This document shows positions 1 through 32,000 of a stretch of 32,000 bases of DNA, one piece after another. The notes beneath the pieces are model-generated. The model had not been told where the DNA came from. It did not search any database and saw nothing but the letters and a program-made list of their open reading frames with translations. The stretch is taken from contig CALRMX020000004.1 of assembly GCA_943369355.1 (NCBI GenBank), forward strand, positions 347,654 to 379,653, given 5' to 3'. The position numbers were made by a program, and so were the translations under genes. The stretch is from Chitinophaga pinensis (GTDB lineage Bacteria > Bacteroidota > Bacteroidia > UBA7662). Position 1 is the first letter of the stretch; each line of letters opens with the position of its first letter.

Positions 1-198
1 CTCAAGTTGGAAGCCGCCTTGCGGTCCGGTGGTAGTGCCGTACACCTTGCTGCTGTCGGCCAAAGCACGCAAAACCACATTGGCAGCGGGGAGCGGCGTG
101 CGGTCGGCAGCATTAAGCACCCTACCTCGTATAACCGACTGTGCCAGAACAACTTGAGCAATGAAAAGGAAAAAAATTGAGAGTAACAGTCGCAACAT
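1..198 (-). CDS. TonB-dependent receptor / carboxypeptidase-regulatory-like domain protein, N-terminal fragment (continues past the window start)
   Basis: This ORF is not in the ORF track. My reverse-strand translation from the ATG at 198 gives MLRLLLSIFFLFIAQVVLAQSVIRGRVLNAADRTPLPAANVVLRALADSSKVYGTTTGPQGGFQLE. That is a signal peptide followed by the I.G.V.....PL..A.V......GTTT...G.F.L pattern typical of CarboxypepD_reg domains at the head of Bacteroidota TonB-dependent receptors. Confidence 0.6.
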   Translation of the reverse strand, partial: MLRLLLSIFFLFIAQVVLAQSVIRGRVLNAADRTPLPAANVVLRALADSSKVYGTTTGPQGGFQLE

Positions 199-320
199 AG
201 GCCTACAAAAAACGGAATTAGACGCACAAGGCCTACAAAGGTTTAACGCTCGACCTCATTTTTTTGCTCACGCCCTGTCGCGCTAAGGCGAATAGCAGCG
301 GTATATTTGAAAAAAAAGCC

Positions 321-671
321 ATGTCGCAGGTCACAGAATTTAATGCCTATCGCGAGAAGATGAACGAACGTATTCTCGCTACCAAAAACAAGACGATTCA
401 AAAAATCTACAATGTCGACCATACCACCTACCAAGATGGTGCTCTGCCCGCCCGCACCAAAGAACTGCTGGGGCTGGTAGCCAGCATGGTGCTGCGCTGC
501 GACGACTGCATCCGCTACCACATCCAAGAATGTTACCGCTTGGGCGTGACGAGCGAGGAGCTGTATGAGGTTTTTGGCATCGCCAATCTCGTGGGCGGCA
601 CCATTGTGATTCCCCACACCCGCAGGGCCATTGAATTCTGGGATGCCCTACATGCCCAAGAAAACGACTGA
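321..671 (+). CDS. carboxymuconolactone decarboxylase (AhpD-like) family protein
   Basis: ORF 264..671; I prefer the ATG at 321 (MSQVTEFNAY...). The length is about 116 aa. It has the LRCDDCIRYH CxxC motif and the KELLGLVAS...C..C...H layout typical of the CMD/AhpD-like family. Confidence 0.7.
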   Translation: MSQVTEFNAYREKMNERILATKNKTIQKIYNVDHTTYQDGALPARTKELLGLVASMVLRCDDCIRYHIQECYRLGVTSEELYEVFGIANLVGGTIVIPHTRRAIEFWDALHAQEND

Positions 672-795
672 GCACTGTGCGGTTCGCTACACAGCATCTA
701 CCGTTCATACCGCTAATCGTACTGTTGGTGCTCATCGAGTTGGGCAGACCGCCACACCGCGTTAACCTTGTAGCATGCATTCAACCCCACTAACC

Positions 796-2349
796 ATGAA
801 GAAGTCACTGCTGCTAGGTATCGGATTGTTCCTCCACCTTACCCTTGGTGCACAGGTAAAACCAGTGCGGCCCGTAGATCCGGTAAGGCCTGTTGACCCT
901 GTGGCGCCGGTTGCGCCTGTACGCCCGCTGGGCGAAACTTTTGAGCTGCGCGGCAGCGGCGACGACTGCGACTGCCCCATGGCGCAAGGCGGAGGCACCA
1001 ACGTTACCATCAGCGGCCCGCAAGACGGTCCGCATACCACCACCATTACCCGCAACGGAACCACCCTCAAAATGACCTACGAGGGAGAGTTTGCCATTAG
1101 CGACAACGATCAAGACGTGACCGTACTCAACGATGGCGGTTACTTCATGCTGCAAAAGACCGTTTTTGGCAGTAAGCACAAAGTAGAGATCCGCAACGAA
1201 AGCGGCCAGCAGGTGAAGCGCTACTGGGAAGGCAGCCGCGAGCAACCCTGGGAGCCCGATGGCCGCAAATGGCTCGCCGAGTTGCTGCCGGAGCTGGTCC
1301 GCAGCTCCACCATCGGCGCCGAGAGCCGCGTGAAGCGTTTTTACGCCAAGGGAGGAGCCACCGCCGTGCTCGACGAGATTAGTCAGCTCGAAAGCGACCA
1401 CGTACAAGCTCACTACGGCAAGTTGCTGCTGCGATACCCACTGAATGCTCAGCAGTTTAATGAGAGTATTCGTCGGCTCGCCAATATTGTACGCAGCGAC
1501 TATTACCTCGCTGGTCTCCTCAAAAGCAGCCTGCAAAAAGGACAATCGGCCGGCAATGTGGGCGCTGTGCTTGCTGCCACACAAAAGGTGAGCTCCGACT
1601 ACTACCGCGCCGAAGTGCTCGACGCCGTGATCAGCCGCAAGACCCTGGAAGGCGACGACCTCAAGGAGGTACTCAAGGCTGCCACCGGTATGGCTAGCGA
1701 TTACTACAAAGCCGGTGTGCTCGAGAAGTTTGCGCGTGCCGAAGGAGCCGACAAAAACCAAGTGGCCTACTTCGAAACCGCCAGCACCATTGCCAGCGAC
1801 TACTACCGCTCGGGCGTGTTGAGTAAGGGTTTCCGCAACTTCTCACTCACCACTACAGGCCTATTTGCAGGCATGCAGGCCTGGGCCACCATGGGCAGCG
1901 ACTTTTACCAGCACGAGGTGTTGATGCAGCTGGTAAAAACGCATAAGCTCACCCCCGATGCACAGAAATTGGTGCTCACGCCCATCGGCAGCGGCATCAG
2001 CAGCGATATGTACAAGCAGGAAGTACTCAAAGCTTTCGCACGCGGACAAAACATGAATATGGAAAGCGTAAAGCTGTACCTGAATGCCGCCAATACCGTG
2101 GGCAGCGATATGTACAAAGCCGAAAGTTTGAAGGCCCTCCGTCAGCAGTCGCTCGACGATGCCTCGCAGGTGGTTCTTTATGGTGCCGTGAAAGACCTCA
2201 GCTCGGATATGTATAAATCGGAAGTGCTCAAGCAGTACGCCGCGCTGGCCGCCAGCTCGGGTGAGAGTGCCCGTGGAGCCTTCAAGGCCGCTGCCAAGAG
2301 CATCACCAGCTCGCATTATTTTGGCGACTTAATGCGGAGTATCGACTAA
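796..2349 (+). CDS. secreted repeat protein of unknown function: signal peptide, PVRPVD proline-rich tract, then about ten 34-aa helical repeats with an SDYY/SDMYK..VL core
   Basis: ORF 775..2349; the start at MKKSLLLGIGLFLHLTLGAQ (796) gives a clean signal peptide. The repeat cores (SDHV, SDYY x4, SDFY, SDMY x3, SSHY) recur every 33-35 residues from about residue 207 to 512. Confidence 0.75.
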   Translation: MKKSLLLGIGLFLHLTLGAQVKPVRPVDPVRPVDPVAPVAPVRPLGETFELRGSGDDCDCPMAQGGGTNVTISGPQDGPHTTTITRNGTTLKMTYEGEFAISDNDQDVTVLNDGGYFMLQKTVFGSKHKVEIRNESGQQVKRYWEGSREQPWEPDGRKWLAELLPELVRSSTIGAESRVKRFYAKGGATAVLDEISQLESDHVQAHYGKLLLRYPLNAQQFNESIRRLANIVRSDYYLAGLLKSSLQKGQSAGNVGAVLAATQKVSSDYYRAEVLDAVISRKTLEGDDLKEVLKAATGMASDYYKAGVLEKFARAEGADKNQVAYFETASTIASDYYRSGVLSKGFRNFSLTTTGLFAGMQAWATMGSDFYQHEVLMQLVKTHKLTPDAQKLVLTPIGSGISSDMYKQEVLKAFARGQNMNMESVKLYLNAANTVGSDMYKAESLKALRQQSLDDASQVVLYGAVKDLSSDMYKSEVLKQYAALAASSGESARGAFKAAAKSITSSHYFGDLMRSID

Positions 2350-2351
2350 AT

Positions 2352-2384
2352 CCATGCGGGCGATTTACTAAATTGCCCGCATGG
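2352..2384 (+). promoter_or_regulatory. perfect 10-bp stem / 13-nt loop hairpin between the repeat-protein stop and the kinase start
   Basis: ccatgcgggc (2352-2361) is the exact reverse complement of gcccgcatgg (2375-2384). The 3' arm contains the ATG at 2381. No U-tract follows. Confidence 0.5.
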
Positions 2385-3472
2385 TCGTCACTACCCTCTT
2401 ACTTCGTATCCGTATGGCACTTGCAGAAGTTCGTGGACTCCGACTGTTGGCCGGTATACTCACCGCCACCCTCTGTTTTTTCCTGTTGCAATACAGCGAA
2501 ACCGAAAGCTGGTCGATCAACATCACCCAACTTCCGGGTCTGACCCTCTCTTTGGTTTTTGGCTTGCTGGCTGCTCCCCTGTTGGAGGCCTTCAACCACC
2601 AACTCGACCAAAAAATATCGTACCGCAGCCAATTTGGCTGGCGCCTGCTGTTGGGTTGGCTCAGCAGCATTTTCCTTCTGCTCACCGCCTTCCTCGCCAG
2701 CGTATGGCTGGTGGCCTATGCCCTGCCGGCGCTTTTCGACCCGTTGGTAGAGGCAGGTCCTAACGGTCAACAACTCCGGCAGGTGATTCTCAAAGCCTGC
2801 ATCTTGCTGGCTATCGTCTTGTTCTTCGACCAGATCGCCTACACCTTGCGTTTCTCGTGGCACGATTACGCCATTGCCCGACTCACGCGCTACCGGCGCG
2901 AGAAGGCCATGACCGAATGGCGCTACCAAACGCTGAAGGCGCAACTGAGTCCGCATTACCTCTTCAACAACCTCAACACCATCAGTGCCTTGTTGCACGA
3001 AAAACCGGTTCAAGCCGCCCTGTTTATCCGCCAGCTGGCCGCAAGCTACCGCTACATACTGGCACAGCGTAACCGACTGCTAGTGCCCATGCAGGACGAG
3101 CTGAGTTTTGTGAACAACTACCTCAGTTTGCTACAGATACGTTTTGGCGAACAAATCAGGTTGCACAACAACATTGCGCCTACCGACCGGCGACAGCTGC
3201 CGCCATTAAGTTTGCAGTTGCTCATCGAAAATGCCGTGAAGCACAATCCTCCCTCGGCCGAACAGCCGCTACACATATGGCTCAGCATAGTGGGCGATGG
3301 GCGATTGGAGGTGCGCAACAATCGTCTGCCCGGCACCGGTGCCGACAGCTTCAGGATAGGGCTGCAGCATTTGCGAGAACTGTACAGCCTGCACCAGCGG
3401 CGTGCGCCAGAAATTAACGACGGCAACGAGTTTAGCGTACGTCTCGACTTATTTGCGGAGGCCGAGGCATGA
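2381..3472 (+). CDS. LytS/YehU-type sensor histidine kinase (multi-pass membrane N-terminus plus His_kinase/HATPase core)
   Basis: It carries the LKAQLSPHYLFNNLNTISALL H-box signature of the LytS-type 'histidine kinase internal region' and an LLIENAVKHN N-box. It also has the RIGLQHLRELY G2-like motif and a hydrophobic N-terminal half. An alternative start is the ATG at 2414. Confidence 0.85.
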   Translation: MVVTTLLLRIRMALAEVRGLRLLAGILTATLCFFLLQYSETESWSINITQLPGLTLSLVFGLLAAPLLEAFNHQLDQKISYRSQFGWRLLLGWLSSIFLLLTAFLASVWLVAYALPALFDPLVEAGPNGQQLRQVILKACILLAIVLFFDQIAYTLRFSWHDYAIARLTRYRREKAMTEWRYQTLKAQLSPHYLFNNLNTISALLHEKPVQAALFIRQLAASYRYILAQRNRLLVPMQDELSFVNNYLSLLQIRFGEQIRLHNNIAPTDRRQLPPLSLQLLIENAVKHNPPSAEQPLHIWLSIVGDGRLEVRNNRLPGTGADSFRIGLQHLRELYSLHQRRAPEINDGNEFSVRLDLFAEAEA

Positions 3473-4494
3473 AGAGCCCGCTAATCCAAAACCCGCTATT
3501 TCGTTTGCTGGCGCCAGTGGTGTTCGGCTTGCTGGTGTATTTGATGCTGCTGTTGCTCAACAATCAAGTAGGGCAGCTAAGCACTCTTTTCCGATCGCAG
3601 GAGATGTACATCTGCATACTACTGGCAGCGATGCAGTTTGAAAGTTTGCGCTTCCTGGTAGGTCGCAGTCGCCTAGGCGATGCAGGCAACGAGCGCCGCC
3701 GCTGGTGGCTGCTGGCTTTGGCCGGTAACGGCATCGCCACGACTTTGCTGCTCACCGCATTGTGGGCCTACTACGTTTACGTAATTGGCTTTGCCCCGTC
3801 GGGCAGCGAGCTGCTTCGTTTTGCAGGCCTCTACTTGCCTGGTGGGTGGTTTTACTTGGCCTTATACGGCAGCCAATTTTATTTGCAACGCCAAAATATG
3901 GCACAGCTCGAGCAAGAAGCCGAAGAGCTGGCACGTTTAGAAGAGGAATTCAACGATTTCAGTGCCGAATTACATCCTACACTTTTGTACGATGCCCTCG
4001 AACAGCTGCTCATACGCCTGCCCCATCAGTCGGCCGAGGCCGACCGCTACCTCCAGCTGCTGGCTAGCCACTACCGCCACCGGCTCATCAACCGGCAGGA
4101 GGAGGTGATTCCACTGAAATACGAGCTCGAGGCCGCGGAGACCTTTTTGGCACTGCTGCGCCCCATACGGCGGCAGCAGCTGGTACTTGTTTGCGACCCT
4201 TTACCCCATGATGAGCTGTTGTTGCCCCCCGGCGCAGTGTTTACCGCCATTTATTGGCTGTTGCGGCACGGCATCAGCGGCGAAAACGAGTCGCCGATAC
4301 AGCTGCAGCTCGAAGGCCAGCAGCTTACCCTTCGCTGGGCGCAGCCCGGACGACTTCAGCCCGATGCCGAAAGCAGCTATGCCCTCGACCGGCTTGTACG
4401 TTCGTATCGCCGGCTGAGCAGTCAGCAGCCCGCAACCCAGCTGGGCGACAACGAAATTTGTGTTCACCTGCCACTCCTTCACCTCCACACCTGA
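3469..4494 (+). CDS. LytS-type histidine-kinase paralog with degenerate catalytic motifs (possible pseudokinase/co-sensor)
   Basis: Its ATGA start/stop overlaps the upstream kinase (3469-3472). The architecture is the same: a membrane N-terminal half, a coiled EQEAEELARLEEEF segment and an H-box-like ELHPTLLYDALEQL. The N-box is replaced by YWLLRHGISGENE and the GxGL motif by SYALDRL. Confidence 0.65.
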   Translation: MKSPLIQNPLFRLLAPVVFGLLVYLMLLLLNNQVGQLSTLFRSQEMYICILLAAMQFESLRFLVGRSRLGDAGNERRRWWLLALAGNGIATTLLLTALWAYYVYVIGFAPSGSELLRFAGLYLPGGWFYLALYGSQFYLQRQNMAQLEQEAEELARLEEEFNDFSAELHPTLLYDALEQLLIRLPHQSAEADRYLQLLASHYRHRLINRQEEVIPLKYELEAAETFLALLRPIRRQQLVLVCDPLPHDELLLPPGAVFTAIYWLLRHGISGENESPIQLQLEGQQLTLRWAQPGRLQPDAESSYALDRLVRSYRRLSSQQPATQLGDNEICVHLPLLHLHT

Positions 4495-4495
4495 T

Positions 4496-5242
4496 ATGCG
4501 TATACTCATCATCGAAGACGAACAGCCCGCCGCCGAACGGCTCGAAACTTTGCTCCGGCAGCTGGTGCCTGGTCTGCAGCTGTTGGCGGTGCTTCGCCGG
4601 GTCGACGAGGCCATCGATTGGTTTGCCACCACCACTGCAGCCCCCGAGCTCATCTTCACCGATGTGCAACTGCCCGATGGACTCAGCTTTCAGATCTTTA
4701 ACCGCTTCCCACCGCAAGTACCTGTGATTTTTGTGACTGCTTTCGACCAATATGCACTCGACGCCTTTCGCGTAAACGGTATCGATTACTTGCTCAAACC
4801 CATCAATGTTACCGAGCTCGACCGTAGCCTGCAGCGCGCACGCAGCCGACAGCCCGCAGCCGCACAGCTCAGCGAGTTGGGCAAACAATGGGGACAAAAA
4901 GCTTACAAAAGCCGCTTCATGGTGAAACTTGGCGAACATCTGCGTGCGGTGAGCGTAGAACAAATCCTGTTGTTTTATGCCGAAGGACGAACAGTATTCT
5001 TGTACACCACCGAAGGGCGGAGGTTTATCGTCGACTTCACGCTCGACCAATTAGAAGATGCCCTCGACCCGGCTCGTTTTTACCGCATCAACCGCAGTTT
5101 TGTGGTAGCGCTACACGCCATACAAGAGGTGGTGGTGTATAGCAGTAGCCGCTTACGGATTGTTACACAACCTTCTTTTGCCGAAGAACTTATTGTGAGC
5201 CGCGAAAAGGTAGGGCCTTTCAAGAGTTGGTACGAAGGATAG
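4496..5242 (+). CDS. LytR/AlgR-family response regulator (receiver plus LytTR DNA-binding domain)
   Basis: MRILIIEDEQPAAERL...FTDVQLPDGLSF...PVIFVTAFDQYALDAF..NGIDYLLKP is a receiver domain. The C-terminal part (FMVKLGEHLRAVSVEQILLFYAEGRTVFLYT...RFYRINRSFVVAL) is LytTR-like. The ATG at 4496 lies 1 nt after the upstream TGA (4492-4494). Confidence 0.9.
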   Translation: MRILIIEDEQPAAERLETLLRQLVPGLQLLAVLRRVDEAIDWFATTTAAPELIFTDVQLPDGLSFQIFNRFPPQVPVIFVTAFDQYALDAFRVNGIDYLLKPINVTELDRSLQRARSRQPAAAQLSELGKQWGQKAYKSRFMVKLGEHLRAVSVEQILLFYAEGRTVFLYTTEGRRFIVDFTLDQLEDALDPARFYRINRSFVVALHAIQEVVVYSSSRLRIVTQPSFAEELIVSREKVGPFKSWYEG

Positions 5243-5308
5243 GGAATTCAGTGCTCAAAACTGTAAATTCACGCCTGTAAAGCGTAGGCTTCAAGCCTTC
5301 CCTAACCC

Positions 5309-5878
5309 ATGAAAGAGCATTATCAGCAGCAGTTTTCGGCCAAAGATTTCGTCAACGGGAAGTTGATCTTGGAAGGTTTATATGAAGCCTGTGCGTTTAA
5401 GGGATTGTCGTTAGAAGGGATTCGTTTGGCTGGACTGCGTTTTGAAGACTGTAGTTTTCTCGATTGTGATTTGAGTGGTTGCGATACCCACCAAACCGCT
5501 TTCCGCAACTGCGCGTTTAACGGTTGCAAGTTGCTGGGCTTTCGGTTCGACCGATGTAATCCGCTGGGATTGAGCCTCGCTTTTGATCGCTGCATACTCG
5601 ACAGGGCGGTATTTACTGGGCTCACCCTTACCGGACTCCAGCTTAACCGGTGCTCAGTGCAGGAAGTCGACTTTGTAAATGCCAAACTAAAAAATGCACA
5701 ATTCACCGCTTGCGATTTGCAAGGCAGCCTTTTTGTCCACACCTTGCTCGACGGGGCCGACTTTACCACTGCATTCAATTACCGCTTTAAGCCCGAAGAA
5801 AACAGCCTCATCAAAACGCATTTCAGCGCTGATGGACTTGCAGGTTTGCTTGTGCATCATGGATTGGTGATTAGCTAA
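5309..5878 (+). CDS. pentapeptide repeat-containing protein
   Basis: Continuous A(D/N)LxX-type pentapeptide repeats run through most of the 189 aa, for example LAGLRFEDCSFLDCDLSGCDTHQTAFRNCAFNGCKLLGFRFDRC and DFVNAKLKNAQFTACDLQGSLFVHTLLDGADFT. Confidence 0.85.
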   Translation: MKEHYQQQFSAKDFVNGKLILEGLYEACAFKGLSLEGIRLAGLRFEDCSFLDCDLSGCDTHQTAFRNCAFNGCKLLGFRFDRCNPLGLSLAFDRCILDRAVFTGLTLTGLQLNRCSVQEVDFVNAKLKNAQFTACDLQGSLFVHTLLDGADFTTAFNYRFKPEENSLIKTHFSADGLAGLLVHHGLVIS

Positions 5879-5946
5879 AATGCCGATTTAATGCAAGCTT
5901 AAGGCGGCTCCTTTGGCAAAACACGCTAAAAAGGTTAGTCTTGTTG

Positions 5947-6438
5947 ATGCGCCGCCTTATCCGCACGTTATTGCTCATCCTCTTGCCTGTTGCCGCAGCT
6001 GCACAAGTGCGGCCGTGGGTAGAAGCAATCACTTACGATGCGGCCATCGATAGCCCATTTAGCTTGGGTGGAGACGCGAACATCTACCAATACCACAACG
6101 ATGGCTTGGGGGTGACCTTCCTTGGCGGTAGGCCTATGTTGCATGACGCTTTGCAAAAAGCTACGGCTCAATTAAAATTCGACCCCGCATTCGACGGCCT
6201 CGTGCGAATACGTTTTGTGGTAAACAAAGCTGGCGAGAGTGGCATGTTCCGAACCTATGTCTATACCGTTACGGGCGAGCAAGCCCACTTGCCTGCAGCC
6301 TTACTCAACCCCCTCGCCCAAGCCGTAAAACAGTTGAATGGCTGGCAACCCAAAATCATTCGCGATCAAACTGTGCATTATTATCAATATGTGATTTTCC
6401 GTATTCAAGGGGGTAAAGTCAGTCATATCTTGCCATGA
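5947..6438 (+). CDS. hypothetical secreted protein
   Basis: ORF 5941..6438. The ATG at 5947 gives MRRLIRTLLLILLPVAAAAQ, a signal peptide. Its stop overlaps the next gene's start (ATGA at 6435-6438). I do not recognise a family. Confidence 0.6.
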   Translation: MRRLIRTLLLILLPVAAAAQVRPWVEAITYDAAIDSPFSLGGDANIYQYHNDGLGVTFLGGRPMLHDALQKATAQLKFDPAFDGLVRIRFVVNKAGESGMFRTYVYTVTGEQAHLPAALLNPLAQAVKQLNGWQPKIIRDQTVHYYQYVIFRIQGGKVSHILP

Positions 6439-7253
6439 AACGTATCTTCTTTGCCCTTTTGCTGCTCAGCAGTAATATTCAGTTACATGCCCAACCCAAT
6501 TGTGCCGCATTACTATTCTACGGCGATACCGCTGCCTATGAAGCTTGTCAGTACCTCGAAACTGCTCTAAATGGCCACTATCAATACGAGGAGGAGTTTC
6601 AACGCATCTGCGATTCGGCACTGAGCATTTGTGGTCATTTCGCTTATGCCTGGCGCGAAAAAAGCACACCCTATGTAAAATCGGGTAATTTCCATTTGTG
6701 GATGAAGTATATGAACGAAGCCGTTCGTTACGATACCCTTGAGATGTTGCCTGCGAGAGCCAGTTGCCGAGGGAAGTTTTTTGCCGATTATGCAGGCGCC
6801 ATCGCCGATATCGAACTGTTTGAACGCAAATATCCGGGTAGTTTGGCCATGGCACACAACGGCACCTATAGTTTGCACATGGTGAAAGCTTTGAGTTACC
6901 GTGCCCTCGGCCAACGCAATCAAGCCATCAGCACCGCCGAAAGCTATTTACGGACCTATCCCAACAACATTGGCATGTACGACCGGCTCCATTTAGGAGT
7001 AATGTACTTTGAAGCTGGTCGGGTACCAGAAGCGAAAAAACAGCTCGAAACTCAGCTAAAAGAAAGTGCAATTGCAGAGGCAGCTTATGCGCTTGCGAAA
7101 ATTGCGAAAGCAGAAAAAAACGACGATTTAGCCAAAAAATACATTCAGCAAGCACGAGAATTATTCAACGCCGACCAGCAACTGTTCGACCCTTATCATT
7201 ATCTCGACGATCAGCTCTTTGAAGCTGAGCTGGTAGAAGCCGAGCGCTGGTAA
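6435..7253 (+). CDS. TPR-like repeat protein, secreted
   Basis: It has the signal peptide MKRIFFALLLLSSNIQLHAQ. Helical-repeat patterns resemble TPR (ALSYRALGQRNQAISTAESYLRTYPNN, GVMYFEAGRVPEAKKQLE, AYALAKIAKAEKNDDLAKKYIQQA). Confidence 0.65.
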   Translation: MKRIFFALLLLSSNIQLHAQPNCAALLFYGDTAAYEACQYLETALNGHYQYEEEFQRICDSALSICGHFAYAWREKSTPYVKSGNFHLWMKYMNEAVRYDTLEMLPARASCRGKFFADYAGAIADIELFERKYPGSLAMAHNGTYSLHMVKALSYRALGQRNQAISTAESYLRTYPNNIGMYDRLHLGVMYFEAGRVPEAKKQLETQLKESAIAEAAYALAKIAKAEKNDDLAKKYIQQARELFNADQQLFDPYHYLDDQLFEAELVEAERW

Positions 7254-7263
7254 ATTGTTTCTT

Positions 7264-7749
7264 TTAATGCTCAGCGTGTTCGGCTTCTGAGTTTGCAGGC
7301 ATCACAAAATCTTTGCGTATTTCGGGGTGACGAATTTCACCTCCTGAATTACCTACACCTGCAGCCATAACCATGGCAACCAATGAAACGCCTAAAACAA
7401 TATAGTTAAGCAGCTTTTGTTGCGCATGATTTTTCAGCTCGGCCCATAGGCCAATTGCCGACAAGAGCGCCAAACCACCAGCCATGAACAAAAAGATTTC
7501 CGCCTTTTCTTCGTGCTCGTGTATCAGGTCGTGCGATACCCCTTCAAGATGTTCCACGATTTCTTCGGCTTCTTCCCCAGTTTTGTTGGCCGGCAAGGCC
7601 GATACTCCGGCAACGATGAGCCCCACTAACGCCACGCGACGAATGAGGGTTTGATTGAGTAGTATGCCGGCTAGAAGGACAAAAATGCCAAATAAAATGC
7701 CGAGTATGGGTAGATGATTGATGAGCAAGTGAAGATGTGCAGCGTTCAT
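7264..7749 (-). CDS. hypothetical integral membrane protein (about 4 TM helices, His/Glu-rich loop)
   Basis: ORF of 161 aa with four hydrophobic segments and an EEIVEHLEGVSHDLIHEHEEK loop. I do not recognise a family. Confidence 0.6.
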   Translation of the reverse strand: MNAAHLHLLINHLPILGILFGIFVLLAGILLNQTLIRRVALVGLIVAGVSALPANKTGEEAEEIVEHLEGVSHDLIHEHEEKAEIFLFMAGGLALLSAIGLWAELKNHAQQKLLNYIVLGVSLVAMVMAAGVGNSGGEIRHPEIRKDFVMPANSEAEHAEH

Positions 7750-7803
7750 GATTAGTTTTCTACTAAGCTAACGAATTAAAGCTTCGGCTATATGATTAAT
7801 TCA

Positions 7804-8760
7804 TCAACCTTTTTCTTGATTTAACCAAGGCAGCTTCAAAGCTAGGGTATTTCTTTTTTGCGCGGTCTCTGCAACGAAACGTCGGTGTGCTTCGGTATCA
7901 GGAAAACGTGGTCGATGGCGGCTGGCTAGCGTAAGCTCATACACATTTGCCGCTAGCTCGCGGGTAGCATCGTCCATACAGAGTTGGCTAAACTGCTCGA
8001 AGACGTATTGCGTGGCCGCGTGGTTAGGATGTACTAGGTCGATATCGTACCATCGGTGGTCGCGAAGTACGTCAATCACCAATTCGTAAGCGGGGAAATA
8101 ATGGCAATCGGCTACTTCTTCCACCAGTTGGTGCACCACTTCAATGAGTCGTGCCTTGCTCCGGTTATTGTCGATAACGCCATCGCGGTGGTGCCGAACG
8201 GGGCTCACGGTGAATAGCACTTTCAGATTCGGATTAAAGTTTCGTGCGGCTTGAATTGCCGCCTTCAATTCCTTAAGCATGCCCTCAACCGACAGAAGCT
8301 GTTTGGTAAAGTTAGCTGACGGGGCGCGGTGGTTGTTGGCCACTGGCTGGGCACTATCGACCAATTGGTAACGAAAAGCTGAACCCAAAGTAAGCACTAG
8401 CCAAGTGGCCGATTTCAAGCATTGATGACCTTGGTGAATGGCTGAGTTGATAGCCTCTACAGCTGCTTCTCGGTTGGTATGACTAAAATCACTATGATGC
8501 TCCCAGCTGTTCCACAGTTCGTTGGCATAAAAAAGCCTCTTCATTGGCCATGATTCGCCTTGAGCCAGCATTTGGAGGTGCCGTGCTACAGCCGTTGGGT
8601 CGAAAACGATACCGGTGGGGTTGGCCAAGGTTCTAAATCCCCTTTCAGCCAACGCCGCTCCAATATTGGCCGTAAAGCACGACCCTATCAGTAAAAGCCG
8701 ATCGTGGTGACCCATCGGCGCGCTCGACCATTGGTAGCGGAGTTCTAATTGTGTTTTCAT
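7804..8760 (-). CDS. GSCFA domain-containing protein
   Basis: The N-terminal LLIGSCFTANIG contains the eponymous GSCFA-family motif. The length of about 318 aa is typical of the Bacteroidota family. Confidence 0.8.
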   Translation of the reverse strand: MKTQLELRYQWSSAPMGHHDRLLLIGSCFTANIGAALAERGFRTLANPTGIVFDPTAVARHLQMLAQGESWPMKRLFYANELWNSWEHHSDFSHTNREAAVEAINSAIHQGHQCLKSATWLVLTLGSAFRYQLVDSAQPVANNHRAPSANFTKQLLSVEGMLKELKAAIQAARNFNPNLKVLFTVSPVRHHRDGVIDNNRSKARLIEVVHQLVEEVADCHYFPAYELVIDVLRDHRWYDIDLVHPNHAATQYVFEQFSQLCMDDATRELAANVYELTLASRHRPRFPDTEAHRRFVAETAQKRNTLALKLPWLNQEKG

Positions 8761-9059
8761 GAGATAAACCTAAGACAGCCATTTCTTTTTGCCAACCAAT
8801 CTTTGGAAGCAGCAATAGATGGATGCAAGATAAAGCCATTCTGGTGTGTTGGAGAATCAAGGTATGGCTTGCCTGGTCGGTCCAGGAATTCACAAGCGAT
8901 GCAAAAAGCAGCTTCATATTAGCCACATCATGCTAGCATAGTACCCTTTTAGCACTTAATGGCAAAATCATCTTTAACTAAATAATTTAGGTAAACAAAT
9001 AGTCGAAAAACTTACAGCAACACATGGAAAATTGCATTTTCAATCTATTTCAATCTATT

Positions 9060-10382
9060 TCAATGGTTTAAAAGCCAATTGATTCCGAGCTGTAAAGAAA
9101 GTGCACCTACTCTAAGTTCGTTTACACCTAAGGGTCGTAGGGGATGATAATAATTCAAAACTGCCTGCAATTCAATGTTTTGGTTCCACGCATAGGAAGT
9201 TCCCAAGCCAACATTAAGGTGGGAAAGGCTAATACCCTCTTTCCCTAATCGGGTTCGATTCACGAAATCCCTATCGGTATCCTCGAAATAATATTTGAAC
9301 GATTCGCTCAGAACTACATTACCTAAAACTCCTCCTGCTACCTGAAAACGCCACATACGGTAGTCTAATAGGGTATATCGGAGCTGCATTGGCACCAACA
9401 AATGTGATGACATCACACCTATTTCATCTGGTTCTGTTGTCAAATTTGAATATCCTGGGAAAAGCAACTTTTGCGATTGTGAAACCAACGAAAGGTCGTC
9501 AATCTCATTTTTTTGTAAGCCATATTGTACCCCAGCTTCTAGTTGCCAATGGTGCCAATCTAGCTGAAAGGCTCCACCAACAAAAGCACCATAACGCGTG
9601 TCAAAATTGGCATAATCAAATGGAGACAGACCACTAAATCTCGGTCCAGCCGAAAAAAATACACTGGGTTGGTTTCGTTTGCTGTCGTCCATTTTTAGCA
9701 AATCCTCGTCGTGATAGGCTTGCTCCAAACTGTCGATCGTCATGGTTGAGTTTTCTGCCGCTGAACTTGGAACCAGACTCTGACTTTCTACTTTGGACGT
9801 AGTACTGTCATTGGCCCCTTTGTGTTGGTTAGTCGTTAGAAAAGTTGTCAGCGTATCATCAGTGCTTGCTTCATGAGGCTTGTGCTGTAGTAGGTCAAGC
9901 GAATTTTGCTGAACGGATGCGCTATTGGTTTGATTAGAATCCAAAGTAACATTGGAAGGCATCTCGGCTGAAGAAGTTGGGTACTTGGGGTAATTGTTGG
10001 GTAAATTAATGATTTGGCCAATAGCGGCTATTTTATCAGAAGCCCCAGCTTGGGCCAAAGCTCTTTCGCGCACATACAATACTATCGTATCACGAATTAA
10101 AAGTGTGTCGCGTGTCACCACCGTGTGCTGCACCACTACTGTATCACGATTATCCGCAACTACGCTCAATTGTTGAACATTGCTTCCAAACCAAGACCAT
10201 GCAACACCAAAAAGAAGGCTGCTGAATAGGTAAGGCATCCACCACATCTTCCAAAATGCCCAGGTAGGTGCTGGAAAAGTATTGACATAACTTTTCCAAT
10301 ACGACTTTTTATACGGCACCTCGTAGTTCTCGAGCTGCTGACGGATTTTGTCTTCGAAAGATTCCTTCCCCATCATGCCCAT
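9060..10382 (-). CDS. membrane protein downstream of the ECF sigma: anti-sigma-like N-terminus, one TM, Ser/Thr/Asn-rich linker, C-terminal beta-barrel-like domain
   Basis: It overlaps the sigma gene by 10 nt (10373-10382). The N-terminus SFEDKIRQQLENYEVPY is followed by the TM segment WWMPYLFSSLLFGVAWSWF. A low-complexity region spans residues 120-230. The C-terminal half has alternating beta-strand patterns (RFQVAGGVLGNVVL, LSLQLGINWLL). Confidence 0.65.
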   Translation of the reverse strand: MGMMGKESFEDKIRQQLENYEVPYKKSYWKSYVNTFPAPTWAFWKMWWMPYLFSSLLFGVAWSWFGSNVQQLSVVADNRDTVVVQHTVVTRDTLLIRDTIVLYVRERALAQAGASDKIAAIGQIINLPNNYPKYPTSSAEMPSNVTLDSNQTNSASVQQNSLDLLQHKPHEASTDDTLTTFLTTNQHKGANDSTTSKVESQSLVPSSAAENSTMTIDSLEQAYHDEDLLKMDDSKRNQPSVFFSAGPRFSGLSPFDYANFDTRYGAFVGGAFQLDWHHWQLEAGVQYGLQKNEIDDLSLVSQSQKLLFPGYSNLTTEPDEIGVMSSHLLVPMQLRYTLLDYRMWRFQVAGGVLGNVVLSESFKYYFEDTDRDFVNRTRLGKEGISLSHLNVGLGTSYAWNQNIELQAVLNYYHPLRPLGVNELRVGALSLQLGINWLLNH

Positions 10383-10942
10383 TTTTTAGATGACCTATAT
10401 TGCTCCAAAATCGACTGTTGGAGCTTCAGACGAGCTTTGTGATAATTTGACTTGGATGCCCCCTCGGTTATACCAAGCTGCGCTGCGATCTCTTTGTGCG
10501 AATAGCCGTCAATGGCAAAAAGTGAAAACACCAGTCGGTAGGCTGGACTCAACTGTTGAATCAAACGGATTAGCTCTTCTGCATGCAACCTGTCTAAGGT
10601 GTCGTTAATTTCTAATTCGAGCACATGTTCATCGTCTAGAAAGTCGGTTTCGGAGCTTATACGCTGCCGGAGATTGAAGTGATCGATGGCTGTATTCACC
10701 ACTATTCGACGCAACCATGTGGTGAATGCAAACGAGGGATCGTAGCTTTTTAGATAGTTAAACATCTTAAAAAAAGCCTCATTCACGATTTCCAAACTGT
10801 CGTCTCGGTCTGCGCCATAGCGCATAGCCACCGACATTGCATAAGGAAAGGCCATTTCGTATAGACGATTTTGTGCACGTCTACTGCCCGCAATGCATTT
10901 ATGTATGAGAGGAAGAAGGTCTTTACTTTCGTGCAGCTTCAT
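10373..10942 (-). CDS. RNA polymerase sigma-70 family (ECF-type) sigma factor
   Basis: Region 2 is visible in NRLYEMAFPYAMSVAMRYGADRDDSLEIVNEAFFKMFNYL...F.TWLRRIVVNTAIDHF. Region 4 is visible in PAYRLVFSLFAIDGYSHKEIAAQLGITEGASKSNYHKARLKLQ. The start could also be the upstream ATG at 10975. Confidence 0.9.
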   Translation of the reverse strand: MKLHESKDLLPLIHKCIAGSRRAQNRLYEMAFPYAMSVAMRYGADRDDSLEIVNEAFFKMFNYLKSYDPSFAFTTWLRRIVVNTAIDHFNLRQRISSETDFLDDEHVLELEINDTLDRLHAEELIRLIQQLSPAYRLVFSLFAIDGYSHKEIAAQLGITEGASKSNYHKARLKLQQSILEQYRSSKKWA

Positions 10943-11402
10943 GCTTGCGGCTTTACCTTTTGGGGGAAGGTCCAACAGCCTATACCTTCAAAATCACGAA
11001 AGGTTTCCTCGTGTCAGAAATTTATTTTTTGGCACCTCTCCAAAACAGCAAAATATCACCCCTTAAATCTCAGCAGGAAAGGAGCGTACTGCTGAAAAAA
11101 GACAAGCTTGTTGAAGCGTGCACAGCATTTGTATTAACCGCTTTTATCCTGATAAAACTTATGGCCATTATATCCTTGGATTTAAGACCAAAAAGATCAA
11201 CCCAATTACATGGATTCATCTAGACCGTTCTTCTAAATCAACGCCCCTTTGCAACTCTAGCGAGTAGACCTGCGGCTAATTGTATTTCACTCGACTTTGA
11301 ACCCATGTCATTAACCAGCCTGAACGCCGTACAACTATTTTTTATTACCAAGGCAACCAACAACGATTAACCTCCGTATAGGCCAGCAATAATCCAAACA
11401 CG

Positions 11403-12230
11403 ATGTTACGAAATTTAGTCTTTTCTCTTTTCATCACTTCGGCTTCGCTTCTAAGCTGCTCAAAAAGCGATAACCCTTTCCGTAATCGCGATGAATTCCG
11501 ATACCAGCCAATAGCCGTGTCTGAAGTACCCCAGCAAGTCCTTAGCCATGCAGTAGCTACTTTCCCCACCGCAACGTTGTTGAGCGTAGGTAAAAACATC
11601 CATCTGGGCTTTGAGCTAAATCTCAACAATAAGTGGGATATGTATTATAGTGCACAAGGTGAGTTTGTTTTTAAGAACAACGACGACGATTCTGATCAGG
11701 CCATTCCTATTTCCAACCTTCCGCAAACAATCGTCGACTACATCAATGCGAATTTCCCTGGCCGAACAATCGTTTGGGCAGAAATCGACGACGACGAATA
11801 TGAGGTATATCTCAGCGATGGTACCGAGGTGAATTTTGACCGCCGCGGTCGTTTTCTAGAAATTGACCGCGACCGCGATGCCATAAATCCAGCTAATTTG
11901 CCTCAGATCATCCTCAGCTACATCAGCACCAATTTTCCGAATAGCACCATCATCAAGGCTGAGTTAGACGATAACTTTTATGAGGTAGAGCTAAACAACG
12001 GCATAGAACTTTATTTTGATGCACAAGGCAATTTCTTAGGATTGCAGGTTGATGACCGTACCGTTGACGTCGCTGAATTGCCCACAAACATCACCATGTA
12101 CGTGGGCCAAAACTACCCGAACCTGAGCATCTTTTCGGCCGAAATCGACAATAATAGGTACGAGTTGGAATTGTCGAACGGCATTGAGTTGTATTTCGAC
12201 CTGAAAGGAAATTTCCTTTACGCAGATTAA
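11403..12230 (+). CDS. PepSY-like (putative beta-lactamase-inhibitor-like) repeat lipoprotein
   Basis: It has the lipoprotein signal MLRNLVFSLFITSASLLSC. It then has four tandem modules of the form LP..I..YI..NFP...I..AE.D...YEV.L.NG.E..FD..G.F, which is characteristic of the PepSY-like domain family. Confidence 0.8.
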   Translation: MLRNLVFSLFITSASLLSCSKSDNPFRNRDEFRYQPIAVSEVPQQVLSHAVATFPTATLLSVGKNIHLGFELNLNNKWDMYYSAQGEFVFKNNDDDSDQAIPISNLPQTIVDYINANFPGRTIVWAEIDDDEYEVYLSDGTEVNFDRRGRFLEIDRDRDAINPANLPQIILSYISTNFPNSTIIKAELDDNFYEVELNNGIELYFDAQGNFLGLQVDDRTVDVAELPTNITMYVGQNYPNLSIFSAEIDNNRYELELSNGIELYFDLKGNFLYAD

Positions 12231-12296
12231 ACGTGTTACCGTACCCCACCAGCTTGAATGTAACCAAATTTTGATCTTTAAACTTTGAACCATAAT

Positions 12297-12938
12297 ATGC
12301 AACGTATCTTTTTTCTTTTATTCACTATCGCCACTTTGTCGGCGCAGGCACAATCAGAAACCCAAACTCTGCTCGGCAAGGGCAAATTAAACAGTTGGGG
12401 GGTCATGATTAGTCCCTCCTTACAAGCAGCGAGCATTTACGGCGAAACAACACTATTCACTCAAATGAAGGCCGGAGTGGTGCTCAACGACAATTGGACC
12501 ATCGGCGGTTTTGGTGGTGTGACCCCGTTAGAACTTTATCCTGTTGGCTTGCAGTCGCAATTTGCCATTCCCACTGACTTTCGGCTCTACACCAGCGGCG
12601 GATTTATTGAGTACCACTTGCAACCGACCAAACTGCTGCATTTTGCTTTCCCTTTGTCCGTGGGCGGCATCCTGAACGACATGGACGACCGCGATTGGGG
12701 AGGCGGATTTGACCTCGATGACGATGGTGAAGACTTCCGCATTTTTGTTGAGCCAGGGGTCAATCTCGAGCTCAATCTGCATAAATATGCCCGTCTATAC
12801 GCCGGGATGAGCTATCGCTTTCATGGGGGCAGTATTTACTCCGAAGGTCTTGCCGTACCATTTACAGGCGACTATCTTCTGATTAATGCTGGATTGAAAT
12901 TCGGCGTATTTAACTTCAAAGACATTAAAAAGAAATAG
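12297..12938 (+). CDS. hypothetical secreted / outer-membrane-like protein
   Basis: The ATG at 12297 gives MQRIFFLLFTIATLSAQAQ, a signal peptide. The body is Gly/aromatic-rich with a beta-strand pattern. A strong terminator follows. Confidence 0.6.
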   Translation: MQRIFFLLFTIATLSAQAQSETQTLLGKGKLNSWGVMISPSLQAASIYGETTLFTQMKAGVVLNDNWTIGGFGGVTPLELYPVGLQSQFAIPTDFRLYTSGGFIEYHLQPTKLLHFAFPLSVGGILNDMDDRDWGGGFDLDDDGEDFRIFVEPGVNLELNLHKYARLYAGMSYRFHGGSIYSEGLAVPFTGDYLLINAGLKFGVFNFKDIKKK

Positions 12939-13063
12939 TACAAAGAAGAGGTTGTTTACACGAATAAAAACCTGGGTGAGCGAGCCATTATTTTTGACAT
13001 GACCCCAGTTCACTTTGAACTAAAATTTCATTGACTGGCACCTTATAAAACCCATTTGGAGAC

Positions 13064-13102
13064 CCTACAACTAAACCTCGCACCGCTATGCCGCGGTGCG
13101 GG
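13064..13102. repeat. 39-bp hairpin-containing direct repeat, copy 1
   Basis: cctacaactaaacctcgcaccgctatgccgcggtgcggg is identical to 13180-13218. Confidence 0.9.
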
Positions 13103-13110
13103 TTTTTTAT
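13075..13110 (+). terminator. Rho-independent terminator for the 12297..12938 gene
   Basis: The 8-bp GC stem is cgcaccgc (13080-13087) paired with gcggtgcg (13093-13100), with a 5-nt loop. It is followed by ggTTTTTTaTTT (13101-13112). Confidence 0.75.
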
Positions 13111-13179
13111 TTGCTTCCACTCGCTTGCGGCAACAGGCCGCAGACTCGGGATTAGCTTCGCTGATCCCAATGAGGGGAT

Positions 13180-13218
13180 CCTACAACTAAACCTCGCACC
13201 GCTATGCCGCGGTGCGGG
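13180..13218. repeat. 39-bp hairpin-containing direct repeat, copy 2 (abuts and overlaps the tRNA 3' end)
   Basis: It is identical to 13064-13102. Its last 8 nt (13211-13218) supply the tRNA acceptor 3' strand. Confidence 0.9.
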
Positions 13219-13294
13219 AGGGATTCGAACCCCCGGTACCTTGCGGTACACTTGATTTCGAATCAAGCACATTCGACCACTCTGACACCTCTCC
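13210..13294 (-). tRNA. tRNA-Ser (anticodon CGA), class II with long variable arm; acceptor and D stems imperfect, so possibly impaired
   Basis: The reverse strand reads GGAGAGG TG TCA GAGTGGTCGAA TGT G CTTGA TTCGAAA TCAAG TGTACCGCAAGGTACC GGGGG TTCGAAT CCCTC CCGCACC G. The anticodon stem, the variable arm (GTACC/GGTAC) and the T-loop TTCGAAT are good. The acceptor 3' strand CCGCACC pairs with GGAGAGG at only 5 of 7 positions. There is no encoded CCA. Confidence 0.7.
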
Positions 13295-13348
13295 AGGATC
13301 GGGGTGCAAATATATCAAGGAAGATTGGAATTCAATAAATGACGCTTA
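13277..13348. repeat. 72-bp direct repeat, copy A (tRNA-Ser 5' 18 nt, its promoter, and the 3' end of the GIY-YIG ORF)
   Basis: ccactctgacacctctccaggatcggggtgcaaatatatcaaggaagattggaattcaataaatgacgctta. It differs from copy B at a single position (c/t at 13300 vs 13678). Confidence 0.9.
13307..13335 (-). promoter_or_regulatory. Bacteroidota-type promoter (-33 TTG / -7 TATATTTG) for tRNA-Ser
   Basis: The reverse strand reads TTG-N18-TATATTTG-N12-GGAGAGG (tRNA +1). TATATTTG matches the TAnnTTTG -7 consensus exactly. Confidence 0.6.
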
Positions 13349-13572
13349 ATCCAAGCCCTGCCCCAACCAGACTTTAAATAAGTCTCCCTTTTACGAGCTA
13401 AAGTTCTATTTGGGAATTCTTCGTAGTGTAAAAGCGTCCATGGCCCTTTACCTTTCGTCCAACGATGCTTGCCTTTTTCTTGGTTATGTTCTTTAAAGCG
13501 CCGGTTTAAATCGGATGTTTCACCGATGTAAAGCTGCTTTTCAACATTCACGAGTATGTAAACAAAATGCAT
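13315..13572 (-). CDS. GIY-YIG nuclease superfamily protein (small UPF0213/YhbQ-like type)
   Basis: From the internal ATG at 13572 the sequence is MHFVYILVNVEKQLYIGETSDLNRRFKEHN...TKGKGPWTLLHYEEFPNRTLARKRETYLKS. This shows the GIY(VYIL)...YIG...R...H...E motif order. The longer track ORF (to 13638) adds an Arg/Pro-rich non-homologous extension. Confidence 0.8.
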   Translation of the reverse strand: MHFVYILVNVEKQLYIGETSDLNRRFKEHNQEKGKHRWTKGKGPWTLLHYEEFPNRTLARKRETYLKSGWGRAWIKRHLLNSNLP

Positions 13573-13654
13573 ATACAATTCTTGAATACATTCGCCACGT
13601 GACGCAGCTGGCTGCGTACGTGGTCGCGTTTGCCGCAAAACGGCAGCACGCGAA

Positions 13655-13726
13655 CCACTCTGACACCTCTCCAGGATTGGGGTGCAAATATATCAAGGAA
13701 GATTGGAATTCAATAAATGACGCTTA
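13655..13726. repeat. 72-bp direct repeat, copy B (orphan tRNA-Ser 5' fragment plus a second promoter copy, upstream of GIY-YIG)
   Basis: It is the same 72 bp located 378 bp from copy A. The tRNA-like sequence GGAGAGGTGTCAGAGTGG(T)TCG stops after about 22 nt and unrelated sequence follows. Confidence 0.9.
13685..13713 (-). promoter_or_regulatory. duplicate copy of the tRNA promoter (-33 TTG / -7 TATATTTG), positioned to drive the GIY-YIG gene
   Basis: It is identical to 13307-13335 within repeat copy B. It lies about 113 nt upstream of the GIY-YIG ATG on the same strand. Confidence 0.5.
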
Positions 13727-13897
13727 TTCACGAACTATACCTTTTGGCACTAAATCTAAAATCCCATTAAATTACTTTAATAATTCAGGAAAAAACGCAT
13801 CCAACAAGTTGTCAACCTAAAAATTTACTTGAAAGTTATGTAATATTGAGGCGCCGTGTTATCCACATGCGGCGTGTATAACCTCAACCGCTAAACT

Positions 13898-15673
13898 GTG
13901 ACCCACCGAATATTGTATCGGCTGCTGCTAATTATGCTCTTAGCAGGGTTAGATGCAAGTGCCCAAATAGATTTCGATGGCATGTTGGCTGCTCCAGCCG
14001 ACAGTCCACCTCGCGACCGCATGCTGGAACAGCGTATCGCCAACAGAATTGCAGAATATTACAGCCGAGATTTGTTTTTGGTACATGCCTGGGCCGATCC
14101 CGAAGAAGCCCGAGAGCTCAATGAGCGGAATATGGTTTTGCCCGGCATGCCGCTGCAACTCACCGACGACAACCTCCCCATCGAACCCGATGCGGCCAGA
14201 GGACCTCGCACGCTGCTCCTCTACCTCGATACCAGCTTTACCCCAAGTGACGTACGCTTTGTAGAGGTTTTGTTGCGGGGCATCGACAGTTGGGACCAAA
14301 GCCGTGGCGATAAAGTAGAACTTATCCCCATCGTTTTCCCGCGTAAAAAAGACTGGACCGACTGGCTCAAAGAATTGCCCAAAAGCGTAGCTACACCTCA
14401 GCCCGCACCACAACAGCCCAATTACCCGGTTTATTTACCATCCCCCGAAAAAGAAGATCCAGCCCCAGCGCCAATACCGGCCGAAACCATACCCATTTGG
14501 CAATGGGCTGTACTTATTGGTGGTTTAATTGTCCTCATAGGCATTTTTGTGTTGCTTGGCATGTGGATTCAAAAACGATCAACTCAAGAGCTCATTCGTT
14601 TGGCAACCCAGCCGCAACAACGCCCTGAGGTGTTTAGTCTGCATCCTGAACCTAAAACCGACACTGTAAGTACAGCTGAGCCGGTGGTAGTAAACACTTC
14701 GGGATGGGAACCCCATGCGGCACGCGACTTTGTGATTAGTCAAACCATTGGCGAGCCTGCACGTACGGCTAAAATATTAGAAGGCTGGTCGCGACAAGGC
14801 GAAGAAGGCCTCAAACGTGCCGCTGCATCGTTGGCAGCCAGTAACGACCAATTGCTGTTGCTCATGCGGGGCAAAATGGATGCAACCGCCGAAACCGCCA
14901 TTTCTCAAGAGCTTCAACCGCTACGCACGCAGCAAAAAGAACAGTTTGCTGATGCCCTCATTGCATTGGCCAACGCATTGTCGTACCAAGGTCGCGACTT
15001 GGAGCCGGTGAACCATTTTGGATTTTTATCGCAGCTCGACGATCAGTCGCTCATGCATTTATTCAAAGAGGAGGCACCACGTTTGGTAGCGCTTCTCATT
15101 GCACAGTTGCCCACCGACCAGGCCAAACGTTTACTCCGCCAATTCGATGCACCTACACGTTCGCAGGTATTGGTGAATTTGGGCAGTATCAGTCAACTGC
15201 CGTTGAGTCTGTACCAAGAAATAGGTCAGCATTTCGCTCGCAAGGCGATGGAGGTTAAGCGTTTGCAAGGTCTTCCGTTTGATGGCCAACAGGTGCTTGT
15301 ACAATTGCTCGAAAATTTCGACGAAGACGAGCAGAACAACATCATCGAACACATGGCCATTAGCGACCCACAGCAGGCCGAAACCACCAACAAACGCCTC
15401 GTTCGTTTCAGCAGATTGCGCGACTACCCAGCCAATGTATTGCAAAAGGCTTGGCTCGAAGTGGATACAGAATTGATGGTACAAGCATTGGCCGGACTCG
15501 ACAAACAAATTGCTCGTCATGTATTGAGCACCCGCGCCAAACGCGAACGCGACCTCATATTATCAGAGCTGGAAAACGAAGCAGACATATCGCCCGCACT
15601 CACCAGCAAGGCAAGGAAACACATGCTCACGCTCCTGAAAAACTACTTAAAAGAACAACAATGGTCCGCCTGA
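13898..15673 (+). CDS. membrane-anchored FliG-like protein: signal peptide, periplasmic domain, Pro-rich linker, one TM, cytoplasmic FliG N/M/C-like domains
   Basis: The GTG start gives MTHRILYRLLLIMLLAGLDASAQ. The TM segment IWQWAVLIGGLIVLIGIFVLLGMWI is followed by QKRS. The C-terminal roughly 315 aa align by eye with FliG. EEAPRLVALLIAQLPTDQAKRLLRQF resembles the EHPQTIALILSYL... M-domain. DGQQVLVQLLENFDEDEQNNIIEHMAISDPQQAE...LVRFSRL...VLQKAWLEVDTELMVQALAGLDKQIARHVLSTRAKRERDLILSELE resembles the GG..AAEILN.LD...ILE.I.E.DP.LAE.I...MF.FEDL...IQ..LREVD...LA.ALKGA.E.L.EKI..NMS.RAAE.L.EDLE C-domain. Confidence 0.8.
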   Translation: MTHRILYRLLLIMLLAGLDASAQIDFDGMLAAPADSPPRDRMLEQRIANRIAEYYSRDLFLVHAWADPEEARELNERNMVLPGMPLQLTDDNLPIEPDAARGPRTLLLYLDTSFTPSDVRFVEVLLRGIDSWDQSRGDKVELIPIVFPRKKDWTDWLKELPKSVATPQPAPQQPNYPVYLPSPEKEDPAPAPIPAETIPIWQWAVLIGGLIVLIGIFVLLGMWIQKRSTQELIRLATQPQQRPEVFSLHPEPKTDTVSTAEPVVVNTSGWEPHAARDFVISQTIGEPARTAKILEGWSRQGEEGLKRAAASLAASNDQLLLLMRGKMDATAETAISQELQPLRTQQKEQFADALIALANALSYQGRDLEPVNHFGFLSQLDDQSLMHLFKEEAPRLVALLIAQLPTDQAKRLLRQFDAPTRSQVLVNLGSISQLPLSLYQEIGQHFARKAMEVKRLQGLPFDGQQVLVQLLENFDEDEQNNIIEHMAISDPQQAETTNKRLVRFSRLRDYPANVLQKAWLEVDTELMVQALAGLDKQIARHVLSTRAKRERDLILSELENEADISPALTSKARKHMLTLLKNYLKEQQWSA

Positions 15674-16716
15674 TTTTCGCTCTAAGCCTTTGTTTGTTGT
15701 CGTGGGAGGTACTGGCTCAAGATACTCCACGTCCTTCCGATGCCCAGGTATTGCGCATACGTTCTGTTGAGCGCATCATCAGTCAGCTACGTGAAAGCCT
15801 CCCCACCTATTCCGAAGATTGTCAGCGTATCGCCTTGATGATGCCCGATTTTAAGGAGAAGAACGTAAGCGCTGAAGAGGCCATGCTCATTCGTAATCAG
15901 CTTGCCCAGCAAGTTCAAAAAACGGCTTTTACGGTGGTAGACGTTCCCGAATTCCACGAATATCGACTTACACGGGTTTTTAGTTCCGATAGCGGCTTGC
16001 TGTATCAGCGGAATTCCCCCACACGCTTACTGCGAACCAACTCAGAAGCAACCGAACTGCTGGTAAAAAAGCACAAACTCGACGGCATCATTTACACGCA
16101 AATCACCTATGATTCACTCATTGGGCATACCGTTAGCATGCAATTGGTGCAGCAACGTTCGCGCGAGATAATTTGGAACCGCACCTTCCACGCCAATATA
16201 GGCATGGTCAGAGCACGAGAAAGCCAACATCTCGTTGCCTTGGGAATGGGCATGAATAGCGTGCGCTTCGTGAATGGTCTAGGAGGATACCGCGTAGCAC
16301 TTCCCAGTGTACATATCCGATGGATGTGGCGCCAACCCGTCAATGAGGCCCGTACGGTGAACTTGTTTACACTCACCCAGTTCAGCATGTACCAAGCAAA
16401 CTTTAAAGCCAACGACAGCTTGAGCTTTAATTTTTGGCGCCCTGTTCCTGAACTTGGGCTCGGATATTCACTTTCCTTTTTGAATAAAAAGAATAGTAGT
16501 GATTATTGGTTCGAGGGATATCAATCGTTTACACTACATTTTTTCAACCGTATGCGAACTAGCATCAACCAGGGTTTGTCGTTCAATTTTACGCGAAATC
16601 TGGTAGTGATGGGCGAAGTAAGCTTCATAACGGGCGCGCCTGAGTTGCACAACTATAACAATGTGGTCACTTTAAATCAGTTTCAGTATGCAGTACGGCT
16701 CAACTACCGTTTTTAA
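15661..16716 (+). CDS. outer-membrane protein: signal peptide, periplasmic alpha/beta domain, C-terminal beta-barrel ending in an aromatic residue
   Basis: The internal ATG at 15661 of track ORF 15451..16716 gives MVRLIFALSLCLLSWEVLAQ. It overlaps the FliG-like stop by 13 nt. The C-terminal half has alternating beta-strand patterns and ends ...QYAVRLNYRF, an OMP beta-signal-like terminal Phe. Confidence 0.75.
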   Translation: MVRLIFALSLCLLSWEVLAQDTPRPSDAQVLRIRSVERIISQLRESLPTYSEDCQRIALMMPDFKEKNVSAEEAMLIRNQLAQQVQKTAFTVVDVPEFHEYRLTRVFSSDSGLLYQRNSPTRLLRTNSEATELLVKKHKLDGIIYTQITYDSLIGHTVSMQLVQQRSREIIWNRTFHANIGMVRARESQHLVALGMGMNSVRFVNGLGGYRVALPSVHIRWMWRQPVNEARTVNLFTLTQFSMYQANFKANDSLSFNFWRPVPELGLGYSLSFLNKKNSSDYWFEGYQSFTLHFFNRMRTSINQGLSFNFTRNLVVMGEVSFITGAPELHNYNNVVTLNQFQYAVRLNYRF

Positions 16717-16720
16717 GTTG

Positions 16721-17242
16721 ATGCTGCTGCTGCTACTAGCAGCCGCATGTGCCAAAAAGTCTACGCCCGAGGCCGAAGTCGCTCCCGTTCGTCGTACTGT
16801 GGTACAGAAAAAAGGACCTGAACCTTTACGGATAAAATACTCGAACCAAACCACCCAAATGGATCTTGCCTTGGAAATGGAAGATGAGGTGATTGTGGAA
16901 ATGCGCGGCATTCGGCTAGATTCAACACAACTCGTTGCTGACAGCACCGTTCTCGCAAATCAGCAGCAGGAACAACAAGAACGTCAGCTTTTGAGTGTGC
17001 AACGCGCGCTCAAAAATTACCGCATGGCGCAGGAGGCCTTACTCCGCAAACAATACGACAAAGCCATGCTATATATCGATGCTTGTTTGCTTGAAGGCGA
17101 AACCGCTGAAGCTTTGGCTTTTAAGGGGTCGGTTTTTTACCTGCAAGGCAATAAAGTGGAGGCCAAAAAATTGTGGCAGAAGGCTAGGCAACTCGACCCT
17201 GATATGCCCGATGATGTGTATTACGAAACCCGAAAAAACTGA
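16721..17242 (+). CDS. TPR-containing lipoprotein
   Basis: The ATG at 16721, 4 nt after the upstream TAA, gives MLLLLLAAACAKKS with a lipobox LAAAC. The C-terminal part is TPR-like: YDKAMLYIDACLLEGETAEALAFKGSVFYLQGNKVEAKKLWQKARQLDPD. Confidence 0.7.
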   Translation: MLLLLLAAACAKKSTPEAEVAPVRRTVVQKKGPEPLRIKYSNQTTQMDLALEMEDEVIVEMRGIRLDSTQLVADSTVLANQQQEQQERQLLSVQRALKNYRMAQEALLRKQYDKAMLYIDACLLEGETAEALAFKGSVFYLQGNKVEAKKLWQKARQLDPDMPDDVYYETRKN

Positions 17243-18072
17243 TGCGCTTCTCCATTTATACAACCGTTGCTGCACTTCTCTCCTTTGTATTGGTGATTCT
17301 AGGTGCACTCGATACGGGTGAGGTAATCGACATTGATGGATATTTACCGGCCACATTGAGTGGAATGACCTATTTAAACATTCCAAGCTTATTCATTGTA
17401 TTGGGTGGCGTACTCACGGGTACTTTTGTGATGTTTCCATTCCATTCGGTATTGAACACGCTTGGCGCCGTGCGGTATTTATTTAGTCACAGCAATACCA
17501 AACGTTCGGTGATGTACGATGCTACCAACAGTTTGCTTGAAGTTACCGCTGCCTACAAAAAAGATAAATCCAGCTTCCGCGATAAGTTGCGTACTACTTT
17601 CAACGACCCCTACGTGCTTACCTTGGAAGAATTGCTCGAGACCAACTACCCGGCAGAAGAAATGCGGAAATTGGGAGAATCGCGCATAGAAAATAGTTTT
17701 TCAACGAATACCACGCAGGCCGACATATTATCGTCGATGGCTACTTCGGCACCAGCATTTGGCATGCTGGGAACCATCTTAGGCCTCATCGCCATGCTTC
17801 GCAATCTCGAAGATCCCTCAGCTGTAGGTCCTTCGTTGGCTGTAGCCCTAATTACTACTTTGTATGGCGTTATCTTCGCCAACCTTGTATTTCTTCCTCT
17901 TTCAAAAAAAATAAGGGCACATGCCATGCACAATTTCGAATGGCAAACCATTGTCCTCGAAGCCTTTATCATGTTGCGCGAAAATCGGTCGGGTATGTAT
18001 ATGAAAGACCGTCTTTTTGCCCTCATCGATCATCAGCAAATAGCAGAACCCGAAGAAAAAGCGGCAAAATAG
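17242..18072 (+). CDS. motA: MotA/PomA-type stator protein (MotA/TolQ/ExbB proton-channel family, 4 TM with long cytoplasmic loop)
   Basis: A TGATG stop/start overlap lies at 17240-17244. It has four TM segments with a loop of about 100 aa between TM2 and TM3. It carries the signatures SAPAFGMLGTILGLIAML (conserved Pro, TM3) and LAVALITTLYGVIFANLVFLPLSKKI (conserved Pro, TM4). Confidence 0.9.
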   Translation: MRFSIYTTVAALLSFVLVILGALDTGEVIDIDGYLPATLSGMTYLNIPSLFIVLGGVLTGTFVMFPFHSVLNTLGAVRYLFSHSNTKRSVMYDATNSLLEVTAAYKKDKSSFRDKLRTTFNDPYVLTLEELLETNYPAEEMRKLGESRIENSFSTNTTQADILSSMATSAPAFGMLGTILGLIAMLRNLEDPSAVGPSLAVALITTLYGVIFANLVFLPLSKKIRAHAMHNFEWQTIVLEAFIMLRENRSGMYMKDRLFALIDHQQIAEPEEKAAK

Positions 18073-18081
18073 CAGAGGATC

Positions 18082-18735
18082 ATGCGGATTTTGAAGCCCC
18101 AGAACGAAGATGAACAGAACTGGTTGATTACCTACAGCGACCTGATTACCCTCGTTCTTTGCTTTTTTGTGATGCTGTACACCACTGCTGAAGTAAAAGT
18201 GAGTGTTTGGGACGAGCTAAAGGCTGGGTTTAATGCCGAAATGAAAAAGCAGCAGCGTCCGAAAGATTACCTCAAGCAAGCGGTAAGAGAGCTGGACAGC
18301 TTACGCAGAACCTTACCCGATTCAGATGCCTTTGTGCTTCAGTTAAACAAAGAGGGTTTGGAGATTAACTTCGTCAGTAAACTCCTTTTCCCAAGTGCCG
18401 AAGCACAACTGTTACCCGAAGGTGAACAGGTACTGCGTCAGGTGGCCGGGCTCCTTGGACGTCTCAACGACCGTCCATACGAGTACGAAGTTCAGGGCCA
18501 TACCGACGATCTGCCCATCAATACGCCCATATTTCCATCGAATTGGGAGTTAAGCTCAGCACGAGCAACTACGGTGGTTCGCGCTTTGATTGCCTCAGGT
18601 TTAGATCCAGAAAAATGCCGTGCTTCGGGTTTTGCCGAAACCCGCCCTGAATTGCCCAATCGCGACCCTAAAGGCGTGGCAATACCCGAAAATCAAGCCG
18701 CCAACCGCAGAGTGGTCGTTTTGGTGCGTCGCTAA
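18082..18735 (+). CDS. motB: MotB/PomB-type stator protein (single TM with conserved Asp, plus OmpA-like peptidoglycan-binding domain)
   Basis: NWLITYSDLITLVLCFFVML is the MotB TM segment with the invariant Asp. The C-terminus GHTDDLPINTPIFPSNWELSSARATTVVRAL...GFAETRP...NRRVVVLV is OmpA/MotB-like. It lies 9 nt after motA with an upstream aGAGGA. Confidence 0.9.
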   Translation: MRILKPQNEDEQNWLITYSDLITLVLCFFVMLYTTAEVKVSVWDELKAGFNAEMKKQQRPKDYLKQAVRELDSLRRTLPDSDAFVLQLNKEGLEINFVSKLLFPSAEAQLLPEGEQVLRQVAGLLGRLNDRPYEYEVQGHTDDLPINTPIFPSNWELSSARATTVVRALIASGLDPEKCRASGFAETRPELPNRDPKGVAIPENQAANRRVVVLVRR

Positions 18736-18742
18736 ACATTAT

Positions 18743-19828
18743 TTACCGATCCGAAAACTTGCGCATCAACAGCTCCATCGGTCCGTGTTTGAAGCTTTTT
18801 AGCCAATAGTAGCTAATCAAACAACTTGCTGCAAAATATACCGAAGCGAACAGAAGTATGATTTGGGGCTGCACATAGTGCATTTTATCTGTTCGGAAGC
18901 CCAAGTCGCTATCGGTGAGGAACGCAAGCAGCGGTAATCCCAAAAGAATGTGCGATAAATAGTGCGTTAGCGTCATCTGGCCAGTTGAGGTGAACAGCTG
19001 AACCCAACGATATTGGTTCACATACCCACTAATTTGGAGAAATAAAGTAATGAGCATCAATCCTGAGCCCATGGTACTGAGTATAAACGGAAGAAATGGA
19101 GGCAAGTAATCGGCCGAGAAAAACAGCTTCATCTCATTGCTTAAGGGTACTGAAGCCGACCAGATTTGAATTCCCCAAGTGATAGAATACAAGAAAAAAC
19201 CAATACTAAATATGCGTAACCGCAAACGAAAAGAGTTTAAATCTAATCTTCCAAGATACATGCCTACCATGAAGTAGGCTAGCCATGGAAAGATTGGGTT
19301 CCAGCCATTGTAGAACGTATTCCGTACAAAACCCTTCAAGGTCCAGAAGTCGAGGTATTGTAAAGTTTCAAAATCCCAACCCGTTTCGAAAGGCAAGACC
19401 AAGGTCAATAAATGAAATACTAATATTGCTACACTAGCTGTAAATAAGTAGTAACGTTTATTCACGAATAAAAGCAACATGCCGATGTGCATATAACCTC
19501 CATAAAAATGAAGAATATCGGCAGGCCACCAGTTATACAAAAGCAAACCCAAACAAAACAAAAACAAAGCTCTTTTATTCACTACCCCCACTAATTGTTT
19601 GCGTTCCTCAAAGGTATAAGTAGCTCGATTACTCATGAGTGCGATACCCATGCCAGCTAGTAAAACGAAAACCGTACTTGAATTGCCACTAAAAGCAGCT
19701 AAGGTTTTGGCCCAAAACGATTGATCGTGGTAATTCCCAAATACTACATTGAAGTTGACGATAAACATGCCGAAAATGGCATAGGCTCGGGCTAAATCGA
19801 ATCCGGCAACTCTGGACTTTGAATGCAT
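18743..19828 (-). CDS. DUF418/DUF1624-type (YeiB-like, acyltransferase-like) polytopic membrane protein
   Basis: The N-terminus RVAGFDLARAYAIFGMFIVNF resembles the R..DllRG.A...M...N opening of the family. It has about 10 hydrophobic segments. Confidence 0.6.
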   Translation of the reverse strand: MHSKSRVAGFDLARAYAIFGMFIVNFNVVFGNYHDQSFWAKTLAAFSGNSSTVFVLLAGMGIALMSNRATYTFEERKQLVGVVNKRALFLFCLGLLLYNWWPADILHFYGGYMHIGMLLLFVNKRYYLFTASVAILVFHLLTLVLPFETGWDFETLQYLDFWTLKGFVRNTFYNGWNPIFPWLAYFMVGMYLGRLDLNSFRLRLRIFSIGFFLYSITWGIQIWSASVPLSNEMKLFFSADYLPPFLPFILSTMGSGLMLITLFLQISGYVNQYRWVQLFTSTGQMTLTHYLSHILLGLPLLAFLTDSDLGFRTDKMHYVQPQIILLFASVYFAASCLISYYWLKSFKHGPMELLMRKFSDR

Positions 19829-19896
19829 AAAAATTACTTTTAATGCACCAAAAATCTCCGTTGGTGTGACAGAAACCTTTGACCTAAATCAAATAA

Positions 19897-20475
19897 TCAT
19901 AGCCTAGCCCGAATTCGACTGAGCGTTTCAAGAGTTACACCCAAATAGGAGGCAATATGCGTGAGCGAAACTTGCTGCACGATATGCGGGTGGCTTCTGA
20001 CCAATTGTTTGTAACGGTCTTCTGCATTCAAAGTGCGCAGTTCAAGTAATCGGCTTTCAAGCCAAAGCGCGTGATATTCGGTCAATAACAAGTCCAAAAC
20101 CACCAATTTGGGGTATTTATTCTTTAGCAACTGAAAACCGTGGTAATCTAACTGAGCAACCACAACCTCGGTAACTGCTTGGATGTACTCCTTCGATGGT
20201 TCTTGAAGGGTGTAAGCAACAAACGAAATCGCCAAATCGCCCGGGAACAACAAGCCTGTTGTTACTTCTTTTCCATCGTTCAGGTAATATTTACGTACAA
20301 TTCCCGCCTCGATATCGAAGCTGCATCTTCCCTGCTCATCTTGCTTTAAAAGATATTCACCTTTTCGATACGTCTTTCTAACAGCAAGTTTTTGGAGTTC
20401 CTCTCGGGTTTCAGCATCGAGCGACTGGAAGTACTCTTCTATCTTTTTGAGTTGTTGTTGCATGGTATTATGCAA
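19897..20475 (-). CDS. Crp/Fnr family transcriptional regulator
   Basis: At 192 aa it has an N-terminal cNMP-binding-like beta-roll (YRKGEYLLKQDEQGRCSFDIEAGIVRKYYLNDGKEVTTGLLFPGD). It has a C-terminal HTH (LTHIASYLGVTLETLSRIRARL). Confidence 0.85.
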   Translation of the reverse strand: MHNTMQQQLKKIEEYFQSLDAETREELQKLAVRKTYRKGEYLLKQDEQGRCSFDIEAGIVRKYYLNDGKEVTTGLLFPGDLAISFVAYTLQEPSKEYIQAVTEVVVAQLDYHGFQLLKNKYPKLVVLDLLLTEYHALWLESRLLELRTLNAEDRYKQLVRSHPHIVQQVSLTHIASYLGVTLETLSRIRARL

Positions 20476-20700
20476 CTAAGGTGATTTGCATTACCGAAGG
20501 TACCGAAAAGCACATAGCGAAACTCAAAACAAAAGCCGATTAAATTCACAAACCACTTTCGCAGCGTATTTGTACTGTACCACGGGCGTAAACATAGCTG
20601 TGACAGCGTCCTACCTTGGTACTTTTTATAGAAAACGATGCTTAACCATCCTCATTCAAGAGTTCAGCAAAACGTGTCTTTATCCTAACCGTATAAGAAG

Positions 20701-22110
20701 CTAATGCGTCAAGGAGGTATTCTTGCTGATATTAAACTTTCCACTCGCCTTCATTGCACCGAAGCCCCCAGCTACGTTGATGAGGTTGTCGTAACCACGT
20801 GCTTTTAAGATAGAGGCAAACACCATTGAGCGATATCCACCTGCGCAATGTACATACCAGGTTTTGCTTTTATCTGCCTTGAGCATGCTCTCGTTAACGA
20901 AATCGAGTGGTGCATTAACGGCATTGACCAGGTGTTCGCTTAGGTATTCACTTTCCTTACGAACATCTAGGATATCGATTTCGGGATTGGCCGATTCAAT
21001 AGCCGAAAACTCTTCGACTGTGATACTCTGGATGGTTTCAAAGGCACGACCAGCTGCCAACCAACTGCCAAAGCCACCTTCGAGGTAACCAATGGCGAAA
21101 TCGTAACCTACACGCGCCAAACGAGTAACTACCTCTTCTTCGCGGCCTGGTTCGGCAACCACTAAGATATGTTGACGAATATCGGGTATCAAGGTACCCA
21201 CCCAAGGAGCAAACCCTCCATCGATACCGATGTTGATGCTACCTGGGATAAAGCCTTGTGCAAATACTTCTGCCTTCCGGGTATCTAGAATAAGGGCATC
21301 GGTTTCGTTGGCTGCGGCTTCAAATGCTGCTGGTGAAAGAGCTTGCGTGCCGCGCTTCAGCACTTCGTCGATGCTGTCGTAACCTTTTTTGTTCATTTGA
21401 ACATTTAATGGGAAATAAGCAGGAGGCGGCATCAGGCCACTGGTCACTTCTTTCACAAATTCATCCTCAGTCATATCGGCACGCAGTGCGTAGTTGTTCT
21501 TTTTCTGGTTCCCGAGCAGGTCGAAGGTTTCTTTACTCATGTTTTTACCACAAGCTGAGCCGGCACCGTGGGCTGGATATACCACCACGTCGTCGGGCAA
21601 AGTCATGATTTTAAGCCTGAGCGAATTGTAGAGCAAACGTGCAAGATCGTCTTGTGTAAGTTCGCTTTTTGCTGCGAGGTCGGGACGGCCTACATCACCT
21701 ATGAACAAGGTATCGCCTGAAAAAATGGCTATTTCTTTGTTGTTTTCGTCTTTCAATAAATACGTAGTGCTTTCGAGGGTATGGCCAGGAGTATGCAACA
21801 CCTTAATGGTGAGCTTGCCTACTCGAAGTTCTTCGCCATCAGCAGCCACATGAACATCGTATTCGGTATGGGCATTCGGGCCAAATACAATTTTTGCTCC
21901 TGTAGCTTTGGCTAAGTCGAGATGGCCAGAAACGAAGTCGGCATGGAAATGCGTTTCAAGCACGTATTTAATCTTTGCTCCCGCTTTTTCGGCCCGTTGC
22001 TGATAAGCCGTTATTTCTCGAAGTGGATCAATAACCACGGCTTCTCCATCACTTTCAATATAATAGGCTCCTTGGGCAAGGCAACCGGTATAAATTTGCT
22101 CAATGGTCAT
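20701..22110 (-). CDS. MBL-fold metallo-hydrolase (persulfide-dioxygenase-like) fused to two rhodanese domains
   Basis: It has the ETHFHADFVSGH metal-binding motif and a later HTPGHT motif. The C-terminal rhodanese domain has the active-site loop YVHCAGGYRS. Confidence 0.85.
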   Translation of the reverse strand: MTIEQIYTGCLAQGAYYIESDGEAVVIDPLREITAYQQRAEKAGAKIKYVLETHFHADFVSGHLDLAKATGAKIVFGPNAHTEYDVHVAADGEELRVGKLTIKVLHTPGHTLESTTYLLKDENNKEIAIFSGDTLFIGDVGRPDLAAKSELTQDDLARLLYNSLRLKIMTLPDDVVVYPAHGAGSACGKNMSKETFDLLGNQKKNNYALRADMTEDEFVKEVTSGLMPPPAYFPLNVQMNKKGYDSIDEVLKRGTQALSPAAFEAAANETDALILDTRKAEVFAQGFIPGSINIGIDGGFAPWVGTLIPDIRQHILVVAEPGREEEVVTRLARVGYDFAIGYLEGGFGSWLAAGRAFETIQSITVEEFSAIESANPEIDILDVRKESEYLSEHLVNAVNAPLDFVNESMLKADKSKTWYVHCAGGYRSMVFASILKARGYDNLINVAGGFGAMKASGKFNISKNTSLTH

Positions 22111-22215
22111 ATGCGGAAGATTTTAGATGAATCAGAAAATTAAAGATAAGGTATCGGTCGAAATACACCTGAAAACGAAGTTCTAAAACATGAAGTTCAA
22201 TTCAACGCAAGAAGT

Positions 22216-23010
22216 TCAGCTAAGTAGTCCCAGTTCTTTGACAAGAATGAATACGCCCATGACAAGCACAAACCAACCAAAGGCTTTTTTCAGTTTACTG
22301 CCATCTATTTTTCTTGACAGGTAGTTGCCTCCAAAAATTCCGGCGATGGCTATTCCACTGATGCTAAGGAGCATGGTCCAGTCGATAGCAAGATGTCCCA
22401 AATCGCCAGTAAAACCAATAAGCGATTTGGCTGCTATGATGAGTAAGGAGGTCCCTACCGCCATTTTCATGGATAAACCGGTGAGTAAGACCAAGGCAGG
22501 TATGATGAGAAAACCTCCACCGGCACCAACCAAACCGGTAAGTGTTCCTACCACTGCTCCTTCGAGTAAAATGAGACCATACCGATATGTTCCTTTGGTT
22601 TTTGGCATGGCGGGCCTAGCATCGCGTATCATAGAAACAGAAGCGGCCACCATGAGCATCGCAAACAACAACATGAGGAAGAGTGGACGAGTGAGCTCAA
22701 AAGCACCAACTGTAAATAGCTGCTCTGGGATGGCAGGAACCAATAAAGCCCGTGTTAGATATACGGCAACTATGCTTGGAGCTCCAAAAACTGCCGCAGT
22801 TTTCAAGTCTACCAATCCTTCTTTGTATTTACTCCAACTGCCCACTAGGCTGGTTAAGCCAACGATAAACAGACTGTAAGCAGTAGCCGCTACGGGTTCA
22901 ACTCCCAACAGATATACGAGTACAGGAACAGTAAGAATAGATCCACCTCCTCCTATCATGCCAAGCGACAACCCAATCAATGCTGCACTCAGGTATCCGA
23001 TAATTTCCAT
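22216..23010 (-). CDS. TauE/SafE family sulfite-exporter-like membrane protein
   Basis: The start at MEIIGYLSAALIGLSLGMIGGGGSILTVPVLVYLLG (ATG at 23010) matches the family's G.GGG...VP motif. A second copy, GLVGAGGGFLIIPALVLL, is also present. The near-consensus -7 box AAATTTTG (23026-23033, reverse strand) lies inside the longer track ORF, which favours the shorter start. Confidence 0.8.
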   Translation of the reverse strand: MEIIGYLSAALIGLSLGMIGGGGSILTVPVLVYLLGVEPVAATAYSLFIVGLTSLVGSWSKYKEGLVDLKTAAVFGAPSIVAVYLTRALLVPAIPEQLFTVGAFELTRPLFLMLLFAMLMVAASVSMIRDARPAMPKTKGTYRYGLILLEGAVVGTLTGLVGAGGGFLIIPALVLLTGLSMKMAVGTSLLIIAAKSLIGFTGDLGHLAIDWTMLLSISGIAIAGIFGGNYLSRKIDGSKLKKAFGWFVLVMGVFILVKELGLLS

Positions 23011-23208
23011 GTGTTGAATTTCGTACAAAATTTGCAGTTGCATTCGACTTGAATTGTGACTTGGGTTACGGAAGTGCAACTAAAAGCAGGTGTTCATCTT
23101 AATCTTCAGAATTAATGAGCATATCATTTATCTAATTCTACCAATTTTCTCCAGGTATCAGGTTTACCACTCATCAAGATGTATATGCCCGAATCACCCG
23201 AAATTTGG

Positions 23209-26022
23209 CTAACGAATCAATTGTATTTCTTTTCGAAAGACTTTCCACGTACTTGTTTCGCCTCGGTATTGCAGTACAACGAGGTAGTTTCCTGCCGGAC
23301 AAACTTGACCGTTGACGTTACCATCCCAATAATGTTCAAAATTAGTTGTACTAAAAACTTCTTGGCCCCAACGATTAAATACTTTCAGCTGAAGTTGGTC
23401 GGCACCCAATAAAACATAGGATAGCCTTTCGTTGACGCCATCACCATTGGGAGAAAAGATATTGGGGAAAAGGAGAACTAGCGGCTCATTGACCCGAATC
23501 ACCCGAATAAAACTATCAACACAAGCTGTAAGACTGTCTTGTACTACTAGCTTAATTGCTTTATTCCCTCTACGTTCGAACGAAATTTGAAGGTCTTTGT
23601 CCATGGACACAGTAACACTATTGGTGTCCCATCGATAAGCAGTTGCGTTGACACTGTAGTTTATTCCATTTAGGAGTTCAAATACCTCCAAAGTATCTCT
23701 AGTCAGTGAAAAGTGCGCTTTTAAAGGCCTAAGCGTTAGTTGTATTGGTTGACTTGCAAAAATGCTATCACAAGAACCAAATTGGTACCGAGCAAGTGCT
23801 CTGTACTCTCCTGTTCTGTTTACCAACCTTACGCCCCCTTGGGTTTGTCCGATTGAAGAACCGTTGAAAATCCATTCAACTTGTTGAGGTGGTGGAATAA
23901 CTTGTAAGGCAACTACACTATCTCTACATAAAGATGCATTCGGATGTAATTGTAAACGTGCATCCGGGAATTCGTCTTTTGAAAACCGTATGGTATCGCT
24001 CAGCTGACGACAACCATTTGTATCGATAGCTAAGCAATAATATGATCCAGTATCGGATATACTCAAGCTGGTACCTGAAGATAATACCAAAGCAGAACCT
24101 AAACGGTACCACGAAAAAGATACTAAATTCGAATTCAGCACACGTAAATCAACGGTATGCCCTTCGCAAAAAGAGGTATTGGAAGTGGTGTTGAGACTTA
24201 ATTGGTAAGGAGGAAAATTCCGTACTTCTAGCACATTAGTACTATCGTTAAAGCAAGGTGAGCCTCGGTAACGCAAATAATAACGACCAGGTTGGTGTAT
24301 TCGTAAAAAGGTATCCACGGCATTGGCTATTGGAACGCCATTCCGTATCCATTGGTAGCTCATGCCTAAAATCCTAGGGACCGCTATTAGCAGTGTGTCG
24401 GTGCTACATTTTCTTAAACTATCGGGTAAAACACCTTTCGGATTAACCGCCGAGGCATCACGCACAAAAATAGAATCTACATAAGTTGAGCATCCTGGGA
24501 TGGTCATTTCAACGATATACCAACCTAATCGTGCTGTATTGTACATAAACGGCCTTGGATTTTGCAAAGTATCGTTGAAGCCATTTGGACCTGTCCACCG
24601 ATAATGTGCCTGTGGGTAATACGCAGCGCTAAGTTTTACGGAATCACCCATACAAATTGGACTATTCACATCAATACCCGTGGCAAATTCGCTGAAGTTC
24701 GAAAAATAAGCGTACCTCGCTTGCGAATTGGTACCACCGTGTAATACCGCCATTTGAAATACATCGCTAGTGTTGCGAACCAGTAGAGCATTATTTGCCG
24801 CCAATATTGAATTTGGAACTAAATAGCGTGCAACTAGCCAATTATTGCCGCCTCCAGTAACTGGCAAAAAAGTTGAAGCTGGAATTAAGTTTGGTACTCC
24901 ATTCAAAAGAAAGTTTGTTTCACCACCACGATTAACTGTTAAAAGAATTATGAGCGTATCGGTTCCTGAACGAACAACACCCACTTCGGGTGAACCTGTA
25001 CAATACACAGGTGGGAGCTGCGCAGCTCCCATTTGGCAACCAATACCCGATACATGAAATACTGATATGGGCTCGTTTGCTGAGATAAATACATTTGGAC
25101 TATCTAGTGCGAAAGTAAAGGTGGACCCTGCCTGTGGTAATGTAACAAACGGTGTTGAATTAGCGCGCAAGTAAACACTTGTGTTAGGGGCGGTAGTTGT
25201 AATACTAATCAACTCACCCAGAGCCGATAATCCTCCATTCACAGCAATATAACCTCTTCCTAGATTCTCAATTGGTAATATTTGATCACCAATAAGCTCT
25301 AGGCAACCAGTACCAAATCCGATAGCATCTTGTTTAACAGTTATCGCTATTGGATGATTACTCGAAACATAACTTCCAGCCGGAATCTGTGCTCCAACGG
25401 TAGTATCCGAAACAACGCTGTAGGTTTGCCCTTCATGAAGTAAAACTTGAAACGGAACCCCTGCTGCATGACCCAACACATTTACTGAGGGAGTGATTGA
25501 AACCAAGGTACTATCGCGTGTAGCTACTATGTCGAAAGAAGAATTTGCTCCAAGTATAGCTGCTCGGTCGGGATAAAAGAGATTTTGCATGGGTATTCGG
25601 AATGCTGTACCCAAGGCATTTTTACCCTTTAAGCTGAATATTTCCGCATTACACCCACAACTACCTCCCCCAACTTCCCAATAAGCATTTATTCTCTTGT
25701 CGGACCAGACGTATATGCCCCATCTCTGAATCTGATTAGGCACTTTTAATTCCAAAGAGTCAATAAACGGAGTCAAATCAATGGTCACCGTTTGGTTTGG
25801 CGCTATACTTCTTACAATGGAAGTAAACCAGTTTACCCCCGGCACCCTTACGTGTACAAAGGCACCTTGAGCATGAGCGGTTAAGCGAAGTAAGATGGGT
25901 CTATCCCGTTGATCGGTAGTTTGTTCCACCTCTGGAACAGCAAACCAAAACAAGGTGTCGACCTGTCCATAGGTTTGTGTATAGGAAAAAAAGATGCCTA
26001 AAAGTACAATCCATCTTTTCAT
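23209..26022 (-). CDS. T9SS type-B C-terminal sorting domain (gliding motility-associated CTD) cell-surface protein
   Basis: It has the signal peptide MKRWIVLLGIFFSYTQTYGQ. Internal Ig-like modules include Y.W...G.......PG.Y........C (YRWTGPNG, YQWIRNGV, FSWYRLGS). The C-terminus is FPNIFSPNGDGVNERL...LKVFNRWGQEVF....WDG...G...P.G.Y, the type-B (CHU_C-like) sorting domain. Confidence 0.85.
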   Translation of the reverse strand: MKRWIVLLGIFFSYTQTYGQVDTLFWFAVPEVEQTTDQRDRPILLRLTAHAQGAFVHVRVPGVNWFTSIVRSIAPNQTVTIDLTPFIDSLELKVPNQIQRWGIYVWSDKRINAYWEVGGGSCGCNAEIFSLKGKNALGTAFRIPMQNLFYPDRAAILGANSSFDIVATRDSTLVSITPSVNVLGHAAGVPFQVLLHEGQTYSVVSDTTVGAQIPAGSYVSSNHPIAITVKQDAIGFGTGCLELIGDQILPIENLGRGYIAVNGGLSALGELISITTTAPNTSVYLRANSTPFVTLPQAGSTFTFALDSPNVFISANEPISVFHVSGIGCQMGAAQLPPVYCTGSPEVGVVRSGTDTLIILLTVNRGGETNFLLNGVPNLIPASTFLPVTGGGNNWLVARYLVPNSILAANNALLVRNTSDVFQMAVLHGGTNSQARYAYFSNFSEFATGIDVNSPICMGDSVKLSAAYYPQAHYRWTGPNGFNDTLQNPRPFMYNTARLGWYIVEMTIPGCSTYVDSIFVRDASAVNPKGVLPDSLRKCSTDTLLIAVPRILGMSYQWIRNGVPIANAVDTFLRIHQPGRYYLRYRGSPCFNDSTNVLEVRNFPPYQLSLNTTSNTSFCEGHTVDLRVLNSNLVSFSWYRLGSALVLSSGTSLSISDTGSYYCLAIDTNGCRQLSDTIRFSKDEFPDARLQLHPNASLCRDSVVALQVIPPPQQVEWIFNGSSIGQTQGGVRLVNRTGEYRALARYQFGSCDSIFASQPIQLTLRPLKAHFSLTRDTLEVFELLNGINYSVNATAYRWDTNSVTVSMDKDLQISFERRGNKAIKLVVQDSLTACVDSFIRVIRVNEPLVLLFPNIFSPNGDGVNERLSYVLLGADQLQLKVFNRWGQEVFSTTNFEHYWDGNVNGQVCPAGNYLVVLQYRGETSTWKVFRKEIQLIR

Positions 26023-26110
26023 GCATCTAAACTACATACTAGAGCATTAGAAATGTCATGAAATTAACACAAAACACGTTTAAGGCAATCAAGCTGTGTC
26101 CAAATTCACC

Positions 26111-28090
26111 TTACTTATCCCTTAAAGTCTCCCAAACCACATTCACCCGGCGGTTACGCGATGCAGGAACGCCGAACATCGTTACAGAAGGGCCAGTTCC
26201 CTTTGTTTTCACTTTCCGCTTTTTCCGTTCAAACAAAGGAAAATATTCATCACTAACAATCAGCTGTCCGTTGTCAATATATTTTTTGAGCGCTCCTTGA
26301 TTCCAGTTTACGATGTAGTTTTTTAATACTGCGCCGCGTTTAAGTGCCAATTCCTTATTGAACTTTTCATATACACTCTGCGATGTATAAACACCCATAT
26401 ACACCTTGATCTTTCGTCCGGCTCGGAGAGTAGAATCCAATCGAAACGGGAAAAGCTCCAATTCACGCATTCCACGTTCAATATCAACAAACAAAGCGTC
26501 TAGCTCGGGCTGGCTGCTCGAAGATTTAGCGTAGTATACATGTTTCCCCTTTAAATACCCTTTATAGTAATTAGAATAATCTCTTAAACTATCACGCAAA
26601 TTCATTTCTTTACCCGGCTCACCATTCTGAAAAAACACCGTTAAAAATCCCGAAGTACTTAATACAGGCTTTATTTCTGTCAACTTAAATTTAGCAGTCA
26701 TGATGCCATTAACGGTATCAAAACTAGCCTCCTCATGAATGTCGTAATATCCATTACATCTTATTGACACATTCCACGAGGGATATGGCTTTAGAAAACT
26801 GCCTAAATCCACAATACCACCTATTATATCTACCACAGTTGAATCCCCAGAAATTGAGTTTCTCGCAACTAGATGTATGGTATCCTGCTTGGTTGTAGAA
26901 GTACCTGAGTGTCTATCAACTTCTAATCGAAATGCCATGGGGATTTCTTTGGGTTTTCGAATGAAAGTGTATAAATCGTCATTGAATTTTTCTCCACTTC
27001 TATTTGTGGTATAATAGCCTTTGACAGAATCTGACCATGTAATCCCGAAATCATCATAAACAGAGTTGATTGGCTCAGGTAATAATCTTCTTTCACCGTC
27101 CTTAAATTCTACGATATCTAAACCACCATAATTATCTGCGTCATTGGTTACGTAATAGAGCGTGTTATTTGGTCCTATACTTGGGAAAACTTCATCGTAA
27201 GCAGAATTGATATCACTATTCAGCAACTCAAGGTTTCCCCATCCAGGTTTCAGCCATTTTACACGATATAGGTCAAAACCCCCTAAACCATTGGGCATGT
27301 TGGACGAAAAGTATAAATAATCACCTGATGAATCGAAACACGGATGTTGGGTTGAATATTTTGTCGAGTTAAATATAAATTCTTGCGGTTCTGACCAAAT
27401 CTGATTTACTCTTTGATAAACTTCCAAATAAAGAAGTTGTTCTCCCTTTGCATTCAGCGAACTCCTATTTTTTGTTGTTACCAGTATGCTACTGTCCTTC
27501 GAGATAACCAAAGGCCCCTCGTGTAAGTCAGAACCAAATCCCCTTGGAAACCCAGCTATTGGATAAAATTTACCCAATGTATCTGCGAGATAAAATTTCA
27601 AATATGGAAGACCTGTAAACTCATAAATGGGCACTTTCTTTTTCTTCGATTCAAAACGACTCGATGAAAACAAGATTTTTCCGTCTTTATAAAAAGGCAT
27701 TAAATCTTCTTGAGCTGTATTAAAAGACACCGGATAAACCTGGTATTCCCACTCATTTATTAAAATATATTTATTGTTTATATTTAGAAGTGGCGATTTA
27801 CTTGTTTGTTGAGCACCTGCATTTGAATACCTTTTCTTTTGCACTAGGTTTAAATCGCGTTGGGTTTTATATGCCAGGTCATAATATAAAAAAGCACTAT
27901 CCATTTTATCCATTGAGTAAAATAAATCAGCATAATCCAGAATACTTGATGAATCTCCATTTTGAAGTTGAATTCTGTAAGCAGACAAATCCTTGATCCT
28001 CCTTTTCGGATATTTTAAGTCAGAAGAAGGTTGCGCGTCAACGGATAAAAATAGCGTCAACAGCTGCAGCAATAAACCAATTCTTTTCAT
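26111..28090 (-). CDS. OmpA-family protein with TolB-like/PD40 beta-propeller region (T9SS-cluster-associated)
   Basis: It has the signal peptide MKRIGLLLQLLTLFLSVDAQ. Repeated E..P.fs.DG..lyFsSnr..g.GG.DLY-type segments are present (HPCFDSSGDYLYFSSNMPNGLGGFDLYRV; VFPSIGPNNTLYYVTNDADNYGGLDIVEF). The divergent OmpA-like C-terminus ends SRNRRVNVVW. It sits directly downstream of porP/sprF, as in known type-B cargo clusters. Confidence 0.7.
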   Translation of the reverse strand: MKRIGLLLQLLTLFLSVDAQPSSDLKYPKRRIKDLSAYRIQLQNGDSSSILDYADLFYSMDKMDSAFLYYDLAYKTQRDLNLVQKKRYSNAGAQQTSKSPLLNINNKYILINEWEYQVYPVSFNTAQEDLMPFYKDGKILFSSSRFESKKKKVPIYEFTGLPYLKFYLADTLGKFYPIAGFPRGFGSDLHEGPLVISKDSSILVTTKNRSSLNAKGEQLLYLEVYQRVNQIWSEPQEFIFNSTKYSTQHPCFDSSGDYLYFSSNMPNGLGGFDLYRVKWLKPGWGNLELLNSDINSAYDEVFPSIGPNNTLYYVTNDADNYGGLDIVEFKDGERRLLPEPINSVYDDFGITWSDSVKGYYTTNRSGEKFNDDLYTFIRKPKEIPMAFRLEVDRHSGTSTTKQDTIHLVARNSISGDSTVVDIIGGIVDLGSFLKPYPSWNVSIRCNGYYDIHEEASFDTVNGIMTAKFKLTEIKPVLSTSGFLTVFFQNGEPGKEMNLRDSLRDYSNYYKGYLKGKHVYYAKSSSSQPELDALFVDIERGMRELELFPFRLDSTLRAGRKIKVYMGVYTSQSVYEKFNKELALKRGAVLKNYIVNWNQGALKKYIDNGQLIVSDEYFPLFERKKRKVKTKGTGPSVTMFGVPASRNRRVNVVWETLRDK

Positions 28091-28097
28091 CTCAGGC

Positions 28098-29018
28098 TTA
28101 CATAAAATATCTAGGCGACCGGATGAACGGCCGGAACTTAGATTCCCAATAAAACCTCAATGCGAATTCATGGGTGTGAAGTGACCCTTGTTGGATAGCG
28201 TTAATTGGAAATTCGAATTGATATCCCAAATACCACTTTTCTGAAATTCTATAACCTGTGAGTAGACCAATAGAATTAGATAATCGGAACATCGGCCCAA
28301 AATCATACTTATTTTGATATTTGAATATCGCATGCAAATCCAGTTGAGCCGGATTGCCAATTCCTTTTCTCAACATACAGCTACTCATTAATTCCCAACC
28401 GTCAGCTAATGGAAAAGTAATTCCACCGTAAGCAAACATACTCGTTGGCAATACGGAATAAATTGGCATACCAATATCCACTGTTCTGGTAATAGCTTGT
28501 GGTACCGCCACACCAATAAAAGCCTCTTTTGAGTAAAGCAAGGCTCCAAACCCCAAATTTCCTGCAAAACCAGAAATTAAATTTCCATTCAAATTGGGAT
28601 CGCCATATTCAATATTTCTGAGGTCATCAAAATTTGTTGAAGTATTCGTGCCTTTTACTCTTATTCCCGTAGATAGCGCCCAACCATTCTCAATACGTAA
28701 GGTATAGGATACGTCCATCTGAATTTTCGTTTCAGTAATTGGTCCAACCTTATCCTGATAAATTCCTACAGCGCCACCTAATAAACGGGCTAATTTAAAA
28801 TTCGCAAAAAACGAAGTGGTTACAGGTGCTCCTTCAAATCCAACCCATTGGTTTCGGTGCAAGAAACCTGCTTGATTATCTTCAAAAACTCCTGCTTGCG
28901 CGGGATTTATTATAGTGCTATTAAAGACGTACTGACCAAAAAATGGATCATATTGACCCTCAACGACCATAGTAAATACTGTCCAATTCAAAAAAATTAA
29001 TAACAAATGTCTTTTCAT
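28098..29018 (-). CDS. PorP/SprF family type IX secretion system membrane protein
   Basis: The N-terminus QYDPFFGQYVFNSTIINPAQAG matches the family's Q.DP.fSQY..n....NPA.aG signature. The body has beta-barrel-like character and the length is about 306 aa. Confidence 0.85.
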   Translation of the reverse strand: MKRHLLLIFLNWTVFTMVVEGQYDPFFGQYVFNSTIINPAQAGVFEDNQAGFLHRNQWVGFEGAPVTTSFFANFKLARLLGGAVGIYQDKVGPITETKIQMDVSYTLRIENGWALSTGIRVKGTNTSTNFDDLRNIEYGDPNLNGNLISGFAGNLGFGALLYSKEAFIGVAVPQAITRTVDIGMPIYSVLPTSMFAYGGITFPLADGWELMSSCMLRKGIGNPAQLDLHAIFKYQNKYDFGPMFRLSNSIGLLTGYRISEKWYLGYQFEFPINAIQQGSLHTHEFALRFYWESKFRPFIRSPRYFM

Positions 29019-29033
29019 AATTAAGATTCTTTA

Positions 29034-32000
29034 CTATCTCGATAAATACACGTAACCCGTAAGTGGCCGTAAGCCATCACCCAAATCAACTACGTAGAAA
29101 TATGTTCCATTTATTAATGGTCCATTAAAATTGGTATTAGAAATTCCTTCAAATCGGTTTTCATAAGGCTGTTGTTCAAAAACCAAACTACCAGCTCTGT
29201 TGAATAGGCTAACTTTTGTGTTAGGATACTTTTCTATTCCTCGAATGAAGAAGAAATCATTTATGTTGTCCCCGTTCGGGCTAATACCTTGGGGAATTAG
29301 CACTTCGCATTCGCGCAAATCAACTACCAAGGTATCAATTCGATTACAATAGCCCTCTTGCTCTATTCTCACCGTAATGAAACCGAAACCATCAGGGCCT
29401 AAATCCGGCACTATGAGCATACGACCAGTACCTATAACTTCCAAAGAATCATACCAGGTTACCTGTACAGAATCAGATGCCATTATTTCGATCCGGCTTC
29501 CTTCACATACATCTCGCAAATTAGGAAGGGAGTACTTAACAGCACTCTTTCGTTCTATTTTCGTAATAATTAATGAATCACATCCACCAGCTGCTATTAA
29601 AGTGTCCACATAAGTACCAGGCAAAGTCACCGAGTTTCCATTCGGAAGAATATGGCTTTCTCCTTCACATAGTTGAATCACCAAGGCAATTTCCTTGCGG
29701 CTAGTAACTTCCAAATTGAGTATCACCACAGAATCACAGCCAAACCTATTTATTAAGTCGACATAATAAGTGCCTGATAGACTAAAAGTGCTATCACCCA
29801 CTGAAAACTGTTCACCAAAACATATCACACGATTAAGATGAACCGTGTCAGGTGTATTTACAGTTAATTGCAGAACAACTAGAGAATCGCAGCCAAATTG
29901 GTTATCCAATAAAACACTAAATAGTCCCGAATTGTCAAAACTCTGATTTCCAACCCAAACACTATCACCAAGACAAATTGTTTGAATAAGCCTAGTTGTG
30001 TCTTGCCGAATTTGGTTTATTACTAAGGTCACAACCGAATCACAACCATATATATTTTTCAGGTTGATTGAATACACACCCGGCATGGTAAAACTCTGAT
30101 TTGCAACAACCAAGGTGTCACCCAGACAAATGCCCCTAGACAAGAGAATAGAATCAGTCGGTTGAACAGTTAGATTCAACGTTACAATTGAATCACACCC
30201 CACTACCGATAATAGGCGTACTACATACGTTCCGGAAGAATCGAAAAAATGATGACCAACCTGATATTTCTCACCAGAACAAATGCTTGTTTGTAATTGC
30301 GTTAATATTTGAGGACGAACATCTAAACTCAGCACGACGAATGAATCACAATCGTTAATATTTTTCAATGTTACAGGGTAAACTCCTGCTTGACTAAAGC
30401 CAGTTTGTCCAACAAAAAGAGAATCTCCTTGACATATCTGTGCAAAAACTGAATCTCGATGTACTTGCTTTTGCACAAGCTCTAACACCACGATAGAGTC
30501 ACAGCCTGTTGAATTGGAATAATTAAGTGTGTACGTGCCAGGTGCTCTAAAAACTTGATTGGCCAAATTCAAACTATCTCCGAAACAAATTGATTCATGA
30601 ATAAATAGCGTATCGGGCCCCAATTCCTCTAAAATCAAAAAAATCAAGGAATCACACGCGTTACTTCCCTGTATGCTTATGGGATAAACTCCAGGTTGAG
30701 AATAAAAATTACCAGCAAATTCAATTCTACTTCCTCTACAAACACGCGCAAGTCTACTAATAGTATTGGATTGCGTTGTTTCTACTAGACCATCCAGTTT
30801 AACAAACGTTACAGCCGCTCCTGTAGAGTCGCGTAGGGTGCTCGAATTGTTCCACGATAATATCCCAGAATTGCTCACTATGAACCTTAAGGTCAATAGA
30901 TTACCATCAGTTAAATTGAATGTAGATGTTGAATTCCACCTTATTTCCAAACCATTCGAAGGCATTACCCTTGCAACTTGGGCAAGACCGTGGTTGTTTG
31001 CCAACGAGAAGTCCAAATAAGTAAACGACAGCGAATCATAGTTCAGCAAAAGCTCTAAAGAAGATACATTATTAGCCCCCGTTACTACTACAGGAATTTC
31101 TATTGTATCGCCAATGCAAGGCAATGTAATCCCATACGCCGAGGCAATACTCCTTGCCGAAATCGTTGTGATAGCACTCGGCGCTATTTGGATGCGCATG
31201 GCTGAAGAAGTATCACTCTGCGCACATTCCGCAAATGCTATTGCACGATAAATTGAGCCGTTGAGGGTGATGGGTAGGTTTCGAAGTTGTAGAACATTGT
31301 GATTTGCTCCATGATGTATGCCATCATTTCGCACATTTTGCCAAACCAAACCTGTCCATTGTTGCCATTGAATCTGACGTAGACTACTACCTTGTATAGT
31401 CAAGTTCAACGTACCACCTTGTATAGCAAAATTGACAGCAGGCGATTGAGTTGAAATAACAGGGACAGATGGCGAAGCGGCAGCAATGGTCACCGTGTCT
31501 GAAAAGCGAAAACATCCACTTTGAGAATTAATCCTTAGCTGATAAATTCCGGGTAAGGCAGCATATAACGTTTCTTGTGTTTGGCCATTCATTAATTGGC
31601 CATTTACAAACCATTGATATGCGTTTCCAGCATGATTTGCAATAGAACTTCTCAGCAATACAGAATCGCCCGTACACAATGCAGTATTGCCATTAACGAC
31701 TAATGCGAAAGATGTAGCATCGAAGAATTCAAAGTATGCCGAATCACTTAATGTTAAACAACCTGTTGAATTCGTGTAACCCAATTGATAATATCCTGAT
31801 AATCTAGCCACATAATTCCTGGTATTCGCTCCTTGAATTGCAAGTCCATTTCGGAACCATTGAAAACCACCTGAACCAGATGTGTTTGTAGACAATACGA
31901 CTGAATCAATTCTGCAAATAATACCTGTAGGAGCAGATGATTGAATTATAGGCCTCACTCGTGGAACAACAGTCAGAACCATGTTAATGGTCGAATCACA
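29034..32000 (-). CDS. large T9SS type-B CTD adhesin-like protein (5' end outside the window): Ig-like modules, cohesin-like domain, 8 x 51-aa Cys repeats, type-B sorting domain
   Basis: The reading frame stays open upstream of the track's Met to the window edge (…CDSTIN-MVLTVV…). The C-terminus is LIPQGISPNGDNINDFFFIRGIEKYPNTKVSLFNRAGSLVFE....G.YFYV, a type-B CTD. Confidence 0.85.
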   Translation of the reverse strand, partial: CDSTINMVLTVVPRVRPIIQSSAPTGIICRIDSVVLSTNTSGSGGFQWFRNGLAIQGANTRNYVARLSGYYQLGYTNSTGCLTLSDSAYFEFFDATSFALVVNGNTALCTGDSVLLRSSIANHAGNAYQWFVNGQLMNGQTQETLYAALPGIYQLRINSQSGCFRFSDTVTIAAASPSVPVISTQSPAVNFAIQGGTLNLTIQGSSLRQIQWQQWTGLVWQNVRNDGIHHGANHNVLQLRNLPITLNGSIYRAIAFAECAQSDTSSAMRIQIAPSAITTISARSIASAYGITLPCIGDTIEIPVVVTGANNVSSLELLLNYDSLSFTYLDFSLANNHGLAQVARVMPSNGLEIRWNSTSTFNLTDGNLLTLRFIVSNSGILSWNNSSTLRDSTGAAVTFVKLDGLVETTQSNTISRLARVCRGSRIEFAGNFYSQPGVYPISIQGSNACDSLIFLILEELGPDTLFIHESICFGDSLNLANQVFRAPGTYTLNYSNSTGCDSIVVLELVQKQVHRDSVFAQICQGDSLFVGQTGFSQAGVYPVTLKNINDCDSFVVLSLDVRPQILTQLQTSICSGEKYQVGHHFFDSSGTYVVRLLSVVGCDSIVTLNLTVQPTDSILLSRGICLGDTLVVANQSFTMPGVYSINLKNIYGCDSVVTLVINQIRQDTTRLIQTICLGDSVWVGNQSFDNSGLFSVLLDNQFGCDSLVVLQLTVNTPDTVHLNRVICFGEQFSVGDSTFSLSGTYYVDLINRFGCDSVVILNLEVTSRKEIALVIQLCEGESHILPNGNSVTLPGTYVDTLIAAGGCDSLIITKIERKSAVKYSLPNLRDVCEGSRIEIMASDSVQVTWYDSLEVIGTGRMLIVPDLGPDGFGFITVRIEQEGYCNRIDTLVVDLRECEVLIPQGISPNGDNINDFFFIRGIEKYPNTKVSLFNRAGSLVFEQQPYENRFEGISNTNFNGPLINGTYFYVVDLGDGLRPLTGYVYLSR
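29547..30746 (-). repeat. eight in-frame tandem repeats of exactly 153 bp (51 aa) inside the adhesin gene
   Basis: The leading Cys lies at residues 415, 466, 517, 568, 619, 670, 721 and 772. The repeat consensus is .IC.GDS..V.....F...G.Y...L.N..GCDS.V.L.L.V. Confidence 0.85.

Follow-up and report, generated by a model that had tools for sequence, protein, structure and literature searches.

What kind of genetic unit sets a small nuclease gene between two copies of the promoter and 5′ end of a tRNA gene? The question is raised by a tRNA-Ser(CGA) locus in the window (the whole stretch of Chitinophaga pinensis DNA analysed here, 32,000 nt of contig CALRMX020000004.1), in which an earlier reading, made from the letters alone, had recognized the order promoter and tRNA stub, GIY-YIG gene, promoter and tRNA, and had taken it for the footprint of a minimal mobile cassette. 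That order holds (Table 1), as does the spacing of 378 nt given for two 72-bp repeats with one mismatch. A repeat search shows the 72 nt to be the core of a 76-nt direct repeat with two mismatches (13349 T/A, 13300 G/A), 378 nt from start to start, and the coordinates first given were one base off. Each copy contains, as claimed, a promoter (TTG, an 18-nt spacer and TATATTTG), and the end of the ORF (its last 11 codons and stop) does lie inside copy A, the TGA stop codon (13317-13315) abutting the TATATTTG box (13314-13307). The description of copy B requires revision: rather than stopping after about 22 nt of tRNA and running into a 79-nt leader, it consists of tRNA nt 1-19, a 59-nt double hairpin and then tRNA nt 20-26, and this double hairpin within the D-loop, the hallmark of the locus, had been missed. 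Apart from the ORF the insert amounts to only about 80 nt, in a unit of 378 nt overall.

Table 1. Features of the tRNA-Ser(CGA) locus (positions within the window).
Feature	Position	Strand	Remarks
Repeat copy B	13654..13729	-	orphan last ~33 nt of GIY-YIG CDS (13727-13693), promoter, tRNA-Ser nt 1-19 (13672-13654)
Copy B promoter, Bacteroidota-type	TTG 13713-13711; TATATTTG 13692-13685	-	
Double hairpin, 59 nt, GC-rich	13595-13653	-	between tRNA nt 19 and 20 (D-loop) of copy B
Hairpin 1, TCGCGTGCTGCCGTTTTGCGGCAAACGCGA	13624..13653	-	30 nt, after tRNA nt 19; DNA fold z = -4.4
Hairpin 2, CCACGTACGCAGCCAGCTGCGTCACGTGG	13595..13623	-	29 nt, near-perfect palindrome; folding
CGAATGT = tRNA-Ser nt 20-26	13588..13594	-	broken tRNA copy resumes past the hairpins; kept in L043
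Leader, short, A/T-rich	13573..13587	-	precedes the start codon
GIY-YIG nuclease gene, 85 aa	13315..13572	-	last 11 codons and stop within copy A
Repeat copy A	13276..13351	-	GIY-YIG 3′ end, tRNA promoter, tRNA nt 1-19
Copy A promoter	TTG 13335-13333; TATATTTG 13314-13307	-	
tRNA-Ser(CGA)	13209/13210-13294	-	ARAGORN and Infernal; full length, native 3′ acceptor strand lost from 13218 downwards
Deletion junction	13218..13219	.	104 nt missing here, present in L117 (conspecific contig)
Two tandem ~116-nt locus-specific repeat units	13051..13218	+	terminator-like GC hairpin ends each (13077-13102; 13195-13216)

One account holds that replication slippage or unequal exchange duplicated a local stretch in the ordinary way, the GIY-YIG gene being a bystander and the nuclease and the hairpins uninvolved. 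Microhomology-mediated rearrangement does happen at the locus, to judge from the 104 nt deleted at the tRNA 3′ end, and the genome also has a 176-nt duplication at tRNA-Pro(GGG) where there is no GIY-YIG gene. Against this, only five isolated pairs of direct repeats, near-exact and 40 nt or longer, lie at 150-1000 nt spacing in the 3.08-Mb genome outside large coding repeat arrays; two are coding, and each of the remaining three flanks a small GIY-YIG gene. With all three non-coding pairs genome-wide sharing this association, the 76-nt repeat is not due to chance, and duplication beside a bystander comes close to being refuted. Two more local tandem repeats, at C3 and C6, also lie at GIY-YIG loci. 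The same breakpoints and hairpins moreover recur across species, families and phyla, and the repeats are homogenised within lineages. We consider an ordinary duplication very improbable. The ~112-116-nt units beside GIY-YIG genes were also considered as a dispersed REP family and rejected, being locus-specific; those at 13051..13218 have no copies elsewhere in the genome.

Three other readings (an assembly artefact, a group I intron with its homing endonuclease, and an integrase-island remnant at the tRNA gene) are, even taken together, exceedingly improbable. The first is refuted because contigs from four other metagenome assemblies carry the same structure: the conspecific L117, which covers the whole region, L044 and L045, which end at the second repeat, and L043, from a second species. 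In L044 and L045 the contig stops 54 nt within a second hairpin, which might suggest a tandem array; an assembler loop is likelier, as the stop coincides with an exact overlap of 127 nt and L117 contains just one unit. The intron is likewise refuted, as Rfam returned no group I intron core at E ≤ 1, its matches being confined to the tRNA, an overlapping sX4 below threshold and a weak plastid-UTR match. The sole NCBIfam match, to a group I intron endonuclease, is sub-threshold and uninformative. For an island it can be said that tRNA genes are common integration sites and that the region upstream of the cassette, with its FliG-like operon, is not syntenic in relatives. As a synteny breakpoint this operon is uninformative, being missing or only 27% identical in relatives. 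Against an island, and in keeping with the earlier statement that no integrase is present, there is no integrase-sized ORF in 11500-15500 and no integrase domain in the three flanking genes checked. The duplicated piece is also the promoter and 5′ end rather than the 3′ end, the opposite of classical tRNA elements, as the sequence-only reading had pointed out, and a unit of just 378 nt speaks against island and intron alike.

The nuclease consists of a GIY-YIG domain alone. The 85-aa ORF matches Pfam PF01541 over residues 1-68 (E = 3.5e-18), and in alignments Y5, Y15, R25, H29 and E63 are conserved, the catalytic residues being present. A separate DNA-binding region of Seg type is absent, and the lack of a DNA-binding domain of the kind that confers specificity on homing endonucleases is an observation that weighs against a selfish nature. 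The best solved-structure matches are to UPF0213 (1ZG2 and 1YWL), then SLX1 (1ZG2, 1YWL and 7WME at E = 4e-8, 2e-5 and 0.014). The C-terminus that copy A encodes has homologous counterparts in distant relatives. Because the distal 33 nt of the repeat thus encode the native C-terminus of the nuclease, the repeat is not a simple target-site duplication, and the view of it as plain duplicated target sequence must be given up. Simple insertion with target duplication fails to explain nuclease coding sequence in the repeat, which is again a point against selfishness.

These traits resemble those of the Ssn family (cd10448; SsnA/NTS, SRM), whose members cut only single-stranded DNA, at specific sites beside the hairpin-forming repeats that accompany them (Chenal et al., Nat Commun 2025; PMC11893778). 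Ssn proteins are single-domain GIY-YIG proteins of ~90 aa without a DNA-binding domain, and their Y6, Y17 and E64, the residues mutated in that study, correspond to Y5, Y15 and E63 here, the catalytic Tyr/Tyr/Glu in nearly the same positions (PMC11893778). They too have an adjacent hairpin-forming inverted repeat with a conserved stem (20-50 nt, compared with 30 and 29 nt here), and their distinct protein lineages have distinct hairpins; the authors remark that the repeat-gene-repeat arrangement resembles a mobile element (PMC11893778). Several differences set the two apart. Ssn hairpins are dispersed in hundreds of copies (PMC11893778), whereas those here are unique to the locus, sit inside broken tRNA copies and accompany a gene flanked by long direct repeats of tRNA and promoter; tRNA is never mentioned in the Ssn paper (PMC11893778). 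The SRM motif HGTCWYN(0-2)YYVSBRHN(0-5)WNVSBRGN(0-2)RNCYNB is absent from the hairpin and repeat regions of all four small GIY-YIG loci, and we therefore rejected the hairpins as canonical SRMs; its five matches genome-wide include one ~460 nt downstream of the Ala-locus gene. The absence of this published motif also bears against a selfish interpretation.

A second parallel is SegB of phages T4 and T6, encoded by a GIY-YIG gene among tRNA genes, which cuts within tRNA genes, recombination then leading to tandem amplification of itself and tRNA (PMC13096335). Such amplification matches the tandem arrays and flanking duplications seen here. SegB is, however, a phage protein that acts on dsDNA, with neither a hairpin nor a broken tRNA copy (PMC13096335), and the cassette described here is chromosomal and long-resident. 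Presence and absence at the same site among relatives, a Seg-type trait, was also observed: six relatives (G001, G002, G003, G014, G015, G025) have cassette-free tRNA-Ser(CGA) loci, the empty sites that the earlier reading had proposed to look for. UPF0213, YhbQ and Slx1-like proteins have the same minimal fold and provide the best sequence matches among solved structures; unlike them, the tRNA-linked copies are patchily distributed and occupy tRNA loci that are rearranged and carry hairpins. IS200/IS605 and REP/RAYT systems likewise combine a small gene with hairpin DNA thought to be recognized as single-stranded, and domesticated and selfish forms coexist among them; unlike in those systems, an HUH or tyrosine transposase is absent here. 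A GIY-YIG hydrolase cannot rejoin DNA, and any movement of the cassette must therefore rely on host recombination.

How old is the arrangement? The layout in L043 is identical, with 81% nucleotide identity over the aligned region, distributed unevenly among its parts (93% in the repeat, 93% in the hairpins, and 76% nt or 88% aa in the nuclease). The hairpins differ in their loops only, with no changes among the stem bases, versus 24% divergence in the adjoining coding sequence. In the nuclease, pN is 0.079 and pS 0.757, the latter saturated, and dN/dS is well below 1. Judging from this substitution pattern, both the protein and the hairpin stems are under strong purifying selection. Such selection is expected equally of a host-beneficial gene and is to that extent a point against a selfish element. 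Substitutions specific to L043 occur in both of its repeat copies, which indicates that the two copies are homogenised within each lineage. The locus is thus no fresh footprint, as had been supposed; with synonymous divergence saturated, the arrangement is old and has been kept across two species.

The cassette has relatives in the same genome, namely further GIY-YIG genes linked to tRNAs, with part of the tRNA duplicated. Thus empty sites, other tRNA-linked copies and the catalytic residues, the absence of which the sequence-only reading had said would count against it, were all found. The four paralogs in this genome are 33-46% identical to one another and near-identical copies are absent; such divergence implies no recent transposition here, and one of the four, the Ala copy of 66 aa, is decayed or truncated. 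Related cassettes lie at tRNA-Met, Ala, Asp, Leu, His and Arg genes, and small GIY-YIG genes are multi-copy in the class, with up to about ten matches per genome. At all inspected tRNA-linked loci in the class (Ser, Met, Ala, Asp, Leu; more than 10 genomes) one tRNA copy is broken and carries a GC hairpin, and the full combination of a ~80-90-aa GIY-YIG gene, one or more hairpins in a broken tRNA and an uninterrupted tRNA is common to this locus, the inspected class loci and L114. The last of these, from Opitutaceae, has promoter and stub, hairpin, GIY-YIG gene, and promoter and tRNA, as here, and in L104 and L106 a double hairpin of comparable form, with an xCGT...ACGx base, immediately precedes the GIY-YIG gene. 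Tandem arrays of 2-3 cassettes exist. The tRNA-Met junction, with compensatory stem changes, was found in 15 of 301 class genomes (5%); the Met locus is common to G000, G001 and G002, differing in copy number alone, and this cassette looks vertically inherited within the genus. G001 also has a cassette remnant from which the nuclease gene is missing.

The tRNA-linked proteins form a single clade in which each sub-lineage keeps to one tRNA type across families. The nearest homologs are in other phyla (37-56% identity) beside different tRNAs, with a tRNA within ~270 nt in seven of the 13. A word-indexed protein search returned only two close relatives, and an exhaustive search of representative proteins returned 5260 homologs, none above 56% identity. 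The Ser type was found in no GTDB representative except possibly this genome and was otherwise seen in only three metagenome samples. An exact-junction scan of 185,579 species genomes gave no match, and among metagenome contigs the conspecific contig alone matched. No empty site was found within the species, all conspecific contigs carrying the cassette, which is an observation unfavourable to a selfish element. The divergence of the paralogs, the tRNA-type fidelity of the sub-lineages and the apparently vertical descent of the Met cassette are unfavourable to it in the same way.

This record raises the alternative that nuclease and hairpins form a domesticated module, inherited vertically and serving the host at tRNA loci, the duplications being side effects and self-spread playing no part. 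Such a module could restrict or steer recombination of incoming ssDNA, as proposed for Neisseria SsnA, or tune tRNA gene dosage by local amplification, and Ssn has been shown to modulate transformation (PMC11893778). The low dN/dS over saturated synonymous divergence, the preserved hairpin stems, the fidelity of each sub-lineage to a single tRNA type in different families, the Met locus of G000, G001 and G002 with its change in copy number alone, and the absence of near-identical copies within the genome all fit this explanation. Against it are the very patchy distribution (5% of class genomes for the Met junction, three other metagenome samples for the Ser type), the decayed copies (the Ala copy and the G001 remnant), the position of the closest homologs in other phyla and beside different tRNAs, and the regular presence of a broken tRNA copy, which one would not expect of a beneficial gene. 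We consider domestication possible but rather unlikely.

On balance it seems probable, by no means assured, that the locus houses a resident, tRNA-lodged selfish mini-cassette, in which a GC double hairpin and an 85-aa GIY-YIG nuclease occupy the D-loop of a duplicated piece of tRNA-Ser(CGA), its promoter and 5′ part, with another promoter-tRNA unit behind it. Its nuclease activity and mobility we infer from these comparisons. The nuclease gene probably borrows the duplicated tRNA promoter, which would transcribe it, and the transcript could run on into the tRNA. The nuclease may recognize its own hairpin in single-stranded DNA and nick nearby, as Ssn does (PMC11893778). Recombination with a sister copy or a homologous one would then mend breaks in or beside the tRNA gene, and such repair may create, homogenise and amplify the flanking duplications in the manner of phage SegB (PMC13096335). 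Over evolutionary time, tRNA genes that lack the cassette might acquire a copy of it, the conserved tRNA sequence providing the homology arms. We propose that a duplicated tRNA piece always accompanies the cassette because only arrangements that keep an uninterrupted tRNA copy would survive.

More tentatively, these elements might constitute a distinct mobile class lacking both integrase and transposase, in which an Ssn-like single-strand nuclease, the sole protein, nicks tRNA genes via its own hairpin, host recombination copies the cassette into new tRNA genes along homology arms of universally conserved tRNA sequence, and the intact tRNA is rebuilt. As a side effect, tRNA loci in many bacterial phyla would be duplicated and amplified locally and would decay. 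In this full form we regard the proposal as unlikely. We found no published description of the tRNA-lodged form in the literature, and the family, a widespread one, is apparently undescribed. If the mechanism is true, it would join two recent findings, the hairpin-guided Ssn nucleases and SegB-type amplification of tRNA loci, and a selfish element resident in the chromosome would be remodelling tRNA genes in many phyla. The many small genes annotated 'GIY-YIG nuclease family protein' and the odd partial tRNA copies in Bacteroidota annotations would then be accounted for, and natural nuclease-hairpin pairs of differing specificity would be to hand. The present locus is a good test case, offering two diverged species, an identifiable probable promoter, an undamaged conspecific reference contig and a visible cost.

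That possible cost of hosting such a cassette is illustrated by the tRNA-Ser(CGA) itself, which a nearby deletion has truncated. The tRNA that follows copy A had been described as complete; its 3′ acceptor strand reads CCGCACC, not CCTCTCC, giving mismatches A3.A70 and A5.G68 and a score of 43.5 bits versus 50.6-53.8 in relatives. Comparison with L117 traces this damage to the 104-nt deletion, which took away the acceptor strand at the tRNA 3′ end together with the tRNA's terminator and a portion of a local repeat unit, and is bounded by the imperfect repeats GCGGTGC(T/G)GG and GCGGAGAGGG. In the genome that carries this damaged tRNA, UCG makes up 22% of serine codons.

The cassette at tRNA-Ser(CGA) consists of a GC double hairpin and a small GIY-YIG gene lodged in a duplicated 5′ piece of the tRNA gene. 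Its paired direct repeats lie 378 nt apart, as the sequence-only reading held, although each covers 76 nt with two mismatches rather than 72 nt with one. Both contain promoter-like elements, TTG and TATATTTG separated by an 18-nt spacer, ahead of tRNA nt 1–19. A TA..TTTG-type box is the Bacteroidota −7 consensus, and similar boxes lie upstream of other tRNA genes in G000, the genome under study; a sigma-70 consensus scan left the sites in copies A and B unflagged, as expected for a Bacteroidota-type promoter. The stub in the upstream repeat, copy B, does not merely break off as first thought: its nt 19 is followed directly by two GC hairpins (30 and 29 nt), and since tRNA nt 20–26 resume after them, they interrupt the duplicated piece precisely at the D-loop. 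Their folding is far above that of shuffled sequence (RNA z=−3.3, DNA z=−4.4).

Features of the tRNA-Ser(CGA) cassette in window coordinates
Feature	Position	Strand	Length	Remark
Repeat copy B	13729-13654	minus	76 nt	
Insert (two hairpins)	13653-13595	minus	59 nt	
CGAATGT	13594-13588	minus		tRNA nt 20-26
Leader		minus	15 nt	between CGAATGT and ORF
GIY-YIG ORF	13572-13315	minus	85 codons	Pfam E=3.5e-18
Repeat copy A	13351-13276	minus		covers final 11 codons of ORF
Body of tRNA-Ser(CGA)	13294-13209	minus		

The reading frame is as originally described, and all the catalytic residues on which that reading depended are present (Tyr5, Tyr15, Arg25, His29, Glu63). No terminator was found between it and the tRNA. 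In the repeat, the 33 distal nt code for IKRHLLNSNLP, homologous to C-termini in distant relatives (IKKLLKKSLLL, IKKMLKNFLS); the repeat is thus more than a target-site duplication, since part of it is the nuclease's own coding sequence. With no integrase-sized ORF in 11500-15500 and no integrase domain in the three flanking genes checked, the locus is not an integrase island, in line with the sequence-only reading, and a scan of the locus for RNA families rules out a group I intron.

Contigs of four other assemblies carry the structure, which is thus real and not an assembly artefact. In one of a different species (L043; 81% nucleotide identity across the aligned region) the layout is identical, with a period of 377 nt and an intact tRNA. 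The two species are 93% identical in the repeat, 93% in the hairpins (all differences in loops, none at stem bases), 82% in the leader, and 76% in the nuclease gene (88% for amino acids). The low pN of this gene (0.079) beside a saturated pS (0.757), together with the unchanged stems, points to strong purifying selection on the protein and on hairpin stem sequence; such selection on the protein speaks against active mobility, and for the main rival to the mechanism proposed below, a host-serving, domesticated module. Substitutions that distinguish the species occur in both L043 repeat copies, so the copies are homogenised within each lineage; the two are identical across the available 59 nt. 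Judged by this sequence comparison, the cassette arrangement is old. Two conspecific metagenome contigs (L044, L045) end 54 nt into a second hairpin copy, with an exact 127-nt terminal overlap, probably because the assembler looped at the 378-nt repeat, the alternative being a two-unit array in those populations.

Besides uvrC, G000 has four small GIY-YIG genes, and tRNA-linked ones beyond the Ser locus, which the sequence-only reading proposed looking for, were found at tRNA-Met and tRNA-Ala(GGC). The Met locus (C3:252886-253470; L042/L004) comprises tRNA-Met(CAU), a terminator, an 83-aa GIY-YIG gene and a broken tRNA-Met copy with hairpin TCCGTCAGCCGACGGA in place of nt 38–47; an 86–94-nt direct repeat with 444-nt spacing, made up of the tRNA 3′ part and the terminator, flanks the gene, and a 108-nt tandem repeat (2.9 copies) lies downstream (C3:253484-253791). 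At the Ala locus (C3:313645-314070; L005) a broken tRNA-Ala copy (nt 1–27, hairpin TCCCGA...TCGGGA, partial T-arm) precedes an intact tRNA-Ala(GGC), behind which comes a GIY-YIG ORF cut to 66 aa, without the catalytic Glu. This arrangement recurs in four other genomes (G012, G033, G069, G091), and in G091 (L059) the 86-nt pseudo-tRNA-plus-hairpin unit is present in at least seven tandem copies. The fourth gene (83 aa; C6:25230-25915; L037) has three 112-nt units upstream and one downstream, each ending in a CTACCAA-like tRNA 3′ end and a terminator hairpin, and found nowhere else in G000. These in-genome paralogs are just 33–46% identical, which again argues against active mobility.

We scanned the genome for isolated near-exact direct-repeat pairs (at least 40 nt, spacing 150–1000 nt, outside large coding arrays) and found only five, two of them coding repeats; the other three all flank GIY-YIG genes. 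Two more local tandem repeats, on C3 and C6, are also at GIY-YIG loci. A 176-nt direct duplication at C6:229423-229805 (tRNA-Pro(GGG) 3′ end, terminator and downstream sequence) has no GIY-YIG gene, and its terminator loop is inverted between copies (aagcgaaagcga vs tcgctttcgctt). Unrelated to the cassette are non-coding-looking tandem repeats with a 48–52-nt period and 3–14 copies (C5:266130-266597, C5:287399-287597, C5:309753-310487, C9:108776-108887).

Every tRNA-linked locus inspected in the class (Ser, Met, Ala, Asp, Leu; >10 genomes) has a broken tRNA copy in which a GC hairpin splits or takes over a stem-loop, e.g. TCCGTC-AGCC-GACGGA for nt 38–47 of Met, or TCCCGA...TCGGGA for the Ala anticodon arm. 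Of 301 class genomes, 15 (12 of 167 genera) have the tRNA-Met junction, with no matches in the reversed control; its inner stem pairs show compensatory variation (CC/GG, TT/AA, GC/GC, TC/GA). Cassettes often occur in tandem arrays of two or three: G002 has three behind tRNA-Met (C4:180190-181240; L029/L038; period 369 nt), the middle one frameshifted. The Met locus of G001, of the same genus as G000 (L122, C14: about 77550-77900), has lost the nuclease gene and kept the broken copy with hairpin TCCGTCAGCAGACGGA, only about 55 nt from the tRNA terminator; part of the tRNA sequence there is given as N. The protein tree groups all tRNA-linked proteins in a single clade (91/86), inside which Met and Ala form sub-clusters; longer YhbQ-like paralogs without tRNA linkage make up the other. 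Each nuclease lineage is faithful to one tRNA type and the Met cassette looks vertically inherited within the genus, both of which favour a domesticated module over active mobility. The closest species-representative homologs of the Ser protein (37–56% identity) are from Gammaproteobacteria, candidate-phyla bacteria, Omnitrophota and Verrucomicrobiota; in seven of 13, a tRNA gene (Ser-GGA, Arg, Leu, Gly, His) lies no more than about 270 nt away. An Opitutaceae locus (L114) has the Ser layout at a tRNA-His gene, its repeat being 82 nt long, and in two others (L104, L106) the order is tRNA, double hairpin, nuclease gene.

Cassette-free tRNA-Ser(CGA) loci, expected under the sequence-only reading, exist in six relatives (G001, G002, G003, G014, G015, G025), with no GIY-YIG gene within 1.5 kb. 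No within-species empty site was found. Recombination between the repeats would excise the cassette scarlessly, so that loss and never having acquired it are indistinguishable. Homologs of the Ser nuclease above 46% identity are absent from 34 genomes of the order, and above 56% from 1.84 billion representatives. In G015 synteny is kept on the tRNA 3′ side and lost upstream. The FliG-like/MotAB operon adjoining the cassette (window 13898-18735) is missing from three genomes of the same genus (G001, G002, G003), and its G015 counterpart is only 27% identical and differently located; the operon thus belongs to a variable region whose border is the tRNA locus.

All the evidence is comparative, and beyond the anatomy we infer a mechanism from two published precedents. 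The Ssn proteins, GIY-YIG enzymes of 94 aa with a single domain, bind a hairpin repeat as single-stranded DNA only and cut at a distance of a few bases; the hairpin often flanks their genes, a layout the authors liken to a mobile element (PMC11893778). SegB, a phage GIY-YIG enzyme within a tRNA cluster, cuts inside tRNA genes and, via recombination, amplifies itself and a tRNA in tandem (PMC13096335). The cassette would work like an Ssn-hairpin pair and like SegB. We suggest that the duplicated tRNA promoter may transcribe the nuclease, which would nick at its own hairpin. Repair of the breaks by recombination could create, homogenise and amplify the flanking repeats and occasionally carry a copy of the cassette to a tRNA gene lacking one, persistence being limited to arrangements that keep a whole tRNA. 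The published SRM motif, a defining feature of Ssn, is missing at the cassette, a further point against active mobility. Homing endonucleases have a separate DNA-binding region, whereas the cassette protein has none. The Ssn paper does not mention tRNA, and literature searches gave no account of bacterial tRNA gene duplications that house a small GIY-YIG gene and hairpins. The locus adds a Bacteroidota case with the promoter itself duplicated, a two-species comparison of selection on protein, hairpin stems and repeats, a genome-wide association of small GIY-YIG genes with local repeats, and a dated collateral deletion in tRNA-Ser(CGA).

That downstream tRNA, initially taken to be complete, is damaged: its 3′ acceptor strand reads CCGCACC vs CCTCTCC in six relatives, and it scores 43.5 bits vs 50.6–53.8 in relatives. 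A conspecific metagenome contig spanning the whole region (L117, 95% identity) has the tRNA undamaged and followed by a terminator of its own, and 104 nt of the contig (L117:1686-1789) are missing in G000 (junction at window 13218/13219). The deletion, bounded by imperfect 10-nt repeats (GCGGTGC(T/G)GG and GCGGAGAGGG), took the 3′ acceptor strand and the terminator. Most family members searched lack a close match to this tRNA-Ser(CGA). In G000, 22% of serine codons are UCG, presumably decoded by tRNA-Ser(UGA), the gene for which was found in the genome.

Follow-up and report, generated by a model that had tools for sequence, protein, structure and literature searches.

The five genes at positions 13898-18735 of the plus strand of the window (the entire 32-kb stretch of DNA that was analysed) join homologues of the flagellar rotor and stator to two non-flagellar partners. 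We favour, with only modest confidence, the interpretation that this operon specifies a machine which spans the envelope, is not flagellar and has a flagellar rotor-stator core, its rotary function being inferred from homology. By homology, the first gene (g1) is a FliF(RBM3)-FliG fusion, consisting of a signal peptide, an RBM3-type domain, one TM helix and FliG N/M/C, and g4 and g5 make up a MotA/MotB pair of the flagellar type.

The five ORFs are intact, co-directional and translationally coupled, and overlap or abut one another. Re-reading of the junctions reproduced the 13-nt overlap described in the original prediction between g1 (13898-15673, 591 aa, GTG start) and g2 (15661-16716, 351 aa, starting at an ATG internal to the ORF listed from 15451), the TGATG at 17240-17244 in which one base is common to the stop of g3 and the start of g4 (17242-18072, 276 aa), and the 9 nt that are free before g5 (18082-18735, 217 aa). 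A 4-nt gap had also been described between g2 and g3, with g3 starting at 16721; more probably, g3 (16688-17242, 184 aa) starts at ATG 16688 and overlaps g2 by 29 nt, because a positively charged n-region then precedes the h-region and the Cys. This ATG is the g3 start as called on three public contigs, and g3 orthologues show the same kind of overlap with g2. Sequence comparison supports the putative GTG start at 13898 for g1, because orthologues carry a full signal peptide at that place; public gene calls begin g1 at ATG 13934, with which part of the signal peptide would be lost.

Domains of g1 and of the stator pair

The g1 product is a type I protein that passes once through the inner membrane, with its N-terminus outside and its C-terminus inside. 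Its signal peptide (13898..13966, aa 1-23, ending in DASA before a Q) was read directly from the sequence and aligned with AQ-ending signal peptides family-wide. It is followed on the same plus strand by a periplasmic split ring-building motif resembling FliF RBM3 (14006..14341, aa about 37-148), by a family-conserved hydrophobic segment that forms the TM helix (14495..14572, aa about 200-225) with K/R residues on its cytoplasmic side, and by cytoplasmic FliG N, M and C domains (14711..15655, aa about 272-586). In the AF2 model of g1 (pLDDT 79.6), a helix of residues 200-237 spanned the TM segment.

The original prediction, made by eye, that the C-terminal half of g1 comprises all FliG domains was borne out by significant full-length matches in profile and structure searches. 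Pfam models FliG_M (37.9 bits, cutoff 25) and FliG_C (40.1 bits, cutoff 23.3) matched g1, as did MgtE_N (27.5 bits), and in phmmer residues 278-581 aligned with residues 11-313 of Salmonella FliG. Across 40 members of the g1 family, FliG_C and FliG_M were each found in 40/40 and FliG_N in 39/40. Alignment to solved FliGs placed the torque-helix equivalent at 15539..15577 (plus strand, aa 548-560, KRERDLILSELEN), where R549 and E557 are the counterparts of R281 and D289 in E. coli FliG. The R281 equivalent is R in 40/41 loci and the D289 equivalent is E in 38/41; only two of the five classical charged residues of FliG are conserved in g1, and the FliM-binding EHPQR motif has been lost, with E-S-D-E standing in the place of EHPQ.

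The FliF-like character of the periplasmic domain was supported by three independent routes. When a g1 family profile was compared with the PDB, three matches were obtained at E<10, all of them to FliF and all on the two RBM3 halves. Foldseek, run on the AF2 model in which this domain adopts an alpha-beta-[insert]-beta-alpha-beta fold, returned full-length FliG at the top and then FliF RBM3 rings (FliF RBM3 chains at probability 0.84-0.99, with PrgK/SctJ after them), and Pfam YscJ_FliF_C matched 17/40 family members (best E 4e-6). As the periplasmic domain is a homologue of FliF RBM3, g1 is a FliF-FliG fusion, and the earlier claim that flagellar genes are lacking held for the remainder of the 32 kb but was inexact with regard to fliF. 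The domain contains an invariant LPG loop and an RGD...FP motif and is present in 133 of the 134 long family representatives, and the g1 architecture extends over at least 136 clusters at 50% identity. No RBM1 or RBM2 domain was present in the AF2 model of g1, a short invariant LPG(L)P loop occupies the place of the FliF beta-collar, and RBM3 is connected to the membrane by a long, Pro/Glu-rich low-complexity tether.

The identification of g4 and g5 as MotA and as MotB with plug and OmpA-like domains was confirmed by profile and PDB matches. The g4 product matched MotA_ExbB (81.4 bits), contains the full cytoplasmic domain, and gave PDB matches only to flagellar MotA/PomA, aligned over the full length; the best NCBIfam models were MotP and PomA, both below their cutoffs. 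The g5 product matched MotB_plug (49.5 bits) and OmpA (55.5 bits) and has the channel Asp (D20), the plug and an OmpA-like peptidoglycan-binding domain. The channel Asp is invariant (38/38 loci) and the equivalent of MotA R90 is K/R in 36/38, with the position equivalent to MotA E98 being variable among loci.

Partner proteins, conservation and genomic setting

The g2 product is a secreted, two-domain protein of an uncharacterised family, to which no Pfam family matched. Its AF2 model was of low confidence (pLDDT 55), with about 9 long strands in residues 189-350, and matched TolB, LpoB, OmpA-TM, NspA and OmpX in Foldseek. This model suggests that the C-terminal part is probably an 8-stranded outer-membrane beta-barrel ending in Phe, a residue that is invariant in 14 orthologues, and that the N-terminal alpha/beta domain may be a periplasmic TolB-N/LpoB-like domain. 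The original description of g2 as an outer-membrane barrel thus remains probable, and had overlooked the second domain. The g3 product, predicted to be a TPR lipoprotein, proved to match TPR_2 above its cutoff (29.3 bits, cutoff 27), and a Cys follows the signal peptide in at least 90% of its orthologues; the C-terminal module consists of about 2 TPRs.

The cassette was expected to be conserved as a unit, and it was indeed found across distant lineages: more than 40 loci contain it, from Balneolaceae, among them the cultured Gracilimonas tropica, from Fibrobacteres/Fibrobacteria and from further MAGs of Bacteroidota. In about 36 of the 42 genome loci, and in additional distant ones, homologues of all five genes follow one another in an unchanged order. 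Gene order and the catalytic and torque residues are kept at about 25% identity and phylum-level distances, and flanks are unrelated between lineages; judged from these sequences, the association of the five genes is not due to chance. Within Balneolaceae the cassette is chromosomal and its synteny stable. Comparison with the nearest relative yielded pN/pS values of 0.03-0.09 for all five genes, indicating strong purifying selection. A variant cassette lacks g2 and encodes a MotB with a SPOR domain; the outer-membrane partner is therefore not fixed.

No other flagellar genes (fli/flg/flh) were found in the 32-kb window, nor any among those flanking genes of related loci that carried Pfam annotation, which do not amount to a gene-by-gene scan around the 42 genome loci, and the neighbourhood of the cassette has no genes for a type III export gate, a rod, a hook, a filament or the FliM/FliN switch. 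The host was correctly predicted to be a Bacteroidota of the T9SS type, as the window encodes PorP/SprF and CHU_C T9SS cargo. A tie of the cassette to gliding or T9SS was not supported, as it is carried by Balneolaceae, for which gliding has not been reported. Flagella have been reported in Balneola vulgaris and some relatives, Cytophagia-type Bacteroidota are without flagella, and broken flagellar pathways reported in Balneolaceae have been read as gradual loss. The cassette-bearing G. tropica DSM 19535 is non-motile and has 17 COG-N genes, and its KEGG flagellar-assembly genes are reported to be absent. A full-text literature search found no description of the five-gene cassette, and public annotations offer only 'FliG', 'MotA' or 'hypothetical', with pipelines calling g1 'flagellar motor switch protein FliG'.

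Proposed machine and rival explanations

We propose, as a reading that we hold slightly more firmly than we doubt it, that a ring of FliF-FliG fusion subunits, coupled to outer-membrane and periplasmic partners, is turned by an ion-powered MotAB stator; rotation is inferred and the output is unknown. In this model, RBM3 would let g1 assemble into a ring resembling the S-ring, beneath which the fused FliG parts would form a second ring at 1:1 stoichiometry, and peptidoglycan-anchored units of the MotA5B2 type would conduct H+ or Na+. The MotA cytoplasmic domains would push on the FliG_C torque helix, in which the R281 and D289 equivalents are kept, as is that of R90 in MotA, so that the g1 ring would turn in the inner membrane. 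By weaker inference, the periplasmic ring, on its Pro/Glu-rich tether, might engage g3 and the periplasmic domain of g2, which could either deliver the output, as work done on the outer membrane, or act as a scaffold keeping the stators in place. Engineered FliF-FliG fusions form rings, and Salmonella strains with such fusions keep biased, suppressible rotation (PMC7355467, PMC11481574). What tempers this reading is that ring formation, stator docking and rotation are backed by neither experiment nor multimer model and that no plausible load was identified, which leaves a rotating ring without any known output.

It is possible, if unlikely, that the operon instead encodes a Tol-Pal-like device for envelope maintenance or division, in which MotAB would drive a conformational cycle, not continuous rotation, by way of inner-membrane-anchored g1 to a TolB-N-like outer-membrane protein and a CpoB-like TPR protein, and would serve outer-membrane tethering, invagination or lipid homeostasis. 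The parts do parallel tolQ-tolR-tolA-tolB-pal-cpoB (5:2 motor, inner-membrane-anchored partner, TolB-N/LpoB-like fold, TPR protein and OmpA-like peptidoglycan binder), the SPOR domain of the variant MotB is of a type that binds septal peptidoglycan, and non-gliding, non-motile carriers fit a housekeeping role. However, g4 is of the flagellar type, with PDB profile matches only to MotA/PomA and a TolQ score of 23.5 bits against a cutoff of 221, and its partner is a FliG with a conserved torque helix, which argues that the cytoplasmic face of MotA is engaged rather than a TolR/ExbD periplasmic output. A TolA-like or TonB-like domain and the TolB beta-propeller are absent as well, and the fold of g2 was assigned from a model with a pLDDT of only 55.

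That the cassette belongs to a genuine flagellum, as an alternative or accessory rotor-stator set of flagellated hosts, appears improbable. Its core proteins are all flagellar homologues, g1 bears a flagellar name in public pipelines, B. vulgaris and some relatives are flagellated, and absence of a flagellar regulon is unchecked in the window's own genome and in the MAGs; yet the host has T9SS markers and flagella are absent from Cytophagia-type Bacteroidota, G. tropica, itself a carrier of the cassette, is non-motile and without flagellar-assembly genes, g1 has neither RBM1/RBM2, which house the export gate, nor the FliM-binding motif, fli/flg/flh neighbours are missing from the window and from the annotated flanks of related loci, and the NCBIfam equivalog cutoffs for FliG, MotA and MotB were missed widely. 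We give very little credence to a Zorya-like sensor or defence system, in which a MotAB-like unit would monitor envelope perturbation and signal to the cytoplasm through g1. Zorya is a precedent for 5:2 motors outside motility and PADLOC ZorB models matched g5 (best 71.9 bits), but these matches reflect generic MotB/OmpA similarity, PADLOC matched nothing in g4, proteins resembling ZorA, ZorC or ZorD are missing, as are genes for a nuclease or another effector, the stable chromosomal synteny in Balneolaceae is not island-like, and purifying selection is strong and uniform. Finally, the broken pathways of Balneolaceae could suggest a functionless, decaying remnant of an ancestral flagellar system, a hypothesis that the data on selection and synteny all but rule out: five intact, coupled ORFs have pN/pS values of 0.03-0.09, order and catalytic and torque residues persist at phylum-level distances, and the non-flagellar partners g2 and g3 co-evolve with the module.

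Comparison with known systems

The proposed rotary machine shares with the flagellar motor core RBM3, FliG N/M/C, a torque helix with R281 and D289 equivalents, a MotA with a large cytoplasmic domain, a MotB with channel Asp, plug and OmpA-like anchor, and the 1:1 stoichiometry of FliF to FliG, hard-wired here by fusion. Unlike that core, g1 lacks RBM1/RBM2 and EHPQR, has a cleaved signal peptide in place of TM1, an LPG(L)P loop instead of the beta-collar and a low-complexity tether between RBM3 and membrane, and the cassette lacks neighbouring genes for FliM/FliN, an export apparatus, a rod, a hook or a filament, has a barrel/TolB-N-like protein and a TPR lipoprotein as partners, and occurs in non-motile carriers. 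High-torque flagellar motors have periplasmic scaffolds (MotX/MotY and FlgO/FlgP/FlgT in Vibrio, PflA/PflB in Campylobacter), in which TPR/Sel1-like proteins and outer-membrane-associated proteins of the LpoB/FlgO clan accompany MotB-type stators. By analogy, g2 and g3 might be likened to such scaffolds, which we offer as a lead only; Pfam searches gave no sequence-level match of either protein to these Vibrio and Campylobacter families.

Tol-Pal likewise has an ion-driven 5:2 motor, an inner-membrane-anchored partner, a TolB-N-like fold, an OmpA-like peptidoglycan binder and a TPR protein, but the motor of the cassette is of the MotA/FliG type rather than TolQR/TolA, with its output expected at the cytoplasmic face, and beta-propeller and TolA are lacking. 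GldLM, AglRQS-Glt and ZorAB are also non-flagellar, ion-driven motors of the MotAB superfamily that work across the envelope, but in none of them is a homologue of FliG or FliF employed; the models that g4 and g5 match are MotA_ExbB and MotB_plug, not GldL/GldM, and PADLOC found no ZorA in the cassette. A match to GltJ (13 bits, cutoff 450) was dismissed as noise. The FliF-FliG of the non-flagellated Chlamydiaceae (Bergeron 2016, PMC4768692) is likewise naturally fused, joining an RBM region of the FliF type in the periplasm to a TM helix and a FliG-like part in the cytoplasm. The chlamydial protein, of about 330 aa, has RBM2, an RBM-like domain and FliG_M only, has no MotAB partner and is presumed to act together with the injectisome, whereas g1 combines RBM3 with all of FliG N/M/C and shares an operon with MotAB.

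Layout of the cassette and its first gene product

The cassette consists of five genes on the forward strand, g1 (13898–15673; 591 aa, GTG start), g2 (15661–16716; 351 aa, from an ATG within a longer ORF beginning at 15451), g3 (16688–17242), g4 (17242–18072) and g5 (18082–18735). The ORF listing confirmed the close spacing claimed in the original prediction, namely the 13-nt overlap of g1 and g2, the single base shared by g3 and g4 within TGATG (17240–17244), and the 9-nt gap 5' of g5. However, the start of g3, which had been placed at 16721, is more likely to be the ATG at 16688, because the predicted protein would then have a normal n-region preceding its hydrophobic stretch and lipobox Cys, because this start is called on three near-identical public contigs, and because the orthologous g3 ORFs likewise overlap g2. 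The aligned signal peptides of 39 relatives supported the GTG at 13898 as the putative start of g1; public gene calls begin at an internal ATG (13934) and yield a protein of 579 aa that has lost most of its signal peptide. Scans for promoters and terminators gave counts no higher than the shuffled expectation. Immediately upstream, the strand opposite to the cassette carries genes for a small GIY-YIG protein (13315–13638) and tRNA-Ser(CGA) (13209–13294); a tRNA beside a cassette that is self-contained could signal the edge of an island, yet close relatives have the same context. The GC content was 0.50–0.525 in g1 (14000–16000), as against 0.40–0.45 in the neighbours of g1.

The presence of FliG N, M and C domains in g1, previously proposed from alignment by eye, was borne out by Pfam, phmmer and Foldseek. 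Pfam matched FliG_M at 37.9 bits (cutoff 25) and FliG_C at 40.1 bits (cutoff 23.3), and also MgtE_N, while phmmer against PDB sequences aligned g1 residues 278–581 with residues 11–313 of Salmonella FliG and matched Aquifex FliG at E 6e-11. The AlphaFold2 (AF2) model of g1 had a mean pLDDT of 79.6, and its top Foldseek match was the full-length FliG structure 3hjl (E 1.8e-9, 313 aligned columns). When 40 members of the g1 family were examined with Pfam, FliG_C and FliG_M were present in 40/40 and FliG_N in 39/40. The FliG equivalog TIGR00207 scored 47.9 bits on g1, under its cutoff of 226.7.

In textbook accounts, flagellar torque arises at the interface between FliG and MotA. On the torque helix, the equivalent of E. 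coli FliG R281 was Arg in 40 of 41 loci (R549 in the window) and that of D289 was Glu in 38 of 41 (E557 in the window); the D288 equivalent was Ser, the K264 equivalent was Arg or Lys in 28 of the 41 loci and Ala in the window, and the R297 equivalent was unconserved. The FliM-binding EHPQ(R) motif of FliG_M has been lost, with an invariant Glu (41/41) followed by S-D-E, and the window g1 reads E-A-P-R where FliG_M has EHPQR. Judged from these alignments, the module appears to keep the residues that matter most to the electrostatics between stator and rotor, and to have lost the site at which FliM docks, which accords with the absence of fliM and fliN from the window.

The original prediction had reported no fliF, and thereby missed a fusion, as the periplasmic domain of g1 is a homologue of FliF RBM3. 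We identified g1 as a natural FliF(RBM3)-FliG fusion, by sequence and by predicted structure, because three independent routes (PDB profile, AF2 with Foldseek, and the Pfam family YscJ_FliF_C) all showed RBM3. A profile of the periplasmic domain, compared with all PDB sequences at E<10, returned only three matches, all of them FliF, and the aligned FliF segments fell on both halves of RBM3 and took in the RGD...F motif that immediately precedes TM2 of FliF. The AF2 periplasmic topology was a split alpha-beta-(insert)-beta-alpha-beta, and Foldseek on the whole model ranked, after FliG, FliF MS-ring/RBM3 chains (probability 0.84–0.99) and then PrgK/SctJ. YscJ_FliF_C was matched in 17 of 40 family members (best E 4e-6), and the RBM3-type domain adjoins a TM helix, as it does in FliF. 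RBM1-RBM2 (the SctJ-homology region) and the full beta-collar are absent from g1, which has a single RBM of ~110 aa, and Pfam gave no match of g1 to YscJ_FliF (PF01514). The insert in the RBM3 domain is only ~37 aa in the window, and an invariant LPG(L)P loop takes the place of the FliF beta-collar.

When 1.84 billion cluster representatives were searched exhaustively, 201 proteins matched g1 at E<1e-10, of which the best 150 were mostly 580–720 aa and aligned end to end; an RBM3-like N-domain was found in 133 of the 134 long proteins among these best 150 representatives. The alignment of 40 family members revealed a fixed order of signal peptide, periplasmic domain (~110–150 aa, in which the L-P-G and R-G-D...F-P motifs are invariant), a tether of low complexity rich in Pro, Glu and Gln, one TM helix and then basic residues, and FliG N/M/C. 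Homology thus places a predicted ring-building FliF domain and a complete FliG in one polypeptide.

Stator pair and envelope proteins

The description of g4 as a 4-TM MotA/PomA-type stator subunit agreed with both Pfam (MotA_ExbB, 81 bits) and PDB profile results. Its best NCBIfam models were MotP and PomA, well under the equivalog cutoffs (115 bits against 394 for MotP). Compared with the PDB, alone and as a 12-sequence profile, g4 matched flagellar MotA/PomA only (profile E 2e-38 to 3e-20), in alignments that were nearly full length and included the TM2-TM3 cytoplasmic domain, and no ExbB or TolQ sequence of the PDB was matched by g4 or its profile. In the classes of Puente-Lelievre et al. 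(PMC12505986), g4 is by these sequence comparisons of the flagellar type (FIT) and not a generic ion transporter. The equivalent of MotA R90 was Lys or Arg in 36 of 38 loci (K106 in the window); the column aligned with MotA E98 was variable, with Asp in the window, and an acidic cluster one helical turn past it was present in most orthologues, though not in the window.

The g5 protein had been recognised as MotB with a TM Asp and an OmpA-like anchor, and this too held, with Pfam matches to MotB_plug (49.5 bits) and OmpA (55.5 bits) and a single TM whose channel Asp was found in 38/38 loci. NCBIfam MotD scored 149 bits on g5, under the cutoff of 283. By homology, therefore, g4 and g5 are predicted to form a flagellar-type, peptidoglycan-anchored, plug-gated MotAB pair that is co-transcribed with g1.

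No Pfam, NCBIfam or PADLOC family was found for g2, Pfam found nothing in 14 g2 orthologues, and a g2 sequence profile gave only chance matches to factor XIII in the PDB. The protein carries a signal peptide, and its 14 aligned orthologues all end in Phe, which is typical of the beta-signal of OM proteins. The AF2 model of g2, which was weak (pLDDT 55, from a 12-row alignment), had an N-terminal alpha/beta domain followed by approximately nine long strands at residues 189–350. Foldseek on this weak model likened the N-terminal part to the TolB N-domain and LpoB (4q6z_A, TMt 0.57), and the C-terminal part to the 8-stranded barrels of the OmpA TM domain, NspA, OmpX and Ail. A periplasmic TolB-N/LpoB-like domain joined to a small OM barrel is thus probable for g2, but not established. 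The barrel of the original prediction is probable, but the protein would not be a barrel alone. As had been proposed, g3 is a TPR lipoprotein: its TPR_2 match exceeded the Pfam cutoff, and at least 90% of 12 orthologues had a Cys after the signal peptide; a short region rich in beta structure follows and, at the C-terminus, a module of ~2 TPRs.

Conservation and genomic context

Two peptide patterns derived from Balneolaceae-like members, run against a single genome of each GTDB species, returned 42 loci. Since the patterns came from these closer members, the result is biased toward Balneolaceae, and the loci were mostly Balneolaceae MAGs and complete chromosomes, together with Gracilimonas tropica DSM 19535, MAGs of Fibrobacteres/Fibrobacteria, and one Chitinophagales MAG. 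In phmmer searches with the five window proteins, ~36 of the 42 loci, including one of Fibrobacteria (L041), had the five homologues in the same order. The order g1, g2-like (~355 aa, no Pfam), TPR, MotA, MotB also recurred around five more distant g1-family representatives (P0022, P0009, P0019, P0010 and P0047), where profile HMMs confirmed the homology of g2 (E 1e-23 to 1e-64) and g3. The cassette is thus conserved as a unit, and clustering of flanking ORFs showed that the five genes were the sole shared content, with flanks that varied by lineage and had unrelated functions.

A second type of cassette, without g2, was present in a Balneola locus (L043, 5946–13909), in a Chitinophagales locus (L046, 4953–10648) and probably in L047. 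The first protein of this variant, at ~1000 aa, combines an usher-like barrel with carboxypeptidase-regulatory-like (CarboxypepD_reg-like) domains and ends in a TPR like that of g3. Next come g1, a small TPR protein and MotA, and finally a MotB that is long (578 aa) and carries a SPOR (septal peptidoglycan-binding) domain. Genes for MORN_2-repeat proteins (~530–570 aa) adjoin the cassette in two unrelated loci, L048 and L051, and rhomboid protease genes are near it in L047 and L052; this proximity may be coincidence or a loose association.

No other flagellar genes (fliM, fliN, flhA, fliPQR or axial) were found in the 32-kb window, in line with the original prediction, and none were found among the Pfam-annotated flanks of related loci, although the 42 genome loci were not covered gene by gene. 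The window otherwise contains LytTR two-component, ECF sigma and partner, PepSY-like, GSCFA, MBL-rhodanese and TauE genes, as well as a PorP/SprF gene and two CHU_C T9SS cargo genes. On the forward strand (2381–5242), two tandem His_kinase (PF06580) sensor genes, the second at 24.7 bits just under the Pfam cutoff of 25.2, precede a LytTR response regulator. On the reverse strand (9060–10975), the ECF sigma gene shares 10 nt with a gene for a 440-aa protein that matches OMP_b-brl_2 at its C-terminus; it is unusual for a sigma factor to be paired with what may be an anti-sigma/OM-barrel protein. The T9SS cargo cluster (23209–31982, reverse strand) encodes a 937-aa IgGFc_binding/Ig_7/CHU_C protein, a 659-aa protein that belongs to no Pfam family, the PorP/SprF protein (198 bits), and a 982-aa CHU_C protein with a weak cohesin-like match. 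GC content varies markedly along the window, at 0.54–0.58 in the region of the LytTR two-component genes (1–5000) and 0.35–0.39 in the T9SS cargo region (26000–32000).

According to Hahnke et al. (2016), Cytophagia-type Bacteroidota have no flagella, and G. tropica DSM 19535, which has the cassette (L020), is described as non-motile with only 17 COG-N genes and is listed by Galisteo et al. (2023) among Balneolaceae lacking KEGG flagellar-assembly genes. An association with gliding or T9SS was unsupported, and we do not tie the cassette to either, because Balneolaceae carry it and gliding is unreported in that family. The interpretation of the cassette as a non-flagellar FliG-MotAB machine finds support in its composition, its conservation, the selection acting on it and its context, with the host genome and the MAGs remaining unscanned.

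Proposed action and comparison with known systems

We infer that g1 would form a periplasmic ring resembling the S-ring, with FliG in a second, 1:1 ring under the membrane. In support of this, two reports describe engineered FliF-FliG fusions that build rings, with Salmonella carriers retaining biased, suppressible rotation (PMC7355467; PMC11481574). Ion flow would turn MotA5 around MotB2, and MotA, by pushing the FliG_C helix, would rotate the g1 ring. The weakest step is the fate of this torque. The RBM3 ring would sit on a long flexible tether. TPRs bind extended peptides, and the obvious binding partners of the ring would be the g3 TPR lipoprotein and the periplasmic domain of g2. These two proteins may be the load, performing work at the OM, or, by analogy with MotX/MotY or PflA/PflB, a cage that positions the stators. 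Rotation and output both remain inferences.

The boldest reading, to which we give slightly less than an even chance, is that the cassette encodes a rotary nanomachine that has so far gone unrecognised, although it is widespread in the Fibrobacteres-Chlorobi-Bacteroidetes group. In this reading, flagellar-type MotAB stators drive a minimal rotor, a ring of FliF-RBM3-FliG fusion subunits, which is wired to an OM barrel and a TPR lipoprotein and not to a secretion system and filament. The principal rival of the inferred rotary mechanism, which is unlikely, is a Tol-Pal-like energy transducer that works discontinuously in OM tethering or in division. The parallel in the parts list speaks for such a transducer, as do the MotB with a SPOR domain in the variant cassette and the TolB-N-like fold of g2, which is of low confidence and the only TolB-like feature; membership of Tol-Pal itself was rejected, as TolQ scored 23.5 bits against a cutoff of 221 and neither TolA nor a TolB propeller was found.

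The remaining explanations carried less weight. It is improbable that the cassette is a true flagellar accessory. A Zorya-like sensor seemed slightly more improbable still: g5 matched ZorB only generically, PADLOC gave no match for g1–g4, and the cassette lacks the defining parts of Zorya, a ZorA with a long cytoplasmic tail and the ZorC/ZorD effectors. Hardly any room is left for a relic, as pN/pS relative to the nearest relative (pS 0.15–0.40) was 0.03–0.09 in each of g1–g5, which excludes decaying pseudogenes.

If the rotary nanomachine is real, the torque module of the flagellum can be present and functional without type III secretion, which bears on the evolutionary assembly of the flagellar motor, and the known 5:2-motor systems gain a seventh class. 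An operon that keeps only FliF-RBM3, FliG, MotA and MotB with two unrelated envelope proteins, in non-motile bacteria, would reveal a new use of the rotor and stator, and would be a naturally minimal model of ring assembly and torque, with a single rotor polypeptide and neither a switch nor an export gate. Motor function without a secretion system would become testable, as G. tropica DSM 19535 is cultured. Rotor proteins without a filament in non-motile species are an already noted puzzle (PMC12199754). A systematic mis-annotation would also be corrected, as public flagellar and chemotaxis labels confuse genome-based predictions of motility: members of the family bear only such labels as "FliG C-terminal domain-containing protein", "flagellar motor switch protein FliG", "chemotaxis protein MotA/MotB", "TPR repeat protein" or "hypothetical".

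We found no description of the cassette in the full-text literature, in which subscription journals are poorly covered, so that a prior description is not excluded; Philip et al. describe no such system. To our knowledge, FliG and FliF are regarded as flagellum-specific, their distant MgtE and SctJ relatives aside. What seems new is the setting in which the flagellar rotor-stator module is found, an architecture of five genes that is interpreted as non-flagellar. GldLM and AglRQS-Glt were rejected as counterparts, as Pfam and NCBIfam gave MotA/MotB models and not Gld, and a GltJ match (13 bits against a cutoff of 450) fell within a low-complexity linker. The only described natural FliF-FliG fusion that we found, that of chlamydiae (Bergeron 2016), differs from g1 in being much shorter, in keeping FliG_M alone and in having no MotAB. 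Of the known systems, the flagellar motor core comes nearest, and the domain-level homology of the cassette proteins to it is secure, although they miss the curated cutoffs of the flagellar FliG, FliF, MotA and MotB equivalogs and the cassette lacks RBM1/2, EHPQR and, in the window and the annotated flanks, a flagellar gene context.

Follow-up and report, generated by a model that had tools for sequence, protein, structure and literature searches.

What can a rotor protein be doing outside a flagellum? To our knowledge, flagellar rotor and stator proteins have been seen only within a machine that counts about 25 proteins and has a type III export gate at its centre. Canonical FliG is a soluble protein of about 330 aa, whereas an ORF found in a stretch of 32,000 nt from Chitinophaga pinensis (the window) begins at a GTG codon and encodes 591 aa, in which a FliG-like region is preceded by a signal peptide, an exported domain and a transmembrane (TM) helix (Table 1). 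The answer favoured here, to which a probability of about one half is assigned, is that this fusion is the rotor of a minimal motor, flagellar in type and non-flagellar in use, that has no export apparatus, switch or filament and that delivers its output into the cell envelope.

Table 1. Features of the fusion gene and of its operon (positions are those of the window)
Feature	Positions	Strand	Basis
FliF(RBM3-like)-TM-FliG fusion gene	13898..15673	+	domain matches, family layout, dN/dS 0.05
Signal peptide, residues 1-23 (...DASA↓Q), probably cleaved	13898..13966	+	hydropathy; relatives' N-termini
Periplasmic ring-building-motif domain, FliF RBM3-like, residues ~36-150	14003..14347	+	profiles, AF2, Foldseek
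Pro-rich periplasmic linker, residues ~165-199	14390..14494	+	read from sequence
Single TM helix, residues 200-224, then QKRS	14495..14569	+	Kyte-Doolittle peak 2.87
FliG N-domain-like helical region, residues ~278-370	14729..15007	+	phmmer, hhalign; weak in window protein
FliG middle domain, residues 383-454	15044..15259	+	Pfam FliG_M, E 2e-9
FliG C-terminal domain with torque helix, residues 485-586	15350..15655	+	Pfam FliG_C, E 4.8e-10
Exported protein, 351 aa, no family assigned	15661..16716	+	no Pfam match (window copy)
TPR lipoprotein, 184 aa, lipobox LAAAC	16688..17242	+	Pfam TPR_2, E 8e-7; lipobox read from sequence
Flagellar-type MotA/PomA-like stator A subunit, 276 aa	17242..18072	+	Pfam MotA_ExbB, E 6e-23
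MotB stator B subunit, 217 aa: plug, TM Asp, OmpA-like domain	18082..18735	+	Pfam

Architecture, family and selection of the fusion protein

The first 23 residues (MTHRILYRLLLIMLLAGLDASAQ) display the n-, h- and c-regions of a signal peptide and an ASA↓Q site, in agreement with the sequence-only reading that had first drawn attention to this gene, and nearly all relatives start likewise with a short basic n-region, a hydrophobic core and an end of the A-x-A/AQ type. Public gene calls begin at M13 (579 aa) and thereby truncate the signal peptide; the relatives agree better with the GTG codon, which is the probable start. Apart from the signal peptide, the TM helix is the sole hydrophobic segment of the protein, with an acidic, Pro-rich stretch before it, and nearly all relatives carry a TM helix at the equivalent position; the Pro-rich linker varies in length and is poorly conserved across the family. 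QKRS follows the helix, and on the positive-inside rule this predicts a cytoplasmic location for the FliG part. The predicted topology, with the C terminus inside, is based on hydropathy, charge and a layout shared by more than 100 relatives; it coincides with what had been proposed from the letters, and a periplasmic location of the FliG part is not borne out. A single-sequence AF2 model of the whole protein reached a pLDDT of 43.5.

An exhaustive HMMER search returned 1324 matches, and among the best 150 of these about 130 were full-length relatives of 540-740 aa that share 22-30% identity and the same succession of signal peptide, periplasmic domain, one TM helix and FliG. As diverged relatives of about 600 aa have this architecture in common, the fusion is not a mis-joined ORF created by a frameshift, an explanation that had been kept in mind from the outset and that is rejected here. 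Word-indexed homology searches recovered only the same-species cluster or canonical FliGs, and a scan of a genome collection with the single fusion protein found nothing; repeated with a four-sequence alignment, it found one Balneolales metagenome-assembled genome (MAG). In databases the relatives are annotated as “flagellar motor switch protein FliG”, a label that could prompt motility to be inferred where none exists.

The strength of selection bears on whether the protein could be a functionless, decaying remnant of a lost flagellum. Such a view would fit the small number of flagellar homologues present and the degeneration of motifs such as EHPQR, but it is effectively refuted by selection and conservation. 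Comparison with close strains gave a dN/dS of 0.05 at a dS of 0.17, by which a pseudogene or relic is rejected; ORFs are intact and of conserved length in more than 130 lineages, with G83, D138 and F376 as invariant, family-specific residues, and the partnership with neighbouring genes is kept even where their order is permuted (L017).

The FliG character of the region at about 14720-15670 had been recognised by eye, and Pfam, phmmer and hhalign now agree on it, so that a C-terminal part of other ancestry is not borne out. The Pfam FliG_M and FliG_C domains both exceed the gathering score (37.9 bits against a cut-off of 25, and 40.1 against 23.3), phmmer aligns residues 278-581 to positions 11-313 of Salmonella FliG and matches solved FliG structures with E down to 4e-11, and the family profile compared with E. 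coli FliG by hhalign covers FliG residues 6-318 (probability 98.9%, E 1.8e-17). Pfam FliG_N gives no score in the window protein and is matched at the equivalent place by one relative (P0015, E 3.6e-9); residues ~278-370 align to FliG 6/11-108 by hhalign and phmmer, weakly in the case of the window protein itself. Judged by these alignments, the FliG of the fusion is probably complete, with its N, M and C domains, but divergent, scoring 47.9 bits with the FliG equivalog model TIGR00207, whose cut-off is 226.7.

The divergence extends to signature motifs. The altered forms EAPR (residues 392-395), DG (462-463) and LVRFSRL (501-507), as well as the charged C-terminal helix TRAKRERDLILSELENE (545-561), were all found as described beforehand. 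The equivalent of EHPQR reads EAPRL, and of its columns in 133 relatives only that of the Glu is conserved (E117), those of H, P, Q and R being variable. With EHPQR lost, binding of FliM is unlikely. The canonical charges of the torque helix are kept only partly. Residues R549, S556 and E557 map to E. coli FliG R281, D288 and D289; the first is conserved as R/K in 128/133 relatives (Arg in 105, Lys in 23), the second is not (Ser in 60, Asp/Glu in 33) and the third is partly so (Glu/Asp in about 70/133).

The exported domain contains a segment of beta-alpha-beta appearance that had given a faint impression of the ring-building motifs (RBMs) of FliF/SctJ-like proteins, and this impression gained support from several sides. 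The segment is the best conserved stretch of the domain across the family. A profile of the domain searched against 177,635 PDB sequences had FliF as its sole match (E 0.0018-0.4), and Pfam YscJ_FliF_C is matched by 38 of 59 family members (best E 1.2e-8) and is also recorded for P0100 in L017; the window fusion protein alone gives no match to it. With an alignment as input, AF2 modelled the domain at a pLDDT of 81.6 in an alpha-beta-[insert]-beta-alpha-beta topology, and the structure search proposed earlier, carried out with this model in Foldseek, placed FliF S-ring/RBM3 on top (probability 0.93-0.99) and PrgK next, the FliF matches having E of only about 1e-2 and TM-scores of about 0.4. 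The hhalign comparison with the single E. coli FliF sequence aligned residues 374-435 (E 0.003, probability 10%). The insert, 35-60 aa between beta1 and beta2, carries a conserved LPG(L/M)P motif and is followed, at the alpha2-beta3 end, by an RGD...FP motif. The periplasmic region consists of this one domain of about 115 aa, and RBM1/RBM2 (Pfam YscJ_FliF) gave no match.

A stator and two envelope proteins in the same operon

The fusion gene heads a tight operon in which it is followed by genes for a FlgO-like exported protein, a TPR lipoprotein, MotA and MotB, all overlapping or adjacent. The 5' leader can form a hairpin at 13846-13887, but one no better than those of shuffled sequence (z = -1.2), and scans for sigma-70-type promoters and terminators stayed below shuffled expectation, sigma-70-type models being unsuited to Bacteroidota.

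The stator genes are of flagellar type. MotA scores 81.4 bits with Pfam MotA_ExbB, matches the NCBIfam MotP/PomA models at E 1e-33 to 1e-30 against 4e-5 for TolQ, and aligns to Aquifex MotA (8gqy) with E 3.6e-27; MotB matches Pfam MotB_plug (E 3e-13) and the peptidoglycan-binding OmpA domain (E 8e-15). Equivalents of MotA P173 and P222 are invariant in seven sequences, and the MotB Asp equivalent to E. coli D32 lies within W-x-x-x-Y-x-D in 6/6 cassettes checked; on these alignments, the proton-path residues of both subunits are intact. At the MotA R90 position six cassettes have K, K, Q, K, K and S (Lys in 4/6), and at the E98 position D, V, E, G, A and E by MAFFT (acidic in 3/6), the latter position being alignment-dependent, since HMMER puts an Arg there in the copy from the window. 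The best NCBIfam equivalog scores are 115.4 bits for MotA (MotP, cut-off 394) and 149.1 for MotB (cut-off 283). The sequence-only reading had raised the idea of a self-anchored rotor from the fusion alone, and the presence of a MotA/MotB pair in the operon makes it much stronger.

MotAB-like motors also power anti-phage systems of the Zorya type, and MotB does match the PADLOC ZorB models with E 1e-20. A Zorya-like identity is nevertheless not supported and was rejected as hardly credible: the ZorB matches, the only ones among the five cassette proteins, reflect generic MotB homology, PADLOC found no ZorA, ZorC, ZorD or ZorE in this set, MotA is nearest to flagellar MotA/PomA, and the partners are FliF/FliG-like rather than nucleases or helicases.

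The second gene of the operon shares 13 nt with the fusion gene. Its product has an N-terminal alpha/beta domain that is weakly FlgO-like and a C-terminal half with an alternating pattern ending in ...NYRF; from this pattern, that half is possibly an outer-membrane barrel, and the membrane location is a possibility of the same kind. Pfam FlgO (PF17680) is not matched by the window protein and is found in 9 of 14 relatives, always below threshold (12.9-20.6 bits against a cut-off of 22.6). The gene is co-located with the fusion in L001, L002, L003, L011, L015 and L017, and the contig of P0010 has an ORF of the same size and position. Upstream ORFs of L009 and L010, considered as displaced copies, proved to be a saccharopine dehydrogenase and a TPR protein. 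The TPR gene was found in every cassette examined.

Genomic contexts and known relatives

The five genes recur together, sometimes reordered, in eight unrelated genomic contexts, lying amid unrelated flanks in L001, L002, L003, L011 and the Fibrobacteraceae L015, and in permuted order in L017. Two variant contexts are without one or more cassette genes; in L016 no MotAB lies within 10 kb, and L010 is without the FlgO-like gene. The carriers are labelled, according to a few NCBI names, Fibrobacteraceae, Balneolales, Elusimicrobiota/Endomicrobia and others, with one MAG labelled Pseudomonadota. Fibrobacteraceae and Elusimicrobiota/Endomicrobia are generally not flagellated; Balneolales and Pseudomonadota contain flagellated species. 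Neither the window nor the flanks (8-10 kb) of eight additional, independent contexts showed any other flagellar gene, and the window holds genes of the type IX secretion system (T9SS; PorP/SprF, CHU_C), which are typical of Bacteroidota.

This distribution can be set against the proposal that the fusion is an accessory of a true flagellum in flagellated hosts. It could then replace the usual rotor subunit, serve as a brake or as a reservoir of stators, or belong to a second, divergent flagellar system that has its remaining genes at other places in the genome. The annotation of the relatives, their occurrence in the Balneolales and Pseudomonadota-labelled MAGs and the fact that Vibrio FlgO is a flagellar H-ring-associated protein would all be in keeping with such a role. 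It is considered improbable, as the contexts examined are devoid of other flagellar genes, T9SS genes accompany the cassette in the window, several carriers bear the Fibrobacteraceae and Elusimicrobiota/Endomicrobia labels, the FliM-binding motif is lost family-wide and the cassette brings its own dedicated stator.

The cassette was not found described in the literature searched, which included reviews and phylogenies of MotAB-type motors. With canonical FliF and FliG the fusion shares the probable domain order across the membrane (RBM3-like domain, TM helix, FliG N/M/C) and the R281 equivalent on the torque helix, and the stator resembles canonical ones in the MotA P173/P222 equivalents and in the plug, Asp and OmpA-like domain of MotB. 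The differences are as follows: one polypeptide replaces two; RBM1, RBM2 and the N-terminal TM1 of FliF are missing, with a cleavable-looking signal peptide in the place of TM1; a short insert stands where FliF has a beta-collar of roughly 110 aa; EHPQR is lost and D288 is Ser; the FliG and MotA scores are far under the NCBIfam equivalog cut-offs; and genes for an export gate, C-ring, rod, hook or filament are absent from the vicinity of the cassette.

A natural FliF-FliG fusion of about 330 aa has been reported in Chlamydiaceae (Bergeron 2016, PeerJ / bioRxiv 10.1101/023564). [quoted passage not shown] Both proteins are single polypeptides with periplasmic RBM-type domain(s), TM and a cytoplasmic FliG-like part, and the chlamydial host is likewise not considered flagellated; the window fusion differs in having an RBM3-like domain, a probably full FliG with its torque-generating C-domain and a MotAB operon. 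Rings are also reported to form from FliF-FliG fusions engineered in Salmonella and Vibrio (PMC6079021, PMC10941966, PMC11481574). These constructs (PDB 8z4d/8z4g) indicate that covalent joining of FliF and FliG is compatible with ring assembly, although they are laboratory products with a complete FliF (RBM1-3, two TM helices) operating inside a full flagellum. A chain of 8z4d is among the matches of both halves of the window fusion.

For the two envelope proteins, the closest parallels are the periplasmic/outer-membrane scaffolds of high-torque motors, namely FlgO/FlgP/FlgT and MotX/MotY of Vibrio and PflA/PflB of Campylobacter, since here too FlgO-like and periplasmic TPR proteins are encoded beside stator genes. 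The similarity to Vibrio FlgO is however sub-threshold (20.6 against 22.6 bits), the cassette protein has an additional C-terminal half of ~160 aa, and no homologues of FlgP, FlgT, MotX or MotY were detected with the cassette. GldLM/PorLM, ExbBD-TonB, TolQRA, AglRQS and ZorAB resemble the cassette in that a MotAB-family unit performs work other than filament turning. In these systems the output passes, as far as we know, via the B subunit or a TonB/TolA-type partner, with no FliG or FliF involved, whereas the cassette has an A subunit of the flagellar clade and FliG as partner.

A candidate rotor and its possible output

Under the rotor hypothesis, the fusion would become, after Sec export and probable cleavage of the signal peptide, a single-pass protein with the RBM3-like domain in the periplasm and FliG in the cytoplasm, as sequence and homology suggest. 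FliF RBM3 builds the S-ring, FliF itself assembling into rings of about 33-34 subunits, and by analogy with FliF and the engineered fusions the periplasmic domains may oligomerise into an inner-membrane ring that displays the FliG C-domains beneath the membrane. A co-transcribed stator, judged from its residues and gene linkage to be of the MotA5B2 type, would be held on the peptidoglycan by the OmpA-like domain of MotB, and a flow of protons or sodium via the MotB Asp and the MotA Pro residues would turn MotA against the FliG torque helix, thus turning or straining the ring. Because a FliM/FliN-binding motif, RBM1/RBM2 that could house an export gate and nearby rod, hook and filament genes are all missing, the output, speculatively, would stay inside the envelope and could be delivered to the FlgO-like protein and the TPR lipoprotein, for which the roles of outer-membrane bushing, scaffold or load are guesses.

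Several observations run counter to a rotor. It is not obvious what a ring could drive if it turns with no axial part joined to it, and the canonical charge pairs are kept only partly (Ser for D288, and half of the MotA E98 positions acidic). One context has no MotAB within reach and another no FlgO-like gene (L016 and L010), and for the window protein the Pfam FliF match is missing and the Foldseek and hhalign FliF scores are weak.

The same cassette could instead work as a non-rotary force transducer following the logic of Tol-Pal or ExbBD-TonB, in which MotAB would push the FliG of a single or a few fusion copies and strain would travel through the TM helix and the Pro-rich linker to the periplasmic domain and on to the FlgO-like protein, for gating, tethering or maintenance. 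The long periplasmic linker does recall TonB and TolA, the proteins conserved alongside the fusion are a TPR lipoprotein of the periplasm and an exported one that may reside in the outer membrane, the rotor-stator charges are only partly of canonical type, and no axial component is there to take up torque. This alternative is regarded as rather unlikely, in view of a periplasmic domain that specifically resembles RBM3, the S-ring-building part of FliF, and of a flagellar-type stator whose MotB binds peptidoglycan and is not ExbD/TolR-like; moreover, we know of no FliG that works other than in rings.

A wider proposition, tentative and less probable than not in our estimate, builds on the rotor hypothesis: the FliF(RBM3)-FliG ring, spun by its own MotAB and coupled to the FlgO-like and TPR proteins, would be a free-standing rotary motor that never had, or has wholly shed, export apparatus, C-ring switch and filament, and that performs an envelope job unrelated to swimming in Fibrobacterota-Bacteroidota and beyond.

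The cassette presents two rotor proteins fused and trimmed to their ring-forming and torque-receiving parts and packaged with a stator and two envelope proteins. Strong purifying selection maintains this package across many lineages in which no further flagellar genes were seen in the vicinity. If the motor works, the FliG-MotA torque interface would be usable outside flagella, and five genes with one rotor protein would make a very small system for structural and single-molecule studies of torque. It would also be a second ion-driven envelope machine in Bacteroidota, beside GldLM/PorLM, and ideas on which flagellar modules came first could be tested on it. Should the lineage be old rather than derived, it would show, still alive, the “rotor and stator first” module on which some scenarios of flagellar origin depend. 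The FlgO-like protein shows, in addition, a reproducible and unexplained similarity to the flagellin D1 region (E about 6e-5), which would deserve attention if the lineage is old.

A single polypeptide with FliF-like and FliG-like domains

Hydropathy analysis of the fusion protein revealed only two hydrophobic segments, a signal-peptide-like layout at residues ~4-24 (MTHRILYRLLLIMLLAGLDASAQ) and a strong TM helix at residues 200-224. The helix is preceded by an acidic Pro-rich stretch and followed by QKRS; the positive-inside rule applied to these flanks makes the periplasm the likely location of residues 24-199 and the cytoplasm that of residues 225-591. A signal peptide, a Pro-rich linker, this TM helix and a cytoplasmic FliG part had been proposed in the sequence-only reading, and all of them were recovered here. 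Public gene calls begin the protein at Met13 (579 aa), losing the n-region together with half the hydrophobic core. A start at the GTG restores both to the normal form seen in relatives and is the better fit to the family pattern; the 36 bases at 13898-13933 are identical in all available strains, neither start being distinguishable by variation.

The cytoplasmic part can be identified, from profile and pairwise alignments, as a whole but divergent FliG. Pfam FliG_M (residues 383-454, E 2e-9) and FliG_C (residues 485-586, E 4.8e-10) both exceed the gathering score, phmmer aligned residues 278-581 with Salmonella FliG 11-313 and residues 377-586 with Aquifex FliG 113-322 (E 4e-11), and hhalign of the family profile against verified E. 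coli FliG covered residues 6-318 (probability 98.9%, E 1.8e-17). These matches bear out the FliG identity first assigned by eye, and the motif variants then quoted (EAPR for EHPQ, DG for the GG hinge, LVRFSRL for MFVFEDL) are present without exception. The FliG equivalog score, 47.9 bits, falls far short of the cut-off of 226.7. When E. coli FliG is mapped onto the fusion protein, R281 corresponds to R549, D288 to S556 and D289 to E557; of 133 relatives, 128 carry Arg or Lys at position 549 and 70 carry an acidic residue (Glu or Asp) at position 557, Ser predominates at position 556, Glu alone is retained from EHPQR, and the second Gly of the GG hinge is kept in 111. These counts indicate that the torque helix is largely preserved and the FliM-binding surface is not, the main basic residue being kept, the acidic ones only in part, and the FliM-binding motif lost.

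For the periplasmic domain, four lines of evidence drawn from sequence profiles and structure models agree on a FliF RBM3-type ring-building motif (RBM), which gives substance to a resemblance initially noted as a visual impression. First, a profile of 59 such domains searched against all PDB sequences found FliF only (E 0.0018, 0.03, 0.12 and 0.41), aligning with the end of RBM3 and, in a second weak stretch, with its start. Second, PF08345 (YscJ_FliF_C) was matched by 38 of the 59 domains searched singly (best E 1.2e-8), over model positions ~76-147 of 147, with no other Pfam family recurring among the 59; the same entry is listed for P0100, a relative of the fusion protein, in the collection's precomputed annotation. 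Third, the AF2 model obtained with an alignment (mean pLDDT 81.6) shows the order alpha1-beta1-[insert]-beta2-alpha2-beta3, which is the RBM topology, with the insert at the site of the beta-collar in FliF RBM3. Fourth, Foldseek against the PDB ranked FliF S-ring/RBM3 chains at the top (probability 0.93-0.99) and PrgK/SctJ next, with E-values of ~1e-2 and TM-scores of ~0.4. The window protein on its own gave no Pfam FliF match, and hhalign against a single E. coli FliF sequence (E 0.003, probability only 10%) gave an alignment to FliF residues 374-435 and to a shared RGD...F motif. The fusion protein has neither RBM1 nor RBM2, the domains that in flagella enclose the export gate.

When 1.84 billion cluster representatives were searched exhaustively with HMMER, 1324 matches were obtained, of which 201 had E<1e-10. 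The best 150 of the 1324 are mostly 540-740 aa long and align over nearly the full query at 22-30% identity, and nearly all of the best relatives have a signal-peptide-like start and a single strong TM helix near residues 200-300. Four regions hold most of the conservation: an N-terminal helix, the motif LPGLP, the segment VLVDxxY...FI..LV....LD..RGD.V.V....FP (the stretch earlier described as beta-alpha-beta) and the FliG part. Relative to strains with 98% protein identity, the window gene shows a dS of 0.17 and a dN/dS of 0.05. The conserved full-length family and this ratio exclude a frameshift or mis-joined ORF, as well as a decaying relic. A relic is accordingly given very little probability, and so is a role in phage defence, for which PADLOC gives generic ZorB similarity only. 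Members are labelled by PGAP and IMG as "FliG C-terminal domain-containing protein" or "flagellar motor switch protein FliG", and therefore these sequences were already in databases, but read as ordinary FliG.

Features of the window
Feature	Position	Strand	Description
LytS-type His_kinase genes and LytTR gene	2381-5242	+	two adjacent kinase genes, then response regulator
Pentapeptide-repeat protein	5309-5878		follows LytTR regulator
TPR protein	6435-7253		
ECF sigma region	9060-10975	-	sigma factor gene (10373-10975), then 440-aa outer-membrane beta-barrel-domain protein
PepSY-like repeat protein	11403-12230		near ECF sigma gene
Exported protein	12285-12938		217 aa, without family
Listed ORF	12988-13272	-	overlaps tRNA-Ser; probably not a gene
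tRNA-Ser	13209-13294	-	anticodon CGA
GIY-YIG nuclease-domain gene	13315-13638	-	small; adjoins tRNA-Ser
Fusion gene	13898-15673	+	591 aa, GTG start
TM helix of fusion protein	14495-14569	+	
Gene 2	15661-16716	+	exported protein, 351 aa, no Pfam family
TPR lipoprotein	16688-17242	+	
MotA	17242-18072	+	
MotB	18082-18735	+	plug and OmpA-like domain
T9SS cluster	23209-31982	-	two ~940-980-aa CHU_C proteins (one with IgGFc-binding domain, the other with weak, below-threshold cohesin match), PorP/SprF, 659-aa protein without family
PorP/SprF	28098-29018	-	within T9SS cluster

Operon partners and recurrence of the cassette

The four genes 3' of the fusion gene share its strand; successive overlaps measure 13, 29 and 1 nt, and a 9-nt gap follows. 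MotA from the window finds its best matches in flagellar MotP, PomA and MotA (E 1e-33 to 1e-25), with TolQ at 4e-5, and among structures it matches Aquifex MotA (8gqy, E 3.6e-27) and also PomA. Alignment with verified E. coli MotA places P173 and P222 as invariant in cassette MotA; Lys occupies the R90 position in four of six cassettes, three of the six have an acidic residue at the E98 position (an alignment-dependent count), and the MotB Asp equivalent to D32 occurs in all six. As judged from these alignments, the proton-path residues are intact in a linked stator of flagellar type. The same parts could also make up a Tol/Ton-like force transducer that does not rotate, an explanation that we regard as unlikely.

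Gene 2 belongs to a family whose twelve diverged members could be aligned over their whole length, with a signal peptide and the N-terminal pattern IRRVAFY...S...IQGKIE...V.PE...D.T.T...LDG.LEG...L.LR....T..IVW. The C-terminal half shows alternating hydrophobicity and often an aromatic last residue, and we infer that the product resides in the outer membrane. Pfam FlgO appeared below threshold in 9 of 14 members (best 20.6 bits vs 22.6). Against the PDB, the family profiles matched about 13 flagellins and nothing else, always at flagellin residues ~78-172 (D1 region), with E 1.4e-5, 5.6e-5 and 6.3e-5 depending on which of three alignments was used. A comparison with verified E. coli FliC by hhalign gave a probability of 65-71% (E 4-6e-5). 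The below-threshold FlgO matches fall on the same stretch of gene 2, and the two matches imply different folds.

The linkage of the fusion gene to flagellar-type MotAB is tight and recurrent. All five genes occur in the window order and with unrelated flanks on three metagenome contigs (L001, L002 and L003), on the metagenome contig of a distant relative (L011), where a PorP/SprF gene directly follows motB, and in a Fibrobacteraceae MAG (L015), adjoining a Fib_succ_major gene. On another metagenome contig (L017) the order is permuted to gene 2, TPR, fusion, MotA and MotB. An NCBI MAG (L010, GCA_964653565.1) is without gene 2 and has a TPR gene on either side of the fusion and a SPOR-domain MotB of 501 aa, and in a MAG labelled Pseudomonadota (L016, GCA_043820105.1) large TPR proteins adjoin the fusion, with no MotAB within 10 kb. 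The JGI contig carrying the relative P0010 ends after the TPR gene, locus L009 is labelled as a Balneolales MAG, and gene 2 homologues were also found in Elusimicrobiota and Endomicrobia MAGs. No other flagellar genes were found in the 32-kb window or in the flanks of the examined loci; an accessory role of the fusion protein in real flagella is given a distinctly low probability.

A candidate rotor and stator

The reading that we favour, with a probability of roughly 0.5, is that the fusion protein is a rotor driven by the MotAB of the cassette. By analogy with FliF and with engineered FliF-FliG fusions, which still assemble rings according to three reports (PMC6079021, PMC10941966, PMC11481574), the RBM3 domains would oligomerise into an inner-membrane ring. 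MotA would turn this ring and, more speculatively, the FlgO-like protein and TPR lipoprotein would receive the torque or strain. The self-anchored rotor put forward in the sequence-only reading is supported, and strengthened by the MotAB operon context, as a model in which ring formation and rotation are putative.

The nearest described system is the FliF-FliG fusion of Chlamydiaceae (bioRxiv 10.1101/023564), which differs in keeping another RBM, in containing a FliG-M-like part only and in having no stator described alongside. Neither the fusion family nor the cassette was found described in the searched full-text literature, which comprised few subscription journals and included papers on MotAB-type motors. 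All parts of the cassette belong to known families, the novelty lying in their combination, in the lack of export and axial genes nearby and in the host range. A widespread, selected FliF(RBM3)-FliG fusion having its own stator outside flagellar gene sets would be surprising to flagellar specialists, and the cassette, with its five genes, offers an approach to torque generation and to the origins of flagella.

Host context and other features of the window

A PorP/SprF gene and two large genes for CHU_C proteins (T9SS cargo) in the window identify the host as a T9SS-bearing member of the Bacteroidota. Given this cluster and the PorP/SprF gene after motB in L011, a link of the cassette to T9SS or surface proteins is possible.

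The tRNA-Ser and GIY-YIG genes lie just upstream of the cassette. The ECF sigma factor and the 440-aa beta-barrel protein possibly form a sigma/anti-sigma-like pair. The kinase, LytTR, pentapeptide-repeat and TPR genes at the start of the window are also present in L004, a contig of the same species. G+C content changes strongly along the window: it is 54-58% in the first 5 kb, ~45% near the cassette and 35-41% at the far end (26000-32000), where the T9SS cargo genes lie.
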